Virus record (IMG/VR): IMGVR_UViG_3300031369_000001
Span: 38,615-102,614 of that record
Source of the DNA: a virus
Length of the DNA stretch: 64,000 nt
Reading direction: 5' to 3' (one strand)
This document shows positions 1-64,000 of the stretch, piece by piece. Below the pieces are notes generated by a model. It saw only the letters and a program-made list of their open reading frames with translations, was not told where the DNA came from and ran no database searches. Made by a program: the position numbers and the translations under genes. Positions within the stretch are counted from its first letter, which is position 1; every line of letters begins with the position of its first letter.

Positions 1-330
1 GATAGTGTTGCTAAAAGAAATCAACAAAGAGTTCAAACCTATATTACGGTAAATGAATTAAGGGCTGAAGAAGATAGACCTCCATTGCCAGATGAACAAG
101 GGGATATTATACTGAATCAGGTTTACATTCAGAACAAACAGCAAACACAAGCAATGCAGCAACAAGAAGAAGGTGATCAAAACGAAAACGGAATGACACA
201 AGATGAAGAAGGTGATGATGGAAAACAAGATATAAGATCTTTATTATCTAAATATTCTGAGGATGATTTAGTTGATCAAAATGAAGATGATGAAGTAAAG
301 AAAAGTTTAGTATTGGATGTAGTTTTATAA
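1..330 (+). CDS. Portal protein, C-terminal part (5' truncated by window)
   Basis: Frame is open from base 1: DSVAKRNQQRVQTYITVNELRAEEDRPPLPDEQGDIILN matches the typical portal end (TxNExR...PL..GD), followed by an acidic tail; lies upstream of MuF and protease genes. Confidence 0.75.
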   Translation, partial: DSVAKRNQQRVQTYITVNELRAEEDRPPLPDEQGDIILNQVYIQNKQQTQAMQQQEEGDQNENGMTQDEEGDDGKQDIRSLLSKYSEDDLVDQNEDDEVKKSLVLDVVL

Positions 331-345
331 AATAAGGAAATTGAG

Positions 346-555
346 ATGAGTATTGATAAAAAATTTGTTGACCGTTATGCAGACGCTTTATCTAGGCTAC
401 ATATTTCTGTTGAGGTAATTAGTTACTATGAGTCTTTGTTAAAAGATGCTAATCAATTAATTTATGAAGCGTCTAAACATACTACGAATGATTCTTTTTA
501 TAATAGGTGTCTTAGTTGGGAAGAAGGTTACCATAATAGGAGGGATAATGTCTAA
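346..555 (+). CDS. Hypothetical protein (69 aa)
   Basis: ORF with AAGGA RBS, tightly packed. Confidence 0.6.
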   Translation: MSIDKKFVDRYADALSRLHISVEVISYYESLLKDANQLIYEASKHTTNDSFYNRCLSWEEGYHNRRDNV

Positions 556-733
556 GATAAAACATATTTGTCGTAATTGTGCCTTTATGCGAAGAAGCGC
601 TAAACCTAAAACTATTTATAAATGTAGAATTAAAATTATGCATGGCATACTTCCATCGGTTGTTAAACCATCAAATGAATGTGACGTAGAGAATGGTTTT
701 CAGCCGTTGCGGATCTTAAATAAGGATAAATAA
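548..733 (+). CDS. Small Cys-rich protein (start moved to MSKIKHICRNC)
   Basis: GGAGGG RBS before ATG 548; CxxC...C...C pattern. Confidence 0.55.
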   Translation: MSKIKHICRNCAFMRRSAKPKTIYKCRIKIMHGILPSVVKPSNECDVENGFQPLRILNKDK

Positions 734-735
734 TT

Positions 736-1116
736 ATGAAATTGGAACATATAGTGAATGCTAGAATTATAAAAGAATCAGATTTAAGTGATTTATATTT
801 TGGTTTAAGTAATGACTTAGCTAAGATTACTGTTTCTGAATATGATAAATATTGTTCTGGTACTATTAATATTGATATAGGAGGAACAGAAGCTCTTTCT
901 TTTGGGGATATTGATACAGTCAAAGGTATTTTATTAGTAGTTAACAATGATTGCGAATTAACTGTAAATAGCAGTAATGTTCCTATTTCATTGATACGTC
1001 ATACGGATACTACTTACCCAAAAGCTAGTTTTTTCATGAACGCTTTAATTAGTGATTTTAGCATTAAGGCATTAACTGTAGCTTTATCTGGTTTTTATTG
1101 TGCTTGGGGGGAATAA
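736..1116 (+). CDS. Hypothetical beta-rich protein, possibly virion
   Basis: 126-aa ORF in late operon. Confidence 0.55.
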   Translation: MKLEHIVNARIIKESDLSDLYFGLSNDLAKITVSEYDKYCSGTINIDIGGTEALSFGDIDTVKGILLVVNNDCELTVNSSNVPISLIRHTDTTYPKASFFMNALISDFSIKALTVALSGFYCAWGE

Positions 1117-1587
1117 ATGGCTAGGAAAGATGAGATTGAGAGTATAGAAAAAGTATTACAACTTTATACTCAACAAATGGATAGCCAAATTACTAGGTTC
1201 AATGAAATTGTGATTGAGCAATCGATTCAAATTGGAAAGCAATCTGTTAATTTTGAAAGACTAGAGCGGACTGTAGCGCAAGAAGTACTTCCAGTGATTA
1301 AAGAGCTTCCTGGATTGATAGAGCACGGCATTAGATTAGCCCAAGATACTTGTCCATTGTATAAAGCTTGGGATAGGAAAGAAAAAGAATCAGTAGGAGA
1401 TAAATTGGGTTCTTTATTTGATTCTAAACCACCAAATAAAAAGAAATTTACAATATCTACTAATCTTAAAATTAGATTAATTGAAGCGCTTATTCTTTTA
1501 CTTCTATCCCTTGCGGCATGGTTTGGTATAAGTAGTTACAATGAACCTTTTTCAGTTGCTGATAAAGCAGTAACAACCCATAAGTAA
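1117..1587 (+). CDS. Coiled-coil protein with one C-terminal TM helix (holin-like candidate)
   Basis: Hydrophobic LIEALILLLLSLAAWFGI preceded by a basic stretch. Confidence 0.45.
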   Translation: MARKDEIESIEKVLQLYTQQMDSQITRFNEIVIEQSIQIGKQSVNFERLERTVAQEVLPVIKELPGLIEHGIRLAQDTCPLYKAWDRKEKESVGDKLGSLFDSKPPNKKKFTISTNLKIRLIEALILLLLSLAAWFGISSYNEPFSVADKAVTTHK

Positions 1588-1588
1588 A

Positions 1589-4500
1589 ATGCACATACAA
1601 ATAGAAGCAAAGAAGGAAGAACTTTTTTCCAAAAGAGTTTCTTTAGTAAAGTCTATCGCTGATTGCATTGGAGAAGTAGATTCTGATTTAAAAAATCGTT
1701 TAATAAAAGCGATAGACAATAAAGACAAATTGTTTACTGATCCAGTTTTACTAGAAGTATTGAAGCAATGGGAAATAGGTTATAAAGACCAAACCAATGC
1801 GATGCTTGTTGATATAAGTAAAGTATTGGATAAGGGAAAATTAAATAAGAGTCTTAGTTCTGATCCTTCTTGGATTGGTGTTGATTTAGATAGGACGTTA
1901 GCTGAATATCATGAATATAAAGGCCCTGCTTCTATCGGTAAGCCAATTCCTAGAATGGTTGATAGGGTTAAGGAATGGATTGCTAATAATAAAAATGTAA
2001 AAATTATGACCGCTAGGGCAAATCCAAATTCTAGCGATTTTAGAGCATCTATTACTGCTATAAAGAAATGGTGCAAAAAATATATTGGAGAAGAATTACC
2101 GGTAGTATACGAAAAAGATCTGCATATGGTTGAACTTTGGGATGACCGAGCTATTCAGATTAAACCTAATACGGGTATTAGGGCAGATGGATTAAATAAA
2201 AGTGAAGATGAAGGTATTTCATATTTTCATTACGATATAGATACAGATTCCTATATTGAAGACTATAATGAATATTTAAATAAAGCACAAAAAGGTCCAT
2301 TCATTGGTCCACGTGGAGGTAAATGGGCTGATCCAGAACACACCATACCTTGGAAAGAAGAAGTACACAGCTACTCAGAAACTAAAGACCGATATAGTGA
2401 TGAAGAAGCTGAACAAATTTTAGATAGAATAGGCGAGGCTTTATATAGTCATCAAGCAATTAATCCTCGTGAAAAAGATGATACTGGATTTAGTTATGTG
2501 GATATGGACAGATGGAGATCTGTAACTGGTGTAAATGCAAAGAGACAATTACTTCAAAAATATAAACGCCAAATAGTCGGTGCTTATAGTATTGAAGAAT
2601 ATCATAAATTAGGATTAGCAGATGTAAGAGAAGGTAAGGGATATAAAGCGAACATTAAACCTTATTATAATAAAACTTGGGGAAGCCTCACCCTTCCGGT
2701 AGATGGAAGGGTTGATAGAGATACCTTTAATAAATTTAGAGAGATTAATAGAAAACATAATGTGTGGTTTAGTAATGGCGATAACTTTATTAAAGAACAA
2801 TATTTAGATGATTTTGATTTTGAATCTTATAAGAAGGATATGGGGGAAATAGGCATAAAAGTTCACCCAATTAAGGGGGAACGAAAACAAAATGTATCTG
2901 AAAAAGACGAAAAGGATCTTACTGTAGATGAAGCTTTGCAAAGCATTAAAAATAGAAGGATTAAGGATGCAATTGTTCTTAAGAAAATAGGTAAAGATAA
3001 ATTTGCTTTTTGGTCTACCTATTCTCCAGAATTTAATGATTTGTTTTCTAATAAAACTGGTGGATTGTCCGGTATTTTTTACGCAAATAAAGATAATAAT
3101 TGGGCTAGAGAAACGCATGAATTGAATCTAGTAGAAGAAGCTTTACAACAGATAAAGAAGCAATTGCCTAATTATAAGTTGTATATAGATGAAGAAGGTT
3201 TGAAAGAAGCACAAAATGAAAAAGCGAGATATCAAGCTGAATTACAAAAGCCAATTCCTGAAGTACAGAAATTATTAGATAGTAAATATTCATTATTTCC
3301 TTATCAAAATGAAGCAGTGCATTTTTTAGATAAAACAAATGGAAATGCCTTAATTGGGGATTCCATGGGACTTGGAAAAACGCTTGAAACTTTGGCTTGG
3401 TTGGCTAAAGGAAATAAGAAAACAATTTTAGTTGTTCCGAAAGTAGTAAGGCGTACTTGGTTACAAGAAGCAGATAAGTTTTTTCCAGGGCAGTTTAAAG
3501 GAACTGAATTAGTGTCTTCTGATATAAGAAATAATAGAGTTCCAAATTTTAAAGATAAGAACCTTGTAACTGTTAATTATGAATCTTTAGATAAGTTTTA
3601 TCCTTATTTAAAGGATGCTGGTTTTGATACAGTAGTAGTTGATGAATCACATAGGATGAAGAATCCTAAAGCTAAACAGACAAAAGCGATTCAAAAGGTA
3701 TCGGCATTAGTAAATCATCATATTTTATTGTCTGGAACAGCGGTTAAAAATAAAAAAGAAGAGTTGTTTACCCAGTTAGAAGTTGTTGCGCCAGGTAAAT
3801 TTACATCTAAAAATCAAATAAAATTTGCTACTATTGGCGGACTTTGGCGCGATATGAAGGATTTCTATATTGCGAGGAGTAAGGAAGAAGTTCTAAAAGA
3901 TTTACCTGAAAAAGTCACTTCTATTATTCAACAAGACATACCTAATTTACCTGATTATGGTGCAAATAAAGATATTGGGGATATTGCTAAAATTAAAGCT
4001 TCTGTAGCAATTGGAAAAGTTCCTGCTACTATTGATTTGGCTAAAGAGATACTAGGTTCTTCTGATTCAAAGATAATTGTGTTTACTGATTCAGTTGAGG
4101 CAGCTAAAAAGATTCATGAAGAATTAGGTGATATTTCTTTATTGCACCATGGGCAAATGAGCGATGATAAAAGGGAAGCGGTAAAGGAAGAATTTCAAAA
4201 AACAGATGGTAATGGTGATTTCATTTCTCCTAAACGGGTATTCGTAACTACTCGTCAGTCAATGGCTGTAGGAGCTACTTTAACCGCTGCTGATAAAGTC
4301 ATTTTTAATGACTTACCTTGGACTGCTGCTGATTTACGACAAGCAGAGGATAGAGCACATAGAATTGGGCAAAAGAACAACGTAAATGTTTATTGGGTCA
4401 CTGCTTCGAATAATTTATTTGATTCTTCAGTTACGGAGATAATTAAAAGGAAATATGAATTATCTAAAAAAGTAAATCAGGGAAAGAAGCTGACGCAAGA

Positions 4501-6397
4501 AGAAATTGCATGGATGAATAAGCCGTTAACGGTTAGTGATATATTGAATAAAATACATGGAGGTAAAACGCCTATAGAAGAAGAAAAACAATTGCTGATT
4601 AAAGAAAATAAACCTGAAGTTCCTGTTATTCCGATAGAAGTACCTAAACAAGAAGAAGAGCAGAAGCCTAAATTTATTATGCAAGAACCTGTAAAAGTTA
4701 AAGAATCTAAAGATATAATAGATATAAAAAAAGATATTAAAGAAACACAAAATAAGATTGATAAATTAAGAGATAGACAATTAAAAGATTGGCAATCTGG
4801 ATCTATAACTCGTAAAAGGACAACTACATATAATGCTGAAATAAGTCGACATAATGATAGGATACAAGAATTAAAAAAGCTTTTAAACAAATATGAAGAA
4901 AATATTAGTGTAATACAAGAAAAAGAACCTGTAAAAGTTGAAACACAAGAACCTGTTAAAAAGAAACGTGGAAGGCCTCTTGGTTCTAAAAACATTAAAA
5001 GAGTTGCTATTCCTCCAATGGTTATCCAAGAACCTGAAAAAAAGAAAAGAGGGAGACCTCCTGGTTCTAAAAACAAAATGACTCGAGTTGCTATTAAAGA
5101 AGTAACACCTCCTACATTTAAACGAGAAGCTATAAAAGAGGAACCTGTTAAACAAGGTAGGGGAAGGCCACCAAAGCCACAAAGTGTAAAAGAAGCGGAA
5201 TCTAGTTTAGCTTACGTTTCTGCTAAGAATATAAAACTTAAAAAAGTTGCTTCTGATGACGTTCACGATGTCTATCAAACTAATTTTTCTATAGACGTAG
5301 ATGACGCCAAAATAGCTATGAATAATTTACGTGAGCAAGGTATCAATGCAACGGTGCTAGAAGGAGATCCAGGAATAGTTAAAATAAGAAAAGGTTTTAT
5401 AATTAGTGAATCTGATTTATATAAAGCCTTATTCATAGGACCTAAAGGTGGTAAATGGGCAAATGCTGAACATACCATACCTTATCAAGAAGATATAGTT
5501 CGAAAACCTGTTAAGCGAGAACCACCTGGTTCACAGTTAGCAATTGACGTACAAAATAAATTAAAAGAATTGAAAGTAGACAAATTACCTCAATCTACTA
5601 TTCCAATTTCAGACATTAGAATTGATTTAACAGGTAATGTTGATACAAAAGCAATCATTACTTGGAAAGATACTAAAGGAAAAGTCCAAAGTGGTTATAC
5701 TCCAAAATTCCATGAAATAAATGCTAAGGAAAAATGGGATAGAATTAATAAATTTAGAAGTAAGAAAAAAGAAATTGTAAATACATTAAATGAAAAATTG
5801 ATTAAGGGGAAACCCGGTAGTATTGACCACCAAGGTTATACTATATTAGCCATTATTGCAGAAACAGGATTACGTCCAGGTAGTACTGAAAGTGTTAGAA
5901 AGCATGGTCATTACGGTATAAGTACTTTAAAAAAGGATCACATTGCTTTAAATAATAAAATGGCTGTTTTAAATTTTATTGGCAAAGAAGGAAAGAAGAA
6001 TGTTACAGTGATTCAAAATCCTGTTACGTTAAAAGCTTTAGAGTATTACGTAAGCAATGCTACCGAAAATGGTAGTATATTTAATTCCAATGCTTTGGAT
6101 ACTGGTAAAACCATACTTCCTAAAGGAATGAAGGTGAAAGACCTTAGAACAATTAAGGCCACCGAATCAGCGGAAAGATTATTAAAAGAAGTTGACACTC
6201 CTCCTCCATTAACCGGAGATAGTAAAAAGGATAAACGATTATTAGCAAAGGCATTGTTGGAAACAAGTAAAAAAGTGGCTACAATATTGAATAATACTCC
6301 TAGTATTGCAAAGGCTAGTTATATCCATCCAATGGTATTTGAACAATGGGCAAAAAGTGTAGGAGCATCTGAAAAACTTTGGAAAGAGGTAGGTTAA
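1589..6397 (+). CDS. Polyvalent protein: HAD phosphatase + SNF2 helicase + AT-hooks + bacterial-type topoisomerase IB
   Basis: HAD: WIGVDLDRTL...MTAR...WDDRA. SNF2: LFPYQ, MGLGKT, VVDESH, LSGT, QAEDRAHRIGQ. AT-hooks: KKRGRP x2, GRGRP. TopIB: GLRPG, FIGK, KDLRT, LNNT, SYIHP. Confidence 0.85.
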   Translation: MHIQIEAKKEELFSKRVSLVKSIADCIGEVDSDLKNRLIKAIDNKDKLFTDPVLLEVLKQWEIGYKDQTNAMLVDISKVLDKGKLNKSLSSDPSWIGVDLDRTLAEYHEYKGPASIGKPIPRMVDRVKEWIANNKNVKIMTARANPNSSDFRASITAIKKWCKKYIGEELPVVYEKDLHMVELWDDRAIQIKPNTGIRADGLNKSEDEGISYFHYDIDTDSYIEDYNEYLNKAQKGPFIGPRGGKWADPEHTIPWKEEVHSYSETKDRYSDEEAEQILDRIGEALYSHQAINPREKDDTGFSYVDMDRWRSVTGVNAKRQLLQKYKRQIVGAYSIEEYHKLGLADVREGKGYKANIKPYYNKTWGSLTLPVDGRVDRDTFNKFREINRKHNVWFSNGDNFIKEQYLDDFDFESYKKDMGEIGIKVHPIKGERKQNVSEKDEKDLTVDEALQSIKNRRIKDAIVLKKIGKDKFAFWSTYSPEFNDLFSNKTGGLSGIFYANKDNNWARETHELNLVEEALQQIKKQLPNYKLYIDEEGLKEAQNEKARYQAELQKPIPEVQKLLDSKYSLFPYQNEAVHFLDKTNGNALIGDSMGLGKTLETLAWLAKGNKKTILVVPKVVRRTWLQEADKFFPGQFKGTELVSSDIRNNRVPNFKDKNLVTVNYESLDKFYPYLKDAGFDTVVVDESHRMKNPKAKQTKAIQKVSALVNHHILLSGTAVKNKKEELFTQLEVVAPGKFTSKNQIKFATIGGLWRDMKDFYIARSKEEVLKDLPEKVTSIIQQDIPNLPDYGANKDIGDIAKIKASVAIGKVPATIDLAKEILGSSDSKIIVFTDSVEAAKKIHEELGDISLLHHGQMSDDKREAVKEEFQKTDGNGDFISPKRVFVTTRQSMAVGATLTAADKVIFNDLPWTAADLRQAEDRAHRIGQKNNVNVYWVTASNNLFDSSVTEIIKRKYELSKKVNQGKKLTQEEIAWMNKPLTVSDILNKIHGGKTPIEEEKQLLIKENKPEVPVIPIEVPKQEEEQKPKFIMQEPVKVKESKDIIDIKKDIKETQNKIDKLRDRQLKDWQSGSITRKRTTTYNAEISRHNDRIQELKKLLNKYEENISVIQEKEPVKVETQEPVKKKRGRPLGSKNIKRVAIPPMVIQEPEKKKRGRPPGSKNKMTRVAIKEVTPPTFKREAIKEEPVKQGRGRPPKPQSVKEAESSLAYVSAKNIKLKKVASDDVHDVYQTNFSIDVDDAKIAMNNLREQGINATVLEGDPGIVKIRKGFIISESDLYKALFIGPKGGKWANAEHTIPYQEDIVRKPVKREPPGSQLAIDVQNKLKELKVDKLPQSTIPISDIRIDLTGNVDTKAIITWKDTKGKVQSGYTPKFHEINAKEKWDRINKFRSKKKEIVNTLNEKLIKGKPGSIDHQGYTILAIIAETGLRPGSTESVRKHGHYGISTLKKDHIALNNKMAVLNFIGKEGKKNVTVIQNPVTLKALEYYVSNATENGSIFNSNALDTGKTILPKGMKVKDLRTIKATESAERLLKEVDTPPPLTGDSKKDKRLLAKALLETSKKVATILNNTPSIAKASYIHPMVFEQWAKSVGASEKLWKEVG
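2300..2365 (+). repeat. Tag repeat A1 (FIGPRGGKWADPEHTIPWKEEV)
   Basis: 66 nt, 3 mismatches to 10915-10980. Confidence 0.95.
5418..5490 (+). repeat. Tag repeat B1 (YKALFIGPKGGKWANAEHTIPYQ)
   Basis: 73 nt identical to 9851-9923. Confidence 0.95.
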
Positions 6398-6615
6398 TGC
6401 AAGAAAGACGAAATGTAAGAGTTATTGGTAGTAAATTACTACGTATACCCGATGGGTTTATTTCTTGGGAAGAACATTTAAAGGTATGGGAAGCATACCA
6501 TAAGAAATGGAATAATATTCAGTCGGCGGAAAGGATTGCGGAAAGAGGGGGATTTTACATGGATGAAGTTATTGAACTACTTGGAGAACAACCTAAGACA
6601 TGGAGAGCACGGTAA
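6397..6615 (+). CDS. Hypothetical protein (start moved to ATG 6397)
   Basis: TAATG coupling to the upstream stop; GAGGT RBS. Confidence 0.6.
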   Translation: MQERRNVRVIGSKLLRIPDGFISWEEHLKVWEAYHKKWNNIQSAERIAERGGFYMDEVIELLGEQPKTWRAR

Positions 6616-6752
6616 TGGAAAAAGAATTTAATAAAGAAATGAATGAAGATATTGATGATGATGGAGAATTAGACGTTGAGTGGTATCCTATACCGGAAGG
6701 ATTAAAAGAAGCTTGGAATGAGATTATTTTAGAGGAAGGTGGGGCGAAATGA
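6615..6752 (+). CDS. Small acidic protein (45 aa, not in ORF track)
   Basis: TAATG/ATGA coupled on both sides; MEKEFNKEMNEDIDDDGELDVEWYPIPEGLKEAWNEIILEEGGAK. Confidence 0.6.
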   Translation: MEKEFNKEMNEDIDDDGELDVEWYPIPEGLKEAWNEIILEEGGAK

Positions 6753-6976
6753 GTATAAGGGTGAGTGGTATTTTAGAGATTAATTGGTCAGTTGAATTGC
6801 CGGAAGGGAAAGAACATAGCGGGGTTATTTCAGATGATCCAGTTATTGAAGCCGTTTTAGATTTTATTCCGCAGACAGGTTCTATTTATTTATGGGGAGA
6901 AGATGAGAAACCAGTTGATGTGTTTTTAGAAGTTCATGAAGAAGACATGGAAATAGAAGAAGATGAAAGAGGTTAG
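6749..6976 (+). CDS. Small acidic protein (75 aa)
   Basis: Coupled ORF, very E/D rich. Confidence 0.6.
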   Translation: MSIRVSGILEINWSVELPEGKEHSGVISDDPVIEAVLDFIPQTGSIYLWGEDEKPVDVFLEVHEEDMEIEEDERG

Positions 6977-6978
6977 TT

Positions 6979-7968
6979 ATGCGTGAAAAAGTATTGTGTA
7001 TTTATCATAATGCGGATTTAGATGGCATTTGTTCAGCAGCTATAGTTTACGATTATTTTAATTGCCAGGGTGATGTTATCGATGGAAATGTTATTCTATA
7101 TGGAATGAATTACGGAGATGATTTTCCTTGGTCATTTATAGACAAAGATGAAATGACTGAAGAAGATAAAGAAGATTGTGTTCCTTATGACAAGGTAGTA
7201 ATGGTTGATTTTTCTTTATCTAAAGAAGATATGAAAAGATTAAATAATTTAGTTGATTTAATTTGGATAGATCATCATGTGAGTGTAATTGCCGACAACA
7301 AAGATATTCAAGGTGTGCGCGATATAAATTACGCTGCATGTGAATTAACCTATATGTATTTTCATACAGGAATTACTTATATTGATGGAGTACTTGCTTT
7401 ACCATTAGATGGGGATATGCCAAAAGCTGTTAGATTATTAGGACGTTATGATGTATGGGATCATAGTGATAAAGAAGTAGTACCTTTTCAATATGGAATG
7501 AAATTATACGATATAGGGCCTTGTAATTCTGAATGGAAGGATTTGTTAGATAATTCAGTGATTTCTGATAGTATAATTAAACAAGTAATTCATAATGGTG
7601 AAATAATTGAAAAATACCAAAGTAATTTGAACTATAAATATGTAAATGCATATGGCTTTGTTGCTGTTTTAGAATTTGAAGATGAATTGTATAATGTACT
7701 GTGTGTAAATAAAGGTTTTAGTAATTCATCTATTGTTAAGGATAGTGCATTATATAACAAATCTATTATTGATTTAATAATGGTTTTTGTAAGGCATGAG
7801 GAGTCTTACAAAGTTTCTTTATATACCGAAAAAGAAATAGATGTATCACAGATAGCAAAAGCTTTTGGGGGTGGAGGACATAAAAAGGCTGCTGGGTTTA
7901 TTTGTAGTGGCTTAGAATTTGAAGATTTTAATGGAAATTTGATTATTGACATAGATCCCAATGAATAG
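6979..7968 (+). CDS. DHH/DHHA1 phosphoesterase (NrnA-like)
   Basis: YHNADLDG, MVDFS, WIDHH, GGGGHKKAAGF motifs. Confidence 0.9.
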   Translation: MREKVLCIYHNADLDGICSAAIVYDYFNCQGDVIDGNVILYGMNYGDDFPWSFIDKDEMTEEDKEDCVPYDKVVMVDFSLSKEDMKRLNNLVDLIWIDHHVSVIADNKDIQGVRDINYAACELTYMYFHTGITYIDGVLALPLDGDMPKAVRLLGRYDVWDHSDKEVVPFQYGMKLYDIGPCNSEWKDLLDNSVISDSIIKQVIHNGEIIEKYQSNLNYKYVNAYGFVAVLEFEDELYNVLCVNKGFSNSSIVKDSALYNKSIIDLIMVFVRHEESYKVSLYTEKEIDVSQIAKAFGGGGHKKAAGFICSGLEFEDFNGNLIIDIDPNE

Positions 7969-8518
7969 AATTCCTATACAGCGATGGACTGAATTACGAA
8001 TGCAATATGCATTAACTAGGAAAAATAATCTTTTTGACTTTGGAAGATATGCAGTTGTTCCGAATATTGGTTGGGGGTTAGGACTTAATCACGAACCTGA
8101 TTTATTGTGTTTATCTAAAACTGGGATATTTCATGAAGTAGAGATTAAAGTAACTATGGCTGATTTGAAAACAGATAAAGATAAGTGGCATAATCATTAT
8201 TCTAGATTTGTTAAACACCTATGGTTTGCTATTCCAGACATTTTATCTATAGATAAGGTTTTAAGCGAAATTCCTGATTATGCTGGATTAGTTCAAGTGA
8301 GTACTTATTACAATGAATATCCATATAATCAAAAATATTCAAGACAAAAGTATTTAACTCATATAATTAGAAAACCTAGACCAAAATTACGAAAAGGGTT
8401 GTTTACCGACCCTAAACAAGACACTATTATAAAATTTTTAAGGATTGGAGTTTTGCGAATGTGGACAGATACCTATAGGTTTAAACATTTTGACCGACAA
8501 GTAATATTAAAGGGGTGA
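7961..8518 (+). CDS. PD-(D/E)XK nuclease-fold protein (MmcB-like)
   Basis: HEPDLL...EVEIKVTMADLKTD, WFAIP, YAGLV. Confidence 0.65.
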   Translation: MNRIPIQRWTELRMQYALTRKNNLFDFGRYAVVPNIGWGLGLNHEPDLLCLSKTGIFHEVEIKVTMADLKTDKDKWHNHYSRFVKHLWFAIPDILSIDKVLSEIPDYAGLVQVSTYYNEYPYNQKYSRQKYLTHIIRKPRPKLRKGLFTDPKQDTIIKFLRIGVLRMWTDTYRFKHFDRQVILKG

Positions 8519-11500
8519 TTATTATGCCGTTAACTCCTGATCAAATATTAGAAATCCAAGATATAATTGAATTACATCATAATGCATTTATAGCTAATAC
8601 AATTGGTCATGATGCGTTACCTGATGAAGTAATTGATGAATTACGAGATAAAGGATTATTGAATAAAGAATCTAAAGACCTTATTAAGAAGATATATGAA
8701 TACGGTCAAGTGCTTGGTAAATTGAATAGTCCCCAAGCTTCACAGATGTCCTATAATAGATTTGAAGATTATATTCAAAAAAATCCACAACCGTTAACGC
8801 AAATGCAACAACGAGCTGTTCGTATGGCCCAAGTGAATGCCGGTCAGTATTGTATGGGATTAGGAAATATAATTGAAAAAGATACGGGAAGAACTTTAAT
8901 AGAAGCAGATCAAAGATTTAGAATTGCATATGAGGATAAAATAAAAAATCTTACTGCTTTAAATGCTGCAAGAAGAGAGAGTATTGAAAAGCTTAGAAGT
9001 GATTTAGGTTGGTCTACAGGGGATTGGGCTAGGGATATGAAACGAATTGCTGTAACTGAAATAATGTATTCAACGCAGCAAGGACAAGCGGATTACCTTA
9101 GAAAGAAATATGGAGAAGATGTTTTTGTTGCACGTATTCCTAATCCAGGGGCGTGTAAGCATTGTATTCGTTTACATATTGGTCCAGATGGGCAGCCTAG
9201 AATATTTAAATTATCTACTTTAGAGGAACATGGTAGTAACGTAGGACGAAAACAAAATGATTGGCAAGCTGTAGTTGGCCCAGTTCATCCTAATTGTGTA
9301 TGCAACATGATTAGTGTTCCAAAGGGATGGGGATTCAATGAAGAAGGAGACTTGCTTCCAGGAGGTAAGTTAGGGGAAATATATTATGAACCAGAAGAAT
9401 TAGAAAGGGCTTTAATTGAAGAAAATCTTTTTTATAAATCTTTAAAGGCTAAGGTTAATATAGTTTTCCAAGGAATTCCTATTGTTATTGAAACTCCAAA
9501 AGGAGATAAGCGAAAATGGATTAATGGAGATGGTTCGATAGGGGAAACCATTATGCAGGAAGCTTCTTATGGATTCGTAAAAAATACTACTTCTATGGAT
9601 GAAGAAGAATTAGATGTATTCGTTGGACCATTTAAAGATTCACCTGTAGTTTATATAATTGATCAAAAGAATCCGGATAATGAACTATATGATGAACAGA
9701 AATGTATGCTTGGTTTTCGAAATGAAGAACATGCATTAAATGTATATAGAATGAATTACGATAATCCAGATAAATTTATTTATGACTGTAGTTCGATGGA
9801 TATAGAAGCCTTTAAGAGATGGTGTGGGATAGGTATTATTCGAGAAGAAATATATAAAGCCTTATTCATAGGACCTAAAGGTGGTAAATGGGCAAATGCT
9901 GAACATACCATACCTTATCAAGATCCTAGTTTAGCAATGAGAAATAAAGCTAGTAATTTTTATGATGGATTGATTAGTTGGGTAAAGGATAATAAAGATA
10001 ATTTACAATTTGATTCAAATGGAAATGTTTATATACAGGCAAATCAATTTACAAATGATAAAAATTTATCGCATTTACATATACTGATTACTCCTAAAGG
10101 AGTTTTTAGAGGCAATGGTATTGGTAAAACTAGTGATGGGAAAGATGTATTAGTGTTAACTAATTTAAGAAATCCATATGATACTACTTATTTAGACACT
10201 AGAATAACTAGTAGAGTTATTATACACGAAATATCTCATTATCTTAATGCTGGATACGATAAAGTTCATAATATAGTAACTGAGCATGGTAAAGAATATT
10301 ATAATCAATCTGTCGAATTTGATGCATTTTGGAATGAAGGTGCTGGGGAATTGGAAAGATTTATTCGTAATTTTAAAGACACAAATCAACATCATATATT
10401 TGAAAGGATAGTAGGAAATTCTCCTGATTTTAAGTACTTTAATAGTAAAGTAAAATCTTTTTGGGATAAAACCTTTTTGAATAGTTTAACAGAAGCTAAT
10501 AAGAAAAAATTTGATAAAAGATTATATAGATTATGGGATGATTTAAAAAGCAATATCTATAAATCTAATTACGATTTATCCCCTGGTCCAGGTTCTGGAT
10601 TGAATTTCTTTTTAGGTACTAATGTAAATAAACCGAATAGTGGAGGAACTATTCGATATAAAGAAGTATTGGAATTAGGTAAAGAGGAATTAGAAAAACG
10701 TAAAAAGCAAAAAGGTAATAAAGGTATTTACGGGGATATAGAGGATTATCAATTTGGCGAAAACATTATACCGGTTAAAGAATTGATAATTCCTGAGACC
10801 GTAAAAGAGTCTAAGAAAGAAGCACGGAAGAAAAATAAGGATGTGAATAAATTTGTACTTACTAGAAGATTAAAATGGAAAAAAGGAAATGTAAATAATT
10901 TAAATAAATCATTGTTCATTGGTCCACGTGGAGGTAAATGGGCTGATTCAGAACATACTATACCTTGGAAAGAAGAAGTATCAACAAATGGTAAATTTGT
11001 TGATACTAACGATAGTGCTTTAAGTAACGTATTGGCGGAATTGTTGGGAAAAAATATTCATTTAGAAAAAGTTAGGGAAACAGATAAAGAGTTGTTTTAT
11101 AGAGGGGGTAAGGAGTTACTTATTGGTGCTAAGAAGCTAATTAATGCTTTAAAAAATAAAGGATTTAAGGTAGAAATAATTCCGCAAGGAAAGAACCTTC
11201 CTATAGTTGTTTTGAATAAGCCAATAAAAAAAGAACCAATAAAGAAAGAACCAATAAAGAAAGAACCAATAAAGAAAGAACCAATAAAGAAAGAACCAAT
11301 AAAGCTATCCAGTGATGAAGTTATAAAACAAGATAAAGTTTTAAAGGATAAAAAGATTTTTAACAAATTAAGTAGTGATTATGTTAATAGGATTAATAAT
11401 ATTTACAAAGTATTAAAAGACGATAAAGATTTTAAATACTTTGTAAAATCTATTGGTCATACTAATGTAAAAGATACTATTGAATACTTAATTAATAAAT

Positions 11501-12069
11501 GGAATGAGACAGGAAGTGACCATGATATACATTTAATTATTTTACAAAAAGCTGCGATGGATGAGTTTGGATTGGATAGTGGGACGATTAAACATTTTGA
11601 TAAGAAGTTATTAAATAAGGTACATAAAATACCTAAAACTGTTATGGGGGCAAGAAAATTTATAAGAGCGCAGTATAGTCTTACACAAGAATATCTAAAA
11701 AAACAGGGGATATCGGAAATTATTCTGTTTAGAGGAATGCAACTTAAAAAGATTAAAAGTGATGGTAGGTCTAAAGAGATTGAAGTTACTTCCCAACCTC
11801 TATCTTCTTGGTCTACTTCTTTTTCAGAGGCTAAAGATTTTTCTGTAAGGGGGGCAGTTGGTAGTTCTTCTTTTTCTAGTGTTTTATTGTCTAAAAAAGT
11901 TCCTATAGAACAAATATTTTCTATACCAAAGGTTGGTATAGGTGAAAGTGATGAACAAGAATGCGTTTTACTTGGAAATAAGAAAGATCCTGAAAAAGTG
12001 ATTTCTTTAGCTGCTGATTATCATTATATGTATAATATTAATGTAAAACAATTATATGGAGAAAAGTAA
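8515..12069 (+). CDS. MuF/gp7 head morphogenesis polyvalent protein: MuF + pyrophosphatase-like + zincin + R-S-E ADP-ribosyltransferase
   Basis: MuF: RIAVTE, ACKHC, PVHPNCVC. PPase-like: IETPKG..R, YGFV..T.SMDEEELDVFVGP, DEQKCMLGF. Zincin: HEISH...EFDA. ART: LFRG, SSWSTS, ESDEQE. Confidence 0.82.
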   Translation: MIIMPLTPDQILEIQDIIELHHNAFIANTIGHDALPDEVIDELRDKGLLNKESKDLIKKIYEYGQVLGKLNSPQASQMSYNRFEDYIQKNPQPLTQMQQRAVRMAQVNAGQYCMGLGNIIEKDTGRTLIEADQRFRIAYEDKIKNLTALNAARRESIEKLRSDLGWSTGDWARDMKRIAVTEIMYSTQQGQADYLRKKYGEDVFVARIPNPGACKHCIRLHIGPDGQPRIFKLSTLEEHGSNVGRKQNDWQAVVGPVHPNCVCNMISVPKGWGFNEEGDLLPGGKLGEIYYEPEELERALIEENLFYKSLKAKVNIVFQGIPIVIETPKGDKRKWINGDGSIGETIMQEASYGFVKNTTSMDEEELDVFVGPFKDSPVVYIIDQKNPDNELYDEQKCMLGFRNEEHALNVYRMNYDNPDKFIYDCSSMDIEAFKRWCGIGIIREEIYKALFIGPKGGKWANAEHTIPYQDPSLAMRNKASNFYDGLISWVKDNKDNLQFDSNGNVYIQANQFTNDKNLSHLHILITPKGVFRGNGIGKTSDGKDVLVLTNLRNPYDTTYLDTRITSRVIIHEISHYLNAGYDKVHNIVTEHGKEYYNQSVEFDAFWNEGAGELERFIRNFKDTNQHHIFERIVGNSPDFKYFNSKVKSFWDKTFLNSLTEANKKKFDKRLYRLWDDLKSNIYKSNYDLSPGPGSGLNFFLGTNVNKPNSGGTIRYKEVLELGKEELEKRKKQKGNKGIYGDIEDYQFGENIIPVKELIIPETVKESKKEARKKNKDVNKFVLTRRLKWKKGNVNNLNKSLFIGPRGGKWADSEHTIPWKEEVSTNGKFVDTNDSALSNVLAELLGKNIHLEKVRETDKELFYRGGKELLIGAKKLINALKNKGFKVEIIPQGKNLPIVVLNKPIKKEPIKKEPIKKEPIKKEPIKKEPIKLSSDEVIKQDKVLKDKKIFNKLSSDYVNRINNIYKVLKDDKDFKYFVKSIGHTNVKDTIEYLINKWNETGSDHDIHLIILQKAAMDEFGLDSGTIKHFDKKLLNKVHKIPKTVMGARKFIRAQYSLTQEYLKKQGISEIILFRGMQLKKIKSDGRSKEIEVTSQPLSSWSTSFSEAKDFSVRGAVGSSSFSSVLLSKKVPIEQIFSIPKVGIGESDEQECVLLGNKKDPEKVISLAADYHYMYNINVKQLYGEK
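9851..9923 (+). repeat. Tag repeat B2
   Basis: Identical to 5418-5490. Confidence 0.95.
10915..10980 (+). repeat. Tag repeat A2
   Basis: 3 mismatches to 2300-2365. Confidence 0.95.
11221..11303 (+). repeat. 15-nt tandem repeat encoding a (PIKKE)x5 linker
   Basis: ccaataaaRaaagaa repeated. Confidence 0.95.
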
Positions 12070-12284
12070 TGGTAATTAATATTGATGAAGATTTAATAAA
12101 TTCTGATTGGTTAAAAAGTAAATGGAATTTACCTCCATATAAAAGCTTTAAATTTATGGAGATATTGCATAGAGATAAAAAATCTTTAGATCAGTTTAAG
12201 CAATTACCTGTATATAAATGGGCAGTTAAAAATGGATTAATTAAAGATGATGAATGGACAGGTAGTGTAAATGAAGTGCCCTAA
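12069..12284 (+). CDS. Small protein, candidate immunity partner of the ART domain
   Basis: TAATG-coupled directly after the MuF-ART gene; function inferred from position only. Confidence 0.5.
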   Translation: MVINIDEDLINSDWLKSKWNLPPYKSFKFMEILHRDKKSLDQFKQLPVYKWAVKNGLIKDDEWTGSVNEVP

Positions 12285-12471
12285 TTGTCGTAATCAAATA
12301 ATCCAAAGAACTGATGATGGATTTAAATTACACGTAAAGGGGAGGATTATTTGGAAAGGAGATATATGTGAATCTAAATGTTATTGGTGTGGCGAACCCA
12401 TTAAAGTGGCGTTGCCAGTTGATTTATCCAAAGCTATTAGGGGGAAAGAGCGTTATGTCATTAAGCGCTAA
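12271..12471 (+). CDS. Zinc-ribbon protein (Mu Com-like)
   Basis: MKCPNC...KCYWC. Confidence 0.55.
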   Translation: MKCPNCRNQIIQRTDDGFKLHVKGRIIWKGDICESKCYWCGEPIKVALPVDLSKAIRGKERYVIKR

Positions 12472-12782
12472 TTGATTAGATATGTAGCGTCTCCCATCTC
12501 ATACGTTAAAATGAATTGTAGTACGGCGGCTTCAGTGTTAAATTGATTATATAGTTCTTTAACGCTACTTTGATTGTCAATTTGGCTTTTAATCTCCATT
12601 AAACTATTTTCGTGGTAAAATGAAGAAATGAATGTATGTGGGAGTCTATATCCAATACCTAAGTATAGTGTATGGATACAAAATAGATATAGCAAATCTT
12701 CATTTGACAGATAGATTCCTTCTTCTAAATCTTTCATGAGTTTTCGTGCTTTTTCGATTGACGATATTTTTTTATTTTTCAT
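12468..12782 (-). CDS. Hypothetical protein
   Basis: GGAGG RBS; last gene of leftward operon. Confidence 0.6.
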   Translation of the reverse strand: MKNKKISSIEKARKLMKDLEEGIYLSNEDLLYLFCIHTLYLGIGYRLPHTFISSFYHENSLMEIKSQIDNQSSVKELYNQFNTEAAVLQFILTYEMGDATYLIN

Positions 12783-13020
12783 TTTTGGCCTCCATATTTG
12801 TTTTTAGGTTGTTTATATTCCATTGTTGTTCCGTTTCCCTTCTCATTTTATCTATTTCTTCTGAATAGATAACTTTGAAAATTGTTTCTTTTGATTCATA
12901 TTCGTTTAGCCCCATACAGGCAGGGCACCGAATTATCCATTTACACGTTAAATCCTTATGGTTCGCCCACAAGTATGAAAATGGAGGTTTGTTGTGCTTT
13001 TTACAGTTATTCAGTTTCAT
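12772..13020 (-). CDS. Lar-like zinc-ribbon protein
   Basis: CKKH...IRCPAC...QQWN. Confidence 0.5.
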   Translation of the reverse strand: MKLNNCKKHNKPPFSYLWANHKDLTCKWIIRCPACMGLNEYESKETIFKVIYSEEIDKMRRETEQQWNINNLKTNMEAKNEK

Positions 13021-13246
13021 AGCTCATATTATTCCAAAAAAAGATAACACGATCTACATCTTCTTTATGATTACTAAATATTTCTGAATAATTTGTGTAT
13101 TGGAAATATTCTTTAATTGATATAGATGGTCCACGCATTAAGCACGACGGACATATTACGAATATATTTGTGCATGCTGGATTGATTATTTGGTAATCTA
13201 ATACTGGGTCGCTTTGACAAAATTGACATCTATTTATTTTTTTCAT
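13007..13246 (-). CDS. Lar (restriction alleviation)-like zinc-ribbon protein
   Basis: RCQFC...VICPSCLMRGP...FFWN; AAGGAG RBS. Confidence 0.6.
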   Translation of the reverse strand: MKKINRCQFCQSDPVLDYQIINPACTNIFVICPSCLMRGPSISIKEYFQYTNYSEIFSNHKEDVDRVIFFWNNMSYETE

Positions 13247-13249
13247 GAA

Positions 13250-13600
13250 TTACTCCTTATAATTTGGAAAATAATATTCGTCTTCTTCTCCTTGCGGATA
13301 AAAATCTGCGAAAGGTCTTCGATTGCCATTTTTTAGGGTGTTTTTTAGACACAATTTAATGTCTGCTATTCGATCGCATAGTGAATAGATATATGTAAAA
13401 TCATAGAATTGTTGTTTTGTTAATCCGTTTTGCAATTCATTTTTGTTTCGACAAGGTGGTATTCCCCAATCTCCATACAAACAACGATCACTTAGCCTAT
13501 ATGCGCGAATTATCTCTTCGAGGCATTCTATGTATTCTCCTGCTAAAAAAAGAATACCCGCCCCTTTTATCGTTTCTTCTAGATCGTTTAGTTTAGTCAT
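13250..13600 (-). CDS. Hypothetical protein
   Basis: ORF in coupled leftward operon. Confidence 0.6.
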   Translation of the reverse strand: MTKLNDLEETIKGAGILFLAGEYIECLEEIIRAYRLSDRCLYGDWGIPPCRNKNELQNGLTKQQFYDFTYIYSLCDRIADIKLCLKNTLKNGNRRPFADFYPQGEEDEYYFPNYKE

Positions 13601-13862
13601 TTACCTGCTTCTCCTTGAAAAATGTTTTGATTTGGTTTTGGATTTGTTTACGATATTGTCCCCATGAATGGAAACAACCGTTTGCCCATTTTCTATTGGT
13701 AACTAGGTTGTCAATTATTATATTGGGATACGATCCTTTTTTTGGCCTACGGTTACTATATAGGACCATTTGATCTTTATAGATAACTGTATATCGATAT
13801 CTTTCTATATCTGGTGCCAGTAAGACATCGTATATGATGTCATTCATTGATCTTCTAGACAT
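13593..13862 (-). CDS. Hypothetical protein (start moved to MSRRSM)
   Basis: TAAGGA RBS before ATG at 13862. Confidence 0.55.
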   Translation of the reverse strand: MSRRSMNDIIYDVLLAPDIERYRYTVIYKDQMVLYSNRRPKKGSYPNIIIDNLVTNRKWANGCFHSWGQYRKQIQNQIKTFFKEKQVND

Positions 13863-13875
13863 GATTGTTTTGTCC

Positions 13876-14109
13876 TTATTTTGGGATATTGAATTTAATG
13901 TAATCTTTATGAAATACACCTACACTATACCGTAAACTATCTAATGCTCGTTGGTAGGAAAGATCATAATTTGCTGGACGTATATTACTAGTGTCATATA
14001 GGTATATAGCGTCTGCTAATGCTATTCTGGCAGATGATTCCATTTCTGGGAGCATTGCGATATGTTTTCGACAGGCGATGAATAATTTTTGTATATTACG
14101 TTTTTTCAT
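13876..14109 (-). CDS. Hypothetical protein (start moved to MKKRNIQ)
   Basis: TAAGGAGG RBS upstream of ATG at 14109. Confidence 0.65.
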   Translation of the reverse strand: MKKRNIQKLFIACRKHIAMLPEMESSARIALADAIYLYDTSNIRPANYDLSYQRALDSLRYSVGVFHKDYIKFNIPK

Positions 14110-14137
14110 TTTAATGGCCTCCTTACCTATAAACCTA

Positions 14138-14153
14138 TGCGAATAGTGTGCCA
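14138..14153 (-). promoter_or_regulatory. Sigma54 -24/-12 promoter, leftward
   Basis: Minus strand TGGCACactatTCGCA: GG-N10-GC, just upstream of the RBS of the leftward operon. Confidence 0.7.
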
Positions 14154-14442
14154 AAAATTAAAAGTATTGATATGTTTAGGTTTTATTAAAAAGTGGTATT
14201 AGTGTCTAAAAGTTCAAAAATAGAAGTTTTAGGTAAAAGCTAATGATTTTAAGTACTTAACTTTTTATATACTATTACTTTTTTGCGTATTTCTATATAA
14301 AATATGCATAGTTTATTAAATGGTTGTTTTACTTAAGTTTCTAGTGGTAAAATCTTAAAAATGTGGTTTAGCTATGCAAAGTTTTCATAAAGCATTTAAC
14401 TCCTATATTTATAAGTATTTGAATTTGTTAGATTTAAATATT

Positions 14443-14458
14443 TGGCACACCGTTTGCA
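14443..14458 (+). promoter_or_regulatory. Sigma54 -24/-12 promoter, rightward
   Basis: TGGCACaccgtTTGCA: near consensus, GG-N10-GC, about 55 nt before ATG 14513. Confidence 0.78.
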
Positions 14459-14512
14459 TTACCTTAGGGGTAGGAATGCGAAAAGCCGCAGCAAAGATAA
14501 AGGAGATATAAG

Positions 14513-14806
14513 ATGGTAAAATTAATACAGGACAATCTTTGGTTTTGTGACGACTGTTATATCGTGGCTGAAACAGGAGACACGTCATCTTTTGACTATT
14601 ATTACGGGCCTAAGGCGGAAGATAGAATACAAGAGATAGAGAAAGAATTATCTCTTTACGAAAAAGAAGGCCACATTGTTTCGGATAATGACTCTGAAAC
14701 GGGTGAAGGTATTGAAGAATTCTCGCATCGATACTGTGATTGTTGTGGCACAGGATTGGCAGGGGGACGGCACCGTATGGTATTATTGGGGAATAACAAA
14801 CAATAG
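14513..14806 (+). CDS. Acidic zinc-binding hypothetical protein
   Basis: AAGGAG RBS; CDDC...CDCCG. Confidence 0.7.
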   Translation: MVKLIQDNLWFCDDCYIVAETGDTSSFDYYYGPKAEDRIQEIEKELSLYEKEGHIVSDNDSETGEGIEEFSHRYCDCCGTGLAGGRHRMVLLGNNKQ

Positions 14807-14824
14807 GAAAAGAAAGGAAAGAAA

Positions 14825-15592
14825 ATGACACCTCACGACAAAGTTGTTGAAATGTGCGGAAATTTTGACGAAAAATCAAAAGAAGATTTGGCCATCAGAG
14901 CCGAACGACAACGGGAACGAGCTAACAAATGGATGGAACGTTATTTTCTCCTACGTGCAACATTAGAGCGTCAATTGGTTGAGCAAAAAAATGACGGTGA
15001 ATTGCGCATAGCAGCTGCGATAGATGAATTGCAAAAAGGTGGTGAAAAATTTAACATTGAAATTGAGAAAATTAGAAAAGAGCTTTTTGCTGCTAGGCAA
15101 GAAACGCGCAAAATACGTGGGGAAAAAATTGAGGCTTATGAAAATGGGTGTAAAGAGGGATTTAAGCGGGCTCAAGAAAAATTTGCGCGTGAAATACGTA
15201 TCGGTAAACGAGAAATCGCTCGTCAACGTAAAGAGCGTATTAGAATCAAAATCCATGCATTGTTGTGGGAGAGTGTCACTGGTATAGATGCTAATGGCGA
15301 TTTAATTGACTGGGTTCGGCGTGCCATTAAGCGTCAAATTGACGCTCCAAATCATGTCGATGTTGTTGTTATTGAGGGTTCAAAAAAGCGAGAGAATAGT
15401 CAGCCAAAATTAGTCGGCAATTCAGGTTATTCCACAACCCCCTCGGGAAAAACAATCGTGAATTATCCAGGCGCATATGGCTGGAGTACAGTGTATCATC
15501 GCTCAACAGAACGAGTAGAAGTTGGGCGTAACTGGATTCGTAAAAATATTTATTATCTCGCAAAGTCTGAGGCGGAGATGAAGATAAAGTAA
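14825..15592 (+). CDS. Coiled-coil hypothetical protein
   Basis: 255-aa ORF with RBS. Confidence 0.7.
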   Translation: MTPHDKVVEMCGNFDEKSKEDLAIRAERQRERANKWMERYFLLRATLERQLVEQKNDGELRIAAAIDELQKGGEKFNIEIEKIRKELFAARQETRKIRGEKIEAYENGCKEGFKRAQEKFAREIRIGKREIARQRKERIRIKIHALLWESVTGIDANGDLIDWVRRAIKRQIDAPNHVDVVVIEGSKKRENSQPKLVGNSGYSTTPSGKTIVNYPGAYGWSTVYHRSTERVEVGRNWIRKNIYYLAKSEAEMKIK

Positions 15593-15593
15593 T

Positions 15594-15647
15594 TTTTGTT
15601 TTCGGTACTACACACAAAATTATTTGTGTGTAGGATCGAGCACAAAA
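15594..15647 (+). promoter_or_regulatory. Long intergenic hairpin (processing site or terminator)
   Basis: ctacacacaaa/tttgtgtgtag 11-bp core with extended outer pairing. Confidence 0.45.
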
Positions 15648-15671
15648 GCTCGTAAGAAAAGGGGGATTTAA

Positions 15672-16016
15672 ATGGAAAAAAGAATGACATTGGAAGAAAA
15701 AATCAAAGAAATACAAGGTAAAGTTGATAGTAGTGCGCGGGTTTTGGCGTTTCAACGTGCTAAAACAAAAGCTAGTATGTATCAATACAAAGTCCAAGTT
15801 CCTTATACAATTATTACACAAAATGATCCTTTTGCTATTGCACAAGCGCTTAGATTGCACACAATGCAAGAAGTAATTTCTCTTGAATCTTTGTATGCAT
15901 CTAGACCACATCATTTTGTTCAAATAATTACGGATAGGGCCAAATTAGCAGATCAAATAGAGAAATGTGTTTCTGTAAAAGAGGCTCGCAAACTATTGAT
16001 GGACAATTATACGTAG
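15672..16016 (+). CDS. Hypothetical protein
   Basis: ORF with G-rich RBS. Confidence 0.65.
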   Translation: MEKRMTLEEKIKEIQGKVDSSARVLAFQRAKTKASMYQYKVQVPYTIITQNDPFAIAQALRLHTMQEVISLESLYASRPHHFVQIITDRAKLADQIEKCVSVKEARKLLMDNYT

Positions 16017-16027
16017 GAGGTTAGGTA

Positions 16028-16255
16028 ATGAATATCGAGACTAAAATAAATATTAATTATACAGTTACTGTGTCTAATAGATTTCGTAGAGCGGTTAATG
16101 CCTGGTATGGAAAAGTAGGCTTAGCTACTAATCGTCAAATTGTTAATTGGTTTAAAATGTATGGGGAATCTAATAGTGATGCAGTAATGGAGCATTTAGC
16201 GATTATAGAATTGGAAAATAGAAATAAAAAATGTAGGAGGAATAATGCAAGTTGA
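16028..16255 (+). CDS. Hypothetical protein
   Basis: AGGAGG RBS. Confidence 0.65.
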   Translation: MNIETKININYTVTVSNRFRRAVNAWYGKVGLATNRQIVNWFKMYGESNSDAVMEHLAIIELENRNKKCRRNNAS

Positions 16256-16454
16256 AATAAAAAATAAAGAAGATGTTCGTACATATTTAATAGATGAATA
16301 TTGTATGGATGATATGGAATGTTCTCAATTTTTAAACTGCATTAATGATAATTTAATTAGAGCTATATCTTCTAGTCATGTGTCTATTATAGATTTTGTG
16401 GATGCCATGGTTAAATGGGGGAATATAAAAGTAATACGTTGTATAGGTATTTAA
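16245..16454 (+). CDS. Hypothetical protein
   Basis: AGGAGG RBS. Confidence 0.6.
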   Translation: MQVEIKNKEDVRTYLIDEYCMDDMECSQFLNCINDNLIRAISSSHVSIIDFVDAMVKWGNIKVIRCIGI

Positions 16455-16593
16455 ATACTATAATACCTTTGTTTTTTTCTTTGTTTTTCTAAACTTTTGT
16501 GGTAGGGCATAATAAGGAAGTCAAAATGCCGGTAAAATTTGATGATGAAGAAGCAGTTTGTGGCGATTAACAGCAAGGAGGTTATTGGTGAAA

Positions 16594-16806
16594 ATGATGA
16601 AAAGAGTAGCAATTAAAGATCCTTATTTTTCATTAAAATGGGAAATTTTCCAATTGCCGGAAGAACAGCAAACGAAGTGGGAATTGATGTATGAGGTGTC
16701 AGGTGGCTCACTTCTTTTTGAACGGATTCATGTTCTTTACCCACGTAAAATAAAGAATTTGGTAAAGGTAATTGATATCCTTTACGAGAAAATGGAAAGA
16801 GAATAG
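16594..16806 (+). CDS. Hypothetical protein (start moved to MMKRVAIK; GTG 16588 also possible)
   Basis: AAGGAGG upstream. Confidence 0.55.
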   Translation: MMKRVAIKDPYFSLKWEIFQLPEEQQTKWELMYEVSGGSLLFERIHVLYPRKIKNLVKVIDILYEKMERE

Positions 16807-16816
16807 GAGGTTTTTC

Positions 16817-17197
16817 ATGGAGAAGAAAAGAATTTTGGTAGTAGATGACGATCCATTAATTTGTAAAATGATTAAACGTTGCATAAGAATTTTTATTAAA
16901 TATCCTATATTAAAAGTGAAATGGGCATTTAGTGTTAGGCAAGCTATAAAGACTATAGATAACAGTCATAAAAAATATAGTCTAGTGATTACTGATTGGG
17001 ATTGTTCCCAAGAGAATGATGGATTTAAAGTTGTTTCTTGTGCATTGGGGAATGGTATCCATTGTATTGTGTACACAGGTGATTCTTTATCTGCAAAATG
17101 TTTTTTAAAGAATTATGGAATAGAAATACCCATTATTGACAAAGTAGCTGATATTACGAAATTAATGGAGGTTATAAATGGAATTATCATTAGATGA
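16817..17197 (+). CDS. Stand-alone response regulator receiver (CheY-like) domain
   Basis: RILVVDDD, phospho-Asp in VITDWD, VYTG, IDK; AGGAGG RBS before ATG 16817. Confidence 0.85.
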   Translation: MEKKRILVVDDDPLICKMIKRCIRIFIKYPILKVKWAFSVRQAIKTIDNSHKKYSLVITDWDCSQENDGFKVVSCALGNGIHCIVYTGDSLSAKCFLKNYGIEIPIIDKVADITKLMEVINGIIIR

Positions 17198-17963
17198 TAA
17201 ACATTTAAACACTTCATATCAAGAATTATTTGATGCAAATATAAAATTAGTATACCATTATGTTAAAAAACATTCTTATTTTTCCGATGAGTTGGAAAAG
17301 GAAGATGTTTTACAAGACGGTAAACTAGGACTATTCTTAGCAGCTAAAACTTTTGATCCTAATAAAAATGTAGCTTTTTCTACTTGGGCATATTATTGGA
17401 TAAAAGCCATTATTACTCGTTCTCAGGCCAAGTTTACATTTTTAAAATGGCCAAATAAAAAATATATTATCCGGACTAAAATTATTCAATTTTGGGGGAA
17501 GTACTACAATTCACATGGAGAAAATCCAGAATTAGACGACATTATTAATGCTTTAGAAGATTTGGACGCATATATGCCTATAACTTCTAAAGATATTACC
17601 ATTGTTTATAATAATATAACAATGTTCAAAAAATCATTAACTAATAAAACAGGGGAAGCTAATCAAGACTTTTCAGATTATGGTAATGAAATTCTATTAG
17701 AGAGTATAATGGTTCCGCAGGAATCAGCTGAAGATAGACTAGTAAAAAAAAGGTCGGTTGAGTTAAATAAATGTTTGTACAAATTGCCATATTTTGAACG
17801 TTTTATAATTGAAAAAAGATATTTGGAAGAATATACTTTAGAGGATATCAGAAATTTATGGAGTGAAATTACTGGAAAGACGTATACACGAGAATGGATA
17901 CGCCAAAAAGAAAAAACAGCATTAAAGAAAATGAAACGATTTATGGAGGAATTTGATGTCTAA
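17178..17963 (+). CDS. RNA polymerase sigma-70 family factor
   Basis: NIKLV, DVLQDGKLGL..A.KTFDP...AFSTWAYYWIK (region 2); TLEDI...TREWIRQKEKTALKKM (region 4). Confidence 0.92.
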   Translation: MELSLDDKHLNTSYQELFDANIKLVYHYVKKHSYFSDELEKEDVLQDGKLGLFLAAKTFDPNKNVAFSTWAYYWIKAIITRSQAKFTFLKWPNKKYIIRTKIIQFWGKYYNSHGENPELDDIINALEDLDAYMPITSKDITIVYNNITMFKKSLTNKTGEANQDFSDYGNEILLESIMVPQESAEDRLVKKRSVELNKCLYKLPYFERFIIEKRYLEEYTLEDIRNLWSEITGKTYTREWIRQKEKTALKKMKRFMEEFDV

Positions 17964-18294
17964 GTTATTTTATATATTTCTAATAGTTGTTACTTGCACG
18001 CCATTTGTAATTTATCAATACATAACATATGAGTTATATGATTATACCGGTAAGGTTTATGAAGAATCTTATATTACGGTAAAAGATTATGAGTCTATTA
18101 ACGACTTACCAGTTTATAAGCAATTAAAACAAATACAAAATAGAAAAGAAAAATGTGATAGGATATGTCGGTTGGCTAAGTATTTGTATAGAAAAGAAAT
18201 GAAAAGATTAAATGATTGGTGGTACACATGGGATCAACTTGTAAAAGCAAAAAAGGAGAGATTACGTGAAAAGAGTAGCAATAAAAACAGATAG
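17953..18294 (+). CDS. Membrane-anchored hypothetical protein
   Basis: N-terminal hydrophobic helix. Confidence 0.55.
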   Translation: MMSKLFYIFLIVVTCTPFVIYQYITYELYDYTGKVYEESYITVKDYESINDLPVYKQLKQIQNRKEKCDRICRLAKYLYRKEMKRLNDWWYTWDQLVKAKKERLREKSSNKNR

Positions 18295-18718
18295 CTGTGA
18301 TTGTGTCTATTGTAGGTACCCGGTTACTCCAGAAGTTCATGACAAGAGGTTTATTGCTGAAGCGGTTGCAATTCGGCAATATATAAAGTTAGATCAATTA
18401 CCTAATTTACAAAAAGCATTAGAAAAAGCTTCAGTTAATTCGGAAATTTGGTTGGAGATAGTGTTCTTGCTTAAAAAAATTATTGAAGATAAGATAGCTT
18501 TAACGGAAGTTATTTCTCATGCTTCCATTGGTTTAATTCATTCTGAATGGTATAAAATAGGGGATTATTTGCGGAAACGGGCAAAAGACTATAGGAAAAA
18601 TGCATCTATAGAAAGAAAGGATAACGAAATTGAGGGAGCTGCTATTTGGGAAGGAGTTGCTGAGGACCTAGAATCTTGCGCGTATGCTATTGATAACGGG
18701 ATGCATTGGAATAAGTAG
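18266..18718 (+). CDS. Hypothetical protein
   Basis: GTG start after AAGGAG. Confidence 0.6.
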   Translation: MKRVAIKTDSCDCVYCRYPVTPEVHDKRFIAEAVAIRQYIKLDQLPNLQKALEKASVNSEIWLEIVFLLKKIIEDKIALTEVISHASIGLIHSEWYKIGDYLRKRAKDYRKNASIERKDNEIEGAAIWEGVAEDLESCAYAIDNGMHWNK

Positions 18719-18766
18719 ACTCTATAAATTACCTACTATTATTTTTAGTTTTTCTTTTATTATTAG

Positions 18767-18844
18767 TAAGTTATACGTTAATTAAGGTATAACTTATCCG
18801 TAATGCATAAATTCTATTGACAAAATTTCAAATTTAATTACATT
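18767..18844 (+). promoter_or_regulatory. 30-bp palindrome plus sigma70-type promoter for the head operon
   Basis: taagttatac-g-ttaattaa-g-gtataactta (18767-18796); TTGACA at 18817 then N16 then TACATT. Confidence 0.55.
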
Positions 18845-18916
18845 CTTATATAGATAACGCGATAAGCCTACCTGTGTGCAAACACAATTGAGGCAAATAG
18901 CATATAAAGGTGCTAA

Positions 18917-19708
18917 ATGCCTCAAGAAATTCCTACAAATGATTTTAGACTTTCTGTAGGAGAAGCTTCTTTTTTTACAAAAGCTTCAGCTCCCGAAGGA
19001 CAACAACGTCGAATAGGTGGTGTTGTTTCTACAGAAACTCCGGATAGACAAGAAGAAACTCTTATTCAAAATGGTTTAGATTTTTCTGAATTTGTAAAAT
19101 ATGGTTGGTTTAATGACAACCATTCTAATCCTAAAGTGAGTCATACCTGTAATTTAGTAGGGTATCCTGAGTTAACTGAACGTTTTCAAAAAGGTGATAG
19201 GTTGCCTGATGGAAAAATTGCAAAAGCAGATTGTCATTGGGCAGAGGGGTATTTGTTAGAAGGTTATTCACCTGCTGATGAATTGTGGAATCTTGCCTGT
19301 GCCTTAAATAAGACCCCCCGTAGATTGGGTTTTTCAGTTGAAGGTAAAATTCAACGAAGAGATCCATTAAATAAGTCTACTGTTACAAAGGCAATTGTTA
19401 GAGAAGTAGCAATTACAAAAGCCCCTGTTAATACAGATACACAATTAAATATATTAGCAAAGGCTCTTTCTATGGGTACTTCTATTCCAGGCAATTCTGT
19501 CGATGGAGATAAAACCGGGGAAAATGCTGGGCAAGTTCTTGCTCAGGAATCCTTAGAGAAGAAAAAGAAAAAGAATTTAAAAAAAGGTTTAACGGATAGT
19601 CAAGCGTTTGCTTGGTTATCTAATCATTTACCCAATATATCCCCTGAATTAAAAGGGAGAATAATCTCGTTGACTCGGGATTTAAAATTGCAAAATAAAT
19701 TGCATTAA
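18917..19708 (+). CDS. Prohead (capsid maturation) protease
   Basis: GVVSTETPDRQEE, FNDNH, LGFSVEG, VAIT..PVN: HK97/SPO1-type protease motifs; position before scaffold and MCP. Confidence 0.9.
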   Translation: MPQEIPTNDFRLSVGEASFFTKASAPEGQQRRIGGVVSTETPDRQEETLIQNGLDFSEFVKYGWFNDNHSNPKVSHTCNLVGYPELTERFQKGDRLPDGKIAKADCHWAEGYLLEGYSPADELWNLACALNKTPRRLGFSVEGKIQRRDPLNKSTVTKAIVREVAITKAPVNTDTQLNILAKALSMGTSIPGNSVDGDKTGENAGQVLAQESLEKKKKKNLKKGLTDSQAFAWLSNHLPNISPELKGRIISLTRDLKLQNKLH

Positions 19709-19724
19709 TTAAAAGGAGTTAGTT

Positions 19725-20543
19725 ATGAAAAGACAGCCAATGCAAAATGATGATGAGATGAAGAACAAGAAAGATCAGATGGATGAGGATAACGAAGATT
19801 CTCAAATGGAAGAAGAAGAAAAGTCTTGCGGTACTAAGAAATCACAAGACCTAACCGAAGATGACCTCAGTAAAGCTGTTGAGGTATTAAATGATTATGT
19901 CAATACGACTGATCCAAATTCTCGAAAAGAGACTTTATTGAAAAAAGCAATGACTGATGATCTTTCTTCTGAAGAGATGAATGAACTATTTAAATCTTTA
20001 AGTGGTTCTGAAAATTCAAATACGGAAGAAGTTAATGATTTTTCTGATTCTGTTCTTAATTCATTAGAATCTGATACTATTCAGAAATCATTAGATGTTT
20101 CTGATTATTTAACAGAATTGCATAGTGGATTAGTTAAATCGCTTAGTACGTTAGAAGGAGAATTAAATAGTAATGCTATGCGTCAGCATACATTTAATAT
20201 TACTCTTGCTAAGAGCATGGTTTCTGTTGTTACTGGGTTACAGCGTACAATGAATGTTATTTCTGAATTAAAAAAATCTATGGACAATTATAGTGAAGCC
20301 CCTATTAGAAAGCCAACATCTGTTCAACCTTTAAACAAAGCTTTTGTTGGACACAATGGGCAAGAAGGGCAGTCTTTAAAGAAATCTGAAATGATGGGAC
20401 AATTACTCTATCTTGCAGAGCAAGGAGTTGATAACATTGGGGGAGTTAGTGTAAATCATGCGGTTGCTTTACTGGAAAGTAGCAATCAATTACCTAATCA
20501 AGTTGTTAGTGCTTTAAAAGCTAGACAAGGAGCTACTGCTTAA
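19725..20543 (+). CDS. Scaffolding protein
   Basis: Acidic/helical protein between protease and MCP with many xxK[SA] sites. Confidence 0.75.
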   Translation: MKRQPMQNDDEMKNKKDQMDEDNEDSQMEEEEKSCGTKKSQDLTEDDLSKAVEVLNDYVNTTDPNSRKETLLKKAMTDDLSSEEMNELFKSLSGSENSNTEEVNDFSDSVLNSLESDTIQKSLDVSDYLTELHSGLVKSLSTLEGELNSNAMRQHTFNITLAKSMVSVVTGLQRTMNVISELKKSMDNYSEAPIRKPTSVQPLNKAFVGHNGQEGQSLKKSEMMGQLLYLAEQGVDNIGGVSVNHAVALLESSNQLPNQVVSALKARQGATA

Positions 20544-20544
20544 T

Positions 20545-20581
20545 AATGAGGGCAGAGCTTATATATAATTGTGCCCTCATT
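20545..20581 (+). promoter_or_regulatory. Hairpin before MCP RBS
   Basis: aatgagggca/tgccctcatt 10-bp stem. Confidence 0.5.
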
Positions 20582-20601
20582 GGGCTTAAAAGGAGTTAAA
20601 A

Positions 20602-22032
20602 ATGTTAGAGAACATGGTTAGTTTTTCAGATTATGATGGCATCGAGGGATATGGAAGTGTTCAGCAGCAAGAAGTAGTTGACTTGAATAAAGCTTTAACT
20701 GCTGGACAAGATATAGCGGCGCCTACTGTTGCTGCTGGAGAAGGCTTTCCTTTACGGGTTGAGTCTTTAGAGAATACCTTAAAAACGGTTACCTTTACGG
20801 CAAAAGAAATTGTTTTTTGGAAAGCTATTCCCAAAATCCCTGCATACAATACGGTGGAAGAGCATAATCAGATTTCGAATTATGGATCTAATGAGGATTC
20901 TGGATTCATTCCGGAAGGTGCGCTTCCTGAAAGTGATGATTCTACTTATGCGCGAAAGTACGCGGTGGTAAAGTTTTTAGGTACTACTCGATCTGTAACT
21001 CATGTAATGAGTCTCGTTCGGCCAGCGCATGGTAACGTTATCGCCAATGAAACCGTTAATGGAACATTGCATTTACTTCGTATTTTGGAAAAAGCTCTTT
21101 ATTACGCGGATTCTTCTTTATCTGCTGTTCAATTTGATGGCTTTAATAAGCTAATTACGGATAATGCAGATTCTGATCATGTATTAGATTTAAGAGGAGC
21201 GCCTCTTACCGAGGATATTTTATCGGACGCAGTAGCTACTGTTAGAACTTCTTATGGATTTCCTACTCATCTTCATTTAAACCATAAGACTAAGTCGGAA
21301 TTAACTAAGACATTTTTCCCCAAAGAGCGACATAATACTTTTACTGATAATAGTGGTATTATTGGTAATAACATTACTGGGTTTACTTCTGAATCAGGTA
21401 TCGTTCAATTTGTAAGTAATACTTTTCTTACTGGTAACACTGCTTCTTATAATTCCGCAGCAATTGGGGACGCAACTAAAATCCCTGGAACACCTACTAT
21501 CAGTACTTCATTAGCTGCTTCTGGTACGGCAGCTCCGTTATGGACTGCGGATGATGCTGGGAGCTATTATTGGACTGTCGTTGCGTGCAATCGTTATGGG
21601 AGGTCAGCTCCAGTGGACGCAAATGAGGCCGGAGGTGCTTTTGCCGTTGCCACTACGCAAACAGTTACTTTTGGTGTAACACCGTCAACTACTGGAGGTG
21701 CCGGGGCTACTGAATGGTACGAAATTTATCGTACTAAAAAGGGTGGGGCGGATGGTACGGAGAAATTAATTCAACGTATCGTGAACTCTAATACTACAAG
21801 TGAACAAACAATTACGGATTTGAATGCAAGTCTCCCGGACACTACCAATGCCTTTTTACTTCAGCAGAATATTGATAGTCTTTCATTTAAACAATTAGCT
21901 CCGATGGTTAAAATCCCATTAGCGACTATTGCGACAGCCGTTCGTTGGTGTCAGGTTCTTTATGGGGTTCCTGTGCTTTATGCCCCGAATAAGAATTTCT
22001 TATTTAAGAATGTGGGAAAGAATAACTACTAA
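20602..22032 (+). CDS. Major capsid protein (SPO1/K/A511-like)
   Basis: LNKALTAG propeptide site, LRVESLE.TLK..TF, FDG..KLI, DLRG..L; size and position. Confidence 0.92.
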   Translation: MLENMVSFSDYDGIEGYGSVQQQEVVDLNKALTAGQDIAAPTVAAGEGFPLRVESLENTLKTVTFTAKEIVFWKAIPKIPAYNTVEEHNQISNYGSNEDSGFIPEGALPESDDSTYARKYAVVKFLGTTRSVTHVMSLVRPAHGNVIANETVNGTLHLLRILEKALYYADSSLSAVQFDGFNKLITDNADSDHVLDLRGAPLTEDILSDAVATVRTSYGFPTHLHLNHKTKSELTKTFFPKERHNTFTDNSGIIGNNITGFTSESGIVQFVSNTFLTGNTASYNSAAIGDATKIPGTPTISTSLAASGTAAPLWTADDAGSYYWTVVACNRYGRSAPVDANEAGGAFAVATTQTVTFGVTPSTTGGAGATEWYEIYRTKKGGADGTEKLIQRIVNSNTTSEQTITDLNASLPDTTNAFLLQQNIDSLSFKQLAPMVKIPLATIATAVRWCQVLYGVPVLYAPNKNFLFKNVGKNNY

Positions 22033-22056
22033 TTGTTATTCGATGTAGATATTACC

Positions 22057-22092
22057 AATAAAGAAAGTTAGGGGGACTTTCTTTATTATTTC
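22057..22092 (+). terminator. Terminator-like hairpin after MCP
   Basis: aataaagaaagtt/gactttctttatt stem. Confidence 0.5.
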
Positions 22093-22107
22093 TAAAGGGA
22101 GTACATT

Positions 22108-22428
22108 ATGCCAAAAATGAAAAATATTTTACCTCATATGAGAAACAATAAAGTAAGGGTTAATGGTAATTCTTACAAATTGAATAATGAGGGTGAAGCA
22201 TTTATTGAGGATGAAATAGCTATTGGAATATTATTGCAAGATTCTGCATGGAGAAAGGTAATTGATAGGATTCCTATTAAGTCACCCTTAGAAGATGGTA
22301 TTGATTACTCTAAAATGCATAAAGATGAGCTGATAGCTTTACTTAATTATAAAAATATTGAATTTGATCCAAAAGCTAAAAAAGCCGAGCTAATACAGTT
22401 AGTTCAGCAATTACCATTAGGAGAGTAA
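22108..22428 (+). CDS. Protein with C-terminal HeH/LEM-like domain
   Basis: DYSKMHKDELIALL...PKAKKAELIQLV. Confidence 0.6.
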   Translation: MPKMKNILPHMRNNKVRVNGNSYKLNNEGEAFIEDEIAIGILLQDSAWRKVIDRIPIKSPLEDGIDYSKMHKDELIALLNYKNIEFDPKAKKAELIQLVQQLPLGE

Positions 22429-22433
22429 ATATT

Positions 22434-22754
22434 ATGGAAAAATTTAAAGATTATGATCCAATTTTCGCAAAACATGGTATTGACAACGTTTGCGCTGCTG
22501 GTAAACCTGGTGTAGGTGTACAGGGATTAACTTATACTATGGTTAGTGGTGGCGCAATTGTATTTGCTGCACAAGGATTGGCGAATATGGCTTCAGCTAG
22601 TTACCAGGTTCTTGTTCAAAATCAAACCGATATAGCTGATCCATCTACAGTGGGAACTAAAACTACTACTGGTTTTGTAATTACTGGCCCCGATGCGGAT
22701 GATGTATTAGACATCGTGGTCGTTGGTCAGATTGCAGGACAAAAGGCTAGTTAA
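22434..22754 (+). CDS. Putative head decoration/structural protein
   Basis: Small A/G/T-rich protein downstream of MCP. Confidence 0.5.
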   Translation: MEKFKDYDPIFAKHGIDNVCAAGKPGVGVQGLTYTMVSGGAIVFAAQGLANMASASYQVLVQNQTDIADPSTVGTKTTTGFVITGPDADDVLDIVVVGQIAGQKAS

Positions 22755-23044
22755 TGAGTTTACTGTATACAAGAAGTGGTAAACCTCATATATTTAATGA
22801 CACTATTAGTACTACTGGAAGAATGCATGATTTTAGGGGGTACTCTAAGTGGTTAAGAATTACTGCTACCACAAATCCTTGTTTAATTTACTTTACTGAA
22901 GAAGATTTTACTTCTGGAACTAATTTTATTACTGTAGCTACGGCAACTCCTTTCGAGGCACCTTTAGAAATTAATAAGATTTGGATAAAAGGTAGTGGTG
23001 GTGATTCCGATGTGGCATTAGTGGCTTCTATACGTTTAAATTAG
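22754..23044 (+). CDS. Putative virion structural protein
   Basis: Coupled ORF, beta-rich. Confidence 0.5.
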   Translation: MSLLYTRSGKPHIFNDTISTTGRMHDFRGYSKWLRITATTNPCLIYFTEEDFTSGTNFITVATATPFEAPLEINKIWIKGSGGDSDVALVASIRLN

Positions 23045-23080
23045 TGCCTAGTTCTTTTACTTTTAATTTTGGAGGATTAT

Positions 23081-25090
23081 ATGCCTATTGCGCAATTTTA
23101 TGCAATAAAGGATAATCGTTATAAAGTTGTAACTGGTCAAATAGACGGTACTAATCCTCCTATTCCTGGAACAATTGATCGAGTTTTCGTATGTACAACT
23201 TCAGGGGGGGTTTTTACTCTTAACTATTTATATTATGATAATGGTATTGATTGGATAGAAATTGTACCTTTTAATGAATTACTTATTAGCGTAACTTTAG
23301 ATTTATTAGGAGGTAGTACCGAATTTAAGGAATATAGATTATATACTTGGGGAATAGGAGATTCTTCGTGGCATATTCTTAGTGAAGTTATTATTGCAGG
23401 GGGGGATGTTCAAGGTCCTATTTCTTCTACGGATAATGCAATAGTTAGATTTGATTCTACTACTGGTAAACTAATACAGAATAGTAACGTAATTCTTAAT
23501 GATGATGGTGATATTGAAACTAGTGGTACAATTACTTCGAATTTAATTAATGGTAGAGATATAGCTACTGATGGAAGTAACTTAGACTCTCATATATCGG
23601 ATGATTCTATCCATTATGTCCAAACTTCAATAGACCATACAAATATACAAAATATTGGAGCTAATACCCATGCAGAAATTGATGATCATATTTCTGATGG
23701 GGATAATCCACATGCCGTAACTAAAACCCAAATAGGATTGTCTAATGTCACAAATGATTCTCAATTAAAACGTAGTGCTTCGGATTTTAATAGTTTTGAT
23801 TTAAAAGCTTCTCCAGTATCAGGGGATATAGTTTTAGTAGAAAATAGTGAAGATGCTAATAATAAAAATAAAATAACCATAGGATCTATTTCTCATACAG
23901 TTTTAGCTGATATAGGTGTTAAATCACATACAACCATTGATACACATATCGATGATAGTACTATACATTATGCTCAAACACTTATTGATCATACGAATCT
24001 TTTAAATAAAGGAACTAATACTCATAGTGCTATAGATTCTCATATATCTAGTAACTCTAATCCTCATTCTATTACTAAAACCCAAATAGGTCTTGAAAAT
24101 GTAACTAATGATTCTCAATTGAAAAGAAGCGCTAATGATTTTTCTTCTTTTACCATTAAAGCTTCTCCAGTATCAGGAGACATAATACTTATAGAAGATA
24201 GTGTTGATTCTAATAATAAGAAGTATATTACGATAGGTGGAATTTCCCATACTATTTTGTCTAACATAGGAACTAATTCGCATATTGCTATTGATTCGCA
24301 TATAAGTGACGGAACTCTTCATTACACACAATCCAATATAGATCATACTAGTATCCAAAACATTGGAACTAATTCACATACTGTCATAGATACTCACATT
24401 TCGAATATTAGTAATCCACATACGGTTACAAAAACGCAAGTTAGCTTAGGGAACGTTACCAATGACGCTCAATTGAAAAGGAGTGCAAGTGATTTTTCTT
24501 CGTTTACTGTAAAAAGTACTCCGGTATCAGGCGATATAATTTTAATAGAAGATAGTGCTGATTCAGGAAGTAAGAAATATATTACCTTGGCTAATTTATT
24601 GGGAAATGTGAATGGTCCAGGTTCTTCTACGGATAATACAATAGTTAGATTTGATTCTACTACTGGTAAACTAATACAAGGTAGCAATGTTACGATAAAT
24701 GATACAGGTGATATGCATATGAATAATCATCATATCACCAATGCACAAACTATTACTTTTAATGACGTAGGTAGTGTTTCTCCTAGTGGGAGTACTATTA
24801 CTTGTGAATTTGATGTTGATCAGAAAATAATTGCAGATTTAGATGATAATGCTTCTTTAACTATTCAATTAAACACTCCTATAGGTCCTGGAAATTTTGT
24901 TTTAGTTTTAAAGCAAGGAAGTAGTACTGCTACTACTTCTATTACATGGGTAACTGAGGGAACTCATGGTTTATACGGAGTATTAAATTTTAGCACTGCT
25001 TTAGAGGCTAGAATATTTATAGGATTATTCTACGATGGAACAGATTGGTATGCTTTATCTAGTGATATGCCTCAAATATTAGGGAATTAA
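23081..25090 (+). CDS. Fibre protein (head/collar) with three 118-aa His-rich repeats
   Basis: NPHxxTKTQxxLxNVTND repeats at 23705, 24059 and 24413; GGAGG RBS before ATG 23081. Confidence 0.7.
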   Translation: MPIAQFYAIKDNRYKVVTGQIDGTNPPIPGTIDRVFVCTTSGGVFTLNYLYYDNGIDWIEIVPFNELLISVTLDLLGGSTEFKEYRLYTWGIGDSSWHILSEVIIAGGDVQGPISSTDNAIVRFDSTTGKLIQNSNVILNDDGDIETSGTITSNLINGRDIATDGSNLDSHISDDSIHYVQTSIDHTNIQNIGANTHAEIDDHISDGDNPHAVTKTQIGLSNVTNDSQLKRSASDFNSFDLKASPVSGDIVLVENSEDANNKNKITIGSISHTVLADIGVKSHTTIDTHIDDSTIHYAQTLIDHTNLLNKGTNTHSAIDSHISSNSNPHSITKTQIGLENVTNDSQLKRSANDFSSFTIKASPVSGDIILIEDSVDSNNKKYITIGGISHTILSNIGTNSHIAIDSHISDGTLHYTQSNIDHTSIQNIGTNSHTVIDTHISNISNPHTVTKTQVSLGNVTNDAQLKRSASDFSSFTVKSTPVSGDIILIEDSADSGSKKYITLANLLGNVNGPGSSTDNTIVRFDSTTGKLIQGSNVTINDTGDMHMNNHHITNAQTITFNDVGSVSPSGSTITCEFDVDQKIIADLDDNASLTIQLNTPIGPGNFVLVLKQGSSTATTSITWVTEGTHGLYGVLNFSTALEARIFIGLFYDGTDWYALSSDMPQILGN

Positions 25091-25091
25091 T

Positions 25092-25745
25092 ATGGCTACT
25101 TCTTTTGTAAGCACATCTTCTGATTCTGATAGCTCTAGTTATTCTGTTTATCCTGTTGTCCCCGCTGGTGTCCAGGACGGTGATCTTTTAGTAGCGTTTG
25201 TTGGTGGCGTTGCGGCTGACACATCAGCAAGTGGCTGGACGTATTTAGGAGGGATCTCTGAATTTCGCGGGTTTTTTAAGGTTGCCAATTCGGAGAGTGG
25301 AACTTACACATTTAATCAGGTTGTCCAGGGGCCGCTTAGGGCACAGGTTGTTGCCTATAGGGGAGGATTCGACACATCGGATCCAATAGATGCAAATTCA
25401 TCCGCTGTGTATGGGTACAATAATGATGTATTAAAGGGTGGGACTGTCTCGCCTACTCTGTACCAGAACGAGACGTTGATATTTTTTGGTGGGTGTTATC
25501 GGACGTCAGCTGTTACGTTTAGTACCCCGGAGAATCCAATAACATTTACAGAGGATGTTAATACTGGAGACACCACAGGTGATATGTGGTGTCTATTTGC
25601 TCATGGTACATGGTACGTAGATGGTGCAAGTGGTGATATTGACTCGACAATGTCTGTCAGCACGCCCAATAAACAAGCGTTTGTATTAGCCCTTAATCCT
25701 AAAATAAATGTAAGTAATCCTATTTTAGCGGCAATGAGTTTTTAA
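25092..25745 (+). CDS. Beta-rich virion accessory protein
   Basis: PAGVQDGDLLVAFV...GWT motif typical of phage fibre-associated domains. Confidence 0.55.
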   Translation: MATSFVSTSSDSDSSSYSVYPVVPAGVQDGDLLVAFVGGVAADTSASGWTYLGGISEFRGFFKVANSESGTYTFNQVVQGPLRAQVVAYRGGFDTSDPIDANSSAVYGYNNDVLKGGTVSPTLYQNETLIFFGGCYRTSAVTFSTPENPITFTEDVNTGDTTGDMWCLFAHGTWYVDGASGDIDSTMSVSTPNKQAFVLALNPKINVSNPILAAMSF

Positions 25746-25746
25746 T

Positions 25747-26349
25747 ATGCAAATAGATGTAAACCAAGATCCAATAATATTATGGATTTTAGCTAAAAAT
25801 TATGATGGTACATTTAAATCTGATATTTTAAGTGGTACAGTTAGGGTATTTTTTATTGATTCAGGTATAGAAAATAATATTTTAGCGATAACTTCTTTAT
25901 CAGAATTGTCTACTGGTAAATGGATATATGAATGGTCTCCTGTATCTTTGGCTATTGGTCAATATTTAATTGAATTTAATTTAATAGATAATTCTGGATT
26001 TGGTATAACTATTTTAGAGGATTTAATTATTACCGATTCGAATGATAAAGGTAAAATTGATTTTCAATATGTTGCCTCGGATAAAGGGACAGATATTGAA
26101 TTAGGACTATGGGTAGAAGATAATGGAGAAGTATTAAAGGATATAGATTCTATTGCTCTTGTTATACATAATATTGATGGAGTTTTAATTAGCGATTTAG
26201 GAATTATTTCATCGGATACTTCTGAAGGTGTTTTTAAATTTACCGTTTCTAGTAGTGTATTAAGTGAAGCATCTTCTTATTATTTAAATATTATTGTTAC
26301 TAGAGGAAGTGTATCATACGAAGCTAATATGGGTTTATCGGTTGCGTAA
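25747..26349 (+). CDS. Ig-like virion protein
   Basis: Two beta-sandwich-like halves (GKWIYEW, GVFKF). Confidence 0.5.
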   Translation: MQIDVNQDPIILWILAKNYDGTFKSDILSGTVRVFFIDSGIENNILAITSLSELSTGKWIYEWSPVSLAIGQYLIEFNLIDNSGFGITILEDLIITDSNDKGKIDFQYVASDKGTDIELGLWVEDNGEVLKDIDSIALVIHNIDGVLISDLGIISSDTSEGVFKFTVSSSVLSEASSYYLNIIVTRGSVSYEANMGLSVA

Positions 26350-26507
26350 TGTTACTACTTAGTAATAAGTTTCAAGTAATAAGAATTTCCATAGGGGGAA
26401 CTGTTTATCCTTCTTCTACTACGGTTGGTCCAAAGGTAAAAATAGCAATTGATTTAAAACCAGATATTACCATTGTAAAAGATCTTAAACCTATACCTAG
26501 AGGATAA
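26349..26507 (+). CDS. Small protein (52 aa, not in ORF track)
   Basis: TAATG-coupled, fills the gap exactly: MLLLSNKFQVIRISIGG...KPIPRG. Confidence 0.5.
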   Translation: MLLLSNKFQVIRISIGGTVYPSSTTVGPKVKIAIDLKPDITIVKDLKPIPRG

Positions 26508-26508
26508 A

Positions 26509-27528
26509 ATGGCTACTGTAAAAGTAAAATGGAGAGTTGAGGAATTAGATAATGTATTAGAGCAATTTGATACTCAAAAAGTTTATAGGAGTACTACGGG
26601 AGAATCAGGGGTATATAGTGAAATAACGATCCCGAGCACTAGGATTGATCTTGTATCTAATGTTACAGAATATTATTTTGATGATATAAATGGGGATTCT
26701 TCATACTATTACAAAGTAACCTTTTTTAATTCAGATACTGATAATGAAAGCACTGCGTCTAATGCTATATCTGGTGGGACAGCACTTGCTCTATCTATTA
26801 TCTCTGTTGAAGAGTTAAAAGAAATATATTTATTTGGATTAGATTTAACAGACGATTCAGGTAATCCCATACCAGATAGTGTTTACGAACATTATATAAA
26901 AAGTGCGGTTGCTCGTTTAGAAAAAACTTTAGATATAAGATTACTTCCAATTACTATTAGTAATGAACCTCATGATTATATAAGAGAAGAATTTTTACAA
27001 TTTATGTATTTATTTTTATATGAATATCCTGTGATTTCTGTAGAAGGAATGACTTTAGAATTTCCTACTGATAATACTATTATGACTGTAGATTTAGCGG
27101 ATATACATTTGCGAAAAGAGAGTGGTCAATTACAAGTAGTTCCTAATTTGAATTCTAATTATGCATTTATTTTTACAAATTCATCTTTTGGCGTATTACC
27201 TTACTATCAATTATTTACTCGGGCTATACCTGATTTCTTTAGAGTTTCATATACCGCTGGATTAGATCCTATTCCGGATGACATTAAAGATTTAATTGGT
27301 AAAATAGCAAGTTTTGGCCCTTTAAACATTGCGGGTGATTTAATTGGGGGAGCAGGCATAGCTTCGCAATCATTAAGCATTGATGGACTTTCTCAGATGA
27401 TTAATACTACAAGTAGTGCTACTAATGCTGGATACGGTGCTAGATTGCTTCAATATGGAAGAGAAATTAAAGAAGTGATACCGGAATTAAGAAGGTATTA
27501 TAAAGGTTTTAGAATGGTGGTAGTATAA
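26509..27528 (+). CDS. Head-tail adaptor/neck protein with N-terminal FN3-like domain
   Basis: VYRS..YYYKV FN3-like region; YTAG, SLSIDGLSQ adaptor motifs. Confidence 0.7.
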   Translation: MATVKVKWRVEELDNVLEQFDTQKVYRSTTGESGVYSEITIPSTRIDLVSNVTEYYFDDINGDSSYYYKVTFFNSDTDNESTASNAISGGTALALSIISVEELKEIYLFGLDLTDDSGNPIPDSVYEHYIKSAVARLEKTLDIRLLPITISNEPHDYIREEFLQFMYLFLYEYPVISVEGMTLEFPTDNTIMTVDLADIHLRKESGQLQVVPNLNSNYAFIFTNSSFGVLPYYQLFTRAIPDFFRVSYTAGLDPIPDDIKDLIGKIASFGPLNIAGDLIGGAGIASQSLSIDGLSQMINTTSSATNAGYGARLLQYGREIKEVIPELRRYYKGFRMVVV

Positions 27529-28307
27529 TGGTTGCTCCCGTAATAGGTGTTCCTTCTGGAGTAAAGCAGAACGGCCAAAGAGTTGATTTTAGAAATAAGC
27601 AATTTGACCTTGCAATAGAGACTAAAGGTTATTTATTAGCTTGGACAAGGGCAACTATGTGTCCATGTAAAACGGATATTTCAGAACAACCCGATCCTAA
27701 TTGTACTTTGTGCAAAGGAAAAGGTGTTTTTTATTTTGGAGGCAGTAGTCAGGATTTATCTTCTTATATATTTTCTACATTACAACAAAACATAATCACT
27801 TCTTCAAACGCAATGGTAATTCGTGGAATAATTACTAATATTACTAATAAGAAAGAAAATCTTGATAAAATAAGTAATTGGGTAGACGGTTCAATGCGTT
27901 TAACTGTTCGTCCTGAAAATAAAATAGGGTATTTAGACAGATTTGTGGGGTTGGATTGTAATATTCCATATACTGAAACAAAAATATCAGATGGAACTAA
28001 TACTATTATACCTAGGTATCCAATAATTGAAATTAATTTATTACGGTCTATTGATACTACCTATGTATTGGATACTGATTTTGAAATAACTACTAGTGGA
28101 AGTATTTTTTGGCTAAATGCTCCTCCTGCTACAGGAATTAAACTAACTCTACATTATTTATGTTATCCTACGTGGTTAGTAATAGATCATCCACACAGTG
28201 TTAGAATGACTTCTAAATTATTAAAAACCCCTAGTCCTAAAACCCCTACAGGAGATCCTATTGATTTACCAACCCAAGCTTTAGTACTCTATGAGTTTTT
28301 AGTATAG
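27528..28307 (+). CDS. Head closure/neck protein
   Basis: CPC...PDPNCTLCKGKG as in SPO1-like neck proteins; position. Confidence 0.65.
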   Translation: MVAPVIGVPSGVKQNGQRVDFRNKQFDLAIETKGYLLAWTRATMCPCKTDISEQPDPNCTLCKGKGVFYFGGSSQDLSSYIFSTLQQNIITSSNAMVIRGIITNITNKKENLDKISNWVDGSMRLTVRPENKIGYLDRFVGLDCNIPYTETKISDGTNTIIPRYPIIEINLLRSIDTTYVLDTDFEITTSGSIFWLNAPPATGIKLTLHYLCYPTWLVIDHPHSVRMTSKLLKTPSPKTPTGDPIDLPTQALVLYEFLV

Positions 28308-28309
28308 TT

Positions 28310-29173
28310 ATGGATTATCGAATAGAAAAAGGTAATTTTACTGTTGAACAATTAGCCTTATTAACCGTAGATGTAGTTTCTACTATTCTAGATAATGTTG
28401 TACAGTCTGCTAGAAACCACTGGATTAAAATTGCTAAAGAAGATAATAGTCATTTAAAATTGGATTATTTACGAGGAATACAACCAATTGATGTAAAAAG
28501 AAGAAAAGGAACTTGGACCGTTTCTCTTGTAGGTGAATTACCACATTTACTAGAGGATGGAAGTCCTGAATTAGATATGAGGGATACTTTACTAGGCCCG
28601 AATGTTCCAGTAGTTCCTTTAGGATCTAGAGGAAAACATCTTAGTGAAAATAAGCAATTTTATCGTGCTATTCCTTTTAGACATACTGGGCCTAGTAGTG
28701 GCAGTGTTGTAGGTCAAGCGATGGGATCAGCTTACCAAGGAATGTTGGGGATAAAAGAAGCAAAGAAATTAGGGAGAAAAGTTTTTAAAGAGGCTAAGCA
28801 ACTTAGTGCAAGTGCTACAGCGCCTATAATAACGCGAGAAACTATAAAGAATCCTTTTACCGGTAAATCCACTACTGGTTGGGTATTTGGTGGAAAAAAA
28901 CAAACTTGGGGGGATAGGTTATCTGCTGGATATGCTCCTAAATTAAAAGAACACCACACTACTGACATTTATACAGGAATGGTTCGCTTAGAGAAAACTT
29001 ACGTAAAAGGAACACAAAGTCAGTATATGACTTTTAGAACAATATCTACTGCAAAAAGGGTTGGGTGGATTAGGAAACCCATTGAAGCAAGGCATTATGC
29101 TGAAAAAGTAAGGCTTTTTGTTGGCGATTTAATTCCAAAAGCAATTGATGCCTTTATGAAGGAAGTAAAATGA
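28310..29173 (+). CDS. Tail completion/neck protein
   Basis: LEDG..DMR..LL, IPFRH, YMTFRTIS, W motifs; position. Confidence 0.6.
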   Translation: MDYRIEKGNFTVEQLALLTVDVVSTILDNVVQSARNHWIKIAKEDNSHLKLDYLRGIQPIDVKRRKGTWTVSLVGELPHLLEDGSPELDMRDTLLGPNVPVVPLGSRGKHLSENKQFYRAIPFRHTGPSSGSVVGQAMGSAYQGMLGIKEAKKLGRKVFKEAKQLSASATAPIITRETIKNPFTGKSTTGWVFGGKKQTWGDRLSAGYAPKLKEHHTTDIYTGMVRLEKTYVKGTQSQYMTFRTISTAKRVGWIRKPIEARHYAEKVRLFVGDLIPKAIDAFMKEVK

Positions 29174-29838
29174 TTAATAGGTATCTAAAAACTATATTAG
29201 AAAATGGAATAACAGCAATACAAAACGATTTAACTATACTAGATGAGTTATTTCGTTATAATTTTATTCTAGAAGACAATGAGTCTATTTCGTGCAAGTC
29301 ATATTTTAGTACAAATGGATTTACCGTAGTGAATGGTTATCCAAGAAGCGATTCTAAATTCCCATTGTGCGCAATTACTTTGCTATCAGATAGAGAAGCT
29401 GATTACGTATTGAATAATGACGCAGGGGTTATAGACGATGTACCTGAACAATATACCAATATGGATTTAAAAACTACTATCTGGGAGTATATGTACCAGT
29501 TATTTATTTATACAGAACATCCTGATATAACTGCCTATTACTACGAAATAGTTAAATCTATTTTATTAGAAAATATAGATACCTTTAACGATTTAGCATG
29601 TTTTAACCTATCACTATCTGGTTCAGAATTAGCCCCAGATTTACGGTATTTGCCTGAACATTTATTTTCTAGGCAATTAACCTTTAGGTGTAATTCTGAA
29701 TTTACAAGATTTGATCGCGATAGTAAATTATCTAAAGCTTTTAAGGTTACTGGTATATATGTTGACAAAATAGCTAGTAAACAAGATATTGGTGATGTGA
29801 AAGCCAATGTTAACATTTATGAGGATATAAATGACTAA
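29170..29838 (+). CDS. Tail terminator protein
   Basis: Position before sheath; size. Confidence 0.55.
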   Translation: MINRYLKTILENGITAIQNDLTILDELFRYNFILEDNESISCKSYFSTNGFTVVNGYPRSDSKFPLCAITLLSDREADYVLNNDAGVIDDVPEQYTNMDLKTTIWEYMYQLFIYTEHPDITAYYYEIVKSILLENIDTFNDLACFNLSLSGSELAPDLRYLPEHLFSRQLTFRCNSEFTRFDRDSKLSKAFKVTGIYVDKIASKQDIGDVKANVNIYEDIND

Positions 29839-30082
29839 AAAGAAAGAACCATTTCGTAGAGAACCTATGACGAATATAGGGCTAGAAAATGTTGTTAAAG
29901 AAAAAAGAAAACCTGATTTACCTAAAGTAACTATCGCGGTATTTAGGTTAGTATCTGGTGTTAAAAGTGATCAAATTGCTGGATTTGCACATTATGCTAA
30001 ACTAAATAATATGATTTTATTAACTATTCCTGAATGGCAAAAGGAATATGAAAACTTTTTATGTAAGCCTGTAAGGAGTTAA
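29831..30082 (+). CDS. Small pre-sheath protein
   Basis: ORF in position typical of SPO1-like tails. Confidence 0.55.
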   Translation: MTKKKEPFRREPMTNIGLENVVKEKRKPDLPKVTIAVFRLVSGVKSDQIAGFAHYAKLNNMILLTIPEWQKEYENFLCKPVRS

Positions 30083-30085
30083 AAA

Positions 30086-32383
30086 ATGGCAACATCAATA
30101 TTTTTTAATGGTAGGCTAATTTCTATTCCTGGTTCGTATTCGAGTATCGATGCTTCAGGATTAGAAACAATTGGTTTAAGTGCTTCTGGTATTGTGGCAG
30201 TTATTGGAACAGCTGTTGGAGGTAGGCCGGTATCCGCCATTTCAGAAATTGACGATATTATATCTATTGCTAAACCTGAACAAGGTTTGCAGACCTTTAA
30301 AAGTGGGAATTTAAGGGAAGCTATTGCGATGCTTTTTTCCCCGAGTAAAGATCCAGATATTCAAGGAGGGGCGCAGCAAGTAATTGCAATGAAGGTAAAT
30401 CCCGCAACGCAGTCAAGCGGGCAATTATCTAATGCATATAATGCTATTTTAGATTTAACATCTAAAGATTGGGGGGATTTTACGAATCAGATAAATGTTT
30501 TAGTTAGTTCTGGAACAACTAAAGGAATCTTATTTACTATCGTCTATGAAGATATTATTGAGACGGTTGATAATTTAGGTGGGGATGTTATTTTTAATTT
30601 AAAATATGTTAAGCCTACTTATGGTTATGACACCATGATTGCTGAAGTAAAAAGTGGTGGCTTAATAAGTTGCAATGCTACTAGAGATCTAGGGGGTTTA
30701 GATTCCGACATTACTCAATTAGGGGGAAATGGCACTTTAATAGTTGCTAGTTCTTCTACTTCTGACACTACACAAAGTCTCATTGTTTATGGATTAGATG
30801 CTTCAGGAGCCTATCAGACTGAGACATTTTCATTGAATGGCACTACCAGCGTCAATGGGTCTTTGACGTTTTCTAAAATAATTGGTGCCAGAATTGTAGG
30901 AACTACTATCGGTACTGTTACGCTTACAGATACTGATCCTACAACTATTTTAACAATTACCGCTGGGGTTAATGGGTCTAAGGGTATTGCCAATTGTTCT
31001 ACCAATTATGTATCTAATAGCAAAGTTACTTTGGTATCAGATGGAGCATCAACGAAGGATGTTTTACTTATTGGGAAAGATTCTTCAGGAGTATTACAAG
31101 TTGAGAAAATTACGTTAACTGCGACTACTCCAGTTATTAGTGTTGGTAATTTTAGTGAATTAACCTATATAGGTTTAGGGGATGTTGAGGCAGCACAAAC
31201 TTTGACGTTATCTTGTGAAGCGGCTGCGAGTACTACGACACATAATACTATTCAAAAAGTTTCTGATTATTTTAATAGTAAATCGGAATCATCTAATGGA
31301 TTTGTTTTTACAATTTCTACCGCATTATTATCTTTAGATTCTTCTAATTTAGATATAACTACTGGGGCAGGAGGAGCGGTTAGTTGTCTTAGCCCAGCAA
31401 ATCCCGCATTCTATGCAGATGCTTATTTAGTTCGGCAATGGATTAATAATAATAGTCAATTAATATCAGCAAGTAAGGTAACTGCTGCGGTTGGGGGTGC
31501 TCCTAGTACCTTTACTGTTCCTATTTACTTAACTGGTGGATCTGAAGGAACTGCCACTACGTCAGATTGGCAATCAGCATATAATTGGCTTAAGCAAATT
31601 TTTGTTAATTCTATTGTTCCTTTGACTGGAGATCCAGCTATACACGCTATTCAGGATGCGCATATTGCATATATGTGCGGGGTAGGTCGGAAAGAGAGAG
31701 ATGGTTTTATTGGATTATTAAATACTGCGCAAGACGATGTTCCTACTAAAACAGAACTTAAAAGTCAAATAATAGATTTAAATAGTAGGCATGAACGTAC
31801 CTTTGCGCAGTCTATTGAATACTATAATACAGCAGGAGAACGAGAAGAATTTTTGCCTTATTTTACTGCTTGTATTGCTGCGGGAATGCAAGCAGGTAGT
31901 AGCGTCGGTACTTCTTTAACTTTTAAATATGCAAATGTGTTGAAGTTCAATCAATCGTCTACTTGGAATCCCGTGGATGACGCAGAGGAATTAATACAAT
32001 CTGGATTATGCTTTTTGGAAAATGTTTCAGGAGTAGGTAGGCGATGGGTTAGGAATATTACTACACATCTAAGTAGTAATAATTTAGCATATATTGAGGG
32101 TAGTGTAAATGAAGCAGTTAATTACGCAGTATATAACCTTCGAACAGAATTAGAATTTGCAGTAGGTAAAAAGGGATTCGCCGGGACTATAAATGCAGCT
32201 GCTTCTGTTGCTAGGGGTATTCTAGAGTCACTTATTAGAGAAGGAATTATAGTTGCTTATAGAAGTTTAAATATTGAACTAATTACTGATGTAATGGAGG
32301 TATCTGTTGAAATTGCTCCTGTTTTACCGATTAACTTTATCTTAACAACAGTGCATTTAATAACTATTCCGCAAACTGCGTAA
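30086..32383 (+). CDS. Contractile tail sheath protein
   Basis: PGSYS, IG.A.GG.P, LTGGSEG, SLTFK, PVLPINFI. Confidence 0.93.
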   Translation: MATSIFFNGRLISIPGSYSSIDASGLETIGLSASGIVAVIGTAVGGRPVSAISEIDDIISIAKPEQGLQTFKSGNLREAIAMLFSPSKDPDIQGGAQQVIAMKVNPATQSSGQLSNAYNAILDLTSKDWGDFTNQINVLVSSGTTKGILFTIVYEDIIETVDNLGGDVIFNLKYVKPTYGYDTMIAEVKSGGLISCNATRDLGGLDSDITQLGGNGTLIVASSSTSDTTQSLIVYGLDASGAYQTETFSLNGTTSVNGSLTFSKIIGARIVGTTIGTVTLTDTDPTTILTITAGVNGSKGIANCSTNYVSNSKVTLVSDGASTKDVLLIGKDSSGVLQVEKITLTATTPVISVGNFSELTYIGLGDVEAAQTLTLSCEAAASTTTHNTIQKVSDYFNSKSESSNGFVFTISTALLSLDSSNLDITTGAGGAVSCLSPANPAFYADAYLVRQWINNNSQLISASKVTAAVGGAPSTFTVPIYLTGGSEGTATTSDWQSAYNWLKQIFVNSIVPLTGDPAIHAIQDAHIAYMCGVGRKERDGFIGLLNTAQDDVPTKTELKSQIIDLNSRHERTFAQSIEYYNTAGEREEFLPYFTACIAAGMQAGSSVGTSLTFKYANVLKFNQSSTWNPVDDAEELIQSGLCFLENVSGVGRRWVRNITTHLSSNNLAYIEGSVNEAVNYAVYNLRTELEFAVGKKGFAGTINAAASVARGILESLIREGIIVAYRSLNIELITDVMEVSVEIAPVLPINFILTTVHLITIPQTA

Positions 32384-32398
32384 TAAAGGAGGCATATT

Positions 32399-32863
32399 AT
32401 GTCTTTAGATAAAGGTCAACCAGGACGCCTTATTACTGGGGCAAGATGTCGATTTAGTGTAAATGGTCAAGTTATTGGCTATGCGCGAAATGTTAGTGGT
32501 GGAGAAACGGTACAATATGAGGCAATCGACGTATTGGATAATATTGAGACGGAAGAACATGTTCCCGTTGGATATAGTGTTAGTCTTACTGCTTCTATGT
32601 TTCGCATTGTAGGGAATAGTTTAAAAAGTGCGGGTTTATTTCCTCCTACAGGTAAGGATCCAGAAGAGCATCTACGGAATGTATTGTTACTTTCAGGTAT
32701 TATGAAAGCAACTATAGAAGATACAAAAACGGGAAAGGTAATCCACGAATATAGTAATGTGAAAGTATCTAGTTATAATTGGCAAGTTGACGCACGAGGG
32801 GTAATGGGGAATGATATAGACTTTGTAGGTATTAGGGCTTTGGATGAAAGTGAATTAAGTTAA
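32399..32863 (+). CDS. Tail tube protein
   Basis: Follows sheath; IGYA..VSG, EHVPVGY. Confidence 0.85.
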   Translation: MSLDKGQPGRLITGARCRFSVNGQVIGYARNVSGGETVQYEAIDVLDNIETEEHVPVGYSVSLTASMFRIVGNSLKSAGLFPPTGKDPEEHLRNVLLLSGIMKATIEDTKTGKVIHEYSNVKVSSYNWQVDARGVMGNDIDFVGIRALDESELS

Positions 32864-32890
32864 AACTTATTTTATTTTTTCCTTAGCTTT

Positions 32891-32937
32891 GGCCCCTAAT
32901 ATAGATTACTCCCATCTATATTAGGGGTCTTTTTATT
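32891..32937 (+). terminator. Rho-independent terminator
   Basis: ggcccctaatatagat/atctatattaggggtc stem followed by a T tract. Confidence 0.8.
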
Positions 32938-33116
32938 GTATATTTAATTTTTAGTGTTATATAGGATAACATAAATCATAGAGCGATGGTTTATGAGCCT
33001 CCCCCTATTAGCAATAGTGTTGATAGGGGGAAAATTTTGATGTATTGTGTCTAATTTCTAGATACGGTATGTTAGGTAATAGTGAAATTGTTTTTTATTT
33101 TCAAAGGGAGTATGCA

Positions 33117-33578
33117 ATGAAAGAAGATGACATGGTTAAAGGTGTTAAGCATTTATTAGACGCTAGTACGGATGATTTAATTGAAGAATCTATATCACAA
33201 GATAAAGAATCATTAATGGATGATCCTAAGCTTAACGAAGAATATGAATTTGATTTTTGTTGGAAAGATAAAAGGGGGCATAAATGGGAAGGGCATTTTA
33301 CTAATAAAATATTATCTATTGCCGAGCATCAAGCAGTTGGTATTTTAAGGTCTCGATTAGGTGGTGGTATTCCAGTTGAATCTTTAGATTTACTAACTAA
33401 TGAACTTAATTTAATAATTGCGCATCTATCTATTTCTTTAAAAAGCAAACCTAAATGGGCTGAAGATTTAAGAACATTGGTGCATATAGATTTATTACAG
33501 GATTTATATAAGGAGGTAGCCTCACATGAGGCAATGTTTTTCGGAGATGTCGAATTTAAAGAAGATAGCTCTTCGTAA
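33117..33578 (+). CDS. Tail assembly chaperone (start moved to MKEDD)
   Basis: GGGAG RBS; between tube and tape measure. Confidence 0.7.
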   Translation: MKEDDMVKGVKHLLDASTDDLIEESISQDKESLMDDPKLNEEYEFDFCWKDKRGHKWEGHFTNKILSIAEHQAVGILRSRLGGGIPVESLDLLTNELNLIIAHLSISLKSKPKWAEDLRTLVHIDLLQDLYKEVASHEAMFFGDVEFKEDSSS

Positions 33579-33912
33579 AATTGATGACGGTATTGCTAGA
33601 ATTGAGAATTGGTGGACTAGTAAATATAAATTACCCCCAAATCATGAGTTATTTATGAATAGGAGTGTAGCTTCTTTACATATTGAAATGTTAAAAGATT
33701 TATTATTAAAAAAAGAGCAATTGGAAAAAGATTTAAAAAAGGCTACCGGTGCTGAATTTGCGGAATTAACTAATCAGCTTACTAGTATTGACAGAGCATT
33801 AAATGATGAAGTGGATAGTGATTTAAGCGAAGATCCTTTAATTGATAAATGGGAAAAAGAATTATTAGAAGGAATAACCCCTAATCTAAATGAAGGATTT
33901 AAAAATGCCTAA
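33526..33912 (+). CDS. Second tail chaperone ORF (gpT-like)
   Basis: Overlaps the chaperone end in the +1 frame; precedes tape measure. Confidence 0.6.
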   Translation: MRQCFSEMSNLKKIALRKIDDGIARIENWWTSKYKLPPNHELFMNRSVASLHIEMLKDLLLKKEQLEKDLKKATGAEFAELTNQLTSIDRALNDEVDSDLSEDPLIDKWEKELLEGITPNLNEGFKNA

Positions 33913-36031
33913 AGATTACAAAACTACTGTTACAGTTGAGCATAAAGCACGAGGTTTTGACAAAGTATCTAGGGATAATAATAGGTACATTTATGCCTTA
34001 TCTAAGATGCGATCACAACTTAGTAGTTTGAAACAAAATTATAAAGATGCCACAAAAGAGGTAGATAAACTTTCGAAGGCTCTTGATAAACAAAATGAGG
34101 TAATATCTAAAAATTTAGAAAAGCAACAAAAACAAGGTGCGTTCATTCAAGGATTAGTGCAAGGGGGGTTTACTCCCGCAATGTTTTTGCAACGCGGTCC
34201 AGGTATGCCACAACAAATGGCAGGGATGGCTATCGGTAGAACTTTTAGAACTGGTATGGCTGGAGTAGGAGGGTCTTTCACAGGTGTACAAGGACTTCAG
34301 CAGTTTCTAGGGTCTATTCCAGGTGTAGGTGGATTTCTTAGTGGACAAATAGGTAAATTAGCTGGATATGCTGACCAAAATATAAATTATCAACGTACTA
34401 AATTAGAAATGGCTCCTTACTTATCTACTTTTTCAGAGTTGCAAAAGGAAATTCAATCTAGAGGAATTTCAAAATCTATAAGTGACCAATTATCTCAACA
34501 ATCTAAGCAATCTGGAGAAATGTTTAAGGGTTTTGTTGGTAAACAATTATCTGAAACCCCTATGGGAAAAGCTTTAGGAGTAGGTCCTAATAAAATGCCT
34601 GCGTTACCAGGTTCAGGTTTAGCGGCGTTACCAGGTTCAGGTTTAATGGGCCAATTATTATCTAATGTAATTGAACAAGGTCCCGTTAAAGTAATAGCAG
34701 ATATAACTAAGTCTGTTATTGAACAAAATATTCCTCAATATGCTGAAAAATTGAAAAAAAGGCAGGAAGCTAATTTACAACAATTTAATGAGGAGTATAA
34801 ACTTAATCAAGAAAGAATAGATAATTTAAAAAGTGCAAAACGACAAAGTATACAAGGAATACGCGCAACAAATCCTTTAGCAGGATTAGCAACGGAAGGG
34901 GCTAGATTACTTGGTATGAATGAAGAAGAAACTTTACGTTTCTTTGGGTCTATTTTGCAAGCAGGAGGAGGAGTAACTACAGGGGAACAAGCGAAAGGGA
35001 TAAGACAAACTGCTTTTGGGGCAAAAACTCTATTTGGTGTTCAGGGGGGAGTGTCTGGAGCTTTTTTAAAAGCTGGTAGACGTGGAGGTATTGTAGGGGG
35101 TATGGGGAAAGCGGATAATGCATTAAAACAATCCATTAATGAGGGCATCTCTTTAGGGTTATCTGGTTCAGAAATAAACCAATGGCTGCAACAAATTGCT
35201 TCCAGTATTTATCAATTTCAACAAACTGGTATTGGTATTAATGTTGATTCCATTTCTAAATTAGCTACTGATATTGGTAGAGCAGGATTACCTATTACTA
35301 GAGCTATAAATATGGCTCAAGGTATTACTCAGTATCTTCAAGGAATAGGTAGTAAAGGAATTAGTAGCGGTGCGGATTTAATGATGCTTCGTGAATTAGG
35401 GGGATTTAGAGGAGGAGGTGTAGGGGAATACAGAAAAGCACGAAGTAGATTAGAGGAATTACAATTTCAAGCAAAAGGTATGGGTGTAGAAGGAATTGCT
35501 GGTTCTCCTATTAGTGAAGCATTAAAAAGTTATATGCAAAATGTTGGAGGAGATCAGGCGACAAAGTCTGAATTACTTCAAAGATTGCTACAAAGATGGG
35601 GGGTAAAAGGGAGTGTTAAGCAATTTGATTGGTTAGCTATGCAATTAATGGGTGGGCCTACGACAGGAGATCAAGGTAAAGCTATTGCTGATTTTGCTAA
35701 AGAACAGCAAAAGGGGCAACAAGAATTAGCGGCTATTTCTAAAGCAGGGGGAATTAGCGGCGCAGCCGCTAGAGTAGTAAGTGTTAGAGCACCAAATTTA
35801 CGAGCACAAGCAGAAATGCAAAATAAGCAAATTGATATTGGTGGTAAAGCGGTGTCTACTATGCAAGCATTTGAACGTAATGCATTAAAGGTTTCTGGAG
35901 CATTTATTAATTTAGCAGATGGTCCATTAAAAACAGTACATGAGGCAATGTCTTCTCTTACAGATATAAGTATTGAATTAGCTAATCAATTTGTTAATAT
36001 CCTTAAAAATGGCGCGAGTGTCCCATGGTAA
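33905..36031 (+). CDS. Tape measure protein
   Basis: G/A/Q-rich helical protein after chaperones. Confidence 0.8.
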   Translation: MPKDYKTTVTVEHKARGFDKVSRDNNRYIYALSKMRSQLSSLKQNYKDATKEVDKLSKALDKQNEVISKNLEKQQKQGAFIQGLVQGGFTPAMFLQRGPGMPQQMAGMAIGRTFRTGMAGVGGSFTGVQGLQQFLGSIPGVGGFLSGQIGKLAGYADQNINYQRTKLEMAPYLSTFSELQKEIQSRGISKSISDQLSQQSKQSGEMFKGFVGKQLSETPMGKALGVGPNKMPALPGSGLAALPGSGLMGQLLSNVIEQGPVKVIADITKSVIEQNIPQYAEKLKKRQEANLQQFNEEYKLNQERIDNLKSAKRQSIQGIRATNPLAGLATEGARLLGMNEEETLRFFGSILQAGGGVTTGEQAKGIRQTAFGAKTLFGVQGGVSGAFLKAGRRGGIVGGMGKADNALKQSINEGISLGLSGSEINQWLQQIASSIYQFQQTGIGINVDSISKLATDIGRAGLPITRAINMAQGITQYLQGIGSKGISSGADLMMLRELGGFRGGGVGEYRKARSRLEELQFQAKGMGVEGIAGSPISEALKSYMQNVGGDQATKSELLQRLLQRWGVKGSVKQFDWLAMQLMGGPTTGDQGKAIADFAKEQQKGQQELAAISKAGGISGAAARVVSVRAPNLRAQAEMQNKQIDIGGKAVSTMQAFERNALKVSGAFINLADGPLKTVHEAMSSLTDISIELANQFVNILKNGASVPW

Positions 36032-37584
36032 ATATTGCAGACAATTATAAAAAAATAAAATATGGTTTTCAACGTTCTGAAAATTCTAGAGCAGCTGCCA
36101 TAATATATCAACATGAAGATGATCCTATTATCTTATATAATCGTAAAAAAGGTACTGCATTTGATTTAAAAGGTACTAAAGCGAGTAGTGAAGAGCCTAC
36201 AGTTATTTCTATTAGTACGACTAAGAGTATAAATAATATAGCAGGTAATTTTTCTATAGTATTAAAAGATTCTCAAACAACTATAGACCTTTTTAAACGT
36301 CTTACAGATGATGATTGGGTAGATATTATATTCTATATAAACAATGAACCATACCATCAATTTAGAGGAATAATTGATGAAATTAATAGGTCTATAAATA
36401 TAGGTGGTACAGGTGCTACTGTAAAAACTTATACGATAACGGGAAGGTGTTTTGGCAAGATTTGGGAAGCTACCCCTGTTTGGTTCAGTCCTTATTATAA
36501 TGATATAATTACAGAAGCAGTTAGTTCTAGAGTATTTGACGGTGTTCCAGAATTATTAGGTAATCCTTCTCAATCTGTTATTGCTTTTATGAAATCTTTT
36601 TTAGAAGCATTAGAAAATGTAGAAGGCCCTAACTGGACACCTCCTAAGAGTATGCCAGGTATTAAAGGAACTAGTTTTTTATCAAATGTTAATTTTAATG
36701 TTTTATCTGATGGGAGTTCCACTTATTTTCAAAATATACCACAAAGGCTATTGTTTAACCTAAATGCTATTAATCCGGATGGAACTTTATGGGATTTAGC
36801 TAAACAATACTCTGATCCATTATTTATGGAAGTATATACGGATTATCTTCCTAAAGGAGATCCATTTAGTAAAGAATTAAGTAATTCATCAGACATTGGC
36901 AATAATGATATGACAATAATAATTAGGGATCGACCTTTTCCCTTTTTAGATACTTCTGTACCCGTAGGCTACGAAGATACTTGGGAAGAATTACCTATTT
37001 TCACAATAATTCCTCAAGAGATAGAAATACATAATGTCTCTAAATCAGGATATGAAAGATACAATGCCTTTTATGTGTCTAGTAGATTATATCAAGAAGA
37101 AGTGAATAGTTATTCATTGTCTATATTAGCGCCTTTACTAGATAAAGACAGTATTAAAAGGCATGGATTAAGAAGGTTTGACGTTCAATCCGAAATTCAT
37201 CCAGATCCTAATAATCCATTAGCTTTTGGTGGAAATAATATTGCCGCTATTTGTGAATATCAAAGACAATTAATTAGGGATTGGTATTGTTTGAATCCTT
37301 ATTTTTTATCAGGAACAATTGTATTAGCCCATGGTAGACCGGATATAAGAATTGGATGCAGATTACATATTCCTGGAGTAAGAATAGGCAATAAAGACAT
37401 TATTCCTGAAGAAAATTATTATATTGAAGAAGTAAAAAATGATTGGGTATTTGGTAGAGGTGTTCGGACTACTTTAGGAGTTACGCGTGGATGGATAGGT
37501 AATATGAATACCTATTATGAAAATTTAAATAACATGGTATTACGATATAAATTAGCTGAATTAAAAGAGTTAGATATAGGGTGA
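36025..37584 (+). CDS. Baseplate hub protein
   Basis: Position; GNFSI.L, TITGRCFGK, GRPDIRIG, YYIE.V, TTLGVTRG. Confidence 0.7.
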   Translation: MVNIADNYKKIKYGFQRSENSRAAAIIYQHEDDPIILYNRKKGTAFDLKGTKASSEEPTVISISTTKSINNIAGNFSIVLKDSQTTIDLFKRLTDDDWVDIIFYINNEPYHQFRGIIDEINRSINIGGTGATVKTYTITGRCFGKIWEATPVWFSPYYNDIITEAVSSRVFDGVPELLGNPSQSVIAFMKSFLEALENVEGPNWTPPKSMPGIKGTSFLSNVNFNVLSDGSSTYFQNIPQRLLFNLNAINPDGTLWDLAKQYSDPLFMEVYTDYLPKGDPFSKELSNSSDIGNNDMTIIIRDRPFPFLDTSVPVGYEDTWEELPIFTIIPQEIEIHNVSKSGYERYNAFYVSSRLYQEEVNSYSLSILAPLLDKDSIKRHGLRRFDVQSEIHPDPNNPLAFGGNNIAAICEYQRQLIRDWYCLNPYFLSGTIVLAHGRPDIRIGCRLHIPGVRIGNKDIIPEENYYIEEVKNDWVFGRGVRTTLGVTRGWIGNMNTYYENLNNMVLRYKLAELKELDIG

Positions 37585-38606
37585 GTATTATGATGCTAGG
37601 TAAAGGTGTTCGTACACAAAATGGAATTCCGGTTAGATTTAGAAGAGAAAATAGTAATCCGAATGGGCTATTATTAAAAGCAGTGGTAATTGCCACCTAT
37701 GTAACTGATTCAGAGGAACACCCTAAAATTAATGACACAATAAATACTCCTAGTGTTGTATATTGCGATGTAGTTGTTTATTCCAATATGCCTTATTGCA
37801 GATGGTTTCCTTTATCTAAAGTATTAGTTTCTCAAAAAAGAGGTGGAATACATAATGACAATATTTGGAAACCTAAAGCAGTTAGTAAAAATATATCAGG
37901 AGATTTTAATTCTACTATAGGAGCTAATCCGGGTTCCTTGGATGGAGATCATGTATTAATAGGTTTTATTAATAATTCTTTTAATGAACCAATTATTATA
38001 CGAGGGATACCTCATCCTTCACGTGATATTTATAATGAAGAAAATGAATTAGGAAAGCGTATTAAACTTAAGCTAGTGGATGGAGATCCAGATTTAGTTA
38101 AACATCATGGGGTTTTTCATGGAGTAACAGATTCTGGTGATTATGTAGTAAATACGGTTTACGCTAATGATGGCATTACGGATGATTTAGGAAAAGAGCC
38201 TTTACCATCGATTACAGGTGAAACAGGTAATCAAATACATAGTTTACCTGAGAATAGCAAGTATTCTATAGAATTTAAAAATGTGTCTGATCCTATAAAC
38301 CCAGTAAACGTAGTTACCTTAGTTATTAAAGCTGTTGACAATAATATAGAAGTATTTAAAGATGGGGAAAATGTTATAACGATAAATGATTCCGGTTTAT
38401 CTTCTATATTGCAATTAGGAAATGGTGCTGTATCTGTAGCTATTGCTACACATTTAAAAACTTTGTATAACAATTTATATAATGCAATTTTTTCACATGT
38501 TCACCCTGTAGGAAGCCCAAATACTGGGTCACCTATTTTTTCTTCTCCTTTACCTATTTGGGATATATCTATTGAAAGTGATAGGTTGACAATTCCTGAT
38601 AATTGA
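37581..38606 (+). CDS. Baseplate central spike (gpV/gp5-like)
   Basis: GDHVLIGF OB-fold signature; C-terminal HVH metal-binding tip. Confidence 0.75.
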   Translation: MSIMMLGKGVRTQNGIPVRFRRENSNPNGLLLKAVVIATYVTDSEEHPKINDTINTPSVVYCDVVVYSNMPYCRWFPLSKVLVSQKRGGIHNDNIWKPKAVSKNISGDFNSTIGANPGSLDGDHVLIGFINNSFNEPIIIRGIPHPSRDIYNEENELGKRIKLKLVDGDPDLVKHHGVFHGVTDSGDYVVNTVYANDGITDDLGKEPLPSITGETGNQIHSLPENSKYSIEFKNVSDPINPVNVVTLVIKAVDNNIEVFKDGENVITINDSGLSSILQLGNGAVSVAIATHLKTLYNNLYNAIFSHVHPVGSPNTGSPIFSSPLPIWDISIESDRLTIPDN

Positions 38607-38620
38607 GGATTATTATAATC

Positions 38621-40624
38621 ATGACTGTAAGTACGCTTGAATATATAAAAGAAGAAGTAAGACAGCAAAAAACAGGGGATACAAATTTCCTAAAAAGATT
38701 TTTATATTTCTTTGAATTAATTGTTCCATCTGAAAAAGTTAAAAATCAAGAGTCTTTGAATTTTTTATTTCCATTGATTCTTCCCCCTGAATCAATAATG
38801 TTAGAAGAACCATTTTCTGTAGAAGAGACTGAAACACAAATGGGGGGATTGTTCATTGAGGAAAATGGTATTATAAAAAGAAATTTAACTATTAAAGGTC
38901 ACACAGGATTTCAGCCTAGATTACTAAGGTCGTCTAATACTAATCCATTAAAAAGTGCTGCTAGAGCATCATTGGGTTCGTTTATTCCTGGTTCAGAAAT
39001 AGGTAAACCAGATCTTAAATCCCTAGAAACGGTTTCATATTCTAGAAAATTACCTATAAAAGTATTAGCTGCTATATCAGGTCACAGGCATTTTCAATAT
39101 TTACAAGATTCTGTATTTAGGACATATGCGGATTTAAAAAAAGATCCAGCTTCTGCAATGGGTACTTCTTTGCGATTTCATAATCCAAAGGATGATGAAC
39201 ATTGGGAAGTAGTTCCTAAAAAATTTACGTTAGAAAGAGATGCTTCTAAAAATAGGTTTTTATATTATTACACAATTGAATTAACAGTAGTTGGTCCTGC
39301 TAAAGAAATTGATTTTGACTATATTGAAGACAAAACATTACTAGAGCAATTTACTGATGTATTACGAATCGCTAAAAAAGGTCTAGATTTAACTACTGGT
39401 TCCGTTCAAGATTTGATTCGTTTACAAGGAGAACTTCGATCTTCTATTAGCAATATCGCAGTTCTTATTGATTCAGTTACAGCTATTAATTCAGCTGTAG
39501 ATGATTTTGTAAAAGGTAATAAACGATTAATTGATTCTACACATTCAATTGTTCTTAGCACTATGGATTTAATTGATTCAACCTTAAATACTTATAACAA
39601 ATTATCTAGATCTGGTAATGTTAGACAAATTCCTGAACCGGTTGTGCAGTCCATTAGAAGTTTGAATAAAGGATTGGAATTAATCTCTGTAAATCCTTCT
39701 ATATTTGCTAATGACACTGTTACCAAAGTTGAGAATATTAAAAAGCGTCAAAATAGATACAATTTATCAATAGATAGAATTAATGCTGCTTTAGATAGTG
39801 ATTCACCTACTACCTTTGATGAATTAAAAAGTAAAGGTACTGGTTTAACTAAAGGGGATGCCATTGCAATTAATGGAGAATTAGAAATAGGTAATGATAT
39901 ATTTCAGTATACCAGTATTGAAAGAGTTCAAATTTCTTCAGGAGATACTTTAACTTCTTTAGCTGCTAAACATATGGGGAATGCTAGATTATGGCAATAT
40001 ATTGCTATAATTAATGGATTAACTTATCCATTTTCAAGTGACATAGCTTCTCGTGATTTATCTAAAAAAAGTGAGGAACATCCATTTAATTCTTCTTTGG
40101 GTATTGGTGATTTTATACTTATTCCATCTAATAATACTCCTATTCAAGATTATATAGGTACGTCAATATTAGGAACATTCCTTACAGAACCTTTAGAACA
40201 TCATTTATTTGGTACTAATTTTGCTTTAGACCCAATTTACAATAAATTAAATGATACGAATATATATACAAATAATCGTATTAAATACGATATACCTATA
40301 AATAAAGAAAAAGGAAGTATGGATGTTAAATTAGTTAGGGATCTTCCTAATCTAATACAAGCAATTATACTTCGTATAATCGTAGAAAAAGGATCTGCTA
40401 TTTTATATAAAAAATTTGGATTAAATAGGATTGTAAGCTTAGGATTTACTCCATCCGATTTAGAAAATGCTAAATACAGAATAAGAGAAGCAATATTATC
40501 AGATGCTAGAATTGATAGTATTGAACAATTAACTTTAGTACAAGAAGAAGATGGTTTAAAATGCGATTTATCTATTTCAGTAAAGGGCTTCAATACGTCA
40601 GTTCCTTTACGTTTTACCGTATAA
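38621..40624 (+). CDS. Tube initiator + LysM + gp25-like wedge fusion
   Basis: GDTLTSLAAKHMGNARLWQYIAIIN (LysM); NLIQAI..R...ILSDARI (gp25/W-like). Confidence 0.7.
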   Translation: MTVSTLEYIKEEVRQQKTGDTNFLKRFLYFFELIVPSEKVKNQESLNFLFPLILPPESIMLEEPFSVEETETQMGGLFIEENGIIKRNLTIKGHTGFQPRLLRSSNTNPLKSAARASLGSFIPGSEIGKPDLKSLETVSYSRKLPIKVLAAISGHRHFQYLQDSVFRTYADLKKDPASAMGTSLRFHNPKDDEHWEVVPKKFTLERDASKNRFLYYYTIELTVVGPAKEIDFDYIEDKTLLEQFTDVLRIAKKGLDLTTGSVQDLIRLQGELRSSISNIAVLIDSVTAINSAVDDFVKGNKRLIDSTHSIVLSTMDLIDSTLNTYNKLSRSGNVRQIPEPVVQSIRSLNKGLELISVNPSIFANDTVTKVENIKKRQNRYNLSIDRINAALDSDSPTTFDELKSKGTGLTKGDAIAINGELEIGNDIFQYTSIERVQISSGDTLTSLAAKHMGNARLWQYIAIINGLTYPFSSDIASRDLSKKSEEHPFNSSLGIGDFILIPSNNTPIQDYIGTSILGTFLTEPLEHHLFGTNFALDPIYNKLNDTNIYTNNRIKYDIPINKEKGSMDVKLVRDLPNLIQAIILRIIVEKGSAILYKKFGLNRIVSLGFTPSDLENAKYRIREAILSDARIDSIEQLTLVQEEDGLKCDLSISVKGFNTSVPLRFTV

Positions 40625-40633
40625 GGTGTAAGA

Positions 40634-42061
40634 ATGGCTAGATTTGTATTAAAGCGTTATGAACAAATATTAGCGGGTATGATTGCTAAATTAGTTGCTA
40701 GAACGGAATTGAATGATCTATTTGATTCTTCTACAGTTAAACATTTATTATCTGCTGCTGCGATGAGTGATGACGAGCAATATTATCAAATATCTTTGAT
40801 TTTATTATTGAACGATATTGATAATGTTGAAAGTGATGATTTAGATGATTTTGCTCAAATATTATCTAATATGACAAACGATGGAGAAACACTTTTACGT
40901 AGACAAAGCAGTAGGTCAGTAGGCACTGTAGTATTTTCTAGGAATATAGTTAGTGGGTCTATAACTAAAGAAGCAGGAATTATTATAAAGACTAATTCGG
41001 GGGTATCTTTTAGAACAACATCTGGATTTACCATTAATTCAGGAGATCCTTCAGTTTTATCAGGACATACAACTGGTCAAGATTCTTCCCCTATTCCTAT
41101 ACAATCCTTATTATTAGGAGAAACTAATAATGTATCAGCAAATACTATAATTAAATTTGCTAATAAACCTATTGGAATTGATTCAGTAATTAATTTATCA
41201 GATACTTTATTAGGAAAAGATAAAGAAAGTGATGATCAATATAGAAAACGTATTAAAGGTTATATTAATTCTTTAGTTAGATCTACTCCACATGCGATGG
41301 AAAATGCGGTATTAGGATTATCTGATTCCATTACTGGGTCAGTTATATTATTCGCTAAATTAATTGAAGATATCGTTAATTTAGGAAATTGCATTTTATA
41401 TATAGATGATGGTACAGGCTATGCCCAAAGTACTGAAGAAATATTAGGGGAAAACGTAACATATGGTTTAGCTGGGCCTCCTGCTAATTCTGCTGTAGGA
41501 GGGGAAACTTATTTATTTTTAGATAATATTGCTATAAATGAAGATGCGCCTTTTATTCTTACTAGTTCAATTAGGGGGGTATTAGTAAAAGATGTTGATT
41601 TTTACTATGATTCATCTAGAGGCCAAATCAATTTTATAACGGCATTAAGCGCTGGTGAGGTTATTACTGGAGACTATACAAAATATACAGGAATAATAGA
41701 ATTAGCACAAAAAGTAATAAATGGTGTTCCTTCGGATAGACTTAATTACCCTGGTTATAGAGGAGGGGGGGTAAGAGTAAAAGTTAAAGCTCCTCAAGTA
41801 TTAATTGTAAACATTGAAGGAAGTATTGTAGTTCAAGAAGGTTATGATACTGACATTGTATATGATAATGCTGAAAGTGCTATTTTACGTTATATAAATA
41901 CTTTAGATATATCTGGTGACGTAATAGTGTCATCTTTAATCACTGTAATTAAAAATGTAGAAGGTGTATATGATGTAGCTATTATTACTCCGTCTAATAA
42001 TATTCCTATATTAGATGATCAATTAGCTAGGACTACTATTAACAATGTGAGTATACGATGA
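40634..42061 (+). CDS. Baseplate J-like wedge protein
   Basis: G.DKESDDQYRKRI, YIDDGTG, YRGGGV.V.V, VEGVYDV. Confidence 0.9.
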   Translation: MARFVLKRYEQILAGMIAKLVARTELNDLFDSSTVKHLLSAAAMSDDEQYYQISLILLLNDIDNVESDDLDDFAQILSNMTNDGETLLRRQSSRSVGTVVFSRNIVSGSITKEAGIIIKTNSGVSFRTTSGFTINSGDPSVLSGHTTGQDSSPIPIQSLLLGETNNVSANTIIKFANKPIGIDSVINLSDTLLGKDKESDDQYRKRIKGYINSLVRSTPHAMENAVLGLSDSITGSVILFAKLIEDIVNLGNCILYIDDGTGYAQSTEEILGENVTYGLAGPPANSAVGGETYLFLDNIAINEDAPFILTSSIRGVLVKDVDFYYDSSRGQINFITALSAGEVITGDYTKYTGIIELAQKVINGVPSDRLNYPGYRGGGVRVKVKAPQVLIVNIEGSIVVQEGYDTDIVYDNAESAILRYINTLDISGDVIVSSLITVIKNVEGVYDVAIITPSNNIPILDDQLARTTINNVSIR

Positions 42062-42462
42062 CTTTTTCAATAAATTCTGTAGATAAATCAGAAATATTTA
42101 ATGATGGAGGCTATGAACTAATTATTTCTGGGGTATTAGAACAAGGATCGTCTTATAATGTATTTATTGGTGATTTTTTAAATGATGACGACGCTAAATG
42201 TTATTCTGGTATACCTGAACAAGGTAATATTATTTATCCTGAATTAGATAATACTTTGTATGTGTATACTCCTTTATTAAATATAGCGGATAGTAGTCCT
42301 TATTCAATTACTGTCGTCAACATAGATACTTTAGAAACAAGAAGTATATTAAATTGTCTTTATGTTAGAAATAAGCAATTTTGTTCTAAGGTATATACCT
42401 ATAGAAATAATTTATTTAGTAATTATGAATTAGGTCCTATGAACATAACTGAAGAGAATTAG
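42058..42462 (+). CDS. IPT/Ig-like baseplate-associated protein
   Basis: INSV.......GG.EL.ISG pattern. Confidence 0.45.
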   Translation: MTFSINSVDKSEIFNDGGYELIISGVLEQGSSYNVFIGDFLNDDDAKCYSGIPEQGNIIYPELDNTLYVYTPLLNIADSSPYSITVVNIDTLETRSILNCLYVRNKQFCSKVYTYRNNLFSNYELGPMNITEEN

Positions 42463-42471
42463 GAGATAATT

Positions 42472-45400
42472 ATGGCCGTCAATATTATTATAGCAGTAGC
42501 AGGACAAGGATCGGGTAGTGGTGGAGAATCTAGATCGTTTCCATATTCTTTGATAATATCAGATCCTACACCTTTAGTTACTCTAAGTTTATCCGATACA
42601 ACGGGAGTAACTAGTTATTTTTGGGAATTACTTAATCAACCACCTTTTGCTACTGCCGTATTATCTAGTCAAAGTGCTAGTAATCCAACATTTACTCCTA
42701 CATCTACTAGGTGGGGTACTTATCTTATTAGGTGCACCATTATTAGAAATGGTGTTCAAGAAATAGATGAAATAGGTTTAAGTTTTAGAACACCTAATCA
42801 TGATTTACGATTTCCCGCAGCAGGGGAAAAAGTTGAATTTGATTTAGATGATGGATGGGCATTAGCTGAATTTTATTTTTGGCAATATGTTGATAATCTA
42901 TCTATTGGAGGAGGAGGTAGTAGCTATTGGGAAAGGGTGAGTACTATTTTATCTCCTGCTACAAATGGGGATACTATTCAAGTAGGAAGTGGAAGCGCTT
43001 CTTCTCCTTCTTACAGCTACGAATCTGATATAGATACCGGTAGGCGTTTATATAATACAGGAATAGAGGCTTTTACCGTAGGTGGTGTAGACCAATTATT
43101 ATTTGGAAATGATAGTGGTCCCTATATAAAAGCGGCAGATAATCATCAATATTTGAAAATTGGAAATTATAAAACTACCTCTGGTGGATATTCTCAAGTG
43201 GTAATAGAGGGGGTAGGTCATACTAATAATTCAGGGGGTAAGGCTACTATACAAGCAACTGCTCCAACTGGAAAAATTAGTGAATTGGATTTATTATCTA
43301 CTAATATTAGTGGTAGTTCGACAATAAATGTAACATCAAATAGTGGATCATCTATTAGTAGTCCTTCTATTGTGGCTATTAGGTCAGAAGGGCAAGGTCC
43401 TACTAGTTTAACATTAGTTGCAAGTTCTTCTGTTAACGATGTAAATAGTTTGATTAGTTTAAGTAGTACTTCATTAGTTGGGGATTCTTCTATAACTATA
43501 GGAGCGCATGCTCCTATAGGAAATAGTTATATTGCTATAGGTAATAGTAATACACAACAAATTCGATTCACTGATAAAAATTTAGATGATTCTACATATC
43601 CTAATACTTATTGGGCGTTATCTTCTATAGCAGATAATTGGGATGATTTAAATAGTAATTATGGTACGCAAACTTTAGTAGAAATACTTAATACTTTACA
43701 TGACTCAATCGCCTTAACTATTTCTGCTGGCATAGGTATAAGTGCTCCATTAGCAGGAGGGGTGTACACTATATCAGTGCATGATGCTCCTTCAACAGAA
43801 ATCGATTTCAATGTATTATCTGGACATGCTCCTACTGCTTACGCATTGCAAACATATCTTAATTTCGTACAAGGTCCTACGAAACTAAGTTCCACTGATG
43901 GCCTTATTTCAGATGGGGGTAGTGGAACAATAGATATTAGTGCATTAAATGGTTTAGTGAAGTCCTCTAATACAGAAAATGCAAATACTGTTTTTGCTAA
44001 TTGGACCTCTGTTACTGCTTTAAGTATTACTAATAATGATGTAAGTAGTATTGTAGCTAATTATGCTGCTACCCCTACTATTACTGCTAGTACTGATTTA
44101 TCTAGCTCACTTGCTTTAAATAAAATTTTACTTTCTTTAGTAAAAAGAGAAAGCACTTCTATTGAATATCTCAACATAGACGCACAAGGTTCTGATTTAG
44201 GATATGGTATTAATGAAAAATCTATTATTAAAAATAATTATAAGCCTGAATACGGGACGGGTATAATTATTAGTGGAACTGGTACTCGTAATTTAGCTAT
44301 AACTTCTGGATGGATGTATTGGGGTTTATCTAAGGTAGTGTCTTCTGTTTTTGATTCTAGTTCATCAGATACATGGTCTAATTTTTATACAACAGATAGT
44401 GGGACTACTTGGACAAAAGTTACTAGCCAAACTCAAATAGATAATGCTAATTACAATAATATTGCTAGTGGATTAAGCGCTTTAGGTGCGAGTGAATATG
44501 GTTTATTTTGGATATATCGTAATTACTCTAATACGGATATATATGTTGTTTACGGAATTGCATCTTATGCAACATTAGATGCAGCAAAAGAAGTTCCTAC
44601 TCCTTCTTTAGTTCCTTGGCAGGTTAATGAATTTTCCTATTTAATAGGAAGAGTAATTACTCAACAAGGAACAGACACACTTGACGTTACTTCTATATTT
44701 ATTGATGAAATTGCAGGAGGAACCGTTAGTGTACATAATCTTTTAAGCCTTATTCAAGGAGGAACGTCTAATCAACGTTACCATTTGACAGAAACACAGC
44801 ATAATGATTTAACCACAAATATGCCTTTAGATCCCATTAGCGTTATATTTACAGATGGGTCTAATCAATTAGCTACGCATGCGAATTTGAAATATAGTCC
44901 TGGAGGAACTACGGGCTATTTGAATTTTACAATTGCTGGATCTTCTACAGCGGCAGGTTCTATTGTTTCTTCAGCTATAGATGGGAGTACTTCTTTAGGT
45001 ATGGTTTCTACTAGTGTAGGGACATCAGGTGGTGCATCAGTTATTTCTATAGAAGCCAAAGGTAATGATGGTACAGGAAGTTACGGTATTTATACTAATC
45101 CACAAGGAGAGCATAGGTGGGAAATAGATGGGGAACCTCTTTTATATCTAAATTTTGTATCTTCAGAGCATTCAAGATTAACTGGTAAGCAAAAATATTT
45201 AGATATATACAATACTCATACAACGCCTAGTACTGATGAAGATTCCACTATATTAATTACTAATACTGCTTATGATACTGCGAATATTACTATTGAGAAT
45301 AGTGCGACTAATTCTAGTGGTTCAGTTAGTACTTCTATAAAATCGTTGTTACCCGATGGAGCAGCTAGTATTGATATATTATCGGATAGTTCTAATACTT

Positions 45401-46623
45401 CGGGTGGGAGTTCTGTAGTTACGGTAAAGGCTACTGGAAATAGTGGATCATCCACTTTACAATTAGATACTGATGTATATTTTAAAATAGATGATGTTGC
45501 TGTATTTAAAATATCTGATTTTACAGATCCTAATGATGAAACTGAATTGTCTATTCCAGGAGGCACTGGAGATAGAACTTTATATATACGTAATTTGCAA
45601 ACTAATGGGTCGGCTTATACATCAATTATAAATAAATCTATTGCTACAGATTCTGGTAGTACTGAAGCAGGTTTAGGATTTATTTGTGAATCAACCGAAG
45701 ATAGCGTAGATGCTTATATTCAGATAGCCGCTACCACTACAGGAGCAAATGCAAATGCTGATATAGACATTGTTTCTCAAGTAGGAAGTGGGGATGGAAC
45801 TAGAAAATCAGCAGTACGTTTTCAATATGATAATCCTTCAGCAGTTGATTCATCAGTATCAATACTAGAATCAACTGCTAAAGCAGACGATTCTATTTAT
45901 GCTAGATTTAAAACAGTGGCTGGTAATTATGGACCCCTTGGTGGATTTATAGAAATAGAATCTACAGGAAGTTTATCAATAGATTCTTCTTCAGGAAATT
46001 TTACTTTTGGAAGTTTACTTACAATTGATTCACCTATTACTAGAGTAGAATCTCCTAAATTTGTAGTAGGTGTAAATTGTACCATGAACCATGGTAATTA
46101 CGCTAGGGGCTACGGGGAGTACGTTTCTACTATATTTGAAGGAGCAAGTCATTTTAGTTTAGATAGAAAGGATACTAATAGCGGTAGTGTGATGGGGGGG
46201 AACGGGCTAATACTCACAGTAGCGACTAGTGGAAATGAGACAGCACATTTTAGATACAAATTATCAGATTCTCAGGATGATTCTTATACTCCTTTTAAGA
46301 TACCTGAAAATAGAATTATTTGTATCAGTGGTACAGTAGTCTCTTCTTGTACAGGTTCACATATAGATGCAATTTATGTTCAGAAATTTAATTGGGTTTT
46401 ATGGAATTCTACATATCATGCCGATGAACCTGGAGACGGTGCTTTAGTTGTGTTAGATAGGGCTAGCTGGTTACCTACTATTAGTGTTGATTATATTGCT
46501 ACAGATGGATGGTTTAATTTAGATGTTACCGTTTCTGGCGCATCAGTGGGCGATACTGTTTTACATGTTTGTCATATCACTGAATTTACAGTTGCGGAAA
46601 CAGCTTATGTAGCATCAAGTTAA
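42472..46623 (+). CDS. Tail fibre / receptor-binding protein (1383 aa)
   Basis: S/T/G-rich mosaic with N-terminal PKD-like region; position. Confidence 0.7.
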   Translation: MAVNIIIAVAGQGSGSGGESRSFPYSLIISDPTPLVTLSLSDTTGVTSYFWELLNQPPFATAVLSSQSASNPTFTPTSTRWGTYLIRCTIIRNGVQEIDEIGLSFRTPNHDLRFPAAGEKVEFDLDDGWALAEFYFWQYVDNLSIGGGGSSYWERVSTILSPATNGDTIQVGSGSASSPSYSYESDIDTGRRLYNTGIEAFTVGGVDQLLFGNDSGPYIKAADNHQYLKIGNYKTTSGGYSQVVIEGVGHTNNSGGKATIQATAPTGKISELDLLSTNISGSSTINVTSNSGSSISSPSIVAIRSEGQGPTSLTLVASSSVNDVNSLISLSSTSLVGDSSITIGAHAPIGNSYIAIGNSNTQQIRFTDKNLDDSTYPNTYWALSSIADNWDDLNSNYGTQTLVEILNTLHDSIALTISAGIGISAPLAGGVYTISVHDAPSTEIDFNVLSGHAPTAYALQTYLNFVQGPTKLSSTDGLISDGGSGTIDISALNGLVKSSNTENANTVFANWTSVTALSITNNDVSSIVANYAATPTITASTDLSSSLALNKILLSLVKRESTSIEYLNIDAQGSDLGYGINEKSIIKNNYKPEYGTGIIISGTGTRNLAITSGWMYWGLSKVVSSVFDSSSSDTWSNFYTTDSGTTWTKVTSQTQIDNANYNNIASGLSALGASEYGLFWIYRNYSNTDIYVVYGIASYATLDAAKEVPTPSLVPWQVNEFSYLIGRVITQQGTDTLDVTSIFIDEIAGGTVSVHNLLSLIQGGTSNQRYHLTETQHNDLTTNMPLDPISVIFTDGSNQLATHANLKYSPGGTTGYLNFTIAGSSTAAGSIVSSAIDGSTSLGMVSTSVGTSGGASVISIEAKGNDGTGSYGIYTNPQGEHRWEIDGEPLLYLNFVSSEHSRLTGKQKYLDIYNTHTTPSTDEDSTILITNTAYDTANITIENSATNSSGSVSTSIKSLLPDGAASIDILSDSSNTSGGSSVVTVKATGNSGSSTLQLDTDVYFKIDDVAVFKISDFTDPNDETELSIPGGTGDRTLYIRNLQTNGSAYTSIINKSIATDSGSTEAGLGFICESTEDSVDAYIQIAATTTGANANADIDIVSQVGSGDGTRKSAVRFQYDNPSAVDSSVSILESTAKADDSIYARFKTVAGNYGPLGGFIEIESTGSLSIDSSSGNFTFGSLLTIDSPITRVESPKFVVGVNCTMNHGNYARGYGEYVSTIFEGASHFSLDRKDTNSGSVMGGNGLILTVATSGNETAHFRYKLSDSQDDSYTPFKIPENRIICISGTVVSSCTGSHIDAIYVQKFNWVLWNSTYHADEPGDGALVVLDRASWLPTISVDYIATDGWFNLDVTVSGASVGDTVLHVCHITEFTVAETAYVASS

Positions 46624-47327
46624 TGATTATTAGTAATGCCCCAATTCGTTGTATAAATATGAGTAAATCTACTGACAGGATACTTCATATTTTATCAATG
46701 TTTAATGAAGTTAAGCGTATTACTGCTATTGACGGTATGCGATTTTCTAATAATAGTTTTGATGCATATAAAAGACCTAATTGGGATAATAATAAATATC
46801 CTATAAATTCAAAATATTTTTATATGTTCCCTACTACATATGCTTGTAATTTATCGCATATGAAAGCTTGGATAGATTTTATAGATAGTAAAGACGAATG
46901 GTCTATAATAATTGAAGATGATACTGAACCTGTTATGGATTTATCTAATATAGCTATACCAGATAGTTGTGATTTTTATTATTTAATAGGGGTAAATCAC
47001 CCCGGAAAAAGATTATTTTTATATGATGATGGGCAAGTCAAGTTTAGTAGAACTTTAGGGGCTTATTTGCTATCTAAAAAGGCCGCTATACTTTCGTTAG
47101 AGGCTATGAAACCTATTCATTATTTTCAAGCAGATTGGCAAATACCTTTTAGAATTTTTGAATCTATGAAAAATTGTAAAATACCCCAGCCTAATTGGGA
47201 TAATAAATTACCTACAATAAAAGCATATGGACAAAGAGAATCTATTATAAAACATTCACAATTTTCAAAGGTATCTACTTTTACAAAAGATGGAAGTAAA
47301 TCTTGGATACCAAATAGTTTGCTTTAA
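46623..47327 (+). CDS. Glycosyltransferase family 25-like
   Basis: CINM..S.DR, RITAIDG, ACNLSH.KAW, IIEDD, AYLLSKKAA. Confidence 0.8.
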   Translation: MIISNAPIRCINMSKSTDRILHILSMFNEVKRITAIDGMRFSNNSFDAYKRPNWDNNKYPINSKYFYMFPTTYACNLSHMKAWIDFIDSKDEWSIIIEDDTEPVMDLSNIAIPDSCDFYYLIGVNHPGKRLFLYDDGQVKFSRTLGAYLLSKKAAILSLEAMKPIHYFQADWQIPFRIFESMKNCKIPQPNWDNKLPTIKAYGQRESIIKHSQFSKVSTFTKDGSKSWIPNSLL

Positions 47328-47339
47328 AGGAAATTTTAG

Positions 47340-49598
47340 ATGACTGTTAAAGGTTATGGTTTAGGAGAATATGGTACGATAGAACCTTGGGGTTCTGTAG
47401 AATATCCCACTGCTACTGGTTTACATAATTCTGTTAATACTGATTTTATGGGGATACTCCAAGCTATTTCTGGGATAATAGGTGAATCTGATAATGAGTT
47501 AGGTGGATTATACTCTACTAGATTAGTTTTTGTCGGAAGCATTGGGGACACAGAAATAGAAGTAGAATCTACATTAAATTGGTCCTATCCTGGTAAATTA
47601 GCAATAGATGGTATTTTATATTATTATGTTAGTATTGTAGGAAATACAATAGGCGGATTGTACTATATCAATGAAAGTATTATTGAACTTGGATTAGCAA
47701 AAATACATAATGTAGATTCTGAAGTAGTTAATGTAAATGAAAATCTTAATGCAATTCAATTGGCAAAAAAAAGTTTGTTGGTTAGTTATGCTGAGGATGA
47801 ATATTTAGATGCTATTGGGCGAAAATATGGTGTACCACGAAAGCCTTTATATGGGGATAATGATACTTATAGAGAAATAATTAAAGCTATAGCATTTGCG
47901 CCTAGAGGTACTATTTATGGAATAGAATTAGCATTAAATGCTTTATTAGGTGTTGGTAATTACGAAATATATGAAGATTTAATACAATATCCTAATGTTG
48001 TATTTATTAAGATAAATGAATCTTATTTTTTAAATGATACACCATACGGAGAAACTTATATATCTGAAAATTTATTTGGTTTCATTAGTGGTGGATCATA
48101 TAACACAATTGTATTGCCATATAGTCCATTAAAAGTTTCTTATGCAAAATTAAAAGATTTAGGAGAAACCTTTGATTTTAGAAACGAAATTCCTTCAGAT
48201 AGTATGTATGAGTATTTTGAAGGAAATGGATTAGATCATGCATTTACTTATTACGGTTCTGCTAGTGAATCTGATGTAACTGCTAATGGTGATTATACTA
48301 ATTTTAATTTGTCATCTTCTGGATCCTTATATTATGAAATGTCTGATGTTCAAGGATCTCGAATTACAGTTGATTCAGATGTAGAATTAAATTTTGTAAT
48401 TCGTATACCAAGTACTTCTTCATTAGCAAATGGTATATTAAAGCAAGTTTATTTTGCTATTTATGATGGAAGTAAAATTGTTAATTTTGGTCTTAATGAT
48501 GATTATAGTATAGGTTTATTTGATACTGAGGCAGGAGGATTTATTGGTGGATCCTATACTTTGCTTCTAGATACATTTTATAATGTTAAAATAGTTAAAT
48601 TAAAAAATACTAGTGTTTCTTTATATGTAAACGGTATCATTGTTTCTAATATATCATATACTTCATTTACTACATCAACTGTTTTACATAAAATACTTTT
48701 TGGAATTTTAGGAGCACCTCCTACTATTGGCGGATCTTTTGATATTAAACAATTAGGTATACACATTAAAAATTATAAAGATTACTGGTTTTCTGAATAC
48801 AATAATGTAGGTAGTGTTGATAGTTTATCACCGACAGTTTTTAACATAACAGGTAGTCATTTATTTACTAGTAATGACGTTGGTAAGTACTTTCAAGTCA
48901 AGGGGTCATCTATTTCTAATTTATATGGTGGCAATAATAATGTAATTGGGAAAATAAAAAACGTGTTATCTACAACTAGTATAGTATTAGAGCCTATAGA
49001 ATATAGTAGATGTATAATTGGGGTATTAGGTAATAATAATATTTTAAAATTAGGAGATAATCATACTAAATTTACATATCCTGATGATTTAGGAAAAAAG
49101 ATAGAAATCAATAATTCTAATTTAGGAAATAATGGTACCTATACTATTATTGATTTACTAGTTGAAGGTTTTTTGGAAAATTATGGAGTAATTAAGTCTA
49201 TTGGGTCCTACCTTACAAATAATAAAGAATATACAAATATAGCTGTACTAAACGCTACATTAATTCCTGAAGAAAATTTGGATATTCAAATATTGATATC
49301 TTTTGAAACAGAATCTAATCTAGATTTTATTCATTCAGATACTGGGTCTAAAATTAGTGATACATTGACTTTACGATCTGGTCTATGGAATAGTGATTTA
49401 GTTATGGACATAGGGATAAGTAATGCGTTATCAGCCCAATTATTACAAGATCATCTTGTACATAATAATATCATAAGTACTTCTCCATTACTTTATAAAT
49501 ATTATCCATTTTATTTATCTGATGTTTTTGGGGAATTAGAAGAATTTTTAGAAGATCTGACTATTGCGGGAGTAATTCCTAAATTGTTAGGAAAGTGA
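47340..49598 (+). CDS. Baseplate wedge (P2 gpI-like) with inserted lectin-like region
   Basis: YLDAIGRKYGVPR...DTYREII...PRGTIYGI; C-terminal IAGV. Confidence 0.65.
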   Translation: MTVKGYGLGEYGTIEPWGSVEYPTATGLHNSVNTDFMGILQAISGIIGESDNELGGLYSTRLVFVGSIGDTEIEVESTLNWSYPGKLAIDGILYYYVSIVGNTIGGLYYINESIIELGLAKIHNVDSEVVNVNENLNAIQLAKKSLLVSYAEDEYLDAIGRKYGVPRKPLYGDNDTYREIIKAIAFAPRGTIYGIELALNALLGVGNYEIYEDLIQYPNVVFIKINESYFLNDTPYGETYISENLFGFISGGSYNTIVLPYSPLKVSYAKLKDLGETFDFRNEIPSDSMYEYFEGNGLDHAFTYYGSASESDVTANGDYTNFNLSSSGSLYYEMSDVQGSRITVDSDVELNFVIRIPSTSSLANGILKQVYFAIYDGSKIVNFGLNDDYSIGLFDTEAGGFIGGSYTLLLDTFYNVKIVKLKNTSVSLYVNGIIVSNISYTSFTTSTVLHKILFGILGAPPTIGGSFDIKQLGIHIKNYKDYWFSEYNNVGSVDSLSPTVFNITGSHLFTSNDVGKYFQVKGSSISNLYGGNNNVIGKIKNVLSTTSIVLEPIEYSRCIIGVLGNNNILKLGDNHTKFTYPDDLGKKIEINNSNLGNNGTYTIIDLLVEGFLENYGVIKSIGSYLTNNKEYTNIAVLNATLIPEENLDIQILISFETESNLDFIHSDTGSKISDTLTLRSGLWNSDLVMDIGISNALSAQLLQDHLVHNNIISTSPLLYKYYPFYLSDVFGELEEFLEDLTIAGVIPKLLGK

Positions 49599-49604
49599 GG
49601 AATA

Positions 49605-51788
49605 ATGAAAAAATTATTAAGAGTACAATCTAATGAACGAGTAGATTTTAATGATTTTAAATTTTTAGCAGGAGATAGCGTTACTGCTCAAATTAGGGAA
49701 TTAGTAAATCAGTTTATATGTAATCCAGATGAATACAATCAAAGTATCATTTCGGGATTTGCAATGTCTAATCCATCTGGAAATCAAGTAAGGGTGGATA
49801 AAGGGAAAGCTATATTACACCAAAGAGTTGACGGTTCAGTTATTTATTCAATATTGGCTACTGAAGGAGAAGATTACAGGATAATAGACATATCTACTTA
49901 TCCTGATAATTCCTACAATATTTATATTAGATTTGACTTAATACCAAGTGACAATGAAGGTCGTATATTTTGGAACCCATCCGGTAATGGATCAGAGTAT
50001 ACACAGGCAATAGAGACTCGTTATTCTGCTAATTGGTCTATTCGTATAGAAACTAGTATTCCTGGTGAAGAATGGTTTTTAATCGGTACAGTTGTCAAAC
50101 CAGGTATGTCTATTATTGATAAACGTGATTTTTATTTTGAAGGTTCTGTTGAGAATAATTATCAAACTGGTTGGAGTAGTGATGGAGGAGGAAGTAGTAT
50201 CGATAGAAATGATAATAGAAGTTTGTATGGTGTAACTGATTTACATACATTTGTTAAAGCTATGCAACAATGCATTATTGATATAAAAGGTCGGGGTTTA
50301 CGTAATTGGTGGGATAAAGATATTGGTGGAATGAATGTTGGGTTTGATGATGACCCTATTGAAAATGTTCTAGGAATAGGAGATTCTAATTTCTTTTTGA
50401 AATTAGAAGGTAGTCCTACTACTGGAGTATGCACTATTAATTTTGATACAGATTCCCATTTAAAATATGGTAGAGTAGAAGATTCTTTGACTTTTTCTTT
50501 ATCTAATAAAACATTACTTAAATTGCGAAATGGGGATGATATTTCAGTAAATGGTGGAAGGCTTATTAGTTGTTGCTTAGATGATAATGCCCCAACTTTG
50601 GCTACTTATAAAATAGATGAATTTAAAATTTTGGAAACTACTAATATTTATACAGGAGGAAATCTAAATTCTTTTATTAGTAGGTCTAATCAATGGTATA
50701 AGGAGAATGGTACTAATATATTTCCTAGAGCGCAATTACTGGAAGGATTGAATGTTGTAACGGGTATTGATCATTATGCAGGTGGATCTTTTAGCATAAG
50801 TAATTTAGTTAATTCAATTAGAATTGAACCAGGTGTAGCATACATAAATGGTGCTACTATGTTTGTGAAAGATAGTAGTGGCCAATCAATTGTTTTATCT
50901 GATTTATGGAATGGTGATTCTAATGGCGGATTAACTGCTGAAGCAAAGACTTATATAGGAAGTGCCACAAATGGATATGAAAATTGTTTTTGTCTTTATG
51001 TCTGGCTACGTAAAGATGGTACTTTTTGGCTTGAACCATTTGGTCCAGACATTGACTCGAGAATACCTTGGAAATATGGAGGACCAAGGGTTAAGCCTAG
51101 ATCTCAATCCGGTTTACCCCAAACTGGTTTTAGAGATGATGAATATTTATTAATTGATGTATGCTGGTTAGTACATGGAAAAGCAGCAACGGGTTCTTCT
51201 AGTGATATTATTAATCTATCTGGAGCACTTTATACAGGTGGAGATTATCGTTCTTTTGAAGTAGCTAATTATTTAAGTACTGAAGTAAATGGTACTATTT
51301 TTTATACAAGTGATTTATCTTCTGGGTACCATTACATTGATTTGGATTATGTTGACACAGGAGGTGCTTATCAGAGAAGATCTCCAGGTATACCTGGAGC
51401 ACTTAGTAGAATGGCAAGAGTAGCGATAGTTGGGACTGTTCAGTTAGATCCTAGTGCGTCTGTTAATTTATATATAGGAATGGGTAAATATATATCAGGA
51501 AGTTCCTTGAATTGTGATTCTATTGATCAAGGATGTGGTTTTTGTGTGAGTGAAGAAAATAATTTTGGAAGTAATATTACTATACCTTTTAGAGGTACAG
51601 CGGATATAGAAACAAGTCCTTATATGGATAATACTGTAAGTGGGGGAGGTAGAATTAGAAATAAATTAATTACCTTTTTAGGAGGTAGTGGAACTTTTAC
51701 TATTAGTTTGTCTTTAAGCTTAGTTGGGTTTTATTGGAATAGAAAAGATGTTAATATATTGTCTAGATCGATTGAAACTGTTTCCTAA
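49605..51788 (+). CDS. Baseplate/tail fibre protein
   Basis: ERVDFNDF N-terminus, IEPGVAYING; position. Confidence 0.6.
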   Translation: MKKLLRVQSNERVDFNDFKFLAGDSVTAQIRELVNQFICNPDEYNQSIISGFAMSNPSGNQVRVDKGKAILHQRVDGSVIYSILATEGEDYRIIDISTYPDNSYNIYIRFDLIPSDNEGRIFWNPSGNGSEYTQAIETRYSANWSIRIETSIPGEEWFLIGTVVKPGMSIIDKRDFYFEGSVENNYQTGWSSDGGGSSIDRNDNRSLYGVTDLHTFVKAMQQCIIDIKGRGLRNWWDKDIGGMNVGFDDDPIENVLGIGDSNFFLKLEGSPTTGVCTINFDTDSHLKYGRVEDSLTFSLSNKTLLKLRNGDDISVNGGRLISCCLDDNAPTLATYKIDEFKILETTNIYTGGNLNSFISRSNQWYKENGTNIFPRAQLLEGLNVVTGIDHYAGGSFSISNLVNSIRIEPGVAYINGATMFVKDSSGQSIVLSDLWNGDSNGGLTAEAKTYIGSATNGYENCFCLYVWLRKDGTFWLEPFGPDIDSRIPWKYGGPRVKPRSQSGLPQTGFRDDEYLLIDVCWLVHGKAATGSSSDIINLSGALYTGGDYRSFEVANYLSTEVNGTIFYTSDLSSGYHYIDLDYVDTGGAYQRRSPGIPGALSRMARVAIVGTVQLDPSASVNLYIGMGKYISGSSLNCDSIDQGCGFCVSEENNFGSNITIPFRGTADIETSPYMDNTVSGGGRIRNKLITFLGGSGTFTISLSLSLVGFYWNRKDVNILSRSIETVS

Positions 51789-51817
51789 TTTATAGGAACT
51801 ACAAAAGGAGTTTTGCA

Positions 51818-52123
51818 ATGTCTGAAAGTGCTAGTATTTATCCATTAACGCAAGAATCATTAAAAGATTTAATTGAGGGAAATATTTCCGCAGTAAATGA
51901 TGAAACAAAATATCTAGTTTCTGAGCTAATTAAAGCAAAAGAGTTTGTTACTCAAAATCTTCCTAAATTACAAGAATTGAAAAATCAAGCTACTGCCTTA
52001 GCTAAAGAGATTGAATTTATGGATTATCGTTTTAAAACTTTACAAACTGATTTAAGGAATATTTGGCCTTCAAATTCTATCCCTTCTACTGAAGAACATC
52101 GGGTTCCGAAGATTAATTCCTAA
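51818..52123 (+). CDS. Small coiled-coil protein
   Basis: AAGGAG RBS; last gene of late operon. Confidence 0.6.
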   Translation: MSESASIYPLTQESLKDLIEGNISAVNDETKYLVSELIKAKEFVTQNLPKLQELKNQATALAKEIEFMDYRFKTLQTDLRNIWPSNSIPSTEEHRVPKINS

Positions 52124-52188
52124 TAATTTCAATTCTTTACATTTTTTTTCAAAAAAATTTTAAAAGTTTTTAGGTTTTATCCGTCTTT

Positions 52189-52222
52189 AAACGTACTGCT
52201 TACGCAGTACGTTTTTTCTTTT
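52189..52222 (+). terminator. Rho-independent terminator of the structural operon
   Basis: aaacgtactgc-ttac-gcagtacgttt followed by a T tract. Confidence 0.8.
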
Positions 52223-52324
52223 AAGATTTAAAGATTTAAAGATATTAGGTATAGAAGTACATGCATGGATATTCAAGAATTTATTATTGAATATCCTGCA
52301 TCCCCGAAGGGAATGAGAAAGTAG

Positions 52325-52353
52325 TTGCTTTTACCGGCAAAATGCCTTATAAA
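52325..52353 (+). promoter_or_regulatory. Sigma70-type promoter
   Basis: TTGCTT-N17-TATAAA upstream of ORF 52378. Confidence 0.45.
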
Positions 52354-52377
52354 TCTGTGATGTAGGAAGGAAGTTTT

Positions 52378-52554
52378 ATGACTTTAATTTTTACATTTTA
52401 TTGTTCTTCTTGTAAGGATGAATTTTGTTATCAAATATCTCAAAAAGGTAGTATGCACACAGATAAACCTTTTGTAGACATGACTTACCTTAAAGAATGG
52501 ATTGAAAAAATTATTTCAGGCGCAGTTGTTAAAATTGAAAAAGTAGTAAAGTAA
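52378..52554 (+). CDS. Small protein (58 aa, not in ORF track)
   Basis: AGGAAGG RBS; MTLIFTFYCSSCKDEFC... Confidence 0.55.
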   Translation: MTLIFTFYCSSCKDEFCYQISQKGSMHTDKPFVDMTYLKEWIEKIISGAVVKIEKVVK

Positions 52555-52559
52555 TTACA

Positions 52560-53141
52560 ATGAAATTCAAAGATATACCCCAGTTTACTCGTGATGGAAA
52601 TTATGTAGTTAATGTTTCTTGGAGATATTTAGAAGAAACATTAAATCATTATAAAGAAGATTTTGAGTTACAGTTAGATCCAGATTTTCAAAGACCACAT
52701 GTATGGGATTTGGAAAAACAACAACGTTATGTTGAATTCATTTTGCGAGGAGGAAAATCTTCTCGCGATATTTATTTTAACCAAGCCAATTGGATGCGTT
52801 GGAAAAAGGATACAGATTTAAAAAATCCTTTAGTATTAGTAGATGGAAAACAACGTTTAAATGCTGTTAGATTATTTCTTAATAACGAAATAAAAGCATT
52901 TGGATGTTATTTTAAAGAATTTGAGGATTCTTTACATATTACTGTGGATTTTATATTTCATGTTAATAGTTTATATACTAGAAAAGAAGTGTTACAATGG
53001 TATTTAGATCTTAATAGTGGCGGAGTAGTTCATACTGAAGAAGAGTTGGATCACGTTCGCAAATTATTATTAAAAGAAATAAGCGGAATAGATTTAGATT
53101 ATTATCATAAAGGGATAAAACGAAAAGCCATTAAAAATTAA
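52560..53141 (+). CDS. DUF262 (ParB/Srx-fold, GmrS-like) protein
   Basis: PDFQRPHVW, LVDGKQRL, LNSGG. Confidence 0.85.
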   Translation: MKFKDIPQFTRDGNYVVNVSWRYLEETLNHYKEDFELQLDPDFQRPHVWDLEKQQRYVEFILRGGKSSRDIYFNQANWMRWKKDTDLKNPLVLVDGKQRLNAVRLFLNNEIKAFGCYFKEFEDSLHITVDFIFHVNSLYTRKEVLQWYLDLNSGGVVHTEEELDHVRKLLLKEISGIDLDYYHKGIKRKAIKN

Positions 53142-53175
53142 TAATATGAAATTTAATTTAATTATAATAGTTCAT

Positions 53176-53484
53176 ATGCTTAAGGTATTAATCAATGATA
53201 AAGTATTGATTAATACGTGTTCGATAAAATATTTTAAATACAAAAAATGTTTAAATAATATTTTTATATCAAATGCGTATTACGCTGTGGATTACGTTGT
53301 TTTAGTAATACGCATTTTGGTATATAATAAACACCAACCTTCGTCTACATTAGATAAACCACCTTAACGCATTAAATAATTTGATTGCGATAACCGGTTT
53401 TTGTTTGTTTTGGTTGCCTCCTTTGTATTGAAATATGTTTTCTACGTGGCGCCGTTTAATTGCGTAGATAGGTACAAAGGAGGC
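53176..53484. ncRNA. Putative structured non-coding RNA
   Basis: Four hairpins plus closing stems, see findings; no family recognised. Confidence 0.4.
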
Positions 53485-53487
53485 TTT

Positions 53488-53571
53488 GCCGGGATGGTGG
53501 AACAGGTAGACACAAGGGACTTAAAATCCCTCGGGGGCAACCCCATACGGGTTCGATTCCCGTTCTCGGCA
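53488..53571 (+). tRNA. tRNA-Leu (anticodon TAA)
   Basis: GCCGGGA acceptor stem, GGTAGAC D-loop, GGGA-CTTAAAA-TCCC anticodon arm, long variable arm, GTTCGATTC T-loop; CCA not encoded. Confidence 0.95.
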
Positions 53572-53591
53572 CTATAGAAAGGAGCAATAAA

Positions 53592-53831
53592 ATGAGTAAT
53601 AAAACACATGCGCTTACAGAAAAAGAGATCAAATTATTGAAAAAGGGGGATAGATTAAAAGTTTTAAGTAGTTATTGTCTAGCTTATGCTAGGGATAATG
53701 ATATTGTAATTTATATAGAAACTCATAAATACGAAGGAGATGATGTATATTATATACAATGTAAAAATAAAAAAGGGGAAATTTTTTCATGGAGTTCTAG
53801 GCGTTTTGGTTTATTAAAGGAAAAGGAGTAA
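53592..53831 (+). CDS. Hypothetical SH3-like protein
   Basis: AAGGAG RBS; LKKGDRLKV. Confidence 0.6.
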   Translation: MSNKTHALTEKEIKLLKKGDRLKVLSSYCLAYARDNDIVIYIETHKYEGDDVYYIQCKNKKGEIFSWSSRRFGLLKEKE

Positions 53832-53835
53832 TATA

Positions 53836-54177
53836 ATGTTACGAATAATTGGTGAAAGAGGTACAGGTAGAACTACGGCGGCTTTTGCAATTGCGAAAGA
53901 GTTTAATGCAATTGTGGTTGTTCCTGAAAGAAGTACTGCACAAATATATGAAGAAGTGATGGGTAAAGGAAATATATGTGCGGCTCAAGATTTAGAGTTA
54001 TTGCTTAGGGGAGGTAGAATAGGTAGGGAAATCAATATTGTTTTGGATGAATGTTCTATGGAGGAAGGTGATTACTTAATTGATAAGTTTTTAGGCAAAG
54101 GTATTACTTTGAAAGTAGTCGCATATACTTTTACTTTAGAGCCTGATTTTGATTTATTTGTTACCAAAAATCTATGA
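53836..54177 (+). CDS. Short degenerate P-loop protein
   Basis: IIGERGTGRTT and IVLDE. Confidence 0.55.
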   Translation: MLRIIGERGTGRTTAAFAIAKEFNAIVVVPERSTAQIYEEVMGKGNICAAQDLELLLRGGRIGREINIVLDECSMEEGDYLIDKFLGKGITLKVVAYTFTLEPDFDLFVTKNL

Positions 54178-54267
54178 TCATAGAAAATAATTCATTAGTT
54201 ATTTGCATCACTGTTTTGTGTACATGGATACTTTGTCATGTATTACAATATTTGATTAATTTATGAA

Positions 54268-55749
54268 ATGATTACTTTGTATGTAGAAAATAATCGTACC
54301 TATATTGAAGGTGCGAGTAGTGCTATACTCGATGTTATTGATCAAGTAATTCGTTATCCGTCAAATTTGGTGGTAGATTCTACTGTGCAATTAGTAAATG
54401 AAATGAGAACTTGGGATGGTTGGGTAAGACTATTGAATCGTCCTAAGACGATGCTTCCATGGTTTCTTACTGGTTTAATTGGCTATGTATACAACATATT
54501 AGTACAACATTCTATTCCAGCTAACGTAGTAGATAAAAGAATCAGACCTAGAGATAATTTACCTGAAATGGTGGACATACCGTTAAGGGATTATCAAAAA
54601 GAGGCGGTTAAACAGGCTTATAGGTGGGGCAGAGGTGTTATAGATATGCCTCCTCGTTCAGGTAAGACTAGGATTGCTTGTGATTTGCAAAGAAGATTAA
54701 ACCATAATACTATTTGGATTGCCCCAACTATTGCTATTATTGAACAAACTAAGCGAGCATTGGATTCATTTTTTTATAAAAATTATTCCATTAAACTATC
54801 TGGTAAAAAAACTTTAAATGAAGCATCCAAATATCCTATTATCCTAACCACACCTAATACAGCTGTAACTTTACCGGATGAATTATACAAAAGTAGGCAA
54901 TGTTTAATTATTGATGAATTTCATAGAGCAGCTGCTATTATGTATCATGATATAATTAAAAAATGTGACCATATTTATTATAGATTTGGAATGACTGGAA
55001 CATTCACTCGTAGTGGAGATGACCTATTAGCCCTTCATTCCGTATTGTCTAATGTATTATACAAGGTAGATAGTAAATATTTATTGGATAATAAATTTCT
55101 GGTACCTACACATGTAGTTTTTGTTCCAGTATTGGGCAATTTAAAATGCAAGACAGGTAACTATAATACTAGTCATGGTAAGTTTGGAATTTCAGAGAAT
55201 AAATATCGAAATCAATTGGTATCTCAATTATCCGTACTTTTGAATAGGACTGGTCGAAGTGTATTGATATTAGTTAATACGAAAGTACAGGGCCAACTAA
55301 TTAAAGATATTTTGTCTAGTTATTTTCTAATGGAAGGACATTCAAAAAATTTACATACCATTGAATTTGTTAATAGCAAAACGCCAACCAATCTCTTAGA
55401 AGATATATTAAAATCTTTTATTGCTAAGCAAGAAGTTAAGATATTGATAGGTACGTCAGTTTTGGGAGAAGGAGTGGATTTACCTACAGCAGATTCACTA
55501 GTATATGCATATGGTCAAAAAGCAGAGGTAACTTTAACACAAAATGCCTATAGAATAGGTACAGCGGTTAAAGGGAAAACTCATGCAATACTGGTCGATT
55601 TTTCAGATAGACACCATAATAAATTATTGAAACATTCTTTAGAAAGGGCTAATACTTATTATGATGAATCTACATTTGATGTATCGGTATTAAATAAAGC
55701 TGAGGATTTTAGTAATTGGTTAAATCAATTTCCTTATAAGGAATATTGA
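54268..55749 (+). CDS. SF2 DNA helicase (UvsW/ResIII-like)
   Basis: LRDYQ, PRSGKT, IIDEFH, MTGT, EGVDLP. Confidence 0.92.
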   Translation: MITLYVENNRTYIEGASSAILDVIDQVIRYPSNLVVDSTVQLVNEMRTWDGWVRLLNRPKTMLPWFLTGLIGYVYNILVQHSIPANVVDKRIRPRDNLPEMVDIPLRDYQKEAVKQAYRWGRGVIDMPPRSGKTRIACDLQRRLNHNTIWIAPTIAIIEQTKRALDSFFYKNYSIKLSGKKTLNEASKYPIILTTPNTAVTLPDELYKSRQCLIIDEFHRAAAIMYHDIIKKCDHIYYRFGMTGTFTRSGDDLLALHSVLSNVLYKVDSKYLLDNKFLVPTHVVFVPVLGNLKCKTGNYNTSHGKFGISENKYRNQLVSQLSVLLNRTGRSVLILVNTKVQGQLIKDILSSYFLMEGHSKNLHTIEFVNSKTPTNLLEDILKSFIAKQEVKILIGTSVLGEGVDLPTADSLVYAYGQKAEVTLTQNAYRIGTAVKGKTHAILVDFSDRHHNKLLKHSLERANTYYDESTFDVSVLNKAEDFSNWLNQFPYKEY

Positions 55750-55764
55750 ATAAAGGAGTATTGT

Positions 55765-56088
55765 ATGTTAATAAATAATGATAGTGGGGTACAAGTAATG
55801 GACAAAGAGCAGTTGAAAAGATGGTTAATAGAATCTGGTAGGAAGTATATACTTATTAATGGCCTCCATTTTATAGATGCTTTGTCTATAGAGGAATTGG
55901 AGTTATTTCAGCAGTTATTAGTCAAATACGAAGAACATAGAAAAACTATTCCTACTGGTCACAATATTACTGAATATAATAAATTTACTGGAGCTAATTA
56001 CACAGTAAAAGAGGTGCGCACATCATTATTAAGCGAAGACGAATTAAAAGAAGTAGGAAAGTTAATTTTATTAAATACAATTAAATAG
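55765..56088 (+). CDS. Hypothetical protein
   Basis: AAGGAG RBS. Confidence 0.6.
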   Translation: MLINNDSGVQVMDKEQLKRWLIESGRKYILINGLHFIDALSIEELELFQQLLVKYEEHRKTIPTGHNITEYNKFTGANYTVKEVRTSLLSEDELKEVGKLILLNTIK

Positions 56089-56102
56089 CTTAAGGAGTTA
56101 AA

Positions 56103-56465
56103 ATGATTCATACAGACGTTTATACAAATAAAGGTATAGATTATCATATAAAGCTTAATACTACTAATTTTCTTATTTATTGGAGACTTAGTAAATTAAA
56201 GTTTATTGAAAACATAAAAGATGGGGTATTTTTTGCATTTCACAGTAATTTCAATATTAAGGAAATTATTATTAATAGTTTTCCTGTAGCTATTCCAATT
56301 GATTTTACTACATTTTATAATACTTATACTGTTTATAATGATCTTTGTTCTGATAATATCATTATTTCAGTGGTCGGAATGGTTGATATTGCTAATTATA
56401 ATAAATTATTGAATTTTATGTTATATAATCATGGGAAAAAATTTTCTATATTGTATAGGTTGTGA
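56103..56465 (+). CDS. Hypothetical protein
   Basis: AAGGAG RBS. Confidence 0.6.
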   Translation: MIHTDVYTNKGIDYHIKLNTTNFLIYWRLSKLKFIENIKDGVFFAFHSNFNIKEIIINSFPVAIPIDFTTFYNTYTVYNDLCSDNIIISVVGMVDIANYNKLLNFMLYNHGKKFSILYRL

Positions 56466-56499
56466 CTGGTAATGCTAGATATTTAAGGAAGGATTCATA

Positions 56500-57066
56500 A
56501 TGCCTTTATATGAACAATTATTTAGAGATTATTGTTATTACCGTGATAAAACGGATAATGTGCGTTTATTAAAAACAAGAGTACCTTATTTAAAGCCGTT
56601 AAAACCGACAAGAGAACGATTACAATTGTTTGATGAATTGGTTCATTGGTGTGCTTCTAAGAATATACCTGTGAGGCAGTGGCTTTACACGTTATTTGTA
56701 ATGAGATACTGGAAATTTGCTCCTAAGTTAGAAATAAGTCATTTATGTTCTGAAAAGCATATACCCAGATTTTACAAAGTAACTGATTACTCATTTTTTA
56801 ATGAGTATACTGGAGTAACTAATCCATCTACTATTCAATTTGATGCTAATAAAGATATAGTTTCGTCAGTGGAACAGCGTAAAAGGGAATTACTAGTAAA
56901 AGGTGGATCTCAATTATGTATGCAGTACATGAAAGAAGAAACTTTTGGTTTTCATCCAAAAAGTATTATTTGTAATCATTGTGACGGCAGGCATACTTGT
57001 TATGCTGAATTAACTAAATTAGTTGGGCAAAAAATAATAGAATTACGGAATTCTGTTAATGAATAG
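56500..57066 (+). CDS. Replication-associated protein with Cys/His cluster
   Basis: Directly upstream of and overlapping the helicase; FHPKS..C..C....C. Confidence 0.55.
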   Translation: MPLYEQLFRDYCYYRDKTDNVRLLKTRVPYLKPLKPTRERLQLFDELVHWCASKNIPVRQWLYTLFVMRYWKFAPKLEISHLCSEKHIPRFYKVTDYSFFNEYTGVTNPSTIQFDANKDIVSSVEQRKRELLVKGGSQLCMQYMKEETFGFHPKSIICNHCDGRHTCYAELTKLVGQKIIELRNSVNE

Positions 57067-58474
57067 ATCTCCTATTTCATTTGGATCAAATGCTAATATA
57101 GTAACTTTTCCATTTGGAGTAGATTATCAAAAAAGCCTTTTATTGGTAATCACCCAAGACTATAGCTTTGCTTCAGTTGTAATTCCACATTTAAAGGTAG
57201 AATATTTTGAGAATGAAGTATTGATGTGGGCTTATAATTACATCCTTGAATACCGAAATAAGTATAATGCTATTCCTAATTTGAGAATACTATTAGAAGA
57301 GACAAAAAATATTCAAGGAATTAGCAGAGAATTATATAGGATAACTTTAGAGGGAGTTCAAGAAGCAGATGTTTCCTCAATTGAATGGTTAAAAGATCAA
57401 ACATTAGAATTTATTAAAAGGAATATATTTCATAGGGCTTTTCAGGAAAGTGTTGAGCTTTGGAATACTAGTAAAATGAATGAGGTTTACGACCATATGT
57501 CTAAAGCCATGGATAGTATTTCCAAAACTAGTTGGGAGACAGAAGATAGACAATGGTTCTTTGAAAGTTTTCAACAACGAACTATGGAGCGTTTGTCATT
57601 TGATCCATTAATGGATTCTACTTCTACGGGTATAGTACTGCTTGATAAAGTGTTAGATGGAGGTTTGAGTTTAGGTGAAGTAGGTTTATGGATTGGTTAT
57701 TCTAAACGTGGAAAAACCACTTTATTAGTGAATCATGGAGTGCAAGCTGTTCGTAGGTCTTTAAAAAATGTATTACATATCCCTTTGGAAGGTTCTGGGT
57801 CATTAGTTGCTAATCGATATGATGCTATTTTTGCAAATGAAAATTATGGACTAGTTAAACGTGGACAGTTCAATGCTGATGTGTATAAAGCGCTTTGTTC
57901 AGAGTATCAGATGCTACAAAAGCGTTTAGTAATTAGATCATTTACTGAACGATGGGATTATAACATAGAAGATATTCATAGAGAAATAAATGATTTAAAA
58001 AGATTATATAATTGGATTCCTTCCTTAGTGATTATTGACTATGGCGATTTATTAAGTGCCAGAGGTAAATTTAACTCAGAGGAATCCAAACAACGAGCAG
58101 CATATCAGGACATAAAATCTTTAGCAAATAGGGGCTATTCTATTTGGACAGCTTCTCAACCGCAAAGACCTAAAGGAGACATTGAAACAGATGCTGGTTT
58201 ATTGAGTTTTAAGAATATAGCAGACTGTCAAGCAAAGGTTCAAAAAGTAGATTTTATCGGCAGTATTAATCAAACTAAAGAAGAAAGAGATGCGAAGCAA
58301 GCTCGCTTATATGCAGAATTATATAGAGATAACGAGGCAGGAATAGTTATTCCTGTATACGCTGATTTCCATACAATGACTATACGAGACCTTAGAGGAA
58401 AGCCACTTAATACTGAAAAAGTAGTCACTAATTACCAACATGGCATACAACAGGTGAGGGCGCCTATACAATGA
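57059..58474 (+). CDS. DnaB-like replicative helicase
   Basis: STGI..LD..LDGGL, GYSKRGKTT, IIDYGDLL, WTASQ. Confidence 0.92.
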   Translation: MNRSPISFGSNANIVTFPFGVDYQKSLLLVITQDYSFASVVIPHLKVEYFENEVLMWAYNYILEYRNKYNAIPNLRILLEETKNIQGISRELYRITLEGVQEADVSSIEWLKDQTLEFIKRNIFHRAFQESVELWNTSKMNEVYDHMSKAMDSISKTSWETEDRQWFFESFQQRTMERLSFDPLMDSTSTGIVLLDKVLDGGLSLGEVGLWIGYSKRGKTTLLVNHGVQAVRRSLKNVLHIPLEGSGSLVANRYDAIFANENYGLVKRGQFNADVYKALCSEYQMLQKRLVIRSFTERWDYNIEDIHREINDLKRLYNWIPSLVIIDYGDLLSARGKFNSEESKQRAAYQDIKSLANRGYSIWTASQPQRPKGDIETDAGLLSFKNIADCQAKVQKVDFIGSINQTKEERDAKQARLYAELYRDNEAGIVIPVYADFHTMTIRDLRGKPLNTEKVVTNYQHGIQQVRAPIQ

Positions 58475-58511
58475 TTAGTATTCCCATTTATGAGATGACT
58501 AGGAAAGATAT

Positions 58512-59483
58512 TTGTTTAATTTAGAAAAATACCTTATGCGTTTTAATCCTGTATCTTGTAAAACAGATGAATGGGTACTTAATTGTCCTATTTGCCATAG
58601 AGATAAATTAGTAGTGAATATTTCAAAAAAGCTTTGGCATTGTTGGGTATGCCAAGAGTATAAAAGAAATGAATTTGGTAAACGTGTACCTATTAAAGGT
58701 GCTGGTAATATAGTTCAATTAGTAATGCTTTTAGATAGAGTTACTTACCAAATAGCTCAACAATTTGTTAAAGAAAATATCGGAATTACTTCAAAAGGCT
58801 TTACCTACACTGATTTGGAGGAAGGTATTGTTAAGGAAAAAGAAATACCCTTTCCTCCTTTTTCTAAAAGTATTACCGGCATATTGCCTTATTGCTATAA
58901 AAGGGGTATAACTTTAGAAGATGTTTATTATTTTGGATTATTTTATTGTGATGGAGGGCGGTATAGAAATAGACTTATGTTTCCAGTTTATGAGGAAGGA
59001 AAGTTAATTTTTTATCAAGGACGTGCTATGTGGGATTCACAACCTGGAGAAATATATTTAAAATCTCTTAATCCTCCAAAAGATTCTGGGGTTGCTGGAA
59101 CAGAAGATGTTTTATTTAATTTGGAAAATGCTAGTCGTTGGGACAGAGTAGTAATTACAGAAGGCCCTATTGATGCAATTCATACAGGGTACGACGCAGT
59201 TTGCACTTTCGGAAAACATATCACTGAAAAACAAATATTAAAACTTTGCCAACATAATGTTCGTAATATTGATTTAATGTGGGATGGTCCTTCTGAAAAA
59301 GAGCCTTTTGGCGCTATAAAAGAAATGTTTGAAGTACTTCCTTTATTGAGTGGTATATTCAATACAAGGGTAGTTTTTCTTCCCCAAGGAGATCCAGGCG
59401 ATTATTCTAGAAATGATTTAAACATAATACGAACAAATTATTCTAGATTGGCTAATAATATCTCTACGTTAGGAGTATTGTAA
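58512..59483 (+). CDS. DNA primase (Zn finger + TOPRIM)
   Basis: CPIC...HCWVC, RLMFP, ITEGPIDA, MWDG, DPGD. Confidence 0.92.
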   Translation: MFNLEKYLMRFNPVSCKTDEWVLNCPICHRDKLVVNISKKLWHCWVCQEYKRNEFGKRVPIKGAGNIVQLVMLLDRVTYQIAQQFVKENIGITSKGFTYTDLEEGIVKEKEIPFPPFSKSITGILPYCYKRGITLEDVYYFGLFYCDGGRYRNRLMFPVYEEGKLIFYQGRAMWDSQPGEIYLKSLNPPKDSGVAGTEDVLFNLENASRWDRVVITEGPIDAIHTGYDAVCTFGKHITEKQILKLCQHNVRNIDLMWDGPSEKEPFGAIKEMFEVLPLLSGIFNTRVVFLPQGDPGDYSRNDLNIIRTNYSRLANNISTLGVL

Positions 59484-59701
59484 TGGATAATAGGGTAAAA
59501 ACTGATATTAGATTAACGCAAGTTGTTTTAGATGAGATTAACCAAGTCGTTGATCGACTTGGTATATCCAAAAATGCGTTTTATGCGATATCTATTGCAA
59601 TGGGGTTAGGTGCTGCAAAAACTTTTCTTATGGGGGAAAAGTCGTCATGGTATAAAATTTCTTTTGATATTTTTCAAAAATTACTAAAGCACATTGTTTA
59701 A
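59483..59701 (+). CDS. Ribbon-helix-helix DNA-binding protein
   Basis: KTDIRL...LDEINQVVDRLGISKNAF. Confidence 0.6.
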   Translation: MDNRVKTDIRLTQVVLDEINQVVDRLGISKNAFYAISIAMGLGAAKTFLMGEKSSWYKISFDIFQKLLKHIV

Positions 59702-59809
59702 GTATCTGATTTTATTATATAAAAAATGTACATCAAAATATGACATTTTTGTAGTAAAACTCCTGTAAAGTTTTTATTTTTATTTTACTCTATAATAGAG
59801 GTGTTTTAG

Positions 59810-60241
59810 TTGGACATGCAGATTATAGAATCAGTAGTACGTCATACATTTTTTGTGCCACAAAATAGTGTGGATAGGTTTGGATATTCTTTAGAGGACT
59901 ATAAATCTATATTATGTATTAAATATTTAGAAACTATAAAAGATAATGTTTTATTACAAAATAAGCGTTCTTATTTATTTCAGGTCGCTAAAAATATTAA
60001 AATTGATTTACTTAGAAAGTATAAATTAAACTATATTTTAGCTAGTAATGAAAGTATTACATACGATGAATACATAGAAGCTATTGAGGCAATACACATT
60101 TTGCAAGAAAAATTGACACAATATGAATATTACTTGTTGCTAAAATGGGTGTTTAAGTCTTATAACTATTTAGAACTTGAATCGGGCTTTTATTACAAAG
60201 TCCAAAACGTTTTGAAAAAAGCAAAAGGAGTTTTAAAATGA
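59810..60241 (+). CDS. Small ECF-sigma-like protein
   Basis: SYLFQVAKNIKIDLLRK resembles region 2; TATAAT and GAGGTG upstream of TTG. Confidence 0.55.
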   Translation: MDMQIIESVVRHTFFVPQNSVDRFGYSLEDYKSILCIKYLETIKDNVLLQNKRSYLFQVAKNIKIDLLRKYKLNYILASNESITYDEYIEAIEAIHILQEKLTQYEYYLLLKWVFKSYNYLELESGFYYKVQNVLKKAKGVLK

Positions 60242-61149
60242 CAGTAGATCAAATGCAACTTTCTGAATGTTATACTAAAGGCTGGGCTGCTAATGTCGAT
60301 CCAGTTTGCAAAGAGTGTTCAGCTGCTACTAAGTGCAAAGACGGTTTATTGCATGGGGTTTTTCATGAAGTAGTATCGATGAATCCTGGTATTACCAATG
60401 ACCAGCTTTCACAGGCGTTGACTATTCCTGTAGAATCTATTCATGTGCTAAAACAAGAATACGATGAGTTTATGGGGGGAGCCGCGCCTACTCCTCCTAC
60501 TCCTCCTGTTCAAATGCCTACTCCTCCTGTTCCTCCTCAAGTACCCCAAATGCCTACTCCTCCTACTCAAATGCCTACTCCTCCTGTTCAAATGCCTACT
60601 CCTCCTACTCAAGTACCGCAGCAGTCATCTGATCCTTGTAAAAAGCGAAAGGGAAAGCGACCAAAAGATTTGATGGATTGTCCTTATTGCAATAATGGAT
60701 TTGGTCCAGACGGAAATCCTTGCGCCGTATGCGGAGGTTACGGCAATATCTCGGCGAAAAAACTTCAGGCATACCAACAAAGTCAATCACCGTCGGTGGC
60801 AACGGGAACGCCAGAACAGGTTAATACGCAACCTATTGCCAGGAATGGTATTACTGCGGGAATGGCAGGGGGAAATACATCGAGTGGTAGTATGCCAGGG
60901 GTATTACCGTTACAAAGGACATCGGTATCCAACGTTGTACAGCCTAGTGCAACAAATAGTGGGCCAGCGAATCCGCCCCAAGCAACGTCGTCAGGGCAAA
61001 CGTCCAAAAGGGGCAAAGCCGTGTCCGGATTGGAGCGGACCTCGATTTTTTCGGTTGAAGCAATTCTTCCTTTGACCACTGGCGAAGTCATTTCTTCTGA
61101 GTTCAGTAATGCGCTTGGAACTGTTACCGTAACTATGCGGCTCAAATAG
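60238..61149 (+). CDS. Zn-finger/Pro-rich protein (303 aa)
   Basis: C..CKEC...C, Pro-rich repeats, DnaJ-type CPYCNNG...CAVCGGYG. Confidence 0.7.
   Translation: MTVDQMQLSECYTKGWAANVDPVCKECSAATKCKDGLLHGVFHEVVSMNPGITNDQLSQALTIPVESIHVLKQEYDEFMGGAAPTPPTPPVQMPTPPVPPQVPQMPTPPTQMPTPPVQMPTPPTQVPQQSSDPCKKRKGKRPKDLMDCPYCNNGFGPDGNPCAVCGGYGNISAKKLQAYQQSQSPSVATGTPEQVNTQPIARNGITAGMAGGNTSSGSMPGVLPLQRTSVSNVVQPSATNSGPANPPQATSSGQTSKRGKAVSGLERTSIFSVEAILPLTTGEVISSEFSNALGTVTVTMRLK
60484..60620 (+). repeat. Pro-rich coding repeats (QMPTPP[VT])
   Basis: caaatgcctactcctcct units. Confidence 0.9.
60695..61075 (+). CDS. DUF2924-like protein overprinted in the +1 frame
   Basis: PGMVLLREWQGEIHRVVV....YRYKGHRYPTL......I.G...WSGPRFF.L matches the DUF2924 signature as recalled. 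Confidence 0.75.
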   Translation: MDLVQTEILAPYAEVTAISRRKNFRHTNKVNHRRWQRERQNRLIRNLLPGMVLLREWQGEIHRVVVCQGYYRYKGHRYPTLYSLVQQIVGQRIRPKQRRQGKRPKGAKPCPDWSGPRFFRLKQFFL

Positions 61150-61164
61150 TTTTTATTCTAGTGA

Positions 61165-63135
61165 ATGGTTTTTCAGTACACGCCTACGGAATTTTTAAAC
61201 CTTCCTCCTTTTCAAGGCAATAAGGAGATAGTTCGAAATTATGACTCATTTGAAAGAATGGTTCATTTTTTAGAGCTATCTCCTTTTATTACCTTCGATA
61301 CCGAAACTTCTGGAACTGCCTGGTATAGGCATGCTTCTATTTGTGGTGTTTCTTTTTCAGGAATTTTAGATAATGCTTTTAAATGTTTCTATATTCCTTT
61401 TAGACATAAAACTGGGGAAACTCAATTATCGTTTAGTAGGTGTGCAAGTGGTTTAAAAAAATTATTAGAGAATGATCGTTTAAAAATTGCACATAATTTT
61501 AAGTTTGACGAACATATGTTTCGTAAAGAAGGTATTAGTATCAATGGACCTCGATACGATACAATGATTGCGGCACATATTTATAATGAAAATGTATCTG
61601 CTGCTTTAAAGAATAGAGCGGTTTTAGATTTAAATATAAAAGATGCTCAATTATATGAGCAAGCAGTTGATATTAAGTTAAAAGAATTAGCTAAGCTTAA
61701 TAATATGAAGATAACTGAATATAAATACCAATTTGGTTATTCTCATTTGCCAATTGATCTTTGTGGAATTTATGCTTGTTACGACGTTGATTTTACTACT
61801 CAGCTTTATTGGTTTTACGAAAGGAATCATATATCAACTGATTACTCTAGGGTATTTAATACTGAAATGGATTTATTAGGTGTGCTTTGCGATATGGAAG
61901 AAAATGGCATGCCTATAGATACGGATTACCTTTTTGATTTAAAGAGTAAACTACAAATAGTTAAGTCCCAAGTAGAAGAAAATTTATTCCATAATATGCG
62001 AATACGTAATTTTAATATAGCTTCTGATGATGAATTACGTAATTTTTTATTGAATGATTTATCTTTACCTTTAACTAAACAAACAAAAAAATTTCAATTA
62101 TCAGTGGATAGTGACGTTTTAAAAACATTTTCAAGTTACCATTCTGCTTTATCCCTTATATCTAAATGGAAAGAAGCTGATAAATTAGCCAATACATATA
62201 CTGACTCCATTGTCCGTTGTATGGATTCTAAAAATCTAGTGCATTGCGATTTTCAACAAATAGGAACAATTGCATCTAGATTGAGTTGTAGAAATCCTAA
62301 TTTACAAAATCAACCTACCGATGACGATGACAGAGCAATTGAATACAGTGGTGTTGACTTAGAGCATAATGGAATAGATCCTTGGTCTATTAGAAGGGCT
62401 TATATAGTAAGAGATAAGTCTTGGCCTCGTATATATTGGGATTATTCACAAATAGAATTGCGTATATTAGCGTACTATTCACAAGATCCAGTAATGGTGC
62501 AAGCTTATCTAAATGGTGAAGATATTCATTCTAGGACTTCTTTAGAAGTATTTGGGAATAAGGATAAGGCTTTTCGTAGATTAGCTAAAGTAATTAATTT
62601 TGGTTTATCTTATGGAATGACTGAATATCATTTTGCAGCCGCAGCAAATATCACAGTTGAGGAAGCTCGAGAATTTCTTAATAAATTTTTTGAAAGATAT
62701 CATGGTGTCAAATTATTTAGAGAGAATCTTTGGGAATACATTCGAAACAATGGTGGTTATTTTACTAATATATTTGGGAGACCGAGAAGAATTCCTAATA
62801 TTAATAGTTATAATATAAAAGACCGAAGTAGGGCTGAACGGCAATCTATTGCTACGCATATCCAAGGTAGTGCGGGAGAATTAACAAAAGAATCTCTTGT
62901 TCGCATCCATAAAGCAATTATGTCTGAAGGATTACAAGGTTTAGTTTTTCCAGTCTGTACAATTCATGATGAAGTACAATATGATTGTTGTGTAGATGTG
63001 TTGCCTAAATTTTGTAAAATAGTTAAAACAGTAATGGAAGACTATGAAGAATTTAAACCTATTCCTATAATAGTTGACTCTGAATATACGTTAACTAATT
63101 GGTCTGAAAAACGTGGATTGAAATTAGCTGCATGA
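61165..63135 (+). CDS. DNA polymerase family A with 3'-5' exonuclease
   Basis: FDTETSG, HNFKFD, YACYD; DYSQIELR, RRLAKVINFGLSYG, IHDEV. Confidence 0.96.
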   Translation: MVFQYTPTEFLNLPPFQGNKEIVRNYDSFERMVHFLELSPFITFDTETSGTAWYRHASICGVSFSGILDNAFKCFYIPFRHKTGETQLSFSRCASGLKKLLENDRLKIAHNFKFDEHMFRKEGISINGPRYDTMIAAHIYNENVSAALKNRAVLDLNIKDAQLYEQAVDIKLKELAKLNNMKITEYKYQFGYSHLPIDLCGIYACYDVDFTTQLYWFYERNHISTDYSRVFNTEMDLLGVLCDMEENGMPIDTDYLFDLKSKLQIVKSQVEENLFHNMRIRNFNIASDDELRNFLLNDLSLPLTKQTKKFQLSVDSDVLKTFSSYHSALSLISKWKEADKLANTYTDSIVRCMDSKNLVHCDFQQIGTIASRLSCRNPNLQNQPTDDDDRAIEYSGVDLEHNGIDPWSIRRAYIVRDKSWPRIYWDYSQIELRILAYYSQDPVMVQAYLNGEDIHSRTSLEVFGNKDKAFRRLAKVINFGLSYGMTEYHFAAAANITVEEAREFLNKFFERYHGVKLFRENLWEYIRNNGGYFTNIFGRPRRIPNINSYNIKDRSRAERQSIATHIQGSAGELTKESLVRIHKAIMSEGLQGLVFPVCTIHDEVQYDCCVDVLPKFCKIVKTVMEDYEEFKPIPIIVDSEYTLTNWSEKRGLKLAA

Positions 63136-63147
63136 AAGGAATAAATA

Positions 63148-63639
63148 ATGTCTATGTATAATGTCCTTGTTCAACGTTTACAAAATATATCTAATTTTAA
63201 TATACACACTATTAATTTAGATGGATCTACTTCTCCATGGTGGGAAGTAACTGGTGCACATATTATTAAAGAAGTTTTTATAGATGAAAGTAATTTACAA
63301 GAAGAAGTTCAGACAATATCTGCAAAAATTGGGCATTGGGGGAGGTACTGTGCGCAATGTAAAAGAGTATGGGATATAAAGGCACGAGAATACCGTATAT
63401 GGAAAGCACAACAATATTTAAAGTATAGAAATACTGGGGAAAAGCATACGGAAAAAGAAATAGATTCACTTATTCGAGTAGATCCTTTTTATTCTAATTA
63501 TTACTTAGAGGTAGAAAGAGCCGAAGAAGTATATAATACAGTATCATATATTGTGCAAGCATTGTTATCTAAAAAAGAAATAATTAAGTCTATGGTTTAT
63601 AGACGTAATACAGAAGATGGTGCGCCTTTATCCATCTAA
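63148..63639 (+). CDS. UvsY-like recombination mediator
   Basis: Helical, TEKEIDSLIRVDP.Y motif; position between polymerase and putative SSB. Confidence 0.6.
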   Translation: MSMYNVLVQRLQNISNFNIHTINLDGSTSPWWEVTGAHIIKEVFIDESNLQEEVQTISAKIGHWGRYCAQCKRVWDIKAREYRIWKAQQYLKYRNTGEKHTEKEIDSLIRVDPFYSNYYLEVERAEEVYNTVSYIVQALLSKKEIIKSMVYRRNTEDGAPLSI

Positions 63640-63648
63640 GGAGAAAAA

Positions 63649-64000
63649 ATGAGTAATTCATCAAACACAAATATGCCTCCTCAATATTATCCTGTACAGG
63701 GCCAACCTCAATATCCTAATAATCAACCTCAATATCCTAATAATCAACCTCAATATCCTAATAATCAACCTCAATATCCTAATAATCAACCTCAATATCC
63801 TAATAATGCATATCAGCCGCAACAAGGATTTCCACAACAAGGATATCCTATTCAATCACCATATCCTATGCAAGGACAAATGCCTGTTTATAATATGCCT
63901 GATGCTAATCAAATGATGAGTGCATATCAAGAGCATAAAATGTCTATGGGACGCGGTGGATCTCAATATACTTTTGTTAAATTTTTAGGCCCAAATAATG
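63649..64000 (+). CDS. Probable ssDNA-binding protein, N-terminal low-complexity part (3' truncated; not in ORF track)
   Basis: AAGGAG RBS, ATG 63649, open to the window end; SSB call is from gene context only. Confidence 0.55.
   Translation, partial: MSNSSNTNMPPQYYPVQGQPQYPNNQPQYPNNQPQYPNNQPQYPNNQPQYPNNAYQPQQGFPQQGYPIQSPYPMQGQMPVYNMPDANQMMSAYQEHKMSMGRGGSQYTFVKFLGPNN
63703..63807 (+). repeat. 21-nt perfect tandem repeat x5 encoding QPQYPNN
   Basis: caacctcaatatcctaataat x5. Confidence 0.97.

Follow-up and report, generated by a model that had tools for sequence, protein, structure and literature searches.

The window analysed here (64,000 nucleotides of DNA from IMG/VR record IMGVR_UViG_3300031369_000001) belongs to the ~103-kb genome of an uncultured phage, a myovirus with SPO1-type head genes, and contains two giant open reading frames inside the head-gene block. 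It opens with the 3′ end of the portal gene (1–330; this and all other features described are on the + strand), the start of which lies 1268 nt upstream of the window; the whole gene, at positions 37346–38944 of the source genome (G000), matches PHROG portal families with an E-value of 2e-50. The giant genes stand directly behind the portal gene, at 1589–6397 (1602 amino acids) and 8515–12069 (1184 amino acids, GTG start), and both reading frames are open. They are separated from each other by DHH and MmcB-like genes, which encode ordinary nucleic-acid enzymes, and both lie between the portal gene and a block composed of a prohead serine protease (18917–19708; PHROG 1028, E = 6e-30), a 272-residue scaffolding protein (19725–20543; PHROG 15087, E = 6e-6) and an SPO1-type major capsid protein (MCP; 20602–22032). 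The two giant products are called polyproteins 1 and 2 here, after the reading that is favoured below.

Polyprotein 1 is composed, in order, of an N-terminal domain, a HAD-like module, a 28-residue peptide, a tagged SNF2 helicase with three AT-hooks and a tagged topoisomerase IB, and it contains no peptidase. The N-terminal helical domain of 84 residues (1589–1852) ends at LNK|S (1841; the bar marks the predicted cut), includes the internal sites LVKS-19 and LIKA-38 and is a candidate scaffold-like targeting propeptide. Its homologues are located at residue 1 in 22 other tag-bearing proteins, and among the homologues an LEK|A[LI]P site (14 of 14) and the end site (13 of 14 to 21 of 22) are conserved between divergent flanks. 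The HAD-like phosphatase module (1853–2203) has a DxDxT motif, matches PHROG 1238 (E = 1e-6) and is closed by LNK|S (2192). The next site, LNK|A (2276), which is kept in six of seven homologues of the SNF2 module, forms with tag copy 1 (2300–2365) an element at 2276–2365, behind which the SNF2 helicase module extends over 2366–5416 (PF00176, E = 3e-24; PF00271, E = 7e-14), with the RGRP cores of its AT-hooks at 4967, 5048 and 5159. LYK|A (5417) and tag copy 2 (from 5432; together 5417–5497) head the type IB topoisomerase, the catalytic core of which spans 5708–6373 (PF01028, E = 8e-17).

Polyprotein 2 consists of a MuF-like region, an InPase domain, a tagged HExxH module, a Lys-rich linker and a second tag followed by (PIKKE)n and an ART-like module. 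The MuF-like head-anchor domain (8515–9441; CxxC...HPNCxC) ends at FYK|S (9430), a site conserved in 15 of 18 homologues. The preliminary description had assigned this region to MuF; it is not called as a member of PF04233, with no Pfam match at E ≤ 0.01 and, for residues 1–308, none even at E ≤ 10, but it matches 'minor capsid protein' genes of SPO1-like Bacillus phages in tblastn (E = 4e-33), and it may work like MuF (SPP1 gp7 family, PF04233). The InPase domain of polyvalent proteins (9451–9825; PF18823, E = 4e-30) has hxK[SAG] on both flanks in the majority of 45 homologues. IYK|A (9850) and tag copy 3 (from 9865; together 9850–9930) precede the HExxH zincin-like module (9931–10566), which has HEISH at 10225 and is closed by IYK|S (10555). 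In the AF2 model of this module the core has moderate confidence (pLDDT 70–87), the confidence collapses directly after IYKS and the tag does not dock onto the core; the modelled core gave no significant fold match, and the module matched no family, PF18818 (MPTase-type zincin) being missed even at E ≤ 10. LNK|S (10900) and tag copy 4 (10915–10980; together 10900–10980) are followed by a 15-nt tandem repeat in 5.6 copies (11221–11304), which encodes the PIKKE linker, and by the C-terminal module (11302–12066), with R, STS and ExE-like motifs at residues 1071, 1098 and 1147. This last module matches Bacillus phage SP-15 in tblastn (E = 1e-17); searches of Pfam, PDB and IMG/VR returned no relatives, its AF2 model (pLDDT 36) is unusable and its designation as an ADP-ribosyltransferase (ART) is putative, by motif resemblance. 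Of the enzyme names first given to the tagged modules, SNF2 helicase and topoisomerase IB are thus upheld by Pfam families, whereas zincin and ART are without a family match. Both products have the hallmark of polyvalent proteins, namely at least two unrelated effector domains on one phage polypeptide: SNF2 and topoisomerase IB in the first, and InPase, HExxH and ART-like modules in the second.

The four tag copies in the window, FIGP[RK]GGKWAxxEHTIP[WY], start at 2300, 5432, 9865 and 10915, and a fifth, degenerate copy is located just upstream of the window. After the predicted cut the tag would comprise ~20 residues, (A/S/G)(G)GP-[FY]IGPRGGKWADxxHTIPWxE, with flexible linkers around it, and it is left unstructured by AF2 (from a four-sequence alignment); the extended conserved motif, L-x-K-[AGS]-(G)-G-P-[FY]IGPRGGKWADxxHTIPWxE, includes the K[SAG] of the site. 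A profile that begins at FIGP, with the upstream residues left out, was searched against 1.84 billion proteins and found 604 proteins at E ≤ 1e-3, of which 150 reach E ≤ 1e-10; a single protein has up to five copies. The tag always stands at the head of a module: it is at the protein start in 52 of the 150 proteins, 49 of these 52 beginning with Met, and is within 60 residues of the C-terminus in just three of 326 copies. The tag proper is not strongly basic; over the next 25 residues the sequence is basic and rich in K, H and P (+1.55 versus +0.38). As had been anticipated, the enzymes behind the tag vary (InPase, GNAT, topoisomerase IB, DSP phosphatases, SAM lyase, GGDEF, HNH and SNF2) and the tag is confined to phages with the SPO1-type MCP and protease module (a phrog_752 MCP was present in 26 of 26 tag-bearing viral contigs tested). 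The tag has no Pfam match at E ≤ 10, and its only NCBIfam match, to a lipoprotein family of Bdellovibrio, is below threshold (E = 0.003; 17 bits, where the cut-off is 250). The motif strings have no match in the literature or in Atlas, and the tag was found neither in ~50,700 GenBank phage records nor in the related Chryseobacterium phage MA9V-3, so that no cultured carrier was found. The tag is a previously undescribed element shared by hundreds of proteins of one phage lineage; its confinement to this lineage may reflect common descent or functional coupling to the protease, between which the restriction alone does not discriminate.

All eight K[SA] sites and all four tag copies listed in the preliminary description are in place. 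The totals of sites in the giant reading frames exceed those of shuffled sequences weakly (8 versus 4.4, p ~0.09, for polyprotein 1; 6 versus 2.65, p ~0.03, for polyprotein 2), and total frequency by itself would not carry the claim that the sites mark cuts; their position does. A site of the slightly extended form [LIFMV]xK[SAG] lies within ten residues upstream of 290 of 319 tag copies (91%), compared with 4.1% of background windows, and precedes each of the four tags in the window. The offset between site and tag varies from three to six residues, which suggests that the two are separate elements. The site is also kept before tags at the extreme N-terminus of a reading frame. Module boundaries carry sites, as had been claimed, but not every module has a tag: the sites of the N-terminal domain and of the HAD, MuF and InPase modules are bare, and such tag-less boundaries retain the site in distant homologues (21 of 22 at the end of the N-terminal domain, 15 of 18 at the end of MuF, and the InPase flanks). 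Inside the cores the motif is missing from InPase (0 versus 12.3 expected in 42 cores) and depleted in MuF (6 versus 16.9) and SNF2 (14 versus 30.5 in eight sequences), whereas it is not depleted in the topoisomerase IB core (31 versus 19.6), where one internal site is conserved; the homologues behind these conservation and depletion counts are related rather than independent, so P values are rough.

The same motif recurs in the head proteins. In the protease, His69 and Ser140 (GFSVEG) are invariant in an alignment of 17 sequences, and these catalytic residues and the gene neighbourhood mark it as an assemblin-like prohead protease of the T4 gp21 or HK97 gp4 kind, with no sequence match in Pfam or PDB. 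It has 5–8 occurrences of the motif (0.6–1.2 expected), of which FTK|A (residues 20–23; FxK|A) and LAK|AL (residues 180–184; LAK|[SA]L) are conserved as putative self sites. The scaffold, which had been described as peppered with sites, indeed has nine [LIF]xK[SA] motifs (0.5–1.3 expected, z = 7), predicting fragments of 15–52 residues, and scaffold enrichment was found in four of five whole relatives and in 19 of 20 further tag-bearing phages (7–17 versus 0.5–2.4). For scaffold and protease together, the enrichment is six- to tenfold in ~24 of 26 tag-bearing phages (z of 5–8). The MCP is homologous over its full length to SPO1-type capsid proteins (phrog_752, E = 2e-90; SPO1 Gp6.1, PDB entry 9vel, E = 6e-80), and its maturation site LNK|AL (20683–20694), the LNKA of which was correctly placed at residues 28–31, aligns with LNKAL of Gp6.1, where the phi812 MCP has VVKS. 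The MCP of A511 is reportedly cleaved between K and S at the corresponding position. Of 25 tag-bearing phages, 24 retain L[NR]K|AL, and the exception (G022) has LNNAL. A single consensus, [LIFMV]xK[SAG], is thus common to cargo, scaffold, MCP and protease.

We consider it probable, on the strength of these sequence features, that both genes encode head-packaged polyvalent proteins which are true polyproteins, diced by the prohead protease at module boundaries. Computation shows where the sites are, how well they are conserved and that they are restricted to a lineage; packaging, cleavage and ejection are what we infer from this. An N-terminal anchor, either the 84-residue scaffold-like helical domain or the MuF-like domain, would bring the whole chain into the procapsid, where the serine protease would cut after Lys in [LIFMV]-x-K|[SAG]. 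One rule would serve for all substrates: the MCP would be trimmed at LNK|AL, the scaffold shredded to peptides of 15–50 residues, the protease trimmed by itself and the polyproteins cut at every module boundary, because these boundaries carry the protease's own motif. A HAD phosphatase, an SNF2 helicase with AT-hooks, a topoisomerase IB, a pyrophosphatase-like InPase, an HExxH protein and an ART-like protein would thereby be freed inside the head, ejected with the DNA and active early in infection.

Many of the modules, once cut, would begin with the ~20-residue tag, for which a docking or targeting peptide is our best guess: it may be a short docking motif for one conserved partner of the phage lineage. 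A capsid-targeting or retention signal is most likely, because a third of the tag proteins are without any other N-terminal anchor. As DNA, the tag would in addition be a joint at which modules are exchanged by recombination. The same dicing is also conceivable with a tag that acts as an exosite recruiting low-copy cargo to the protease, or as a signal for ejection or DNA association; these roles are possible, if somewhat doubtful. The tag is directly on the P′ side of the sites, the stretch behind it is basic as described above, and the tagged modules in the window act on DNA or proteins while HAD and InPase are untagged. However, the site occurs without a tag in the scaffold, in the MCP and at untagged boundaries, from which it follows that the tag is unnecessary for recognition, and the tag proper is, as noted, not strongly basic.

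Site and tag could instead be a single inter-domain linker or mini-domain, L-x-K-[AGS]-GP-[FY]IGPRGGKW...HTIPW, in polyvalent proteins that act at full length; it might double as a recombination joint, its likeness to a protease site being a by-product of a Lys-rich lineage. The near-invariance of K[SAG] before the tag, which could make it part of one longer structural motif, is consistent with this, as are the weakly significant site totals of the giant frames, the shuffling of modules at tags and the identity of tag DNA across the two genes, positions 5418–5490 (copy 2) and 9851–9923 (copy 3) being 100% identical over 73 nt. We nevertheless regard an uncut linker as unlikely: the site persists at conserved boundaries without a tag and before N-terminal tags, where a linker is unnecessary, its spacing from the tag varies, the cores avoid it and its motif is the one in which scaffold, protease and MCP are enriched.

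Cutting by another protease, either the HExxH module in cis or a host enzyme, is very unlikely. Polyprotein 2 does contain the HEISH module, and autoprocessing of polyvalent proteins by an embedded metallopeptidase (MPTase) has been proposed by Iyer et al. (2017; PMC5512222); yet polyprotein 1 has no peptidase, a scan of 45 tag proteins gave no Pfam peptidase domain, the HExxH module lacks a match to PF18818 and the site is identical to that of the MCP, scaffold and protease. Very unlikely, too, is that the polyproteins are early or late cytoplasmic multi-enzymes which are never packaged and which lie among head genes by coincidence: MuF is not recognized by Pfam and the intervening DHH and MmcB-like genes are of an ordinary kind, but the genes sit between portal and protease, the N-terminus of polyprotein 2 resembles minor capsid proteins, InPase is a phage-type polyvalent-protein domain (PMC5512222), and head proteins follow the same site logic.

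Among known systems, the ejection proteins of T4 and of SPN3US and phiKZ have N-terminal propeptides that are removed by the prohead protease in several cuts (PMC10052503), and the T4 internal proteins and Alt, like the ejection proteins of phiKZ, 201phi2-1 and SPN3US, enter the procapsid as proposed for the present cargo (PMC10052503, PMC9026906). The likeness extends to a maturation protease that removes N-terminal propeptides at a consensus, cutting long ones repeatedly, and to one motif across MCP, scaffold and the protease itself. In the T4 and phiKZ type, however, the cut follows Glu (LxE or [ASG]xE) rather than Lys, one precursor gives one mature protein whereas one chain would give four or five different enzymes here, and the targeting peptide precedes the cut and is discarded, whereas here the conserved tag follows the cut and would stay on the product. 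The polyvalent proteins of Iyer, Burroughs, Anand, de Souza and Aravind (2017; PMC5512222), MuF-fused toxins included, have many effector domains per polypeptide, with MuF-type anchors, InPase, SNF2, ART and phosphatase modules, shuffling and predicted delivery with DNA; the present proteins agree in these features, their MuF and ART modules being putative. The embedded zincin (MPTase) is proposed there as the processor, whereas here peptidases are lacking in most tag proteins and the boundaries carry the motif of the prohead protease; the passages of that paper on processing and linkers mention neither the tag nor a consensus at boundaries. Phage P1 DarA, DarB and DdrB, as cited in the same paper, are large, multi-enzyme antirestriction proteins that are proteolytically processed and head-packaged (PMC5512222). 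They belong to another head lineage and do not share the tag. To our knowledge, no repeated boundary motif has been described for them. The Herelleviridae phages SPO1, A511 and phi812 have homologous MCPs (PDB entry 9vel, as above, and 5lii, E = 8e-28) with an aligned N-terminal Lys|Ala/Ser site, and differ in that the tag was not found among the GenBank phage records searched. We know of no diced polyprotein cargo in this family. Eukaryotic RNA virus polyproteins are likewise single translation products, which a virus protease divides between functional modules by recognizing a short consensus; unlike these, cutting here would occur within an assembled DNA-phage procapsid, on accessory cargo rather than replication machinery.

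Tentatively, SPO1-like phages of a large, uncultured clade may have turned polyvalent proteins into modular cargo built from a procapsid anchor, a universal cut site for the prohead protease and a universal header of ~20 residues, which, when laid bare as the new N-terminus, would address the freed enzymes to a conserved partner, for retention or ejection, and the DNA of which would double as a recombination joint for module swapping. If this is true, foreign proteins equipped with the header, as a portable signal, would be loaded into phage heads and delivered into bacteria. The DNA of tag copy 4 (10915–10980) differs from that of copy 1 (2300–2365) at three of 66 nt. Homologues of the polyprotein 1 modules occur shuffled in relatives: one protein (P0021) corresponds to polyprotein 1 minus SNF2, and another (P0053) has the order tag, HExxH, tag, topoisomerase IB. 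Gene boundaries in relatives coincide exactly with tags, which supports the polyprotein reading: in one relative (G001) the MuF gene ends at the equivalent of LNKS-796, the site before tag copy 4, and another gene begins with MNKAQKGP-FIGP.

The 64-kb window makes up the right-hand part of a virus record from IMG/VR that is 102.6 kb long and about 95% complete. As the portal gene has its 3' end at position 330 and the protease, scaffold and major capsid protein (MCP) genes lie at 18917–22032, with a tail sheath gene downstream, both giant genes, polyprotein 1 (plus strand, 1589–6397, an ORF of 1602 aa) and polyprotein 2 (plus strand, 8515–12069, an ORF of 1184 aa), are located inside a myovirus head module. 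The MCP is clearly homologous both to SPO1 Gp6.1 (PDB 9vel, E = 6e-80) and to its phi812 counterpart. Pfam and PHROGs searches placed an SNF2 helicase at aa 572–927 and a type IB topoisomerase (Topo IB) at aa 1374–1595 of polyprotein 1, and the InPase domain of phage polyvalent proteins at aa 313–437 of polyprotein 2 (E = 4e-30). The N-terminus of polyprotein 2 received no MuF call from Pfam; its similarity is to genes annotated 'minor capsid protein' in SPO1-like Bacillus phages. Between the polyprotein genes lie two others (6979–8518), for a DHH/DHHA1 phosphoesterase and an MmcB-like nuclease, the latter overlapping the GTG start of polyprotein 2.

A preliminary description reported cut motifs, [LIF]xK[SA], and a tag of about 20 residues, FIGP[RK]GGKWAxxEHTIP[WY], in both polyproteins, and every tag and site was found in the window sequence exactly where it had been placed. 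The four tags of the window share 14 invariant residues out of 22. A tag profile, which begins at FIGP and is therefore blind to the residues upstream, was searched against 1.84 billion cluster representatives and matched 604 proteins at E ≤ 1e-3; these proteins are 260–3135 aa long and carry up to five copies each. In the top 150 proteins 349 copies were located, 319 of them good, and the extended consensus reads L-x-K-[AGS]-(G)-G-P-[FY]IGPRGGKWADxxHTIPWxE. The tag is not covered by any Pfam or NCBIfam model, its strings were absent from the literature in a motif-string search, and tblastn with a 32-aa tag segment and a three-tag protein did not find it in about 50,700 GenBank phages; a profile search of Chryseobacterium phage MA9V-3 was likewise negative, the ESM Atlas returned no usable match to a tag query, and a pattern scan of genome contigs located the tag on only six MAG contigs, which gave no host clue. 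A sub-threshold NCBIfam match at aa 453–488 of polyprotein 2 (window 9871–9978), to the C-terminal part of the Bdellovibrio 'CpoB-like predatory vesicle lipoprotein' family NF053852 (E = 0.003, 17 bits), is probably due to chance.

The tag had been predicted to be followed by variable enzymes, and this was borne out by the modules found behind it in 45 shorter tag proteins, namely InPase, GNAT, Topo IB, DSP phosphatases, SAM lyase, GGDEF and HNH. After a leader of 5–20 residues, the tag opens 52 of the 150 proteins, 49 of these with a Met start and none with a MuF domain or with the 84-aa N-terminal domain of polyprotein 1 (the N-domain), and for just 3 of 326 copies does the C-terminus lie within 60 aa. 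The 25 residues past the tag are K/H/P-rich and mildly basic. Three candidate explanations were dropped: an RNA-level signal, as the conservation is in the protein sequence whether codon usage is AT-rich or GC-rich; a part of one enzyme fold, as the enzymes behind the tag are unrelated; and an appendage at the C-terminus of the module in front, as the tag is often at the start of an ORF and almost never at its end.

A K[ASG] dipeptide occurs within ten residues upstream in 93% of the 319 good tag copies, with a hydrophobic residue two positions before the Lys in 94% of these. The expectation that a K[SA]-type site precedes the tag was confirmed by the full wider motif, [LIFMV]xK[SAG], which is present within ten residues upstream of 290 of the 319 copies (91%) compared with 4.1% of background windows from the same proteins. 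Because the distance from the Lys to the tag varies from three to six residues, site and tag seem to be two elements with a flexible spacer between them. It had also been recognized that such sites might be no commoner at boundaries than by chance. Counted simply, [LIF]xK[SA] exceeds the number expected from shuffling only weakly in either giant protein (p = 0.09 and 0.03), and the objection was for this reason addressed by position and conservation, both of which speak for the sites. The N-domain forms the N-terminus, from residue 1, of 22 other tag proteins, with a site behind it in 21 of the 22 despite diverged flanks, and LEK-A[LI]P is present within the domain in 14 of 14; it looks like a scaffold-like propeptide that would itself be shredded. 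A site is found at the end of the MuF-like domain in 15 of 18 homologues, and most of the 45 InPase homologues examined have sites on both sides of the domain at constant offsets, even where InPase opens the ORF. Inside domain cores the motif is depleted (InPase, 0 versus 12.3 expected; MuF, 6 versus 16.9; SNF2, 14 versus 30.5), with the exception of the Topo IB core (31 versus 19.6).

The same motif characterizes the capsid-maturation genes. When all ORFs of the window phage were compared with shuffled sequences, the scaffold (9 motifs versus about 1, z = 7) and the protease (8 versus 1.2) were the most enriched, followed by a tag-bearing protein upstream of the portal; the scaffold and protease enrichment was repeated in four of five fully fetched relatives, and of 20 further tag-bearing phages, 19 have 7–17 motifs, against 0.5–2.4 expected, in the gene that precedes the MCP. 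The MCP N-terminus carries ..L[NR]K-AL in 24 of 25 phages, aligned with LNKAL of SPO1 Gp6.1; in the A511 MCP, this is the position of a Lys|Ser cut. In the protease, His69 and Ser140 are invariant, and an FxK-A and a LAK-[SA]L motif are retained, one on each side of the catalytic core, as would be expected for self-trimming. Past LAK|[SA]L there are a poly-Lys stretch and a C-terminal domain that is helical and conserved (LT..EA...P; aa 180–263, window 19454–19708), and this part may be a tail that targets the protease itself to the capsid and is removed when it is activated. In G022, another tag-bearing phage, the MCP maturation site reads LNNAL and not LNKAL (locus L182, G022:55200-59550), and the scaffold still contains seven Lys motifs versus 0.5 expected.

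The SPO1-type MCP family phrog_752 was present on all 26 tag-bearing viral contigs tested (34–113 kb); in the relatives for which identity to the window MCP was determined, it ranges between 88% and 26%. In this set, the tag occurs only in phages of the predicted type; this fits a dependence on this head and protease type, and plain common descent fits equally well.

The best-supported reading of these sequences is that the cargo polyproteins are diced after Lys by the prohead protease, which would read one short motif in the MCP, the scaffold, its own sequence and the cargo. The computational predictions of the preliminary description on tag and site all held in the profile, position, conservation and lineage data, and its interpretation of diced, tagged head cargo is partly supported. 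The nearest parallels come from T4 IP/Alt and the ejection proteins of phiKZ/SPN3US, from which N-terminal propeptides are removed, with several cuts (PMC10052503); there, however, the cuts follow Glu and each precursor yields one product, whereas the window polyproteins have putative cuts after Lys and several predicted modules. For the tag itself, a role as a docking or targeting peptide is favoured, since the tag-first proteins have no other anchor, and a protease exosite or an ejection or DNA-association signal are live alternatives. A complex prediction with alignments, combining the protease core (24–182), mature MCP (31–476) and a 45-aa site-plus-tag segment, scored 0.01 against a mark of 0.32, which is neither for nor against binding. 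An embedded metallopeptidase is, to our knowledge, the only published proposal for taking polyvalent proteins apart after delivery. Part of the account by Iyer et al. (PMC5512222) proposes such embedded enzymes for polyvalent proteins, but as the general processing route here this is argued against by the lack of a peptidase in most tag proteins; none of the 45 scanned has a Pfam peptidase domain.

The capsid-maturation protease offers a concrete and testable alternative for dismantling polyvalent proteins. The tag is a new conserved peptide marking cargo modules in 604 protein clusters, by which virion-delivered effectors of metagenomic phages can be predicted from sequence alone; should it act as a targeting signal, chosen proteins could be packaged into phage heads by means of it. 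A motif avoided in domains and retained at boundaries also offers a computational means of testing for prohead-protease substrates in general.

Tags stand at the head of modules and at joints between genes. Positions 5418–5490 and 9851–9923, in tag copies 2 and 3 of different genes 4.4 kb apart, form a 73-nt perfect direct repeat, and 2300–2365 differs from 10915–10980 by three mismatches; this near-identity points to recent recombination or gene conversion between copies. The closest relative, whose MCP is 88% identical, has a MuF gene ending exactly at the equivalent of LNKS-796 and another gene beginning MNKAQKGP-FIGP, and in other relatives the SNF2 module is missing or HExxH is joined to Topo IB, always at tags. 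Recombination at the 73-nt repeat would remove Topo IB, DHH, the MmcB-like gene, MuF and InPase and leave SNF2 fused to the HExxH module.

Word-based homologue searches gave 12 matches for the tag, one for the HExxH module of polyprotein 2 and none for its ART-like module, numbers too small for alignments or Pfam tallies. AF2 yielded a moderate model of the tag plus HExxH module, without a Foldseek match at E ≤ 0.001; the best VIA hit, a helical stretch against the cyanophage A4 pre-ejectosome, had a Z of 6.6, below the tool's stated noise level. In this model the tag is undocked on the core and the confidence collapses exactly past the IYKS site. The ART-like module gave an unusable model from single-sequence input (pLDDT 36), its PDB sequence search was empty and IMG/VR relatives were not found. 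This last module contains a 15-nt tandem repeat (11221–11304; 5.6 copies, 98% match) encoding PIKKE units, likely a length-variable linker. In polyprotein 1, three AT-hook repeats of the KKKRGRP..GSKN type (4967–5170) lie between the SNF2 helicase and the second tag, which suggests that the freed helicase would bind AT-rich DNA.

Several neighbouring genes were also observed. The ATG of a 71-aa ORF (12069–12284, plus strand) overlaps the polyprotein 2 stop codon; the product is a candidate for an immunity protein, or a partner, of the ART-like C-terminal module, and a 66-aa zinc-ribbon ORF (12271–12471) comes next. An RNA-polymerase sigma-factor-like gene (17178–17963; phrog_351, E = 7e-27) is situated within the head module, just ahead of the protease. 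Just upstream of the portal, a 424-aa protein (36060–37334 of G000, the whole source record; window -2554..-1280; L003:16060-17334) has a DLPDSAF-type N-terminus, a degenerate fifth tag behind LQKA, ten cut motifs versus 2.7 expected and a C-terminal CxxC...CxxC zinc ribbon, and its orthologue in the closest relative, G001, has an extra tag module at the N-terminus.

Follow-up and report, generated by a model that had tools for sequence, protein, structure and literature searches.

In the Escherichia coli dnaX gene, which encodes tau and gamma, a -1 frameshift takes place at A_AAA_AAG. The tail assembly chaperones G and GT of lambda-like phages also depend on a -1 frameshift, and in some phages the shift is +1 or -2, while in arteriviruses (PRRSV) nsp2TF is produced by a -2/-1 frameshift into a long overlapping open reading frame (ORF). 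Recoding of this type need not be ribosomal: slippage replaces frameshifting at dnaX in some bacteria, and some IS elements use transcriptional realignment, including +1 (PMC5009743).

The window analysed here, a 64,000-nucleotide stretch of an IMG/VR virus record, comes from a ~100-kb tailed phage and carries, directly 5' of the DNA polymerase gene (polA), a frame-0 ORF of 303 aa (60238..61149, + strand) preceded by an SD-like AAGGAG. Inside it the +1 frame is open over 60674..61075 (+), 133 codons plus TGA, and contains an ATG at 60695 from which a 126-aa ORF can be counted (60695..61075); the final 25 frame-0 codons lie beyond the +1 stop. A preliminary description of this DNA had claimed a DUF2924-like domain in the +1 frame, a frame 0 open throughout and ending 15 nt before the polymerase, a GC-richer overlap, a zinc finger followed by GCG AAA AAA CTT and no clear SD at ATG 60695. 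All of these elements are confirmed (Table 1): the frame-0 stop (61147-61149) and the polA ATG (61165) are separated by 15 nt, the G+C content is 0.511 in 60764-61074 against 0.328 for the whole window and 0.314 for polA, and no SD-like motif occurs within the 25 nt upstream of ATG 60695. Two other signals were considered and set aside: a minus-strand ORF (60783..61145) is not taken for a gene, since the related locus L003 does not keep it, and a prfB-like CTT TGA C at the +1 stop opens only into a short frame.

Table 1. Coordinates of the elements of the dual-coding gene upstream of polA.
Feature	Coordinates	Strand	Evidence
N-terminal Cys-rich domain, helix-turn-helix-like core	60238..60480	+	frame-0 third-position changes, hhalign, weak fold matches
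Pro-rich PTPPxQM repeat linker	60481..60627	+	copy number varies (homologue alignment); AF2 pLDDT <50
DnaJ-type Zn knuckle CPYC..CAVCGGYG, frame 0	60679..60744	+	four Cys invariant in 16 homologues
A6 run (frame-0 Lys-Lys, AAA AAA), putative site of a +1/-2 shift or of slippage	60757..60762	+	
+1-frame DUF2924-C-like domain, 103 aa	60764..61072	+	Pfam, dNN/dNS, AF2, hhalign
Frame-0 disordered stretch, residues 184-269, opposite the +1 domain	60787..61044	+	AF2 pLDDT ~30
Frame-0 C-terminal tail, helix plus beta-hairpin, with stop	61045..61149	+	AF2 pLDDT 73-86

The reading that we propose below, two products with a common N-terminal part and different C-termini, a Lys A-run as the shift site and a replication context, resembles dnaX. 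The dnaX shifted frame, however, stops almost at once, whereas that of the window encodes a folded domain of ~103 aa and overlaps the other frame over ~105 codons; the shift would be +1/-2, and no stimulatory SD or hairpin was found. With G/GT the locus would have in common a conserved frameshift through which a phage protein acquires an alternative C-terminal domain (there at a fixed ratio) and whose direction varies among phages, but G/GT belongs to the tail module and the window gene to replication or early genes, the protein families are unrelated, and in G/GT the zero frame ends soon after the shift site, leaving no long dual-coded region. A long trans-frame ORF over a less structured part of the zero frame, with both frames conserved, recalls nsp2TF, which differs in belonging to a eukaryotic RNA virus, in its protein-dependent stimulator, in the lack of any sequence relation and in having no known exchange of default frame among relatives. 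In the orfA-orfAB transposases of IS3/IS1-type elements, too, a DNA-binding N-terminal part is common to two products via a shift at an A-run; the window gene, in contrast, is no mobile element and lacks a transposase domain; it has a much longer overlap, and its two alternative ends are both conserved.

Both frames were searched against Pfam. Frame 0 gave no significant match, while the +1 ORF matched PF11149 (DUF2924) with 46.5 bits (E 5.8e-12), above the gathering threshold of 31.2 bits, and the profile also scored 38.8 bits in a six-frame search of the genome; the assignment made by eye in the preliminary description therefore stood. The match joins residues 25-92 to profile positions 58-125 of 135, and positions 1-57, the N-terminal helical half, had no match in either frame. 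Because only positions 58-125 were matched, the +1 domain is, as judged from this profile, a C-terminal-half relative of DUF2924 and not a canonical full-length member. The PGxxLxREWxGxxHxVxV, YxSL and WSGxRFF motifs of the family are present, but the domain differs by an insertion of ~17-20 aa (PKQ..G.RP.G) which is common to the phage relatives. DUF2924 annotation was present in none of the homologues, a word-based protein search with the +1 ORF returned no matches, gene callers leave the nested ORF uncalled in the window clade, and blastn against deposited phages found no match.

AF2 predicts a well-folded +1 domain (pLDDT 92.5, pTM 0.77). Foldseek against the PDB found nothing significant for it, the best matches being SH2 domains with E of at least 0.4; a profile search of PDB sequences gave nothing meaningful, and VIA-align returned weak leads only (MPND and the CcrM C-terminal domain at Z 5.2, SAND at Z 3.8). 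DUF2924 has no known function, and the papers found merely mention the family. The DUF2924-C-like domain is probably DNA-binding, a function that is inferred, as is the function of the gene as a whole. For the frame-0 N-domain, fold matches to winged-helix/HTH proteins were weak (Z 5.4-5.7) and an ESM Atlas search gave scores below 0.8. The tail keeps a conserved pattern in the related locus L005 and aligns with parts of a longer domain, B, in L006, L007, L020 and L021. As for the zinc knuckle, the DnaJ-type profile PF00684 (CxxCxGxG zinc finger) did not match frame 0 of the window, and the L005 knuckle scored 19.9 bits, under the cut-off of 32.7; knuckles of the relatives gave weak matches to phrog_3931 and PF00684, and two CxxCxGxG units are visible by eye in every locus.

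Nine distinct related loci with DNA were available, six of the window type (window included) and three clearly single-frame; the DNA-level comparisons leave out P0006-P0016 and 150 single-frame matches, for which only protein was at hand. Both frames are open in the window, in L001-L003 and in the more distant L005 and L006, and in all six the C-domain lies in the +1 frame relative to the N-domain. Differences between the window and L001 at frame-0 codon positions 1, 2 and 3 numbered 2, 0 and 29 in the N-domain, 0, 0 and 9 in the knuckle region (frame-0 synonymous only), 18, 2 and 8 in the overlap core, and 2, 0 and 7 in the tail. Sorted by their effect in the two frames, changes in 60626-60762 were frame-0-synonymous and +1-nonsynonymous in 10 cases, against 0 of the reverse class, while in 60764-61074 the counts were 10 and 21 (Fisher p 1.6e-4) and in the tail 7 and 2. 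The selection regime flips right after 60762 and is frame-0-synonymous again in the last 25 codons. Overlap-aware rates indicate strong purifying selection on the +1 frame (dNN/dNS 0.02-0.3 in the computable pairs) and weak to moderate purifying selection on the frame-0 disordered stretch, with a dNN/dSN of 0.06 in close pairs (p 9e-4) and ~1 in distant pairs.

When the +1 protein was held fixed and synonymous codons were drawn with the phage's usage, the probability of an open frame 0 was 6e-9 for the window and 1.5e-7 to 1.6e-9 for three relatives; even under uniform codon choice it was only ~1e-3. The converse probability, of an open +1 frame given the frame-0 protein, was 4e-4 to 2e-2. Both overlapping frames are under selection. 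A double shift, +1 at A6 and -1 at the T6 in WSGPRFF (~61044-61049) back to frame 0, was rejected because it would leave frame 0 free to close within the overlap, whereas selection for an open frame 0 there is strong.

These results bear on whether the layout is real at all. Homopolymers are error-prone and single-frame relatives exist, so that a sequencing indel in the A-run could have split one gene, or the +1 domain could be a dead relic. This reading is already contradicted by the comparisons and we give it next to no credence: the two-frame layout recurs in independent assemblies, also at ~50% protein identity (90%, 84%, 51% and lower), which rules out a sequencing indel, frame 0 is open to the tail in 16/16 protein homologues (full-length, 41-93% identity), the +1 frame is open throughout under the purifying selection described above, the tail is conserved, and frame-0 openness would arise by chance with a probability of 1e-9 to 1e-7. 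The preliminary description had left two options, recoding at A6 or a true overprinted gene. What they have in common, a conserved dual-coding region, is supported as real by the comparison of related loci; recoding is favoured, not proven.

A HMMER search with the +1 alignment gave 279 matches. The best were proteins of 280-430 aa that carry an N-domain and a C-terminal +1-type domain in one frame, and stand-alone homologues of ~100 aa, starting ~10 residues before the RW motif, were common. The N-domain of the single-frame relatives (CxGxxWE..C..C..CL) aligned with the frame-0 N-domain of the window (hhalign probability 95.4%, E 2e-8, residues 5-81 to 3-79), and their C-domain (RWxRER..PGM..YPTLYS..WSxxRFF) with the +1 domain (E 4.7e-38). 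The hypothetical shifted product P0167 aligned with them end to end, residues 6-277 to profile positions 4-286 of 300 (E 1e-37). By these alignments the putative trans-frame product is shown to be colinear with the single-frame relatives, and the genomic position is the same: in L007, L020 and L021, as in the window-type loci, the gene lies directly upstream of polA, after a small ORF. Window-type loci keep both frames open, and relatives with the N-domain and the DUF2924-like domain in a single frame exist beside them. Scans of GTDB genomes with two alignments (A1, of frame-0 homologues, and A8) and of IMG/VR with P0017 and P0023 gave no matches, and a scan with alignment A10 found only L030, a distant degenerate relative.

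The single-frame loci L007, L020 and L021 have a second open frame of their own. Their -1 frame is open for 254-296 codons and encodes the same CxxCxGxG..CxxCxGxG knuckle as the window, a disordered stretch and a tail domain. No start codon precedes the first CxxC of the knuckle in this frame, the first -1-frame start in L020 being a GTG in mid-knuckle, and Lys A-runs (ATA AAA C, AAA AAG G, A AAA AAT) fall inside the short windows in which a shift would be possible. Between L007 and L020 the ratio of changes synonymous in the N-domain's frame (A-frame) to those synonymous in the -1 frame was 37:5 in the N-domain, 8:12 in the knuckle, 44:16 in the C-domain and 18:42 in the B domain. As a refinement, the two-frame layout appears, from these comparisons, to span the wider family, the GC-rich relatives having swapped the frame that serves as the default.

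We consider it rather probable, though far from settled, that the locus is a single gene whose C-terminal half exists in two alternative versions, the DUF2924-like one being reached by a +1/-2 shift at the A-run. Standard frame-0 translation would give the 303-aa protein, consisting of N-domain, Pro-rich linker, knuckle, ~85 disordered residues and tail. A fraction of ribosomes or transcripts would shift +1 (equivalently -2) at 60757-60762, and the shifted product of 278 aa would have the same first ~174 residues followed by the folded DUF2924-C-like domain. In the GC-rich relatives the default frame would encode the DUF2924-like half, and the -1 frame the knuckle, the disordered stretch and the tail domain; whichever the arrangement, each folded domain would face the disordered linker of the other frame. 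We favour recoding at the A-run because selection flips after 60762 and because the hypothetical trans-frame product is colinear with the single-frame relatives. The sequence comparisons suggest the frame switch and the A-run as its place; both are inferred, without read or expression data, and so would be any choice between a ribosomal and a transcriptional switch.

The main rival, which we regard as unlikely but by no means negligible, is an independent overprinted gene whose ~126-aa protein is made by internal initiation at ATG 60695 or nearby. This in-frame ATG is present in the window, L001 and L002, and the stand-alone homologues indicate that the domain does not need the N-domain in order to work. 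The position of the ATG is not kept in L003, where, as in L005, other ATGs lie nearby, and L006 has no ATG, GTG or TTG in the +1 frame before the conserved RW motif. The missing SD-like motif speaks against initiation at 60695, but such a motif is not universal in this phage (29/47 ORF starts in the window have one). Moreover, the 23 codons from the ATG to the A-run evolve as pure frame-0 sequence and are unconserved as +1 protein (7 changes relative to L001, all +1-nonsynonymous and frame-0-synonymous), and the +1 ATGs arise incidentally from the Asn/Asp-Gly codons of the knuckle. In the closest relatives that occupy this genomic position, one chain carries both domains. Finally, since the GC-rich relatives have no start ahead of the first CxxC of their knuckle, some part of the family must in any case switch frame.

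Recoding at the A-run has weaknesses of its own at the junction. The run is short and not strictly conserved (A6 in the window, L002 and L003, A8 in L005, A5G in L001 and A4 in L006); it is partly explained by Lys-Lys codons, and an AT-rich genome gives such runs by default. No stimulator was found, which also leaves room for internal initiation: RNAalifold on 5 sequences gave -7.1 kcal/mol for the RNA after the A-run, without convincing covariation, and no suitably placed internal SD was noticed on reading the window and the related loci. The same shift could be made by RNA polymerase slipping on the A-run, with a subset of mRNAs carrying one A fewer or two more and being translated normally. 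Since the protein outcome equals that of a ribosomal shift, all the comparative evidence applies to this mechanism too; there is a homopolymer at the junction (8 A's in L005), and IS elements offer documented cases of transcriptional realignment that yields +1 trans-frame products (PMC5009743). Runs of 4-6 A's (L006, L001, window) are, however, short for efficient slippage, described in bacteria for runs of about 9 (PMC5009743), and we judge polymerase slippage improbable.

A broader form of the recoding reading, on which we are evenly divided, is that this is an old, family-wide two-frame gene of ~100-kb myoviruses. Programmed frameshifting would attach one or the other of two C-terminal halves to a DNA-binding N-module, the coding sequences of the halves overlapping by 100-250 codons. 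The default frame would have been exchanged, so that the shift would be -1 into the knuckle, disordered stretch and tail in the GC-rich relatives and +1/-2 into the DUF2924-like half in the AT-rich window clade, and the overlap would keep this stretch GC-rich in a 33% G+C genome.

In DNA phages, long regions with a selected protein in both frames are rare and difficult to demonstrate, and automatic annotation misses them. The family offers a comparative system: one pair of protein halves is found in both single-frame and two-frame layouts, and the default frame appears to have been exchanged between clades. The birth of a frameshift site thereby becomes testable, the simplest route being that an indel hits an A-run of Lys codons and slippage at a run of this kind makes up for it; also testable are the pairing of an ordered domain with a disordered linker on shared DNA and the freezing of base composition by dual coding. 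DUF2924, for its part, is given a defined setting, tethered to an HTH-like domain within a module of replication or early genes.

The two-frame gene lies within the replication module of a contractile-tailed phage that encodes a major head protein, a tail sheath and a baseplate wedge (virus record of 102,614 nt, estimated completeness 95%, of which the window is bases 38615-102614). All window genes are on a single strand, with a G+C of 33%. Every element of the preliminary description was found, including a frame 0 that stays open throughout. When both frames were searched against Pfam, the +1 ORF matched DUF2924, as had been recognised by eye, at 46.5 bits (cut-off 31.2), and frame 0 gave zero matches. 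The match spans profile positions 58-125 of 135; the +1 domain is related to DUF2924 through the family's C-terminal half and does not qualify as a canonical full-length member. The overlap is GC-rich as described (G+C 0.51 vs 33%), the zinc knuckle CPYC..CAVCGGYG is followed by GCG AAA AAA CTT, and ATG 60695 has no SD-like motif, which is present at 29 of the 47 ORF starts in the window.

Features of the two-frame gene and its neighbourhood (window positions)
Feature	Position	Remark
DnaB-like helicase	57059	
Primase-like ORF	58512	Followed by two small ORFs
143-aa ORF	59810-60241	Directly 5' of the two-frame gene
Two-frame gene	60238-61149	After two small ORFs, before polA
Frame-0 ORF	60238..61149	303 aa
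Pro-rich PTPPxQM repeat block	60481-60627	
+1 open stretch	60674 to TGA 61073-61075	Contains ATG 60695
Zinc knuckle (DnaJ-type)	60679-60744	
A-run (A6)	60757-60762	
Minus-strand ORF	60783-61145	120 aa
CTT TGA C	61067-61076	End of the +1 ORF
DNA polymerase A (polA)	61165-63135	656 aa
ORF with PQYPNNQ repeats	63649-63999	Extends past the window end

Several further observations were made in this region. The 143-aa ORF, whose stop overlaps the start of the two-frame gene (ATGA), has no match in Pfam or PHROG; it is also present in the related loci L001, L003 and L005, and small ORFs of comparable size, for which homology is not established, occupy its position in L006, L007 and L020. The copy number of the PTPPxQM repeat differs among 16 homologues, and gene length among them is 285-328 aa. 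At its end (CTT TAA C in L002), the +1 ORF has the sequence context of the prfB +1 shift site; a second, prfB-like +1 step there was rejected, leading only into a short frame. Open in both the window and L001, the minus-strand ORF has only 51 aa in L003; rather than a gene, it is most likely a side effect of dual-coded DNA that is GC-rich and poor in stops. PolA is longer in L007 (924 aa, 5621-8395) and L020 (at least 886 aa, 3624-6281) than in the window; the additional segment has an intein-like appearance, with an HNH-like motif in the L020 copy. The repeats of the last ORF in the table are in tandem near its N-terminus.

Sixteen full-length homologues (identity 41-93%) were found for the frame-0 protein, so frame 0 is open in 16/16. 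DNA-level comparison was limited to nine distinct related loci. Five share the window layout: L001 (84%), L002 (90%), L003 (51%) and, at a greater distance, L005 and L006. Each of these has an uninterrupted +1 frame over the domain, with its motifs kept. Because this holds in all five, a sequencing indel, which would have refuted the proposal, is excluded. It is very improbable that the second frame is an artefact or a relic. In an exact calculation with the +1 protein fixed and synonymous codons drawn by phage usage, for the four closest sequences the probability of an open frame 0 was 6e-9, 2e-9, 3e-9 and 1.5e-7; even uniform codon choice brought it only to about 1e-3. With the frame-0 protein fixed, that of an open +1 frame was 4e-4 to 2e-2.

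Differences between the window and L001 were tallied by frame-0 codon positions 1, 2 and 3, position 1 being the +1 wobble position. The counts were 2, 0 and 29 in the N-domain, 0, 0 and 9 in the knuckle region, 18, 2 and 8 in the overlap core (60838-61074) and 2, 0 and 7 in the tail (61075-61146). Classed by effect, ten changes in 60626-60762 were frame-0-synonymous and +1-nonsynonymous and none was of the opposite class, while from 60790 to 61045 the +1-synonymous, frame-0-nonsynonymous class prevailed, 21 vs 10 (Fisher p 1.6e-4); past the +1 stop the frame-0 pattern returned (7 vs 2). The switch along the gene is sharp. In overlap-aware rates, +1 dNN/dNS was 0.02-0.3 in the pairs where it was computable, and frame-0 dNN/dSN was 0.06 in close pairs (p 9e-4) and about 1 in the most distant. 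The +1 frame is thus under strong purifying selection. In frame 0, constraint is weak on sequence and strong on openness, and the tail is conserved.

Structure predictions agree with this picture. The predicted +1 domain, built with 79 relatives (pLDDT 92.5, pTM 0.77), comprises two helices, a five-strand sheet region and then more helices. In the frame-0 model, the helical N-domain and the knuckle are each moderately confident, pLDDT falls to about 30 over residues 184-269, which lie exactly opposite the +1 domain, and the tail (residues 270-303) forms a helix plus hairpin at pLDDT 73-86. An overprinted frame is expected to read as disordered.

A HMMER search of 1.84 billion proteins with the +1 alignment gave 279 matches, the best being 280-430-aa proteins that carry the DUF2924-like domain C-terminally and in frame. 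These single-frame relatives score above the Pfam DUF2924 cut-off. In these proteins the N-terminal domain, CxGxxWE..C..C..CL.KF.., shares homology with the window frame-0 N-domain (hhalign probability 95%, E 2e-8), as does the C-domain with the +1 domain (E 4.7e-38). In the three with DNA available, L007, L020 and L021, the gene sits immediately ahead of polA and is preceded by a small ORF, matching the window order. If reading of the window gene moves by +1 at the A-run, the outcome is a hypothetical 278-aa protein, P0167, that aligns end to end with the single-frame relatives (residues 6-277 to profile positions 4-286 of 300, E 1e-37).

The genes of L007, L020 and L021 are two-frame genes too. 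In each, an open stretch of 254-296 codons in the -1 frame ends just before polA. It encodes the same CxxCxGxG..CxxCxGxG knuckle, together with a C-domain shadow and a B domain (about 95 aa), which is common to the L006 frame-0 tail and partially alignable with the window's short tail. The knuckles of both layouts match the same PHROG, weakly. Ahead of the first CxxC, these -1 open stretches contain no ATG, GTG or TTG; the first starts lie past the knuckle in L007 (4991) and L021 (2970), and in L020 at a GTG in mid-knuckle (2859). Lys A-runs are found within the short intervals open to entry by a -1 shift (ATA AAA C in L007, AAA AAG G in L020, A AAA AAT in L021). Between L007 and L020, the A-frame-synonymous to -1-frame-synonymous changes alternate in line with prediction: 37:5 in the N-domain, 8:12 in the knuckle, 44:16 in the C-domain and 18:42 in the B domain (C-domain vs B domain, p 4e-6; knuckle vs C-domain, p 0.013).

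The most economical reading, in which the switch is inferred and not observed, is that a frame switch would give one N-terminal module a choice of two overlapping C-terminal halves, in the window clade by a +1/-2 shift at the A-run. As a simple, inferred origin, one of the linker's Lys-codon A-runs may have acquired an indel, with slippage at a run of this kind acting as the rescue. Recoding at the A-run is favoured considering that: (i) selection switches right after 60762, (ii) the shifted product is colinear with the single-frame relatives, (iii) the GC-rich relatives already need a shift. It is further favoured in that ATG 60695, besides having no SD-like motif, is not conserved in position in L003, and that L006 lacks any start codon before the conserved RW. 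Against recoding, the A-run is reduced to A5G in L001 and to A4 in L006, much of it is explained by Lys-Lys codons, no stimulatory RNA structure was found for the shift, and proteins of about 100 aa that consist of this domain alone exist. We regard internal initiation of the +1 domain as the less likely reading. Without expression data, we lean towards recoding at the A-run, and hold it to be fairly probable once RNA-polymerase slippage is included.

A shared N-terminus with different C-termini through an A-run shift is known from dnaX, the phage G/GT chaperones and IS orfAB (PMC5009743), and the products proposed here resemble all three in this respect. Unlike in those systems, the overlap is very long and selected in both frames, each folded domain is paired with a disordered stretch of the other frame, and the default frame has apparently been exchanged between clades. 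Our literature search found only passing mentions of DUF2924 and no description of this two-frame arrangement.

In structure the N-domain is similar to DNA-binding domains of the winged-helix/HTH type (Z 5.4-5.7, rmsd about 2 Å over ~50 residues), the +1 domain only weakly resembles MPND and the CcrM C-terminal domain (Z 5.2) and SAND (Z 3.8), and the Lys-rich linker of P0017, a single-frame relative, has a weak, sub-threshold match to a histone-H1-like family. Together with the adjacency to polA, these likenesses suggest, as a weak inference, a factor that binds DNA and belongs to the replication or early module. One of the two isoforms would then have a second DNA-binding domain, the other the knuckle and a tail for another partner. 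In many relatives known only as proteins (P0017, P0024, P0025, P0033, P0034, P0058, P0133 and others), a conserved NPxxAGSAKxAxxPAK motif stands within the low-complexity Lys-rich linker upstream of the C-domain. Since the matching stretch of L021, HPMKAGSARPAADPAT, is the knuckle read in the other frame, the motif is consistent with a shadow of the -1-frame CxxCxGxG knuckle; if so, a hidden second frame would be widespread in the family.
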